Below are positions 1 to 30,107 of a stretch of DNA of 30,107 bases, one piece after another. Under the pieces are notes generated by a model. That model saw only the letters and a program-made list of their open reading frames with translations, had not been told where the DNA came from and searched no databases. This stretch comes from a virus (Duplodnaviria > Heunggongvirae > Uroviricota > Caudoviricetes), in IMG/VR virus record IMGVR_UViG_2698536535_000005, positions 1 to 30,107 of that record; one strand, given 5' to 3'. How positions within the stretch are numbered: the stretch's first letter is position 1; the number at the start of each line of letters is the position of its first letter. A program made the translations under genes and the position numbers.

Positions 1-1254
1 ATGCTGGAACAAATGGGCATTGCCGCGAAGCAAGCCTCGTATAAATTAGCGCAACTCTCCAGCCGCGAAAAAAATCGCGTACTGGAAAAAATAGCCGATG
101 AACTGGAAGCACAAAGCGAAATCATCCTCAACGCTAACGCGCAGGATGTTGCTGACGCGCGTGCCAACGGCCTTAGCGAAGCGATGCTTGACCGTCTGGC
201 ACTGACGCCCGCACGGCTGAAAGGCATTGCCGACGATGTGCGCCAGGTGTGTAACCTCGCCGATCCGGTGGGGCAGGTAATCGATGGCGGCGTACTGGAC
301 AGCGGCCTGCGTCTTGAGCGTCGTCGCGTACCGCTGGGGGTTATTGGCGTGATTTATGAAGCGCGCCCGAACGTGACGGTTGATGTCGCTTCGCTGTGCC
401 TGAAAACCGGTAATGCGGTGATCCTGCGCGGTGGCAAAGAAACGTGTCGCACTAACGCTGCAACGGTGGCGGTGATTCAGGACGCCCTGAAATCCTGCGG
501 CTTACCGGCGGGTGCCGTGCAGGCGATTGATAATCCTGACCGTGCGCTGGTCAGTGAAATGCTGCGTATGGATAAATACATCGACATGCTGATCCCGCGT
601 GGTGGCGCTGGTTTGCATAAACTGTGCCGTGAACAGTCGACAATCCCGGTGATCACAGGTGGTATAGGCGTATGCCATATTTACGTTGATGAAAGTGTAG
701 AGATCGCTGAAGCATTAAAAGTGATCGTCAACGCGAAAACTCAGCGTCCGAGCACATGTAATACGGTTGAAACGTTGCTGGTGAATAAAAACATCGCCGA
801 TAGCTTCCTGCCCGCATTAAGCAAACAAATGGCGGAAAGCGGCGTGACATTACACGCAGATGCAGCTGCACTGGCGCAGTTGCAGGCAGGCCCTGCGAAG
901 GTGGTTGCTGTTAAAGCCGAAGAGTATGACGATGAGTTTCTGTCATTAGATTTGAACGTCAAAATCGTCAGCGATCTTGACGATGCCATCGCCCATATTC
1001 GTGAACACGGCACACAACACTCCGATGCGATCCTGACCCGCGATATGCGCAACGCCCAGCGTTTTGTTAACGAAGTGGATTCGTCCGCTGTTTACGTTAA
1101 CGCCTCTACGCGTTTTACCGACGGCGGCCAGTTTGGTCTGGGTGCGGAAGTGGCGGTAAGCACACAAAAACTCCACGCGCGTGGCCCAATGGGGCTGGAA
1201 GCACTGACCACTTACAAGTGGATCGGCATTGGTGATTACACCATTCGTGCGTAA
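1..1254 (+). CDS. proA: gamma-glutamyl phosphate reductase (glutamate-5-semialdehyde dehydrogenase)
   Basis: Complete 417-aa ORF whose sequence I recognise as enterobacterial ProA; followed by thrW as in E. coli-type chromosomes; GC content by eye higher than downstream accessory DNA. Confidence 0.93.
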
Positions 1255-1368
1255 ATAAAACCGGGTGATGCAAAAGTAGCCATTTGATTCACAAGGCCAT
1301 TGACGCATCGCCCGGTTAGTTTTAACCTTGTCCACCGTGATTCACGTTCGTGAACATGTCCTTTCAGG

Positions 1369-1444
1369 GCCGATATAGCTCAGTTGGTAGAGCAGCGCAT
1401 TCGTAATGCGAAGGTCGTAGGTTCGACTCCTATTATCGGCACCA
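1369..1444 (+). tRNA. thrW: tRNA-Thr (anticodon CGU)
   Basis: 76-nt sequence GCCGATATAGCTCAGTTGGTAGAGCAGCGCATTCGTAATGCGAAGGTCGTAGGTTCGACTCCTATTATCGGCACCA; acceptor stem GCCGATA/TATCGGC pairs, anticodon loop TTCGTAA gives CGT, encoded CCA end. Confidence 0.93.
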
Positions 1445-1610
1445 TTCTAACGTCTCCCCAAGTCTACTCAAGTATTTAAAAACTTCTTATAATCCGCATG
1501 TTATCGCCCCTTTTAGTCTTTTGACGTCTACTTAAGTACCCCAAAATCTACAGTCAATTGGGGGGACTTTTGGGGGTATTTGCTGTTCGGTTTAGTGGAG
1601 GTACCCCCAA

Positions 1611-2825
1611 GTGAAACTCAATGCCCGTCAAATAGACACTGCCAAGCCAAAAGAGAAGGCTTACAAGCTGGCTGATGGTGGTGGTCTGTATCTCCTGGTA
1701 AAACCTAGTGGAGGAAAATACTGGCGCTTTAAATATCGTGTAGCTGGTAAAGAGAAGCTGTTAGCACTAGGTGTGTATCCTGAAGTTACCTTGGCTGATG
1801 CTCGTGCAAAACGTGAAGAAGCTAAAAGGGGTATCGCTGGGGGTATCGATCCGATGGAAGCGAAACGAGAGGAAAAGATTGCCCGGGAAACGCAGTTAAA
1901 CAATACCTTCAAAGATATTGCCCTTGAGTGGCACAGCAGCAAATTAAAAAAATGGTCTGCTGGTTATGCTTCAGATATCCTCGAAGCCTTCAACAAAGAT
2001 GTGTTCCCTTACATTGGCAAAAAACCAATCGCCGAAATCAAACCACTTGAACTTCTGAATGTGCTGCGACGCATCGAGGGGCGCGGTGCTACAGAAAAAG
2101 CCAAAAAAGTGAGGCAGCGGTGCGGGGAAGTTTTCCGCTATGCAATAGTCACTGGTCGCGCAGAGTATAACCCTGCCCCAGATCTTACTAGCGCGATGCA
2201 AGGCCATGAATCTAATCATTATCCTTTCCTCACAGCCAAAGAATTGCCTGATTTTTTCAAGGCATTGTCCAGTTACTCAGGAAGTGCATTGGTTGTTATG
2301 GCGGCTCGTCTACTGATTATCACTGGTTTGCGAACTGGCGAACTGCGCGGTGCATTATGGGATGAAATCGATCTCAACAAGGCTATCTGGGAGATACCTG
2401 CTTCACGGATGAAAATGCGTCGCCCTCATGTGGTGCCTTTGTCTAAGCAGGCTCTTTCTCTTATTGGGCAGATTAAAGAATTAACTGGTAATTATCCGCT
2501 TATGTTTCCCGGCCGTAATGATCCAAGGAAAACAATGAGCGAGGCTAGCATAAACCAAGTATTTAAACGCATCGGCTATAACGGAAAGGTTACTGGTCAT
2601 GGATTCCGGCACACCATGAGCACGATTTTACATGAGCAGGGCTATAACACCGCGTGGATAGAAACGCAGCTTGCACACGTTGATAAGAACTCAATTCGTG
2701 GCACGTACAATCATGCGCAATATCTGGACGGGCGGCGCGAGATGCTCCAGTGGTACGCCGACTATATGGATTCGCTCGAACATGGCGGTAACGTGGTGCA
2801 TGGCAAGTTCGGAAAATGTGGATGA
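1611..2825 (+). CDS. int: tyrosine recombinase, P4-type integrase (N-terminal arm-binding domain plus catalytic domain)
   Basis: 404-aa ORF, GTG start; N-terminus MKLNARQIDTAKPKEKAYKLADGGGLYLLVKPSGGKYWRFKYR is the typical P4-integrase N-terminal domain; C-terminal HGFRHT and trailing tyrosine region; lies directly next to the tRNA. Confidence 0.9.
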   Translation: MKLNARQIDTAKPKEKAYKLADGGGLYLLVKPSGGKYWRFKYRVAGKEKLLALGVYPEVTLADARAKREEAKRGIAGGIDPMEAKREEKIARETQLNNTFKDIALEWHSSKLKKWSAGYASDILEAFNKDVFPYIGKKPIAEIKPLELLNVLRRIEGRGATEKAKKVRQRCGEVFRYAIVTGRAEYNPAPDLTSAMQGHESNHYPFLTAKELPDFFKALSSYSGSALVVMAARLLIITGLRTGELRGALWDEIDLNKAIWEIPASRMKMRRPHVVPLSKQALSLIGQIKELTGNYPLMFPGRNDPRKTMSEASINQVFKRIGYNGKVTGHGFRHTMSTILHEQGYNTAWIETQLAHVDKNSIRGTYNHAQYLDGRREMLQWYADYMDSLEHGGNVVHGKFGKCG

Positions 2826-2953
2826 CTGGTTGCGTATACAGTAGTAGACTTTGAGCGACGAAAGAAAAGGCTGTGTCTAGGGTCGCTCCCGAAAATCCGT
2901 ACACCTCGACGGACTGGTACAGCCACTACAGTAGAGGACGCTGAGGTGTGCGT

Positions 2954-3751
2954 ATGATTGATATTCATGCCGAATTAAACGAATACAAAAAAGATTTTAT
3001 TTCTTTACGTGAATTTCTTGAGGTCGTGCTTAAGGTCGCTGGTGATGATTATGATGTTTCAGATGTCATAACTTGGATACTCAGGAGAATAAGCGGAGAA
3101 CATATCCGCCTGTACACAGTAAATGAATTTAAGCTGTTGGAATCTTTTTGTAACCCGTATCGGGATGAATTTGATTATGATGTTCTTTATAGAAATCTGA
3201 ATGCGGTTCGGAAACGTGGTTGTTTACCTGGTGAGAGGGATGAAAATGGTTTTCTGGTGTCCGGTTATTGGGAAGATCCCGAATTTGAGAACATTGGATT
3301 TATAAGGGGTGAAATTTTCGCAATTTTTCCCGATGTCCTTGACGCGTTAACGAAGCTGGAAGGCGCTAACTCTTCTGAAAATGACGAGGCACAAGGACGC
3401 GATATTGAAAAGAAAGAGTTGCGTACAGAGGATGATTTATTATCCCAAATCGCAATGCTGGAAAAAGAAAACGCAGAGTTAAGGGCAAGGATAGAGCAGT
3501 TAGAGCAAGAGCGCCCGATACACTTATATAAATACTGGGATAAAGACCCATTAGCTAAGGCTATTGAGATTAGAAACAGAGAGTGGGCCAATTACGATCC
3601 AGAAAATGATTTTGCCACTAGGGGAAATCAAGAAGCGATAACCAGGGAGCTTAAGCAGTGGGGGGCAAGTAATGCACTTGCAACGCTCATAGAGAGGACT
3701 GCCTGCCCTATTAACCGAGACAACAGCCAAAAGAACGCAAAGCCGGATTAA
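2954..3751 (+). CDS. hypothetical protein with central coiled coil (integrase-proximal cargo gene)
   Basis: ORF with GAGG Shine-Dalgarno 7 nt upstream of the ATG at 2954 (track ORF begins at GTG 2948); AT-rich; predicted coiled coil LSQIAMLEKENAELRARIEQLEQER; no recognisable catalytic motif. Confidence 0.6.
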   Translation: MIDIHAELNEYKKDFISLREFLEVVLKVAGDDYDVSDVITWILRRISGEHIRLYTVNEFKLLESFCNPYRDEFDYDVLYRNLNAVRKRGCLPGERDENGFLVSGYWEDPEFENIGFIRGEIFAIFPDVLDALTKLEGANSSENDEAQGRDIEKKELRTEDDLLSQIAMLEKENAELRARIEQLEQERPIHLYKYWDKDPLAKAIEIRNREWANYDPENDFATRGNQEAITRELKQWGASNALATLIERTACPINRDNSQKNAKPD

Positions 3752-3766
3752 CGCACCATACCGCAT

Positions 3767-3807
3767 ACCCTGAGGGTGATTTACTGTTACCCTGAGGGTA
3801 TTTTTTT
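3767..3807 (+). terminator. putative intrinsic terminator formed by two ACCCTGAGGGT boxes followed by a T7 run
   Basis: Boxes at 3767..3777 and 3789..3799 can pair as an 11-bp stem with one central mismatch and an 11-nt loop, followed by TTTTTTT (3801..3807); sits 16 nt after the stop of the 2954..3751 gene. Confidence 0.45.
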
Positions 3808-3909
3808 ATCTTCCCCGTCAATTTTACCATCACCCTTAGGGTAGATTTCCTCCCGATTACCATCACCCTTAGGGTTAATTTCCTTCCGGTAACCATTAGG
3901 CCTGAGGGT
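3767..3909. promoter_or_regulatory. array of five palindromic ACCCTnAGGGT boxes between the integrase-proximal gene and alpA
   Basis: Boxes at 3767, 3789, 3832, 3865 and 3899; spacings 22, 43, 33 and 34 bp are close to multiples of the helical repeat. Confidence 0.5.
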
Positions 3910-3978
3910 ATGAAAATATTCGTTATTTCTGTGCCAGGATTACCTCGTCAAATTGAGTAGACGTTATGAGGTAAATAT

Positions 3979-4176
3979 ATGTCAAATACGCTTATTCGTT
4001 TAACAGAAGTTCAGCGTAGAACTGGATATAGCAAGGCATGGATTTATCGCCTTATGGGGCAAGGTAAATTTCCTGCATCAGTTAAAATTGGCTCGCGAGC
4101 TATTGCTTTCGTTGAGAGTGAAATTGACGAGTGGATTAATCAGCGTATTGCGGAATCACGCGGAACAGCTACCTGA
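3979..4176 (+). CDS. alpA: AlpA-family prophage regulatory protein (excisionase-like HTH regulator)
   Basis: 65-aa protein LIRLTEVQRRTGYSKAWIYRLMGQGKFPASVKIGSRAIAFVESEIDEWINQR, the characteristic AlpA sequence pattern; GAGG Shine-Dalgarno upstream. Confidence 0.85.
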   Translation: MSNTLIRLTEVQRRTGYSKAWIYRLMGQGKFPASVKIGSRAIAFVESEIDEWINQRIAESRGTAT

Positions 4177-4253
4177 TTAAATGGCTACGGGGCTATTTCC
4201 CCCAGCTATCCACCAGCAAATAAAAGTAACTTAATTCGATAGCAGGAGTTTTT

Positions 4254-5054
4254 ATGAAATTTCCAAAAACGCCCGTACAGGGGCGGGGCTTCGTTCGGCC
4301 TGAAAACCAGAATCTGCAAAATTTCGGCGAAATTATCCCGATTATTTCCGGCGTTATTGGCGGGAGTGAAACCACTATTGTTAGCGCCAGAGCGTTACAT
4401 AAGGCGTTAGGTGTAGGGCGCGTTTTCCGTTCGTGGATCAAGGGGCGCATTGAAGAATACGGGTTCACGGAAGGCGTGGATTATGAGGTTGTTGAATATT
4501 TGAGCCGACCCGATCCGGTGAGCGCAAAATCTCGCCAGCAAACCGCTCTTGAGTACATCATCACAGTGAACATGGCGAAAGAACTGGCGATGGTCGAACG
4601 TACCGAACAGGGCCGCGCCGTTCGCCAGTACTTTATCAAATGCGAGGAGGAGCTACACAAGGTTGCGCCTGTTCGTTCCGCAGCGTTACGCCGGGAACTG
4701 AAAGCCCGTATCACAGTTGCCAGCTACTTTAAGCCAATGTGTGCCGCGCTGGAGGCGTACCGGGCTGAACTGGGTAAAAACACACTCCAGCACCACTACA
4801 CCACGGAAGCGAACATGCTGGCGCGTATCGTACTGGGTGGCATGACTGCAAAACAGTGGGCACTGGCGAACGGCATTACAGGCGAACCACGCGACCACAT
4901 GAGCACGTTGCAGCTTGAGCACCTTTCTTACCTTGAGCAGAGCAATATCACGCTGATTGAGTTAGGCCAGGACTACCACCAGCGGAAGGCTGAATTAATT
5001 CGTCTTTCGCAGCGTTGGTTAGCCCGTCGCATGGAGGAAAACAGCCATGTGTAA
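4254..5054 (+). CDS. phage antirepressor-like protein (AntA/AntB-type N-terminal domain, KilAC-like C-terminal region)
   Basis: 266-aa ORF with AGGAG Shine-Dalgarno; N-terminal segment TIVSARALHKALGVGRVFRSWIKGRIEEYGFTEGVDYEV resembles the AntA/AntB antirepressor domain; assignment by eye only. Confidence 0.5.
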   Translation: MKFPKTPVQGRGFVRPENQNLQNFGEIIPIISGVIGGSETTIVSARALHKALGVGRVFRSWIKGRIEEYGFTEGVDYEVVEYLSRPDPVSAKSRQQTALEYIITVNMAKELAMVERTEQGRAVRQYFIKCEEELHKVAPVRSAALRRELKARITVASYFKPMCAALEAYRAELGKNTLQHHYTTEANMLARIVLGGMTAKQWALANGITGEPRDHMSTLQLEHLSYLEQSNITLIELGQDYHQRKAELIRLSQRWLARRMEENSHV

Positions 5055-5771
5055 CGCTCTGACCGTTACAAAAAGAGAAAGCGCCCCGTTGCCGGAGCGC
5101 CTTTGTGAACGAATAGCCTACTGCGCCATATTGCTTACTGTCTACGAGGCAGATTATAGCGTTGTGGTCGCACAGAGTGAAGGCGCTGATCACCGTTACT
5201 ACAGCACGCCAGAAATGCAGAATATTTTGCTGCAAAATGTCGTTGGTCACACTGTCCGGAAAGCAAAAAATTTTGCTGGTGGCGCGACTGATGCGATTTT
5301 GTCAGGTCGCCAGGTGCTGATCAATCTGATGTCTGATTTCGTTCTGGATAAAACAAAGGCGACCGCAGAGGGCCGCCAGTGGGAAAGCTACATACTTGAA
5401 CGCATCGCCAACAATGCCAGATTTGCGGCTGGTGGGCAATGTGTCAGCTTTGCACCAATGACTCTATGTTTAACTGAGGGTCATTATGGTGAATATGCTG
5501 GCTTGCTGGTGGGCTATTCCTGCTCTTTAACATTGCCATGCCGCGATGTTTTCCAGGTATGCGACCCCATTTTTGTGCGCCTGTACTCTTTAAGGAATTT
5601 CTCAAGGATAAACGCACAGGGCGCGAATCTGTTTGACTCATGCTCGTACGCTATCTTTCTGCGCTGTCTTTTCCGTGCCGGTGATGGTGTATTGGTTGAT
5701 TCTTTGTTGGTCATGGCGCAGCCCTGTAAAACGATGCACCGTAGTTCCTCACACCACGGCGCTGGTGATGG

Positions 5772-5951
5772 TTACTCCTGTTCTTTGGCCTTGCGGCGCT
5801 GGCGGTATTCAACTTCTCGCTTTAATGCTGCTGTTACAAACTGCCCTGTACTTTCACCAGGCATTTTTACCGCCTCAACATTGTTCATAACTTCATGCGG
5901 AACCCTTGCCGCAACTGTTTGTGATTTTGCGTTTACTGCTTTTGTCGCCAT
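5772..5951 (-). CDS. ribbon-helix-helix (Arc/MetJ/CopG-like) DNA-binding protein, putative repressor
   Basis: 59-aa minus-strand ORF (below the ORF-track cutoff) MATKAVNAKSQTVAARVPHEVMNNVEAVKMPGESTGQFVTAALKREVEYRQRRKAKEQE; beta-strand/helix/G-x-S/T loop/helix pattern typical of RHH proteins; AAGGGG Shine-Dalgarno 8 nt upstream; palindromic boxes in its promoter region. Confidence 0.5.
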   Translation of the reverse strand: MATKAVNAKSQTVAARVPHEVMNNVEAVKMPGESTGQFVTAALKREVEYRQRRKAKEQE

Positions 5952-5999
5952 GTTGTGTACCCCTTACAAAAAACAAATGCAGTATGCAGGAAAAAAAAT

Positions 6000-6051
6000 A
6001 AGTGTTCAACACTTGACGTGTTTAACACCTAGGCTTAAATTGGTGTTCAAC
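6000..6051. promoter_or_regulatory. three palindromic GTGTTCAACAC-type operator boxes in a divergent promoter region
   Basis: GTGTTCAACAC at 6000..6010, GTGTTTAACAC at 6016..6026, GTGTTCAACAC at 6041..6051; each is a GTGTT/AACAC inverted repeat; located between the minus-strand RHH gene and the rightward early operon. Confidence 0.45.
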
Positions 6052-6150
6052 ACCTTGTTGATGCAAGGTGCAGAAACGACAACGCCCCGCAGTGGTGGCA
6101 CACATGCAGGGCGTCTAACCACCAACGATAGCAAGAGTATCGAGGTAGCT

Positions 6151-6354
6151 ATGAGAAATCATACCACACACCCGCAAGGGCGGGACTCGCACAACCTGAA
6201 TAAATACATCTGGCGTTTTATCGCCCTGAGCACGGCACAACCGCGCGTAATTCACATCGAGGCCACCAGCGAACAGGAAGCACGCCAGCAATCTCCTGAT
6301 GGCTGCGTGATGGTATTCGCAGCCCGTATTCGCCAGGAGGTGGAACATGTGTAA
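6151..6354 (+). CDS. small hypothetical protein (likely first gene of the rightward early operon)
   Basis: Internal ATG of the 435-aa track ORF, preceded by GAGGT Shine-Dalgarno; ends in the EVEHV-stop coupling motif shared with neighbouring genes. Confidence 0.35.
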   Translation: MRNHTTHPQGRDSHNLNKYIWRFIALSTAQPRVIHIEATSEQEARQQSPDGCVMVFAARIRQEVEHV

Positions 6355-6571
6355 TGCAACATGGCCTGATGCAGCGGTAGACGCTATCAAAACGCTGATG
6401 GATTCACTTATTGAGATTTCTGCTATCGCTGGTGTGGCGCATAAACACGCAGCCAGAGAATCAGAATGCATCTCCCATTATTTAGCATTTGTGCAGCTAA
6501 AAGCCGATCAGGCACTGGATAAGGCCGGAAAAATTATCATGGCTGATGTGCAGGAGGTGCACCATGCATAA
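6347..6571 (+). CDS. small hypothetical protein, early operon
   Basis: AGGAGG Shine-Dalgarno; start overlaps the upstream stop in the CATGTGTAA coupling motif. Confidence 0.5.
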   Translation: MCNATWPDAAVDAIKTLMDSLIEISAIAGVAHKHAARESECISHYLAFVQLKADQALDKAGKIIMADVQEVHHA

Positions 6572-6929
6572 CCTGTCAATTTCTGACCTTAACAGCATTC
6601 AGTTTGACGAGAAATTTACCGGGCAGTTGCTGGTCAATGTGGAGAACGGGCGCATAGTGCGTAATTACCACCTGCCGGATGGTGCAATTGCCGGAAGCGT
6701 TGAAGCATTGCTGGAACTGGCGGAACGTGCGCGACTGATTAAGCCGTCAACGAGCCATCACGATGATGATCTGCATTTTACCGGGCGTATGGTGAGTCAC
6801 TACGAAAACGGCGTTGAAGTATCCCGCGAACGGCTGCGTGATGATTGCTGTTTCGGCACACTGCCGGAATTTATCGAGTTGCTGACCAGTTGCGGTTATC
6901 AGGTCATTCAGGGGGGTAAACATGCGTGA
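6564..6929 (+). CDS. hypothetical protein, early operon
   Basis: Start moved to the ATG preceded by CAGGAGGTG (track ORF begins at 6546); overlaps neighbours by start/stop coupling. Confidence 0.5.
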   Translation: MHNLSISDLNSIQFDEKFTGQLLVNVENGRIVRNYHLPDGAIAGSVEALLELAERARLIKPSTSHHDDDLHFTGRMVSHYENGVEVSRERLRDDCCFGTLPEFIELLTSCGYQVIQGGKHA

Positions 6930-7155
6930 TGATCGTTTTAATTCCCTGAAACGGGAATTTGATGGCGCACCGGAAGATGCAGCGGGCGCATTGTTGAGCG
7001 TTGCTGACATGATGAAAGCTGCATATTTTCTTATCAATACCAGTGGCTACAAGTCAGAGGGTGAAATGATTCTTAGTATTGCGTCGGACTATGCGGAATA
7101 TGTGGCAGAGACGCGTTACAGAAGAAAATTCACGGAGGATGTAAGCCATGCATAA
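6922..7155 (+). CDS. small hypothetical protein, early operon
   Basis: GGGGGG Shine-Dalgarno; overlapping stop/start with both neighbours. Confidence 0.45.
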   Translation: MRDDRFNSLKREFDGAPEDAAGALLSVADMMKAAYFLINTSGYKSEGEMILSIASDYAEYVAETRYRRKFTEDVSHA

Positions 7156-7348
7156 TCATGAAGCGCATGTACCCGTAGTGCTTAATGTGCCAGATGATTT
7201 CACCGGACGCGTACTGGTTTACCTGGATAAAGGGAAAGTGAAATCACAATGCCGACTGAAAAGTAATGAGATTGTTGGTTCTCCTGAATTTTTTTCTGAA
7301 CTTTGTATTCGTGCGGAAATAAAACCGGAACTGCTGACAGGAAAATAA
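7148..7348 (+). CDS. small hypothetical protein, early operon
   Basis: GGAGGA Shine-Dalgarno; overlapping start/stop with the previous gene. Confidence 0.45.
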   Translation: MHNHEAHVPVVLNVPDDFTGRVLVYLDKGKVKSQCRLKSNEIVGSPEFFSELCIRAEIKPELLTGK

Positions 7349-7352
7349 AACC

Positions 7353-7643
7353 ATGAAAAAGAAAAATTCTGGCTTTACTGCCAGCGGCCTCTCTCGGCCT
7401 GAAATCCGCCCCGGTGATATTTCCCGGGACACCAGACGCGGGGGACGGGTGGTTATTCGTCACGTTACGCCAGGCAATATCACCTACCGCCGTGAGGCTT
7501 ACGAATATGACTGCGTAATGCCGCGCCGTCAGTTTGATCGTGATTTTATTCTGGTGGAAAACAAACAACAGGCAGTGGCGAGACGTGCAGCCACGAATAT
7601 TAAAAAAATCCGGGCAATGTTGGTTGCGGGAGGTAAGAAGTGA
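7353..7643 (+). CDS. hypothetical basic protein, early operon
   Basis: 96-aa ORF beginning 5 nt after the previous stop; its stop overlaps the GTG start of the primase gene. Confidence 0.5.
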   Translation: MKKKNSGFTASGLSRPEIRPGDISRDTRRGGRVVIRHVTPGNITYRREAYEYDCVMPRRQFDRDFILVENKQQAVARRAATNIKKIRAMLVAGGKK

Positions 7644-9445
7644 AAAACGCACCGAGTCTAAAATATCAGCCGAAGGATAAATTCACTGAGGTAATCATTT
7701 TTGCCGGGACGGATGCTTACGCCCATGCTCAACACTGGATTGAAAGTGAAGGACGAAAACACGGCGATAACGTGCCTCCTGTTTACCTGGGGCCAAAGCA
7801 ACTGGCAGACCTGGCGAATATCCGCATTATTGACGAGAAACGCCGTTTTGCGCGTGTCTATATCGCGGGGGAGATAGAGCCAATCCAGATCAATACTATC
7901 GCTGAAAAGCTGGCGCTGGCTGGCGTACAGGAGGCGAAATTATACAAAGGTATCACCGACCAGGAACCGGAGAACTGGCGCGACTACCTGCAACGGATCC
8001 GCGAACAGGCTGAGCACGGGGAAGTTTCAGTGATGAAATTAGCTACAAAAAATAGTGGTCTACCCAAGCCTGCATTAAATCAGATGGGAGCCAGCCAGAG
8101 AGGGGAAGTGTTACTTGAACATTATGGAGGAGCACTGGCGATAAATGATGATTCTGATGTAGTTCACCATTACAACGGAATTGTTTGGGAGCCTGTATCT
8201 GATAAGGAACTCCAGCGGTCTATGGCGAAGATTTTTATTGATGCCGAAATTAGTTATTCGCAAAACGCCATTAAATTTGCCGTAGAGACAATGAAATTGA
8301 GTCTACCTGTTATGGGGGGAGCGGACAGAAATCTTATTGGGTTCAGTAACGGTGTTTTTGATATCAGGACAGGAAATTTTCGGGAACACAACAAAAATGA
8401 CTGGTTGTTAAATGCCAGTGAATTACCGTTCAGCCCGCCAGAAGAGGGGGAAACGCTGGCAACACATGCGCCGAATTTCTGGAAGTGGTTGCGTCGTTCG
8501 GTGGCGGATAATGCTCGTAAAGCGGATCGCGTACTGGCGGCATTATTCATGGTACTGGCGAACCGGTACGACTGGCAGTTATTCCTTGAGGTAACGGGGC
8601 CGGGCGGAAGCGGTAAAAGTGTGATGGCGGAGATTTGTACCATGCTGGCGGGTAAGGCCAACACAGTATCGGCAAGCATGAAGGCTCTGGAAGACGCAAG
8701 GGAACGCGCGTTAGTAGTTGGCTTTTCGCTGATTATCATGCCGGATATGACTCGCTACGCTGGCGATGGTGCAGGAATTAAGGCAATTACTGGCGGCGAC
8801 AAGGTGGCAATTGATCCGAAACATAAAGCCCCCTACTCCACACGTATTCCGGCAGTAGTGCTTGCGGTAAACAATAACGCCATGTCATTCAGTGACCGAA
8901 GCGGGGGGATCTCGCGTCGTAGGGTGATATTTAATTTCTCTGAGGTCGTACCGGAGAACGAACGCGATCCCATGCTGGCGGAAAAGATAGAAGGCGAACT
9001 GGCGGTAGTGATTCGCCATTTGCTAACACGATTTACCGACCAGGACGAAGCTAAAAGACTACTTTATGAGCAGCAAAAATCAGAAGAAGCGCTGTTGATA
9101 AAGCGCGAAGGTGATTCACTGGTGGACTTTTGCGGCTATCTGATGTCGTTGGTTAAATGTGAAGGAATGATGGTGGGCAATGCGGAAATAGTGCCATTTA
9201 GCCCGAGGCGATACCTGTATCATGCTTATTTAGCCTATATGTCAGCGCATGGCCTGGGAAAACCAGTATCACTGACACGCTTTGGTACTGATATGCCAGG
9301 AGCTATGGCGGAATACGGAAAGGAGTATAAGCGGGCTAAATGCACTAAAGGCCCGGATAAAGGGCGAGTGATAACAAATGTTCTGTTAGATGATGATGCT
9401 GATGGCTGGTTGCCAGCAGCTACAGGGATTAACGACAGAACATAA
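7640..9445 (+). CDS. P4-family phage/plasmid primase-helicase (C-terminal P-loop NTPase domain)
   Basis: 601-aa ORF, GTG start after GGGAGG; Walker A VTGPGGSGKS and downstream Walker-B-like hydrophobic-DM stretch; overall resemblance to P4 alpha C-terminal / pri-rep proteins of satellites; iteron array immediately downstream. Confidence 0.75.
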   Translation: MKNAPSLKYQPKDKFTEVIIFAGTDAYAHAQHWIESEGRKHGDNVPPVYLGPKQLADLANIRIIDEKRRFARVYIAGEIEPIQINTIAEKLALAGVQEAKLYKGITDQEPENWRDYLQRIREQAEHGEVSVMKLATKNSGLPKPALNQMGASQRGEVLLEHYGGALAINDDSDVVHHYNGIVWEPVSDKELQRSMAKIFIDAEISYSQNAIKFAVETMKLSLPVMGGADRNLIGFSNGVFDIRTGNFREHNKNDWLLNASELPFSPPEEGETLATHAPNFWKWLRRSVADNARKADRVLAALFMVLANRYDWQLFLEVTGPGGSGKSVMAEICTMLAGKANTVSASMKALEDARERALVVGFSLIIMPDMTRYAGDGAGIKAITGGDKVAIDPKHKAPYSTRIPAVVLAVNNNAMSFSDRSGGISRRRVIFNFSEVVPENERDPMLAEKIEGELAVVIRHLLTRFTDQDEAKRLLYEQQKSEEALLIKREGDSLVDFCGYLMSLVKCEGMMVGNAEIVPFSPRRYLYHAYLAYMSAHGLGKPVSLTRFGTDMPGAMAEYGKEYKRAKCTKGPDKGRVITNVLLDDDADGWLPAATGINDRT

Positions 9446-9472
9446 TACGAAATTTATAAGCTGAAACGTAAA

Positions 9473-9811
9473 GGTAGACGGTTGGTAGACAGATTCACTT
9501 AACCCTCTACCAACCATCTACCAATTAATATTTTGAATTATAAAGATATTTTCAATGTGGTAGAGAGGTAGACAGTTATTTCTATATTCCTAAACCACGG
9601 GGGGTATATAAAAAACAGATAGTTAAGGGGGTATTTTTTAAATTTCTCTTTTAACTGTCTACACTGTCTACCATTTAGTAAAAATCATTAATTATCAATG
9701 TATTAATGCGGTAGACCGTTGGTAGACAGTTTGCAGATTGTTTTTTTGTTATGTGTTAATAACATTAAATAAATCAATCAATTATATCGGTAGACAGTTG
9801 GTAGACAGTTG
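9473..9811. repeat. iteron array, putative replication origin of the element
   Basis: At least ten copies of GGTAGAC(AGTT) in both orientations (e.g. 9473, 9484, 9567, 9708, 9721, 9788, 9800; inverted at 9504, 9515, 9655, 9664) interspersed with AT-rich stretches, directly 3' of the primase gene. Confidence 0.7.
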
Positions 9812-9816
9812 TAACG

Positions 9817-10359
9817 ATGGGGCAAAGCATGACTAAGCTGACCATTAACAGAAAACCAAAAGGTATTTACGGCACGCCACAGAAAACGACGCAGGCGGCA
9901 CAGGAGCAGGATAAAACCACATCGGCGCATAAAGTGATGCCCGGTAACCAGAAAGCGCAGCAGAAGCCTACAGGGGCGACACCGTGGCGGCATATGACCA
10001 AACGCCAGCGCAAAAACCGCAGGCGCGTTAACCGCCTCACTGAGTTGTGGCCTGACTTATTCAGCCGGGAAGCACTGAAGCCGCTTAAGGTGGGGATATT
10101 CGACGACCTGATGCAGGATCTCGCCGTCAGGGGGCTGGCATTCGGGCCAGGGGCATTGCGTGCGACGCTGGCATCTTATGCGCAGTGTCCGCGCTATTAC
10201 CGCGCCTTAATGGCTGGTGGGGTACGCTACGACCTGAAAGGCCAGCCGTGCGGCGAGGTGACACCACAGGAACAACAGGACGCAGAAACGCGGCTGGTGG
10301 CGCTGAATGAGAAGCGCAAACGCCAGCGCCGGGCAGCAAAGGAGACAATAGGCGCATGA
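9817..10359 (+). CDS. FinO/ProQ-family RNA-binding protein
   Basis: Central region ALKPLKVGIFDDLMQDL...LRATLASYAQCPRYYRALMAGGVRYDLKGQPCGEVTPQE aligns by eye with the E. coli ProQ N-terminal FinO domain (PLKIGIF, LR.AL..Y, RY, R.DL.G.PCGE). Confidence 0.6.
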   Translation: MGQSMTKLTINRKPKGIYGTPQKTTQAAQEQDKTTSAHKVMPGNQKAQQKPTGATPWRHMTKRQRKNRRRVNRLTELWPDLFSREALKPLKVGIFDDLMQDLAVRGLAFGPGALRATLASYAQCPRYYRALMAGGVRYDLKGQPCGEVTPQEQQDAETRLVALNEKRKRQRRAAKETIGA

Positions 10360-10643
10360 TTCACGACAGCAAAGCGGAAGCACTGGAAGCGCGTGGTCTG
10401 TACCGGAGAGCGGCGGCGCGGTGGGCTGAGGTCATCATGCTGGCGAATGATGACAAGGCACGGGAACAGGCGGCAAAACGTCGCGCGGAATGTATCCACA
10501 AGGCAGCATGCCCACCAGCAAGGCAGGATAATTTCGGGGAGATGCGCGAAACCATCAGCCGGGCACATGCCGGGATGGGATTACATCAGCCCAATGGTGA
10601 GGCATTCAGGAAATACCAAAAAAAGAACAATTGTAGTCAGTAA
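10356..10643 (+). CDS. PerC-like small transcriptional regulator (tentative)
   Basis: 95-aa ORF with AAGGAG Shine-Dalgarno; N-terminus MIHDSKAEALEARGLYRRAAARWAEV resembles the PerC/Pch family N-terminal pattern as I recall it. Confidence 0.4.
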   Translation: MIHDSKAEALEARGLYRRAAARWAEVIMLANDDKAREQAAKRRAECIHKAACPPARQDNFGEMRETISRAHAGMGLHQPNGEAFRKYQKKNNCSQ

Positions 10644-10777
10644 CAGAGGATGGGATTCTCTTGGTTTTTTGTTGATGCTTTCTGAGGAAATCTACTACGT
10701 TGCTGAGCAGATGAATATTCAATTGCATCTGGGTTCCTGATAAGATTAATCTGAATATTTTCATTTGGAATAGGGAT

Positions 10778-11920
10778 ATGAATAAAACTTTAATTGCAAC
10801 ATTAGTCGGTATAGTAATGTTAACCGGATGTGGGCCAGAAGAGTTAACTCCAGAACAGAAACAGGAAGTAGCGGCTCTTAAAGCTGAACTGTCGCAAACG
10901 GAAGGTGAAATATCAGCAGCTAAGGAAGTTGACCAGCAGTTTTCTGGTGGGTTGATAAAAAATCTGACAACAGCAAGACTGGAAATATTAGGAACTAATA
11001 AAGCGCTTTTGGAACAGCGTATTAATGCTATTGAATCAGGTGCCAAAATTGATGTTGTTGTATCTGGAGTAAAACCTGATCCTGAGCTTGCGGCTTCAAT
11101 TAAAACTGAAATTGACAGCTTAGATGCAAAAATCAACGAAGCCAAAGCTGATGCTCGTCAGTATAGTGGTGGTCTGATAAAGGTACTAAAATTATCTACT
11201 GTTGCCACTGAAGAGCAGACCATGGCAATGTTGCAGCAAAAGTACCTCACAGCCAAGTATGGCCTCGCTGAAGTTAAGCTGGCATCAGTACAAGCTAATG
11301 ACGCAAAAAACAGTACTGAAACGGAAGTAACAGCCAAAAATTCCCAAGAGCAACTTCCTTTACTCCCGCCAGCGGATGGTCCGTTTGGCTTAGAAGCCGG
11401 TCTTACACAGAAAAACATCGAAGATATGATCGGTGCTAAGCTCAAGCCACTACCAGACAGTGTGAATCTGTATACTTCTGATAAATTACCGAAGCAAAAC
11501 GCAGATTTTGAAATGTATGGTTTGCTGATCTCCCCGAAAGCTGGTTTATGTCAAATACGGGCTTTAGGAAAAAATATTGATACTGATAGCTATGGATTGG
11601 CTCTTAAATCCAAGTTTGAAGAATTGAGTAATTCTTTAAGTTCTCTGTATGGAAAGGCTGATACTACAGACTTTTTGCTGGCTGGTTCAATTTGGAAAGA
11701 TCCTCAGGACTGGATGAGGGGGCTAAACAAAAAAGAACGCTTCTTATCTGCCACATGGAAGGGAACAAAAGAAATACCATTAAAAAACAATATCGATACT
11801 ATCTCTATTGAGGCCAGAGCGAACAATTCCACTCAGGGATATGTCTATCTGCAGTACTCATTTACAAATGACGAAATTTGTCAGGCAGAAATTGAAGGGG
11901 CGAAAAAAAGTTCCCTTTAA
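10778..11920 (+). CDS. lipoprotein with coiled-coil region and internal repeat
   Basis: Signal peptide MNKTLIATLVGIVMLTGC with LTGC lipobox; repeated motif QFSGGLIKNL / QYSGGLIKVL; AT-rich; intrinsic terminator directly downstream. Confidence 0.7.
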   Translation: MNKTLIATLVGIVMLTGCGPEELTPEQKQEVAALKAELSQTEGEISAAKEVDQQFSGGLIKNLTTARLEILGTNKALLEQRINAIESGAKIDVVVSGVKPDPELAASIKTEIDSLDAKINEAKADARQYSGGLIKVLKLSTVATEEQTMAMLQQKYLTAKYGLAEVKLASVQANDAKNSTETEVTAKNSQEQLPLLPPADGPFGLEAGLTQKNIEDMIGAKLKPLPDSVNLYTSDKLPKQNADFEMYGLLISPKAGLCQIRALGKNIDTDSYGLALKSKFEELSNSLSSLYGKADTTDFLLAGSIWKDPQDWMRGLNKKERFLSATWKGTKEIPLKNNIDTISIEARANNSTQGYVYLQYSFTNDEICQAEIEGAKKSSL

Positions 11921-11931
11921 ACAATCCGTGC

Positions 11932-11960
11932 AAAGCCCCTTAGTAAGGGGCTTTTATATA
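11932..11960 (+). terminator. intrinsic terminator
   Basis: Perfect inverted repeat AAAGCCCCTTA/TAAGGGGCTTT (11932..11954) followed by a T-rich tail. Confidence 0.55.
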
Positions 11961-11984
11961 TTAATGTTCAACGGGGGGGATTAG

Positions 11985-12308
11985 ATGAAAGATAATCTAG
12001 AAAAACTAATTGAAAATACTTTAAAAGATATTCTATTAGCTAATGCTGCTCTAACATTCATTTTTGCAATACCAATGGCTATTATCAGTAGGCATGGGAT
12101 GGGTATCACAATCTGGTTTATAACTGTGCTCATTGCACCTGCTCTGTGTGCAGTAGGTGCATGGCTTGTATCTCGAACATTCGGTCATGCTGAGGAGTTC
12201 TTTCATCGTCGGTGGGCTAAGCGAATCTATGTTTTTTATACTCTTGCGGCTGCCGAGTTTTTGCTTGTGTACTCAATCGCGCAAATAATGAAAAATCTGA
12301 TGAAATAA
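11985..12308 (+). CDS. small integral membrane protein
   Basis: 107-aa ORF with two or three long hydrophobic segments (ALTFIFAIPMAIIS, ITIWFITVLIAPALCAVGAWLV, IYVFYTLAAAEFLLVYSI); G-rich Shine-Dalgarno. Confidence 0.5.
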   Translation: MKDNLEKLIENTLKDILLANAALTFIFAIPMAIISRHGMGITIWFITVLIAPALCAVGAWLVSRTFGHAEEFFHRRWAKRIYVFYTLAAAEFLLVYSIAQIMKNLMK

Positions 12309-12711
12309 TTAACAAGTTATTATCATGGGGTTTGTGGCTGTTAACCTGCAGTGAGGCGACAATCGTGTATTTATAAAAACTTCCCCTTTTCACTCCCCGC
12401 TGTTTCTTCTGCTATTTCCTTTATGTTTGCATGCAGCAACATCTACCATACCTTTGCAGAAAAATCAGAGCATTTAGTGCCGAAGGTTGGTTTATTGATG
12501 CTTTTTGTTTCATTTATTGCAATTATTGTCATTCAGAAGGGATCATCATGAAAAATCACGGAGTAAAGCCAGTTTTACTTTCCCGGGGGCAGATCGAAGC
12601 CCTGTAACGTATCCAGGCCGAAAAGCGTCAGAAATCTGTGCTTGGTGTGGCACCGTCGATTCATGTTATTGCCCGGCAACTGATGGATAAGGCACTTAAA
12701 GAGGTGAGGCT

Positions 12712-12984
12712 GTGAAATTAAATATCAGTGTGGATAAACGCCAGCTATGGCAGAAAAAAGAGAACAGCGAGGCATTCAGGGCTTTGCTGGTGGAAAATCT
12801 TCGGCACCGGTTCAGTGGAGAGTTGCCTGATGCACTGGGGAAGAAACTGGAATCCCTGACGGTGGAAATTGGCGATTATGGCTTTGTTGATGTTGAAAGC
12901 ACGACTGCCAACACAGAAATCGTAAAGCAGGTCGTCAATGATGTAATGAAAACCACGCTTAGCCAGCCATCCTGGCGCAACTGA
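12712..12984 (+). CDS. hypothetical protein
   Basis: 90-aa ORF with GTG start after GAGGTGAGG; no recognisable motif. Confidence 0.35.
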   Translation: MKLNISVDKRQLWQKKENSEAFRALLVENLRHRFSGELPDALGKKLESLTVEIGDYGFVDVESTTANTEIVKQVVNDVMKTTLSQPSWRN

Positions 12985-13083
12985 ATCAGTAAGGGGCGGT
13001 TATTGCCCCTTTCCTCCATACCCACAACGCATTCCCTTTTCGCATGAAATTATTTTTTATCGTATATGCATGAGGTGAGTTAC

Positions 13084-13608
13084 ATGTTGATGAGTAAAGC
13101 CGAATACGCCAAATACAAAGGCGTAAGCCGCCAGACAGTTTACGACTGGATCGAGAAAGGCGAAGTGATCATGTCTGGCAAAAAAATTGATGTGGAGGCG
13201 ACAGAGCAGCGGAACAGCCCACCGGCACAGGGGAAAGACACCGTTTCTGAAATGTGGCCAGAAAGAACGCTGGAAATGACGTGGGGCGAGTTCTGGAAAG
13301 CAGTTAAGGCCAGAGACGGTAAAATCCCTGCGCCAGTAACGGACGACGACATACAGCAACGTGTGCTGGATGCAGCCGGGGAATTAGACTGGGAAGTGCA
13401 ATTTCTTGATGATGGCGGGATTTGGATGGATGACGGCGATGCTGAGTTTTATTTCGAGCAATATGATCTCAGGCAGAATGCCGAACTGGTGATTGGTACG
13501 CTGCGACGTGAGGTCTGTTATGTGGCTGATGCTTGTCCTGACGAGCTGGATAACTGGAGCGAAGCCGGACTAAACGCCCTGGCTGCATGGGAAAAAACAG
13601 GTCATTAA
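13084..13608 (+). CDS. HTH DNA-binding protein with acidic C-terminal domain (possible small-terminase-like or regulatory protein)
   Basis: Start taken at the ATG preceded by GAGGTGA (track ORF starts 13066); N-terminal MSKAEYAKYKGVSRQTVYDWIEKGEV is a phage-type helix-turn-helix; repeat array immediately downstream. Confidence 0.55.
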   Translation: MLMSKAEYAKYKGVSRQTVYDWIEKGEVIMSGKKIDVEATEQRNSPPAQGKDTVSEMWPERTLEMTWGEFWKAVKARDGKIPAPVTDDDIQQRVLDAAGELDWEVQFLDDGGIWMDDGDAEFYFEQYDLRQNAELVIGTLRREVCYVADACPDELDNWSEAGLNALAAWEKTGH

Positions 13609-13615
13609 CGGCCGC

Positions 13616-13821
13616 AAAAAGTGTCAAGTTGAGCAGCTTGCCAGGTTGGCACTTTACACTCTGAACACGAAAAAGTGTCAACCTCGCTGTAAACCCTGCC
13701 ATTACTGGCCTTGAGCCATATTTACCACGCCAGAAACCCGTGAAAACCGCGAAAAGTGTCAAGTTGTCATGCTTAGAAATGCCAGGGTTTTTCGCGAAAA
13801 AGTGTCAAGTGTGTCAACCTG
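13616..13821. repeat. array of AAAAGTGTCAA boxes (putative protein-binding sites)
   Basis: Five GTGTCAA cores at 13621, 13675, 13756, 13803 and 13811, most preceded by an A-run, between the HTH gene and the next small ORF. Confidence 0.6.
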
Positions 13822-13850
13822 CGATATTAAGATTTCCTAAGGTGTAAACC

Positions 13851-14045
13851 ATGACCATCACCGAAGCCGATTTGCTGGATATAGTGCGCAGCGTGGCTGG
13901 AATTAGCGAATTGCCAAAGAAAGCCAGATTTGCCGATTATGCGGACGTGGTAGCTGCTGCAATGCAGCTAGAAGATCATGCTCCGAATGAAGGAGATTTG
14001 CTGCATATCCGCATCCGATCGGCGGCGATACTGGCAGCCCGTTGA
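13851..14045 (+). CDS. small hypothetical protein
   Basis: 64-aa ORF; weak support only. Confidence 0.3.
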   Translation: MTITEADLLDIVRSVAGISELPKKARFADYADVVAAAMQLEDHAPNEGDLLHIRIRSAAILAAR

Positions 14046-14399
14046 CGCCACCAGCATAGAGAGAACGCCGTGCCTTACGAGTGGAAGAAACCGGACATGC
14101 TGCGGCGATAACCCGTTGATTAAAAGACGGCTCAAAATTGAGCCGGGTAGCAGTTTGTCTGATTTATGCGTTTAGTTGTTGATATTGCCGATGACGAAAA
14201 ATTGCACTCTGTAGCTAGTGGGCGTTTATGTTGAAAACTGCCGATTCTGATAGGCTTTTATCATGCACTTGCATGAAAACTGCTCTGTGTAGCGGGCAGG
14301 CCTGCTGGGGAGAGCATTGCGCGCTTTAGTAGCAATAAAACACATCAATAAGGCTTTTTATTTTCTTGTATTATAAAATTATACTTATTATCTTGTTGA

Positions 14400-14429
14400 T
14401 TGACAGATAAAAACAAGGGATATGCATAA
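14400..14429 (+). promoter_or_regulatory. candidate sigma70 promoter for the 14433..16852 operon
   Basis: TTGACA (14400..14405), 18-bp spacer, CATAAT (14424..14429); so close to the ATG that either the transcript is near-leaderless or another promoter is used. Confidence 0.25.
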
Positions 14430-14432
14430 TAA

Positions 14433-15122
14433 ATGAACAAATCACCTACTGAGATAATTAATATGCTAAGCGATAAGTTCAATAGTAACTTTCGTGAATG
14501 GCAGGGCATACAAGATAAAAAATTAGATAAAGTAATTATCTCAATTTTCACTCTTAACACGATTGCTGAAATTTTGAATAAAAAGAAAACATCAGTTCAT
14601 CATGATGTTTGTATTAAAATTTTTAGTGAGATTATTGCTGATACGTCATCTTCTTTATATCTTTCTGCCTGTGCCATAGATAAACCAGCTAATATTGTTC
14701 TAAGGAGAGTTTTGGAACTAGGTGTCGCATCTATTTATCTTTGGGATATGCCTCATGTTGTATATTCTTGGAAAAATCATGATGAAGACTTAAGTTTCAG
14801 TGATATGTTGAAGCATATAACAAATCAAGGCTATATAGACTACTTCACAGAAAATGAGAAGATAGGAGGGAAAGTATGTGTTATTGATATGAGAAGAGCA
14901 CAGAAAATTTATGGACAATTAAGTGATATCGTTCATGGAAAAATAACCTCATTTGAAACTGATTTGCCTAATAAGTTCACTTTTGAAAGTGAAGATTGGG
15001 AGAGGTTCATAGGTCTGGCTGAGGTTGTTTTGGGTATGATAATTAATTCCAATATTGTTCGTCATAAGATAAGAAAAGAAGTGCTATCTTCATTTCCTAA
15101 ATCTAGTGAGGTAGTTTTATAA
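14433..15122 (+). CDS. hypothetical protein, component A of candidate two-gene system
   Basis: 229-aa ORF, strongly AT-rich; stop overlaps the start of the downstream ATPase gene (TAATG); no recognisable catalytic motif. Confidence 0.7.
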   Translation: MNKSPTEIINMLSDKFNSNFREWQGIQDKKLDKVIISIFTLNTIAEILNKKKTSVHHDVCIKIFSEIIADTSSSLYLSACAIDKPANIVLRRVLELGVASIYLWDMPHVVYSWKNHDEDLSFSDMLKHITNQGYIDYFTENEKIGGKVCVIDMRRAQKIYGQLSDIVHGKITSFETDLPNKFTFESEDWERFIGLAEVVLGMIINSNIVRHKIRKEVLSSFPKSSEVVL

Positions 15123-16852
15123 TGTCTATGTTAGACACTGAGTTATTACATGCAGCACGTACCGAAGATCTTGAGTTGAAACAGGTCAAACAACTGGCTG
15201 TTCTTGGTGAGTTTGAAAAAGATGTTGTAGCAAAACTAAAAATAGCGGGCTCTCATCTGATTCAGGGTGCCAGAGGAATTGGAAAGTCTATGCTTCTAAG
15301 AGCGGCAGAAGCTGAATTAGATAGTGATTTTCCTGTTAAAAAGATTGTGGGGGTATATGTTAATTTCAAAACCAGTACTTTGCTGGAAGGGGTTAAAGCT
15401 GACAATAAAAATGCATTTCAGATATGGGTAAGCGCTAAGTTACTACAAGCTTTGTACGAAAAGTTGATATTTTTAGATGTCATTCGTGACAATAATAGCA
15501 GTGATCCATTTCAAAGAATTTTTGGGATTAAAACTATAACTGGAATGAAAGATGCTCTACAATCTAAAATTCATCTGCTTCAAAGGTTATCAAGAGATCC
15601 TTCTTCAGATAAATTGTTGAATGAAATTGGAGAGGATTTTTTAGATAAGGTTAATGATATAAGTTATGTAAATGACATCATCAAGGAGATAATTCAAGAA
15701 TACCAACTTAATAGAATTGTTTTTTTATTTGATGAGGCTGCTCATACCTTTATACCAGAACAGCAGGAAATATTCTTCGAAATATTTAAATTGCTTCATG
15801 GCGGTAAAATTGCAGTTAAGGCGGCTGTATATCCGTCAATTACATCGTATGGTAAAAATTTTGAAGTTGGTCAAGATGCCATGATGATAAACCTCGGAGG
15901 ATACGAAACTGGAAATATTGGGCGGGAACGAACACGACGTTTATATCGTGATCTATTAGATAAACGGGTCACACAAGGAGCAGCAAAAAAGAGAATATTG
16001 GCTAAAGGTGATTTGCTAGATCAATGTATTCATCTTTCATCCGGAAACCCTAGAGCATTTCTCCATTTATTTAATAAAGTATATGAGAAAGGTTATACTG
16101 AAAGAGATCTTTTAACTTGCACTCAGGATTATGTCAATCAAGAATTATTACCTTATCATTTAGGGCTTTCAAAACGATTACCTAAGTATTCTCACCATGT
16201 TCGCATTGGACTTGATATTCTTAGGGAGTGTATTATCCCTGAGCTTAGATTGAAAAATAACAGAGAGAAAAAGACTCAAACCCAATCTGCTTTTTTTGTT
16301 CTTCCTCCCGTTATTTCTCCAAATCTTAGATTGTCTCTAGATTTGCTTTGTTATTCTGGTGTTCTTTCCAAGCAAGGGTCCGTGAAGATGTCTAATCGAA
16401 AATCGGGTCAGCGCTACATGGTTAATTTATCATTACTTTTCACTGAAAAAGCATTCGTATCTAATAAGTTCGGGGAGATAATAACACTATTATCTCTCGC
16501 TGATTATAAAGAATTTGGCGCAGCAGATTCTGAATTAGAGCGTTTTTTAGAAAAATTGAAAGAATCAGCTGATGAGTGTCAAACTTGTTCCGCTGAGTTA
16601 CCTGGAGATGCGAAGTTTTGTCCTAAGTGTGGGACACCTGTACCAACAAGGTCAATTGTAGGACAACTTCTTGATGATCCGGTTAGTTGCTTGTCAATTA
16701 GTAACGCAATATGCGACCGAATAAAAGAAACCTATCCTAAAGTGGGTGATATCGTTCACTGTTCGAGGGATGATCTGAAAAAAATACCGTACATTAAAAA
16801 TGTTAGGTCAAAAATAATCAAGAACGCAGCGGATGAATATATCTCAGGCTAA
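15122..16852 (+). CDS. Orc1/Cdc6-like AAA+ ATPase with C-terminal zinc ribbon and HhH (RNA polymerase alpha-CTD-like) domain, component B
   Basis: 576-aa ORF; Walker A GARGIGKS, Walker B IVFLFDEAAH, sensor-2-like SGNPRAF; C-terminal CQTC-x11-CPKC zinc ribbon; last ~60 aa resemble the RpoA alpha-CTD; GAGG Shine-Dalgarno; terminator downstream. Confidence 0.8.
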   Translation: MSMLDTELLHAARTEDLELKQVKQLAVLGEFEKDVVAKLKIAGSHLIQGARGIGKSMLLRAAEAELDSDFPVKKIVGVYVNFKTSTLLEGVKADNKNAFQIWVSAKLLQALYEKLIFLDVIRDNNSSDPFQRIFGIKTITGMKDALQSKIHLLQRLSRDPSSDKLLNEIGEDFLDKVNDISYVNDIIKEIIQEYQLNRIVFLFDEAAHTFIPEQQEIFFEIFKLLHGGKIAVKAAVYPSITSYGKNFEVGQDAMMINLGGYETGNIGRERTRRLYRDLLDKRVTQGAAKKRILAKGDLLDQCIHLSSGNPRAFLHLFNKVYEKGYTERDLLTCTQDYVNQELLPYHLGLSKRLPKYSHHVRIGLDILRECIIPELRLKNNREKKTQTQSAFFVLPPVISPNLRLSLDLLCYSGVLSKQGSVKMSNRKSGQRYMVNLSLLFTEKAFVSNKFGEIITLLSLADYKEFGAADSELERFLEKLKESADECQTCSAELPGDAKFCPKCGTPVPTRSIVGQLLDDPVSCLSISNAICDRIKETYPKVGDIVHCSRDDLKKIPYIKNVRSKIIKNAADEYISG

Positions 16853-16859
16853 AGAAAAG

Positions 16860-16883
16860 CCCCATGTAAATGGGGTTTTTTTT
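16860..16883 (+). terminator. intrinsic terminator
   Basis: CCCCAT-GTAA-ATGGGG hairpin (6-bp stem, 4-nt loop) followed by T8, 8 nt after the ATPase stop codon. Confidence 0.8.
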
Positions 16884-16892
16884 AATATGGGT

Positions 16893-17284
16893 TTATACTT
16901 TTAATGCCCGCCAATGCATTAATTCAATTCTTTGTATTAAATAATTAGATCTATTATAAGCTCTTCTGACTTCATTTCTATCAATATGAGATAATGACGT
17001 CTCTATTGCATCTGAATTAAACCCTGCTTCATTTAAAGTTTTACTCGCAATAGAACGCATCCCATGGTAACTAGCTTTCCACCGTAACCAATTCATTTAA
17101 GAGCAGCATTAGCCGTTTGACTATTCATTGGTTGCATAGGATCGTTTCTGCTAGGGAATACATATTCTCGATGACTACTAATAGGTTTCATCACATCCAG
17201 AAATTCTAATGCCTGTGGAAATAAATGAGCAATGTGTTTCCGGTTAGCCTTCATCCGTTCGGTGGGAATTGCGGAGGGCAGCAT
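16893..17284 (-). pseudogene. integrase remnant (C-terminal part of a P4-type tyrosine recombinase, frameshifted and 5'-truncated)
   Basis: Two adjacent minus-strand ORFs (16893..17096, 17093..17284) together align with the C-terminal ~130 aa of the integrase at 1611..2825 (FPSRNDP vs FPGRNDP; HIDRNEVRRAYNRSNYL vs HVDKNSIRGTYNHAQYL); no N-terminal half is present. Confidence 0.7.
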
Positions 17285-17680
17285 AAATGCAGAGGGAAAT
17301 CTGCAAATCCTAGGCTGGCCTTGCCATAAAGCGAAGACGGCGCGGGAGCATACAAGATGATAATTATTATTAGTAACAAAGGGGAGGGCGGGTCAAATCT
17401 CTGTACCCCTAGCTGTTCTGGACCGCCTGCCTCGTCAAATTTTTACACCCGCAAAATTAAAAAAAATACTTCACGCTGGTGGTTATCCTTGGGCATCCAC
17501 TAGCCTTTCATCATTGACTGCTGGTGAGGCTGAGACTCGAAGAAAAAGAGTGCTAGAGAGTCGGTTTTTGCACAGTTTGGGGTAAGGGAAAATTTATTGG
17601 GGGTACATTTGGGGGTATATATAAAAATGCAATGTAAAAATGTCATTAAATATCAATGCGATTGTTGTTTGTGTTTTGTT

Positions 17681-17696
17681 CCTATTATCGCACCAT
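17681..17696. repeat. attR core: degenerate direct repeat of the thrW 3' end
   Basis: CCTATTATCGCACCAT matches tRNA positions 1429..1445 (CCTATTATCGGCACCAT) except for one deleted G. Confidence 0.6.
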
Positions 17697-18302
17697 CAAG
17701 AAAATCAATAACTTAGCTTAACTTCTCTAAGAAATTGTATCTTCTGTTATCACTTACAAACGCCTATACGTTGTTATGGGCTTTGGTAGTGTAACACGTA
17801 TGGGCGAGTAGTTCCCAGGCTCAACCTCGTAACAAGTTCCTTTGAAGCTGGAAGACGTGCCACCGTCTCTAAACCTTCTACCAAAACTCTTAGCAAGATG
17901 TTCCACACCTGGCGCGGTGTCCAATGATGCTACACGTCGAGATGACGTCGCAGAGGATAAACAGGCTAAATGATGGGAAGAGTTTTAAGTGCAATAGTGG
18001 ATTAAAGCCCACCTCTTCAAAACCTAACTTGATCGGGAAAGAATCAAGCTCTAGCACGGTTTCGTCCACCGGAGTACAACGGGTGCCTGATAAGAGAAGA
18101 ACTGCTAAGACTTCATAGCTTTTGTGAAAAAGCCCTTTTTAGTGGATATGCCTACGGCGCTTATTTTTTGGTATAACCATCAAAGGCGCTTTATGGCTCC
18201 TATTGTCTTGAAAATGTATCTTTACTTGTATTGTGTTTTATGCGTAGTCTCCCTGTGTAGTATGTAACTTGTTAATTTTCATATGAATACAGAGGCAACA
18301 CG

Positions 18303-18455
18303 ATGAAAAACATTGCAGCTATAAAACGTAATAACCGCAAGATTCACGCTCGTAAGTTCCTGTCTACGCCAGAGGGAAAAGCCTGGCTAGAGCGTAAACA
18401 GCGAGAGAACGAAGAAAGAAAACTCCTTAGTGAGTTGAAATGGCTTAAGGATTGA
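18303..18455 (+). CDS. small basic hypothetical protein (50 aa)
   Basis: MKNIAAIKRNNRKIHARKFLSTPEGKAWLERKQRENEERKLLSELKWLKD; AGAGG Shine-Dalgarno 8 nt upstream; below the ORF-track cutoff. Confidence 0.25.
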   Translation: MKNIAAIKRNNRKIHARKFLSTPEGKAWLERKQRENEERKLLSELKWLKD

Positions 18456-19005
18456 ATCACCAGTAGGCGCATAACACATCCAGCAATCAAAGATGTGTTT
18501 GTGCGCCTGATAGTGAAATTATTAAAGTTTTTTAGTTAATGTAGCCATTGCATGAACGATGATCGCTAGTGAATCGATTTTATCTCGAGGGGTAAAATAG
18601 ATGAGGTATATGATGGTAACAATTACAGCTAAAGTAATTGTGGTTCTGCAGGTTTTTAAAATGGATAAGATAAAGCGCATAGATACCCCCTATTGATTTA
18701 ACAACAACAAGGTATCATTTATTTTTTATTGCATGCAATGTGCAAATTTTCACATATAATAGCTTACTATTCACTTTGCATGGTGTCAACAAGATGATGT
18801 GTTGTTTTGTTTGATTTGTTCAAGATAATATTTCATTTTCTCATCTATATAACTTGTGTTTTAGATAATTTCACTAATTGTAAAAGTTACGTATTGCTTA
18901 ATAGCTGCCTTTTTATCTGAAATCGGCGCAAACGTGATCAATGTTTAACGCGAAGATCAGCGGCGTCAGGTCCACGCAGCGACAATTCTCAAATATCAGG
19001 AGGCA

Positions 19006-19563
19006 TTACGCTTCCTGCTCTTTCTTGATACGTTGCACCGTCTGTGTGCTGACACTGAAATCTTTTGCTACGCTCCGAATTGATCCACCATTCGCGAGAG
19101 CGGCAACAATTCCCGCTCGATCAATTGCTTTTCCATTACCACGTTTTGCTATACGTCCAGCGGCCTTAGCTGCGGCAATCCCCTCACGTTGCCGCTCAAG
19201 CATCATTTCACGTTCCATTTGTGCCACTGCTGCAAGCACTGTGAGCATCATATTCCCTGCGGGAGAGTTCTTCCCTGTCTTAAAGTCTTCTTTATGGAAA
19301 TGCACAGACACGCCGCGCTCTGTTAATTGCTCAACCGTTGCCAGTAGGTCGGCTGTATTACGGCAAAGTCGATCAATGCTGTGAACATGCAAAACATCAC
19401 CTTCACGCACATAGTTCATCATTGCCTCAAACTGTGGGCGCTGGGTATTCTTGCCTGACGCTTTATCTTCAAAGACTTTATCAAGAGTTACTCCAGCTAA
19501 TTGACGGTCTGTGTTTTGTTGGACAGTCGATACCCTAATGTATCCAATATTAGCCATTTTCAT
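19006..19563 (-). CDS. serine recombinase (resolvase/invertase family)
   Basis: 185-aa protein; N-terminal catalytic motif GYIRVSTVQQNTDRQ with the nucleophilic Ser; small-recombinase length with C-terminal HTH-like region (GGSIRSVAKDFSVSTQTVQRI). Confidence 0.85.
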   Translation of the reverse strand: MKMANIGYIRVSTVQQNTDRQLAGVTLDKVFEDKASGKNTQRPQFEAMMNYVREGDVLHVHSIDRLCRNTADLLATVEQLTERGVSVHFHKEDFKTGKNSPAGNMMLTVLAAVAQMEREMMLERQREGIAAAKAAGRIAKRGNGKAIDRAGIVAALANGGSIRSVAKDFSVSTQTVQRIKKEQEA

Positions 19564-19584
19564 TTTCCTTCTGTGTTGATTTGT

Positions 19585-19688
19585 GTGTAGTGATTATTGA
19601 TCGTGTTGATTAGGTGTGTAAAGGACTTTTTTCACTACGAAATTCGAAGGTTTTTAGTGTGGTGATTTAGCCTGCTTTATCACTACAC
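19585..19688. promoter_or_regulatory. putative res/recombination site upstream of the serine recombinase
   Basis: Four related half-sites: GTGTAGTGA (19585..19593), TCACTAC (19632..19638, inverted), GTGTGGTGA (19657..19665), TCACTACAC (19680..19688, inverted). Confidence 0.4.
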
Positions 19689-20085
19689 GTCTTGCATGAG
19701 AATCATGTAGTTATGTTTTGGTAAAATTAGCAAGCTATTAAATAGCGTGTTTATTTTGAAAAAATTAATTTTTTCAACACGTGAAAGGAACTTGTTCGAC
19801 AAATAATAGATTGATTTTTAATCAACAATTTCTGATAGTGCTCTGTAAGCCACATTACACAAGGCGCAGCGAAAGTGATGTAAAAGTGAAGAAAGCTAAC
19901 ATTGCACTTTTAAGCTACTTTTCATTGAATTTTTAGTATGGAATTACATAGGGATTAATCATCAATTAATCTTGAATTTAAGCCTGTTTTAGATGTTTAA
20001 TTTTTGATAGCAAGAAACACTTTTAGAAGATCATTGCACAGATGTTATGTGATAAATGGATGTAACGGTAGGTCACTGTGAACTA

Positions 20086-20222
20086 CCCCCCACAGAATTC
20101 TGTTATCCTTAACTTTTAAAGAAATATGCACCCTAACAGAAAACTGTTACCCCAACCCTAACAGAATTATGTTAGACACCCCCACAGAAAACTGTTAGCC
20201 ACCCCTACAGAATTTTGTTACC
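20086..20222. repeat. five palindrome-containing iterons (consensus about CCCYAACAGAAWWCTGTTA)
   Basis: Units at about 20086, 20129, 20154, 20180 and 20203; the last four tandem with a ~24-bp period; each contains ACAGAAnnCTGT-type inverted repeat (ACAGAATTCTGT is a perfect palindrome). Confidence 0.7.
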
Positions 20223-20909
20223 TATTAGATCAACTATCAAACTACAATTAAATTATCTTTTATAAATTCTTTTATCTTTAAAGAATAATTATAGGGATAC
20301 CCGTTAGGGGAGTCTTCGACTATCCCTTAATCTATTGGCATTCGCCAGAACCTTGCACAAGTTAGAGTGTTAGTCGTTAGACTGCTTGTCATAACACATA
20401 GTTTTTTGTTTGTTGATGTTAGTTAGTAGATCTATGTTCGCTAATGCCGCTCACAACGAATATGTAATCTACTATGTGCAAATAGCCTACGGCTTGCGTA
20501 AGGCTAAATAGTCTTGCGCTGTGCGCAGAACGATAATTAACTAACTACCATCTAACGATCATCAATCTATTTAAGAGAAAATCTATTGTGCAATACTCTG
20601 ACGAGTGCAATAACCTTGTGTGCTACGCGTTAGCGATGTTAGCACATAGACACAGACAACAACCAACAACAAACAAAAAAGAATGGTTTTAGTAGTTGAA
20701 GGTTAAATAAGATTCTACCGCTTAAATCAAGCCGTAGGCGAGCTAAACAGCCATTACATAAGGGAATGTATTGTTTTTATCAAAACCTCGTTAGAACGCG
20801 TTTTAGAGCGTTTTAGACAATAATAAAGAATAGCACTACACATGAGAGCACGAATTGCTAAGAAATATCATAACTTACTGAAAATCATCAATATTTATAT
20901 GGATAGGGG

Positions 20910-20938
20910 TTGACAAAAGCTTTTAGTCGTGGTAAAGT
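20910..20938 (+). promoter_or_regulatory. candidate sigma70 promoter for the rightward small-gene operon
   Basis: TTGACA (20910..20915), 17-bp spacer, TAAAGT (20933..20938), about 120 nt upstream of the 21059 ATG, which has an AGGAGG Shine-Dalgarno. Confidence 0.4.
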
Positions 20939-21058
20939 AATATTAGGGACAGAAAACATTCTTATCCTCTAAGTAATTAAACCAATGCACCGCACTTTGA
21001 AGCCCAAGGCTTGCAAGGTGTCTTTTTCTTTTAACCAAATAGAATAGGAGGTTAATTA

Positions 21059-21259
21059 ATGAAGTATTACACTCCACAGGATGTAATCGAAGCCTGGAAA
21101 CGTGGTGAGATCAATCGTTTTAAAGTAAGGATGAACAGGAACACAGCGCGACGCTGTGGTTATCCAGAGCGTGAAAAATGCTTTGACGATGCACTAAAAA
21201 TTATTGATGAATTAAGAAAAAATGAAAAAGGATCTGAAAAAGAATCTGAAACAGAGTAA
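21059..21259 (+). CDS. small hypothetical protein
   Basis: 66-aa ORF with perfect AGGAGG Shine-Dalgarno. Confidence 0.5.
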   Translation: MKYYTPQDVIEAWKRGEINRFKVRMNRNTARRCGYPEREKCFDDALKIIDELRKNEKGSEKESETE

Positions 21260-21278
21260 AGAAGAGAAGGAGAAAACT

Positions 21279-21449
21279 ATGAGCGAAACTACAGAAAAGA
21301 AAAGACAACCACGCACTTGCTTTCATATTCCTGATGAAGTATTTCAGGTGTTGTTTAAAGAAGCCAGAAGTAAACGTATCACTGTTACAGATTACATTCT
21401 TGATATGTTGAAAAGAGAGGCTGAAACACTCTCAAACAAAAGCAAGTGA
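21279..21449 (+). CDS. ribbon-helix-helix-like small DNA-binding protein (tentative)
   Basis: Start taken at the ATG preceded by AAGGAG (track ORF starts 21222 and overlaps the upstream gene); segment RTCFHIPDEVFQVLFKEARSKRITVTDYILDMLKRE fits the RHH strand-helix-helix pattern. Confidence 0.45.
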   Translation: MSETTEKKRQPRTCFHIPDEVFQVLFKEARSKRITVTDYILDMLKREAETLSNKSK

Positions 21450-21502
21450 TTTTTATCACCATAGTAGCGCCGTAGAGCGTGATTACATCAAGGAGATTTT
21501 TA

Positions 21503-22072
21503 ATGATTAATGAAGAACAATTTGTAAAAGTTCCTATGTGGATTCTAAAAATAAGCCAAGTAAACGGGCATAAATTTACAGATAGTGCTAAAAACCTTTA
21601 CTGCTATTTGAGAGGGTTTGATCGTGCATTTCCCTCTTACGCTAAGATAGGCGATGTTTTTGGCATAACACCAAGAGCAGCAGAAGAAAGGGTTAAGAAA
21701 TTGCTCGAAATGGGATTAATTATAAAAGATGCACGACCAGGAAGCTCTAACCTTTATCGAGTGCTTGATATTCCAAAAGGAGAATCATCACTACCTGATC
21801 CTTCTGAGAAAGAAGACGAATCTAATGAAATATTGAATGTTTCCGAAATCATCGTTGAAGAAGAAACACAGGAATCAGAGTTCCCTGAGCGGCCCGAAAT
21901 TTTTACTTGGCTTCTTTCCCTTGATAAGAAGAAACCACCGCACGAAGAAACAGAAGATTTTGTAAAACGTGCATTAGATTCAAAGAATATCTATCTTGAG
22001 AAACAGGCTTTTCACGATCTGATAATATCTCTAAGAGAAAAAAGTGAAATATACGATTCAATACCATTCTAA
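21503..22072 (+). CDS. winged-helix/HTH protein with acidic C-terminal region (possible replication initiator or regulator)
   Basis: Start at the ATG preceded by AGGAG (track ORF starts 21479); N-terminal PMWILK...NLYCYLRGF...IGDVFGITPRAAEERVKKLLEMGLI is HTH-like; acidic tail. Confidence 0.5.
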   Translation: MINEEQFVKVPMWILKISQVNGHKFTDSAKNLYCYLRGFDRAFPSYAKIGDVFGITPRAAEERVKKLLEMGLIIKDARPGSSNLYRVLDIPKGESSLPDPSEKEDESNEILNVSEIIVEEETQESEFPERPEIFTWLLSLDKKKPPHEETEDFVKRALDSKNIYLEKQAFHDLIISLREKSEIYDSIPF

Positions 22073-22081
22073 GGAGAATAA

Positions 22082-22351
22082 ATGACTTATAACATCACTA
22101 TAGGAAACAAAACTATTGAAATAACTGAAAGCGGATACAACATTTTAAAAGCTATTTTGGACATAGAGTTCTCACCCCCGACAGTGGTTAGCTTTTGTAG
22201 TTTAGGCGGCTACAGCGCACAACATGTGAATCATTGGTTAAACCATTTTACATCGTTCGGTGTGCTGGATTATGAAGGGATTAACCACACTACATTTCGT
22301 CTTTTGAAATTAAACAAAGATTTTGAATTGTTTATCACAAACAATCAATAA
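22082..22351 (+). CDS. hypothetical protein
   Basis: 89-aa ORF with AAGGAG Shine-Dalgarno. Confidence 0.5.
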   Translation: MTYNITIGNKTIEITESGYNILKAILDIEFSPPTVVSFCSLGGYSAQHVNHWLNHFTSFGVLDYEGINHTTFRLLKLNKDFELFITNNQ

Positions 22352-22447
22352 CAACAGATCGGGCAATACATATGGCAAATGCATTTATGGCGATATTCAT
22401 CGTAACAATGGTATCAAGTTTTTATAATCCACATAAAAAGAAGGAAA

Positions 22448-22831
22448 ATGGGAAGAAAGAAAAAGAACAACTTAAAACGTATTGAAAAAAACAGTAACTT
22501 CAATTCAACAAGACAACGTCCACCGACACACACCAATAACGAAATTCCAGGGGAAGAGATAATATTTATTCTTGAAACAGAATCCCCTGAATTAAGCGAT
22601 GAAGAACAAGAAATAATCAAATCAATGCCAGGCGTTTACTTTCGCCCAAGAACAAGAAAACAAACAATAATTTCTGATGGCACTCTGAAACGTTGGCAGC
22701 TTTTAGGGTTTAGCTCCTATCATCATTTTTTGGGATTTAACGCTTTCAATAATTGTGTAGGTGGTGCATCGGAAGTCGATCTGATGGCTCATTTAGAAGA
22801 TACATTAGCTTCTAACAAACGCTCTAACTAA
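22448..22831 (+). CDS. hypothetical protein
   Basis: 127-aa ORF with AAGGAA Shine-Dalgarno; basic N-terminus. Confidence 0.5.
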   Translation: MGRKKKNNLKRIEKNSNFNSTRQRPPTHTNNEIPGEEIIFILETESPELSDEEQEIIKSMPGVYFRPRTRKQTIISDGTLKRWQLLGFSSYHHFLGFNAFNNCVGGASEVDLMAHLEDTLASNKRSN

Positions 22832-22846
22832 TAAAAGGATGGTCGT

Positions 22847-23092
22847 ATGTATAAGCGCCCAATGAAAATATTCGAAAAAGGAAAAATAATGATTGGCTAT
22901 ATTCAAGAAACACAATTATTTCAGATGATCCTGTCTGATGCAAAAAACTATGCTGAGTTAATCCGACTGGCAAAAGAAACAGAAGACTACGAAGCATTAG
23001 AGCGTTATCGTGATGAAGTGCTGACGCTCAAGACACCTTTTAACATCGTATTGAATATGATTAATGATGCATTACAAGGAGAAGCCGCATAA
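22847..23092 (+). CDS. hypothetical protein
   Basis: 81-aa ORF with AAGGA Shine-Dalgarno. Confidence 0.45.
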   Translation: MYKRPMKIFEKGKIMIGYIQETQLFQMILSDAKNYAELIRLAKETEDYEALERYRDEVLTLKTPFNIVLNMINDALQGEAA

Positions 23093-23403
23093 TGGAAGAA
23101 GATATTAGCAATGCAATGGAACAACTTTTAGATCTGACTATCTCACTACAAACAAGAATAAATCAAGCCTATTCAGATTTATGCGATTACACGCTCTCTC
23201 AATGCGTTATTAGCTTAATGAAGGTGAATGTAAGCCTTGACGATTTTATCTCTCTGGTGAGCGATTTAGAGCTAATTGAGGACGATGCCAAGATGTGCAC
23301 TCAAACCATCACAGACACCGCCAGCACGTTAAAGGCTGCAAGTGAAGAGATTCAGCAATTAGTAGATGATTTAGCAAAAAGTGCTATTCCCTCTAAATGG
23401 TAA
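23092..23403 (+). CDS. hypothetical acidic helical protein
   Basis: 103-aa ORF; start overlaps the previous stop (TAATG). Confidence 0.45.
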   Translation: MEEDISNAMEQLLDLTISLQTRINQAYSDLCDYTLSQCVISLMKVNVSLDDFISLVSDLELIEDDAKMCTQTITDTASTLKAASEEIQQLVDDLAKSAIPSKW

Positions 23404-24391
23404 TGAAAATCATTTGCATTTATATAATAAAAATGTTATATTAGTATTAAGGGTAGATAAAAAGGTTTTGACTGGTGTTAATCCTTCTACTGTCATAAAT
23501 CCCTGCATATGGAAGGTGATAGCCTCAAGGGTTGAGTGGCATTAACCTCTAACAAATATTACCTTCCATCTCTCAAGAAGTTTTAGAATAATCATAACTC
23601 CCTCTTTGATTGTTGATTGTTTCTACGTTGTGTTGATGAATGTTGTTAGGCATTGTGCTTAATTTTGATAAAAGCGGGTAGGTGTTATCTCCTTGCCCTT
23701 CCCGCTCTTATTTTTCATCTATGCTTATCCTAAAGCTCCTTATTTTGTCCGAAAACATTAAAGAGCCTTACACTGATAGTTATATTTTATAACTATTTAC
23801 TAACATCATTAAACTCTTATTTAATGACAGAAGTTAGTAACAGAATAATCTATTAAGTTGTTGTCAAAAAACTATCATCTGCATAGCGTTAGCCGCAAGC
23901 AGAGAGAGTTTAGCTAAGAATTGTGCAATAACCTTTGGAAATATTGATAGCAAAACGGGTTTTATAGACTGCAAATCTATAATCTTTGGTTGTAAAAACG
24001 CTTTTTCTGAAACGGTAGATTATTGTTGGTGTAGTTAATCCCTATTAAAATTTAATCTGTGAGTAGATTGGAATAGTGATTCCTTAAAATCTGACTGGTG
24101 CATCCACACCATGAAAGATAGCGGTTAGCCACCGCACCCGAATAGATATTCCTGATTGATTCCGCATGTTTTCCTAAGAGCATGTTTTCAGGAATATCTG
24201 TTCACCCTTTAAACCTATCTTTAAGCATGTTTAATAAGCATTCTTAGAGATACGTTTAAAACCTCCTCAAGGTTTTACTTATCGCTGTGTATTGCCCGAC
24301 ACGTTAATAAATCCCCCTCGCTATTCTCAGATTGAACCTCTTATAGCCTGGGGGATTTATTAAATTCCAACATAATGGAATCGTTATATAA

Positions 24392-24601
24392 ATGAAACAA
24401 GAAATTATCCTGAAATATGGCAATGAAAAGTTAACACTAACTGAAGATGTGTTGAATGCTACAGCCTACGCGCTTGGTATCACTCCCACAGAATTAAAGA
24501 AACAGTGTGAACGTCTTTATAAGGCTGAAAGCAATAAACCATCTCACCAAGATTTGATTAATGCTAAAGCTCAACAAATCAAACAATCTAAGGAAAAATA
24601 A
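24392..24601 (+). CDS. small hypothetical protein
   Basis: 69-aa ORF; stop overlaps the start of the next gene. Confidence 0.4.
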   Translation: MKQEIILKYGNEKLTLTEDVLNATAYALGITPTELKKQCERLYKAESNKPSHQDLINAKAQQIKQSKEK

Positions 24602-24975
24602 TGGCTATTTTAAAATTAAGCGATGTTTTCCTACATCGTAAAAGCATCACTGACGTAGTGAGCTATGCAACCGACCCTTACGCGGCTGTAGAAAGCAAAA
24701 AATTTGCAGCACTTGCACAAGATGTAACGTGCGGCGACCTCATTGATTCATCCGGCGCTAAATATGTTAGCGGCGCTGATGTTCTTGTCGTTGTGTCTGA
24801 CTTCGTAACTGCTGATTCAAATAAAACAGTTAACGTGCTTCGTGCTAATGCCGGACTCGTTTGCATCAAAGCTGATGCCCTGAATGCCGAAGGCGCTGTA
24901 AAAGAAGCTGCTATTGCAGCTCTCGCTGCTAAAGGCTTCCAGCTTGAAGGCTTCCACTCTGTTTTCACATCTTAA
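24601..24975 (+). CDS. hypothetical protein, possible virion decoration or scaffold-type protein (speculative)
   Basis: 124-aa ORF immediately upstream of a ~340-aa gene, the lambda D-E type arrangement; Ala/Val-rich; no direct motif evidence. Confidence 0.5.
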   Translation: MAILKLSDVFLHRKSITDVVSYATDPYAAVESKKFAALAQDVTCGDLIDSSGAKYVSGADVLVVVSDFVTADSNKTVNVLRANAGLVCIKADALNAEGAVKEAAIAALAAKGFQLEGFHSVFTS

Positions 24976-24991
24976 GAAGGAATAAATAATA

Positions 24992-26020
24992 ATGATTATC
25001 GGAAATGAAGTGGTTGATCTTGCTCCACTGTTCGAATTAAACGACTCACGCAATTACCTACTGTCTACTCTGGATTTTACTGATCCTGTGCCTGTAGAAA
25101 GTCACAAAGTGGCTGTTTCCCAGCTTATCGAGAGCAATGAATCTCTGTTCAACCATCCTACAAGCCGTTTTAGCTCTGAGCATAACGTTACTAAGCGTGA
25201 GAACGGGGAAGAATATCTTATTGAAATCCCGTACTTTTTAAGGGAAGACCTGATCAAACCGCAGGACGTGCAAGGCAAACGCAAAGCCGGAAGCTCTATT
25301 GAAGAAACACTGCCGGATCTGTATGCGGAATATATCGCTAAACACAATGTTGCATTCCAGCGCACTAAAGAAAGCATCCTCGCGGCTTCTCTGTTCTCTG
25401 GCAAGACACACACCCCGAAAACTGACGATGTTCTGATCGATTACAGCACTCTGTTCGGTGTGTCTCCAATGACTGCAACCGTTGACGCATCCAGCACCAA
25501 CACAATGACCGTATTCAAGCAATTTGATCAGATGCATACGGATATGATTGCTAAGGCACAAAGCCAGGCTGCAACCATTGAGCGTGTTGTTGTGTTCTGT
25601 AAACCTGCGGCATTCAACGCTATTCGTTACAGCGTTGGCATGGTTAATGCGTTCCAGTATGCAAGCCCTGTAGACGATGCAAACGTGGTGTTTAATGTGC
25701 GTTCTCTGCTGCCTGGTGTAACTACTTTCACCATTCCAGGAACTAACATTGACCTGATCAAAGTGACTGATCCGCTGCTGCTGGCACATATGACCGCTGA
25801 CGCTGTAGCTATTCCTAAACTTGCTAAGGGGGCAGGTGTTTACCAAGCTATTTTTGGTGCGCCTTCCAGTTCATTCGATCTGCTGTCTCAAGGCGCTAAA
25901 GAGTATTACAGCTATGCTTTCGAATCGAATCGCGGCGACGCAGTGCACGTAGTGACCGAGAATAGCTCGCTTGTGGTTAACCACGGTGTTGGCTTCTCTG
26001 TGCAGATCACAGTAGCGTAA
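24992..26020 (+). CDS. hypothetical protein, possible major capsid-like protein (speculative)
   Basis: 342-aa ORF with strong AAGGAA Shine-Dalgarno; size and position after a ~120-aa gene resemble the lambda gpD/gpE arrangement; similarity to gpE not demonstrable by eye. Confidence 0.55.
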   Translation: MIIGNEVVDLAPLFELNDSRNYLLSTLDFTDPVPVESHKVAVSQLIESNESLFNHPTSRFSSEHNVTKRENGEEYLIEIPYFLREDLIKPQDVQGKRKAGSSIEETLPDLYAEYIAKHNVAFQRTKESILAASLFSGKTHTPKTDDVLIDYSTLFGVSPMTATVDASSTNTMTVFKQFDQMHTDMIAKAQSQAATIERVVVFCKPAAFNAIRYSVGMVNAFQYASPVDDANVVFNVRSLLPGVTTFTIPGTNIDLIKVTDPLLLAHMTADAVAIPKLAKGAGVYQAIFGAPSSSFDLLSQGAKEYYSYAFESNRGDAVHVVTENSSLVVNHGVGFSVQITVA

Positions 26021-26172
26021 AAAGTGTTAAAGACGTTCCCCTACGTCTGGAAATAATCGGGGCAATAAGGGTAAGGGATAATCATATAAGCAAAATATGC
26101 GCTGTCTCTTGCCCTTTTTGTTTTTCTACTGTCTACAAACCTAAATAAAAATATATATGTGAGAGAAAACCA

Positions 26173-26370
26173 ATGAACACAGAAAATTCACAGGCATTAA
26201 TTCTTAAATCTGTAAAAGAACTGGCAGCTATTAGCGATGACTCAATAATCAATGTCAGTGCCTTATGCAGAATGCTTTCAATTGATGCAAATAATGTGCG
26301 TCAGCGTGTCTTTCAGACTGGATGTAGCACTTTCGAAGCAATCCAATATTATTGCTCTAAAAAACAATAA
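26173..26370 (+). CDS. small hypothetical protein
   Basis: 65-aa ORF between two larger genes on the same strand. Confidence 0.4.
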   Translation: MNTENSQALILKSVKELAAISDDSIINVSALCRMLSIDANNVRQRVFQTGCSTFEAIQYYCSKKQ

Positions 26371-26404
26371 CAAATAACAATCATAATACAGGGAAACAAT
26401 TAAC

Positions 26405-28246
26405 ATGTTAGAGCTAAACGTGGCACGCCTCTCGAACGTTGTCACCTTCGAAGTTAACCGACCATCATTAGAGAAAGCAAAAGCAGAAGTAGAAAAACTT
26501 CGTAAACAAATGGCGGCGGTGAAAGATATAGAATTGCGTGTTAAGACACATAAACAATCAACCGCTAAAGCAAAAAAAGACGTAGACGATATTGCTAAAA
26601 AGCAAGCACAGGCTGATAAAGCTAATGCTAAAGCACAATTAGCCGCTCAACGTGTAGTTGCAAGAGAACAAAAAGCCCTGGCAGCACGCAAAGAGAAGGC
26701 AGAATTAAAGCTTTTAGACGTTGGAGCAAGCATTAGTGCAATGCACCGTCTTTCTGTAGCGGAACAATATAAAGCTATTGCACAGGCTAGAGAAATTGCC
26801 CTCCAATATGAAAGAGGCGCTATTAGTCTGGCACGTATGAATAGCCAAATGAAACGCCTACAACAGCAACAACGTAAGATTAATGGCAATCGTAACGCTC
26901 ACGCTAAAGCCTATGCACCTGTTAAGGGTAGCGGGAGTATTGGCGGCGGTGCTGCGGCTGTTATGCTGGGTGGCTTAGGCGCTGGCGCTACGTATATGGC
27001 TATGAGCAAAGCCTCTGAATTTGTTACTAACAGCTTTGCGAATGCTGAAACGCTGGGTGAATTGTATAGCCGTGCGAAGCTGGGCGGTGTAGACGTTAAC
27101 CAGATGAACAATATTGAGCAATGGGCCTACAAAAACGGCGTTGATTCAATGATGGGCGAACAAGGTCGTAGGAAGTATCTCGATCAGATGAAAGATGTAC
27201 GGGAGAAGGCTACTAAATCTTATGATGAGGCTGAATATGTAGTTGATAAGAAAACTGGTAAAGGAGAATGGAAGGGCGGCGATAGCGGCATCAATACTTT
27301 AATGAATGAAGGATTCCTAACTAAAAAGGATCTAAAAGACTTTGCTGATAATCCGGCTGGTCTGGTTAGTAAAGCAGTTCAGGGAATGGTAGCTAAAGGC
27401 TATTCAGATGCACAAATCGGTAGTCGTCTGGAAGATCTGGCTGATGATTTGATGCTCACCTCTAAATACTGGACACGCTCCGCTAAAGAAGTGGAACAAT
27501 CAGCACGAGAACAACGAGAATCAGGGCGCTGGGTAACGCAGGCACAACAGGAAAGCGTTATTAAATTCCGTGAACTGAATAATGCACTTAGTGGGCTTTC
27601 TGACTCACAAGGGATCGCCTTTGTTGATGGCTTTATGAAATCTCTTGATCCGAAAGTGATTGAAGAGTTTAAAAAGAGCATGGTTGCAATGCTGCCAATG
27701 TTTACCAAATTAGGCGAGGCTATCGGCGGATTGGTTAACGCCGTAATGAAAACAATCAACTGGCTGATGAAAAACGACGAGAAGACGGAAGCTATTCAGA
27801 AGAATTTAGGGGATGCACCGCCACTATCTAACGAAGGAATGAAGCAGAATCTTTCTAATCTCACTCCTGATCAATATAAAGGCGCTGGCACCGGAACAAC
27901 TAAGCCAGATAACAGCAATTCCCTGGTTAACACTATTAAAAGCTGGTTTATGCCAGAAGAAACGGTAGGTGGGGCGCAGGCTGTAAATCAATACAGTCTC
28001 GAAGGACAAAATATTGCAAATCTGAAACAGAGTGCAGCACAACAAGCTTTCAAGGCTCCTTCTTACACCTTTGCACCTGTTATTAACTTCAATCCAGAAT
28101 TACAAGTAAATGCAGAAGTGCCGCTAACTATCGAATCAGACACCGGACGATTGAGCGAATTTATCGACTTCAAATCAAAGGCATCTTCCGCTGAGTTTAG
28201 CAAGCTATTAACGCTGGGTGTTATGTCAGGCGGGTCAACCTATTAA
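26405..28246 (+). CDS. large coiled-coil protein with Gly-rich hydrophobic segment (tape-measure-like or internal virion-like; function unknown)
   Basis: 613-aa ORF; N-terminal ~130 aa Lys/Ala-rich coiled coil; GSGSIGGGAAAVMLGGLGAGATYMAM hydrophobic Gly-rich segment; no enzymatic motif. Confidence 0.6.
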   Translation: MLELNVARLSNVVTFEVNRPSLEKAKAEVEKLRKQMAAVKDIELRVKTHKQSTAKAKKDVDDIAKKQAQADKANAKAQLAAQRVVAREQKALAARKEKAELKLLDVGASISAMHRLSVAEQYKAIAQAREIALQYERGAISLARMNSQMKRLQQQQRKINGNRNAHAKAYAPVKGSGSIGGGAAAVMLGGLGAGATYMAMSKASEFVTNSFANAETLGELYSRAKLGGVDVNQMNNIEQWAYKNGVDSMMGEQGRRKYLDQMKDVREKATKSYDEAEYVVDKKTGKGEWKGGDSGINTLMNEGFLTKKDLKDFADNPAGLVSKAVQGMVAKGYSDAQIGSRLEDLADDLMLTSKYWTRSAKEVEQSAREQRESGRWVTQAQQESVIKFRELNNALSGLSDSQGIAFVDGFMKSLDPKVIEEFKKSMVAMLPMFTKLGEAIGGLVNAVMKTINWLMKNDEKTEAIQKNLGDAPPLSNEGMKQNLSNLTPDQYKGAGTGTTKPDNSNSLVNTIKSWFMPEETVGGAQAVNQYSLEGQNIANLKQSAAQQAFKAPSYTFAPVINFNPELQVNAEVPLTIESDTGRLSEFIDFKSKASSAEFSKLLTLGVMSGGSTY

Positions 28247-28293
28247 TCATCACTGTGGGGCGGTTTAGCCCCCTTAAATAAGGATTACAAATT

Positions 28294-28971
28294 ATGGCAA
28301 TGGGTCCGTTAACCATTGGTCGCCCGACTGAGGCGAAAATCAACAGCACAAGCAACGATAGCAACGGTAGAACAACTAAAGGGGGTAACGGCTTTGCGAT
28401 CATTACCTCTAACCTCGGCAGTGGTGCAAATGCTGCTTACAATGACTACCAGGCATTATCATTTGATAGCGTGGAATCGACGAAAATTAGCCGAAATGCA
28501 GACGTTACAAGCTATGCCGTCGAATCAGGATCAGAAGTTAGTGATCATGTTCAAATACGGAATAACAAGTTCACATTACAGGGGCGTATCTCTGAAACAG
28601 TATTGAAGCTCAATCCCGATATGATTAAGAATGCGGGAATTAACGGCAATAGACGTATGCTTATGCTTGAATACCTAAATCAGTTGATGGACAGTCGCCA
28701 ACCTTTCCTACTTGTCACTGAGTTAAAAAATTATGACAACGTTGTGTTAGTTGGCATGTCTTACGAAGAAGAAGCAAGCGAAAGCCTATTGTTTACTCTT
28801 GATTTTGAGCAAATCCGTCTTGTCTCTAAAGCAACTACAAGCGCAATTGCGGTAAAAACAGCACCAAATAAATCTGTAGGAGGTCAGGTTAAAATGCAGG
28901 TAAATACAACAGAACAGAAAAATCAAAAAAGCCCAGGGCAAGACGTTGTAACGCCAGTATTTAAACAATAG
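28294..28971 (+). CDS. hypothetical protein
   Basis: 225-aa ORF with AAGGA Shine-Dalgarno; convergent with the downstream integrase. Confidence 0.55.
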   Translation: MAMGPLTIGRPTEAKINSTSNDSNGRTTKGGNGFAIITSNLGSGANAAYNDYQALSFDSVESTKISRNADVTSYAVESGSEVSDHVQIRNNKFTLQGRISETVLKLNPDMIKNAGINGNRRMLMLEYLNQLMDSRQPFLLVTELKNYDNVVLVGMSYEEEASESLLFTLDFEQIRLVSKATTSAIAVKTAPNKSVGGQVKMQVNTTEQKNQKSPGQDVVTPVFKQ

Positions 28972-29012
28972 CCTTAAACACCTATGAAACGCTCTGTAAC
29001 GAGATAATCATA

Positions 29013-29044
29013 AAAGAGGCATTAGTCTATATTGAAGCCTCTTT
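29013..29044. terminator. possible bidirectional terminator hairpin between convergent genes
   Basis: AAAGAGGC/GCCTCTTT 8-bp stem with a 16-nt loop; weak T tail; low support. Confidence 0.25.
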
Positions 29045-29051
29045 ATTACGT

Positions 29052-30050
29052 CTATAGCGTTGTTTTACGCCTTAAATTTGATTTTTTATTGATTGATAAG
29101 CCTTTCTCTATTTCAGGGTAGCGTAAAAGCTCAATATATTTTTTAAGCTCTACTGGAGAAGCTGCATTCTTGCTATATGTGCGGAATGTTTCTGTATTGC
29201 CGCGCTGATGGCCCAAAATTAAAGCTATGCGGTCCTCTGGAATTTGATTTCGATCAAGAAGCTGTGCTACTCCGTGTCTCAGAGAATGAAACACTTTCCT
29301 TTCTGTTCCCTTTTCCCCTAAAGCCTTTCGTTTAGCTCTTGTAAATCGTTGTGTATGCCACGTAGAGCGTTTACCGTCAGCACGTTCTGTAATGCTGGCG
29401 TGATAGAACAAAAAGCCATTGTGAGGCTTTTCACGAAGAGATAACACCAATGGAGTGATAAGGCTATGCACAGGCACAAGACGTGCCGCAGCTTTCGTTT
29501 TTCCCTGTGTGATTTCAAAACACAGCACACCTTCGATCTCTTTCACATCGTCTATTGTGAGACTTGCTATCTCATTGATCCGCATACCTGTATATAAACC
29601 GATAAGACACAAAGCCGTCATTTCTTTGTTTTCTGCTGAATTACCGGAAAATACTTGCAACACCTGCAATAGCTCTTTGTTAGAAAATGCCTCGTAGCTC
29701 TCTCTACTTTGTGCCACATCAAGCCTATGCCCTCGCCAGGGGGAGAGCGCCCTTTCTGGCGCATCGTGGTAACGTGATGAAGCTAATTCCCATAGCTGGG
29801 CCATTGGGCTGATATAATTTGCAATTGATTGTTGTGAAAGAGTTTTTTGCATATGTTCAATCCAGCCTGTAACAGTGGTGCGGCTTACATCTTGCAATGC
29901 AATATCAGGCTTTTTACGGTAGGAGAGAAACATCTCTACCGCTTTTCTTGCCTTAGCTAAAGTGGCTGGCTTCTTCTTCGTGCTGTTAATTGTCAGGTAG
30001 ATTTCAAGAATTTTAAGCAATGACGGACACGAAGACGCTGTATCTTGCAT
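29052..30050 (-). CDS. tyrosine recombinase / phage integrase (different family from the thrW-proximal integrase)
   Basis: 332-aa minus-strand ORF; C-terminal catalytic region with HSLRHGVAQLL (H-x-x-R) and a downstream tyrosine; lacks the long P4-type N-terminal arm-binding domain. Confidence 0.85.
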   Translation of the reverse strand: MQDTASSCPSLLKILEIYLTINSTKKKPATLAKARKAVEMFLSYRKKPDIALQDVSRTTVTGWIEHMQKTLSQQSIANYISPMAQLWELASSRYHDAPERALSPWRGHRLDVAQSRESYEAFSNKELLQVLQVFSGNSAENKEMTALCLIGLYTGMRINEIASLTIDDVKEIEGVLCFEITQGKTKAAARLVPVHSLITPLVLSLREKPHNGFLFYHASITERADGKRSTWHTQRFTRAKRKALGEKGTERKVFHSLRHGVAQLLDRNQIPEDRIALILGHQRGNTETFRTYSKNAASPVELKKYIELLRYPEIEKGLSINKKSNLRRKTTL

Positions 30051-30107
30051 TCTGGTAGCTGTTTTGGCGTATTTAGCCTTACTGCGTAACTGAACCGCCC
30101 CGGGTTT

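Follow-up and report, generated by a model that had tools for sequence, protein, structure and literature searches.

The window, i.e., the whole 30,107-bp stretch of DNA analysed here, harbors a discrete integrative element of 12,965 bp at thrW of E. coli, which extends from about position 17681 to past the end of the window (Table 1). In all related islands similarity begins at position 17681. In CAU16175, the same element directly adjoins thrW, and the 16-mer ACTCCTATTATCGGCA is found on both sides, 12,965 bp apart. A second variant resides inside the LysR-family gene ygfI, where a perfect 52-bp flanking repeat is found, 12,336 bp apart. Integration has occurred at a minimum of three different sites within the family, with the repeats intact, which implies its horizontal spread.

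Table 1. Features of the element, with positions in the window
Feature	Position	Strand	Basis or remark
Left attachment site	17681..17697		degenerate copy of the thrW 3' end, TCCTATTATCGCACCA; left boundary of the element
Conserved non-coding left end	17698..18453		cross-island identity
Helper genome-terminus mimic, candidate pac-like terminase site	18918..18997	+	identity to Phapecoctavirus genomes
Small serine recombinase, resolvase/invertase type	19006..19563	-	Pfam Resolvase 1.1e-38; PHROG 125 DNA invertase 2.3e-62
Iteron-like array, candidate replication origin	20084..20213		five copies of CCCnACAGAAnnCTGTTA
Two small early genes, 66 aa and 57/75 aa (Arc-like ribbon-helix-helix)	21059..21449	+	
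Replication initiator, winged-helix DNA-binding N-terminus	21503..22072	+	PHROG 270 1.2e-8; Pfam HTH_36 6.8e-4
Four small genes, 89, 127, 81 and 103 aa	22082..23403	+	
69-aa protein	24392..24601	+	listed ORF; first gene of the structural block
Predicted head decoration (cement) protein, 124 aa	24601..24975	+	AlphaFold2 model and Foldseek
Predicted major capsid protein, 342 aa	24992..26020	+	Pfam PF03864 (Phage_cap_E); profile match to phi92 gp124
65-aa protein	26173..26370	+	listed ORF; directly upstream of the tape measure gene
Tape measure protein homologue, 613 aa	26405..28246	+	PHROG 16051 6.3e-31
Predicted tail tube initiator (Dit-like), 225 aa	28294..28971	+	Pfam Dit_like 1.6e-27
Tyrosine integrase	29052..30107	-	Pfam Phage_integrase 2.1e-17; truncated by the window end

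The complete integrase gene encodes 425 aa, as seen in KL53 and CAU16175, where the full-length gene and attR are present; the right attachment site is located about 140-160 bp past the integrase start, outside the window. The non-coding left end is 97-99% identical between islands even where their capsid proteins are only 72-73% identical, and 72-82% identical to that of distant clades; no supported ORF and no Rfam match was found in this segment. Since this segment and the integrase gene lie next to each other once the element is excised as a circle, it probably represents the attP arm and the region controlling the integrase. The serine recombinase is missing from some family members, and the compared island loci showed no inverted segment. 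The four small genes at 22082..23403 gave no significant Pfam/PHROGs family match; the 127-aa gene among them belongs to the universal family core, with homologues in all island loci spanning the region except one (L037).

Relatives with the same compact layout are found in E. coli, Klebsiella, Serratia and other enterobacteria. The synteny of the cluster is kept in about 40 island loci, and DNA matches are present in 572 of 5426 complete E. coli genomes.

Head and tail genes

The six plus-strand open reading frames of the structural block (69, 124, 342, 65, 613 and 225 aa) were confirmed. In the initial annotation, the 124- and 342-aa genes were taken, from size and synteny, to be a decoration and capsid pair of lambdoid arrangement, preceded by strong Shine-Dalgarno sites. 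The capsid assignment holds: the 342-aa protein matches Phage_cap_E over residues 19-341 (6.3e-18) and the solved phi92 major capsid protein (MCP) gp124 in a full-length profile match (1.6e-17), is about 25% identical to Stephanstirmvirinae MCPs, and is identified by these matches as an MCP of the lambda-gpE/HK97 type. Decoration proteins of solved capsids are also the best structural matches of the 124-aa protein, in support of the decoration role proposed earlier; in Foldseek, its AlphaFold2 model (pLDDT 82.4) retrieved decoration chains from the capsids of Sf14 and Bas63 (E 9e-4, TM 0.60-0.66) and "head decoration protein" entries of BFVD (E 3.4e-6), while remote relatives match PHROG 2680 (head decoration). 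The gene occupies the position of phi92 gp123, to which sequence identity is undetectable. The model supports a head-decoration fold, and the protein is a fold and positional counterpart of gp123. The likeness to lambdoid phages did not hold, i.e., the gene arrangement instead mirrors that of phi92/phAPEC8-like virulent myophages. Shine-Dalgarno sites are indeed present before the cement (AAGGA), MCP (GAAGGA), tape measure (AGGGA) and 225-aa (AAGGA) genes, but are of moderate strength rather than consensus; none precedes the 69-aa gene.

The 613-aa protein is recognized by its sequence matches as a tape measure homologue, with similarity to the solved phi92 gp134 (4.5e-20) and 28-30% identity to Stephanstirmvirinae tape measure proteins. 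The Gly-rich hydrophobic segment noted previously is present at residues 175-202 (GSGSIGGGAAAVMLGGLGAGATYMAMSK), and Ala, Lys, Gln, Arg and Glu are abundant in the 175 residues at the N-terminus. The 225-aa protein matches the solved phi92 gp135 (1e-53), which is the hexameric tube initiator of the phi92 baseplate (PMC13450770), is 52% identical to Phapecoctavirus homologues and is on these matches assigned as a Dit-like tail tube initiator. It is an accessory gene found in only some clades of the family, and is absent from the Klebsiella and Serratia islands. Neither the 69-aa nor the 65-aa protein gave a family match in Pfam/PHROGs searches; Klebsiella and Serratia islands have a positional equivalent of the former (66-74 aa), and all islands examined have one of the latter (62-67 aa).

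The four proteins belong to the same folds or families as phi92 gp123, gp124, gp134 and gp135 (PDB 21uy, 21vq), the virion roles of which are given in PMC13450770, and the phi92 order of cement, MCP, tape measure and tube initiator is conserved. The element lacks the neck, sheath, tube and chaperone genes that lie between these in phi92, its tape measure is of 613 rather than 659 aa, and identities are about 25% (MCP), 28% (tape measure) and 49% (tube initiator). All four structural genes have intact reading frames and are under purifying selection (dN/dS 0.17-0.20 for cement, 0.10-0.13 for MCP, 0.16-0.27 for tape measure and 0.03-0.13 for tube initiator).

The element harbors no sheath, tube or further baseplate genes. 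The earlier statement that terminase and portal are lacking is borne out, with no Pfam/PHROGs match to either type of family among element ORFs of at least 60 aa, but the accompanying claim that no ORF is large enough is not, as ORFs of 576 and 613 aa exist in the low-GC part of the window; neither encodes a terminase or portal, the former (15122-16852) encoding an ORC/CDC6-like ATPase outside the element and the latter the tape measure. Similarly, the element does encode its own head proteins, i.e., MCP and cement, but the suggestion that tails are supplied entirely by a helper is at odds with the encoded tape measure and tube initiator.

Replication module and helper genome terminus

The sequence of the iteron repeat varies with the Rep gene type of the island. 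A sigma-70 consensus promoter, TTGACA-N17-TAAAGT, can be read from the sequence at about 20910-20938, upstream of the two early genes, which are kept in Klebsiella islands (55-61%); the ribbon-helix-helix protein has a weak Arc-like match (PHROG 582, 1.8e-3). Residues 9-113 of the Rep ORF are identical at 104 of 105 positions to the N-terminus of phage Mt1B1_P17 gp053, where this island-Rep-like part is followed by a second winged-helix domain and an endonuclease domain (PHROG 681, 2.4e-18; Pfam MUG113/T5orf172). The nuclease of phages Muut and Inny is the same apart from its N-terminal domains, each of which is 82-89% matched to a different island Rep type. Barth et al. (2023) report no satellite match for the second RepA_N domain of these nucleases (PMC10448857); here, the second DNA-binding domain was found to correspond to one more replicon type of the islands, with 85-93% identity to the Rep-position ORF of two island loci (L012 and L016). 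The same nuclease architecture is found in ICP1 Odn, which cleaves the PLE origin (PMC8263062). It is the replication initiator module against which the phage Odn-like nuclease is directed.

More than 60 Phapecoctavirus genomes contain a stretch with 81% identity, over 85 aligned positions, to the segment at about 18920-19002. The core of this island segment, 18947-18997 (AACGCGAAGATCAGCGGCGTCAGGTCCACGCAGCGACAATTCTCAAATATC), aligns with nucleotides 1-51 of phage WPEC1 (85.7% over 56 aligned nucleotides), i.e., it copies the first 51 nucleotides of the linear Phapecoctavirus genome, and about 29 nucleotides upstream of the core correspond to phage sequence located before the right copy of the repeat; the copied stretch spans the terminal-repeat boundary. 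Phage termini were read from the layout of database records and one PhageTerm statement: the WPEC1 record has a 328-bp terminal repeat, that of BME3 is 342 bp by PhageTerm (PMC12210895), and both records begin at AACGCGA. Each island harbors one copy, always on the plus strand and 5.1-6.8 kb upstream of the MCP gene. The window carries a Phapecoctavirus-like variant, and in other islands the variant is phi92-like, with a stretch of about 40 nucleotides across the cut site that is identical to BME3. Only the left boundary is copied, with no match to the right terminal-repeat boundary found in the island, and Klebsiella, Serratia and some other clades gave no match to the strict motif. The core is a candidate site for recognition and cleavage by a helper terminase.

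The best phage matches of all three recognisable structural proteins are to Stephanstirmvirinae or allied virulent myophages, and 355 bp of the element are 99.2% identical to phage Mt1B1_P17. As far as sequence can tell, the element has recently exchanged DNA with phages of the phi92/phAPEC8 lineage, to which its structural genes also trace. The most likely helper of this island copy would be a Phapecoctavirus (phAPEC8-like).

Proposed function and alternative explanations

We consider it likely that this gene cluster serves morphogenesis in a 13-kb integrative satellite at thrW, which exploits virulent myophages of about 150 kb (subfamily Stephanstirmvirinae). A satellite had been suggested in the initial annotation, and this reading gains support from a discrete, att-flanked 13-kb element without terminase or portal, from the ties to virulent helpers and from the publication of 2023 discussed below. 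Upon helper infection, the island would be excised and would replicate from the iterons. We infer that it remodels capsids: the island capsid and cement proteins would form capsids smaller than the T=13 helper shell, sized for about 13 kb, in which the helper portal is used. The helper terminase would recognise and cut the terminus mimic at 18947, by which island DNA would be packaged, and the tape measure and tube initiator may enter helper tails or redirect tail assembly. The net result would be transfer of the island at the helper's expense, a cost that would explain the evolution of origin-directed nucleases in phages. Against this satellite reading we count the low identity (about 25%) of the island MCP to any helper MCP and the fact that no scaffold, protease or portal is recognisable in the island, which makes nucleation of its capsid on a helper portal hard to explain; the copying of the left terminal-repeat boundary alone and the lack of strict-motif matches in several clades also count against it, and we know of no role that requires a satellite-borne tape measure and tube initiator.

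Alternatively, the island may serve purely in defence, protecting the population without being packaged or transferred by the phage; its homologues of capsid, cement, tape measure and tube-initiator proteins would then be poisonous decoys that misdirect the assembly of helper heads and tails. Phage nucleases target the island replicon, so the island evidently harms phages; it is not obvious what the tape measure and tube initiator would contribute to satellite transfer, and assembly-interference defences exist, with Tai as a precedent (PMC11364771). We nevertheless find this explanation unlikely, given the helper-genus-specific variants of the terminus copy, an own replicon, MCP and cement gene lengths that are strictly conserved between genera, and the horizontal spread implied by the integration sites. 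It is not a strict alternative to the satellite reading because interference and transfer both occur in PLE. The thrW locus is a classic prophage and island hotspot, and the location of the element there, in tandem with other island remnants, as well as the presence of only a minority of structural genes, would fit a decaying, cryptic remnant of a temperate prophage, like CP4-6, that has kept a few such genes by chance. This origin is very improbable: the same minimal gene set and order is found in Escherichia, Klebsiella, Serratia and other genera, the reading frames (dN/dS 0.03-0.27) and att repeats are intact, the structural genes come from a strictly virulent 90-150-kb myophage lineage rather than from temperate phages, and no similarity to K-12 CP4-6 was found.

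Least probable of all is a capsid-forming PICI (cf-PICI), i.e., an island that builds full DNA-filled capsids alone and obtains only tails from its helper. As in cf-PICIs, an own MCP is encoded, here with a decoration protein, and remaining functions would come from a helper. However, the element lacks portal, small and large terminase subunits, prohead protease, head-tail adaptors, alpA and Pri-Rep, and the unassigned small ORFs, of 65-127 aa, are too short to be portal or terminase. The presumed helpers are virulent, not temperate, and the element encodes tail proteins, which to our knowledge cf-PICIs do not. This explanation is contradicted by the gene content and was also excluded for the family in PMC10448857.

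Relation to known satellites

From sequence analysis only, Barth et al. (2023; NAR Genom Bioinform 5:lqad076; PMC10448857, Fig. 8) listed 224 putative E. coli satellites against which the coliphages Inny, Muut and Mt1B1_P17 direct Odn-like nucleases. Table S6 of that study includes CP047378.1, the island of which is 99.8% identical to that of the window. The element of the window belongs to the family described there; common to both are the suite of decoration, MCP, tape measure, baseplate-protein and integrase genes, integration at tRNA or lysR, modular RepA N-terminal domains mirrored by the phage nucleases, and the absence of cf-PICI signature genes. The satellite nature of the family is, at the level of predicted function, already published; the terminus mimic is additional here, as packaging sites or terminal repeats are not mentioned in PMC10448857. 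Furthermore, the "baseplate" gene is here identified as the tube initiator, and relatives were found beyond E. coli.

The PLE of Vibrio cholerae is likewise an integrative island; it exploits a virulent T=13 myophage as helper (ICP1; for the element, a presumed helper) and has a modular replication initiator and origin. PLE integration uses a large serine recombinase, whereas the element uses a tyrosine integrase. In both systems the phage counter-nuclease combines a captured initiator DNA-binding domain with a T5orf172-type nuclease (PMC8263062). PLE forms small capsids from helper coat protein with the external scaffold TcaP (PMC10002752). It is not known to encode an MCP, a tape measure or a tube initiator, all of which are found in the element.

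The predicted capsid and decoration proteins of the element have counterparts in other satellites that redirect capsid size, SaPIbov5 (Ccm) and P4 (Psu/Sid). There, a homologue of a capsid protein (Ccm; PMC8569155) or a decoration protein (P4 Psu), encoded by the satellite, alters or stabilises small capsids. Ccm is a close homologue of the capsid protein of its own helper, with which it co-assembles. The element has no external scaffold like P4 Sid, and the island MCP, in contrast to Ccm, is distant from helper MCPs; its pairing with an own cement protein suggests a separate shell rather than co-assembly with the helper protein.

A discrete element with head and tail genes

In E. coli CAU16175 (CP047378.1), DNA that matches window 17680-30090 at 99.8% is found alone between thrW and yagP, flanked at both ends by the 16-mer ACTCCTATTATCGGCA, 12,965 bp apart. 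The window contains a degenerate left att copy; the right repeat is located outside, and the gene for a 425-aa tyrosine integrase is truncated by the window end at 30107. That the element could be the right end of the K-12 cryptic prophage CP4-6 (yagJ-intF) was rejected because comparison with MG1655 284000-298500 (blastn and tblastn) revealed no similarity; CP4-6 (locus L050) is unrelated to the element and has the thrW-yagP interval alone in common with it.

All six ORFs that the initial annotation had placed at 24392-28971 are found there on the plus strand. Shine-Dalgarno sites are present (AAGGA for the 124-aa gene, GAAGGA for the 342-aa gene, AGGGA for the 613-aa gene and AAGGA for the 225-aa gene), but their strength is moderate rather than, as first described, strong. 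The dN/dS values across related loci are 0.17-0.20, 0.10-0.13, 0.16-0.27 and 0.03-0.13, respectively, and because these values are low, the genes are not chance ORFs.

The 342-aa protein matches PF03864 (Phage_cap_E) over its whole length (6.3e-18, 65.3 bits, cutoff 22.9), and its family profile matches the solved phi92 major capsid protein (MCP) gp124 (1.6e-17, residues 2-341), i.e., by homology it is a Phage_cap_E / HK97-fold MCP, as had been suspected from its size and position. The 613-aa protein, in which the Gly-rich hydrophobic stretch reported earlier comprises residues 175-202, matches PHROG 16051 (tape measure; 6.3e-31) and the solved phi92 tape measure gp134 (4.5e-20) and is a tape measure homologue. 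The 225-aa protein matches Pfam Dit_like PF21821 (1.6e-27), the solved phi92 gp135 (1e-53) and 9cuy_K, "tube initiator" (3.4e-10), which identifies it by homology as a Dit-like tail tube initiator. In phi92, gp135 is the hexameric tail tube initiator of the central baseplate, beside the C-terminus of the tape measure (PMC13450770).

For the 124-aa protein no direct family match was obtained, a sequence-profile search of the PDB returned chance matches only, and a sequence-based comparison with phi92 gp123 (hhalign) was not significant. A full-library HMM search identified remote relatives, two of which match PHROG 2680 (head decoration). A first model, built from 19 aligned close homologues, had a pLDDT of 59 and non-significant fold matches; it was replaced by a model for which the remote relatives were added to the alignment (pLDDT 82.4). 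In Foldseek, the best PDB matches of this latter model were decoration-size chains of the Sf14 and Bas63 capsids (9c2d, 9ncf; E 9e-4, TM 0.60-0.66), and "head decoration protein" entries in BFVD were matched at E 3.4e-6. Judged by this modelled fold, the protein is a head decoration (cement) protein, the role originally proposed for it.

The phi92 genes are ordered as gp122 (scaffold), gp123 (cement), gp124 (MCP), genes for neck, sheath, tube and chaperone, gp134 (tape measure) and gp135 (tube initiator). Because the cement-MCP and tape measure-tube initiator pairs follow this sequence of genes, the island displays the phi92 order minus its middle. No defence model in PADLOC fits the structural proteins. 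Neither a terminase nor a portal was matched in any element ORF of at least 60 aa (Pfam, PHROGs). The earlier statement that ORFs of sufficient size for these proteins are absent does not hold, since the low-GC part of the window contains two, the tape measure gene and a 576-aa ORF outside the element that encodes an ORC/CDC6-like ATPase; neither, however, is a terminase or portal.

Apart from the structural block, the element harbors genes for a small serine recombinase (185 aa, resolvase/invertase type), a winged-helix replication initiator (Rep; PHROG 270, 1.2e-8) and an Arc-like protein, an iteron-like array and several small ORFs lacking assigned function; about 3.8 kb is free of ORFs of at least 60 aa. 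A search for an invertible segment under the serine recombinase revealed no inverted blocks in about 40 loci, and scanning 13500-30107 against Rfam gave no match up to E 0.1. A 21-nt inverted repeat with an 18-nt spacer and 90% complementarity is located where the ORF-free 1 kb at 23403-24392 ends, some 30 nt before the first structural gene, and may be a terminator or a control element for the morphogenesis genes. A non-coding segment of about 750 bp near the left end is 97-99% identical among islands with capsid genes that are only ~72% identical, and is recognisable in other genera too, with no RNA family match; in a circular form, this segment and the 98%-identical integrase would be one conserved block. 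The Logan contig L039 (12,344 bp) breaks at the att repeat and is no proof of a circular form.

Window 1445 to ~14000 is a separate island outside the element, directly adjoining thrW. Its layout is PICI/P4-like, i.e., by gene content two satellite-like elements are found in tandem at one tRNA gene. A remnant at 14000-17680, also outside the element, separates the islands and contains integrase fragments and two genes, which are a possible two-gene defence system.

Features of the window in the element and its neighbourhood
Feature	Window position	Location	Remark
P4-type integrase	1611-2825	neighbouring island	
AlpA	3979-4176	neighbouring island	
AntA antirepressor	4254-5054	neighbouring island	
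D5-type primase-helicase	7640-9445	neighbouring island	
ProQ/FinO protein	9817-10359	neighbouring island	
229-aa protein	within 14433-17284	low-GC remnant	weak DUF5677 match
576-aa ORC/CDC6-like P-loop ATPase, C-terminal zinc ribbon	15122-16852	remnant	weak NCBIfam anti-phage and Sll1717 matches
P4-type integrase, two frameshifted fragments, minus strand	16893-17284	remnant, after ATPase	
Left att copy	17681-17697	element	degenerate
Conserved non-coding segment	17698-18453	element	
Terminus mimic	18918-18997	element	core 18947-18997
Replication initiator	21503-22072	element	winged-helix
Inverted repeat	24304-24363	element	

Exchange with Stephanstirmvirinae and the terminus mimic

The best phage relatives of all recognisable structural proteins are found in virulent myophages of 90-150 kb, most clearly in the Stephanstirmvirinae, to which the MCP is ~25%, the tape measure ~30% and the tube initiator 52% identical; the tape measure of the Klebsiella variant is 40-42% identical to phage relatives. 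Because virulent myophages of this type do not lysogenise, the island is not a decayed prophage of these phages. A T4-type late-promoter motif in common with the phages was also considered, but none was evident, and the phi92 structural genes use sigma-70-like promoters.

Comparison of the left half of the element with phage genomes (blastn) gave two unexpected matches. Window 21462-21816 is 99.2% identical, over 355 bp, to the DNA of Phapecoctavirus Mt1B1_P17, where residues 1-105 of gp053 (L041:4042-5028) are identical to the DNA-binding domain of the island Rep at 104 of 105 positions. The rest of gp053 is composed of a second winged-helix domain and a C-terminal endonuclease (PHROG 681, 2.4e-18; Pfam MUG113/T5orf172). 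The phages Muut (L048:1399-2397) and Inny (L049:1438-2541) encode versions of this nuclease that differ in the first domain, and each of these domains is 82-89% identical to a different island initiator type. The second domain of the nuclease in the three phages is 85-93% identical to ORFs at the initiator position of two IMG/VR island loci (L012:6728-7006 and L016:7245-7544), which represent a further initiator type, a domain for which Barth et al. 2023 found no satellite match (PMC10448857). The three Odn-like nucleases may be bivalent. In architecture they match ICP1 Odn, a nuclease that cleaves the PLE satellite at its origin (PMC8263062). The iteron arrays are completely different in islands of different initiator type (ACAGAAnnCTGTTA, TGATACCCCTATCAA, CTAGGAAATGAGTTC and ATTACACAGGG; window 20084-20213 and loci L009, L012, L015, L016 and L038), consistent with swappable initiator-origin modules. 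At the level of sequence, these relations show that the element has recently and repeatedly exchanged DNA with Stephanstirmvirinae and that these phages carry apparent countermeasures against the island.

More than 60 Phapecoctavirus genomes match window ~18920-19002 at ~81% identity. This non-coding segment, here referred to as the terminus mimic, contains a core equivalent to the first 51 nt of these genomes together with ~29 nt of the preceding junction, i.e., it extends across the terminal-repeat boundary. Where a genome record includes the terminal repeats (WPEC1, 328 bp; KKP 3954, 309 bp), the repeat boundary is located inside the match; WPEC1 starts with AACGCGAATTTTCGGGCCGTCAGG... and the window reads AACGCGAAGATCAGCGGCGTCAGG... 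from 18947. For the phi92-like phage BME3 a 342-bp terminal repeat was determined by PhageTerm (PMC12210895). We confirmed this repeat in the BME3 record, which likewise starts with AACGCGA; its junction, GAGGTGCTT|AACGCGATTTTCAGCGCCCCCCGAT, differs very little from the variant of the motif in the other E. coli island clade. Every E. coli-type island harbors a single plus-strand copy of the mimic, which precedes the MCP gene by 5.1-6.8 kb, and the motif type is uncoupled from the MCP clade. Distant clades harbor looser versions, AACGCGAA-N-AATATC, at the equivalent place. A search of the island for the right repeat boundary of the helper or a second cut-site-like sequence yielded nothing convincing.

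In our judgment there is an even chance that the mimic is a functional copy of the helper genome end, at which the helper terminase would cut and package, with exchangeable Phapecoctavirus- and Justusliebigvirus-type variants setting the mobilising genus. If so, packaging would be solved via a copied terminal-repeat boundary and not by an own small terminase, and helper range would be set by three independently swappable modules, i.e., the terminus mimic, the Rep/origin pair and the tail proteins. The motif offers an immediately testable handle on packaging specificity.

Within the phage genomes, the WPEC1 repeat boundaries are preceded by similar short sequences, AGAAGGTGCT|CAAC and AAGAAGTGCTT|AACG (L043 323-335 and L044 13660-13680), and a similar sequence, AGTAGGCT|CAAC, is found at the BME3 repeat boundary (L045 335-350), which hints at a common consensus for the terminase cut site.

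Relation to known satellites and a proposed life cycle

Barth et al. 2023 took the odn-like nucleases encoded by Inny, Muut and Mt1B1_P17 as their starting point and arrived at 224 putative satellites of E. coli and its relatives (PMC10448857). These combine genes for decoration protein, MCP, tape measure, baseplate and integrase with modular RepA domains, integrate at tRNA genes or lysR and have no cf-PICI signature genes. The element studied here has a Rep N-terminal domain homologous to the N-terminus of an odn-like T5orf172 nuclease, that of Mt1B1_P17, and the same suite of decoration, MCP, tape measure, baseplate and tyrosine integrase genes with the rest of the phage absent. Its att repeats are found beside a tRNA gene (both are seen at thrW in CAU16175), and the 99.8%-identical CAU16175 element is included in Table S6 of that study as CP047378.1 (PMC10448857). 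The family was thus already predicted to be satellites in 2023, so the finding is correct but not new.

Judged by its gene content, the element is not a PLE, cf-PICI, PICI or P4-like satellite. The cf-PICIs encode their own portal, small terminase, prohead protease and head-tail adaptors, none of which was matched in element ORFs of at least 60 aa (Pfam, PHROG), and the alpA and Pri-Rep genes of cf-PICIs and Gram-negative PICIs are absent from the element but present in the neighbouring island (window 1611-9445). PLEs integrate by a large serine recombinase, whereas the element encodes a tyrosine integrase and its sole serine recombinase is of the resolvase/invertase type; the PLE external scaffold TcaP has no recognised counterpart, as judged by protein families. 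P4-like satellites carry Sid, Psu, Delta and the alpha primase-helicase, in contrast to the element, which has no primase/helicase and no matching families, and the P4-like cos site is of P2 type, whereas the terminus motif matches Stephanstirmvirinae and not P2. The likeness to ICP1-PLE is that a virulent T=13 myophage would be parasitised in an Odn-type arms race, which for the element is read from sequence.

The data define a discrete, selected and horizontally spread element with predicted replication, integration, head and tail genes and without packaging enzymes. Together with the exchange with Stephanstirmvirinae, this composition supports the satellite interpretation of the initial annotation, i.e., an element that would depend on a helper phage for its packaging. 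The part of that interpretation concerning own head proteins agrees with our assignments; the part leaving all tails to the helper does not, because the island encodes a tape measure and a tube initiator.

We infer a life cycle in which helper infection would trigger island excision and replication from the iterons. The island MCP and cement would build capsids smaller than the T=13 helper shell (for ~13 kb, volume scaling from 148 kb at T=13 gives a T number near 3-4), the helper terminase would cut the terminus mimic and fill these capsids, and the island tape measure and tube initiator would enter or redirect helper tail assembly.

The interest rests on the prospect of an E. coli counterpart of ICP1-PLE and on the packaging-site proposal. 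Genetics in E. coli is far superior to that in Vibrio cholerae, and phages presumed to be helpers (phAPEC8-, phi92-, Inny- and Muut-like) are available from culture collections, with their therapeutic use under consideration. With a working satellite-helper pair in E. coli one could test directly how small capsids are built from own coat and cement on a foreign portal, what the reason is for tape measure and tube-initiator genes in a satellite, and how origin-directed phage nucleases drive replicon swapping. Because DNA of the family is found in roughly a tenth of complete E. coli genomes, the islands could affect the host range and efficacy of therapeutic phages.

Within the literature searched, three observations appear to extend the 2023 study. 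These are the terminus mimic, which that study does not mention (PMC10448857), with its two helper-genus-specific variants; the satellite match for the second DNA-binding domain of the nucleases; and the reading of the "baseplate" gene as one for a tube initiator, based on the phi92 structure of 2026.

Variation across genera

The MCP family is found in Escherichia, Klebsiella, Citrobacter, Enterobacter, Cronobacter, Dryocola and Serratia, with a fixed length of 342-345 aa. A scan of genome contigs with a single protein recovered three close relatives only. In another E. coli variant, with an MCP that is 73% identical, the insertion site is the LysR-family gene ygfI, where perfect repeats of 52 bp flank the island, 12,336 bp apart; the Klebsiella copies adjoin tRNA-Gly(ccc). 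In the ~40 loci compared, a 127-aa gene and the cement, MCP, tape measure and integrase genes form the universal core, while the tube initiator gene is clade-specific. The exception is the most distant locus, L037 (IMGVR_UViG_2869437394_000005), where only an MCP (29% identical) and the integrase that it adjoins were detected, and which may represent a sister family.

The Klebsiella and Serratia loci L002-L005 are without the tube initiator, and a search for the strict terminus motif in them was negative. To the left of their small early genes, truncated integrase fragments are found (205 + 67 aa and 183 + 63 aa); in the Klebsiella islands a Dam methylase gene is located left of these early genes. 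The left half of the Klebsiella island gave no match to the phage collection (blastn).

Near 20748, CAU16175 and locus L010 are ~170 bp longer than the window (L040 9070-9214). In L040 the 11-mer GGCGAGCTAAA is found twice, at 9059 and 9232, 173 bp apart, which suggests tandem duplication in the region upstream of the early promoter.
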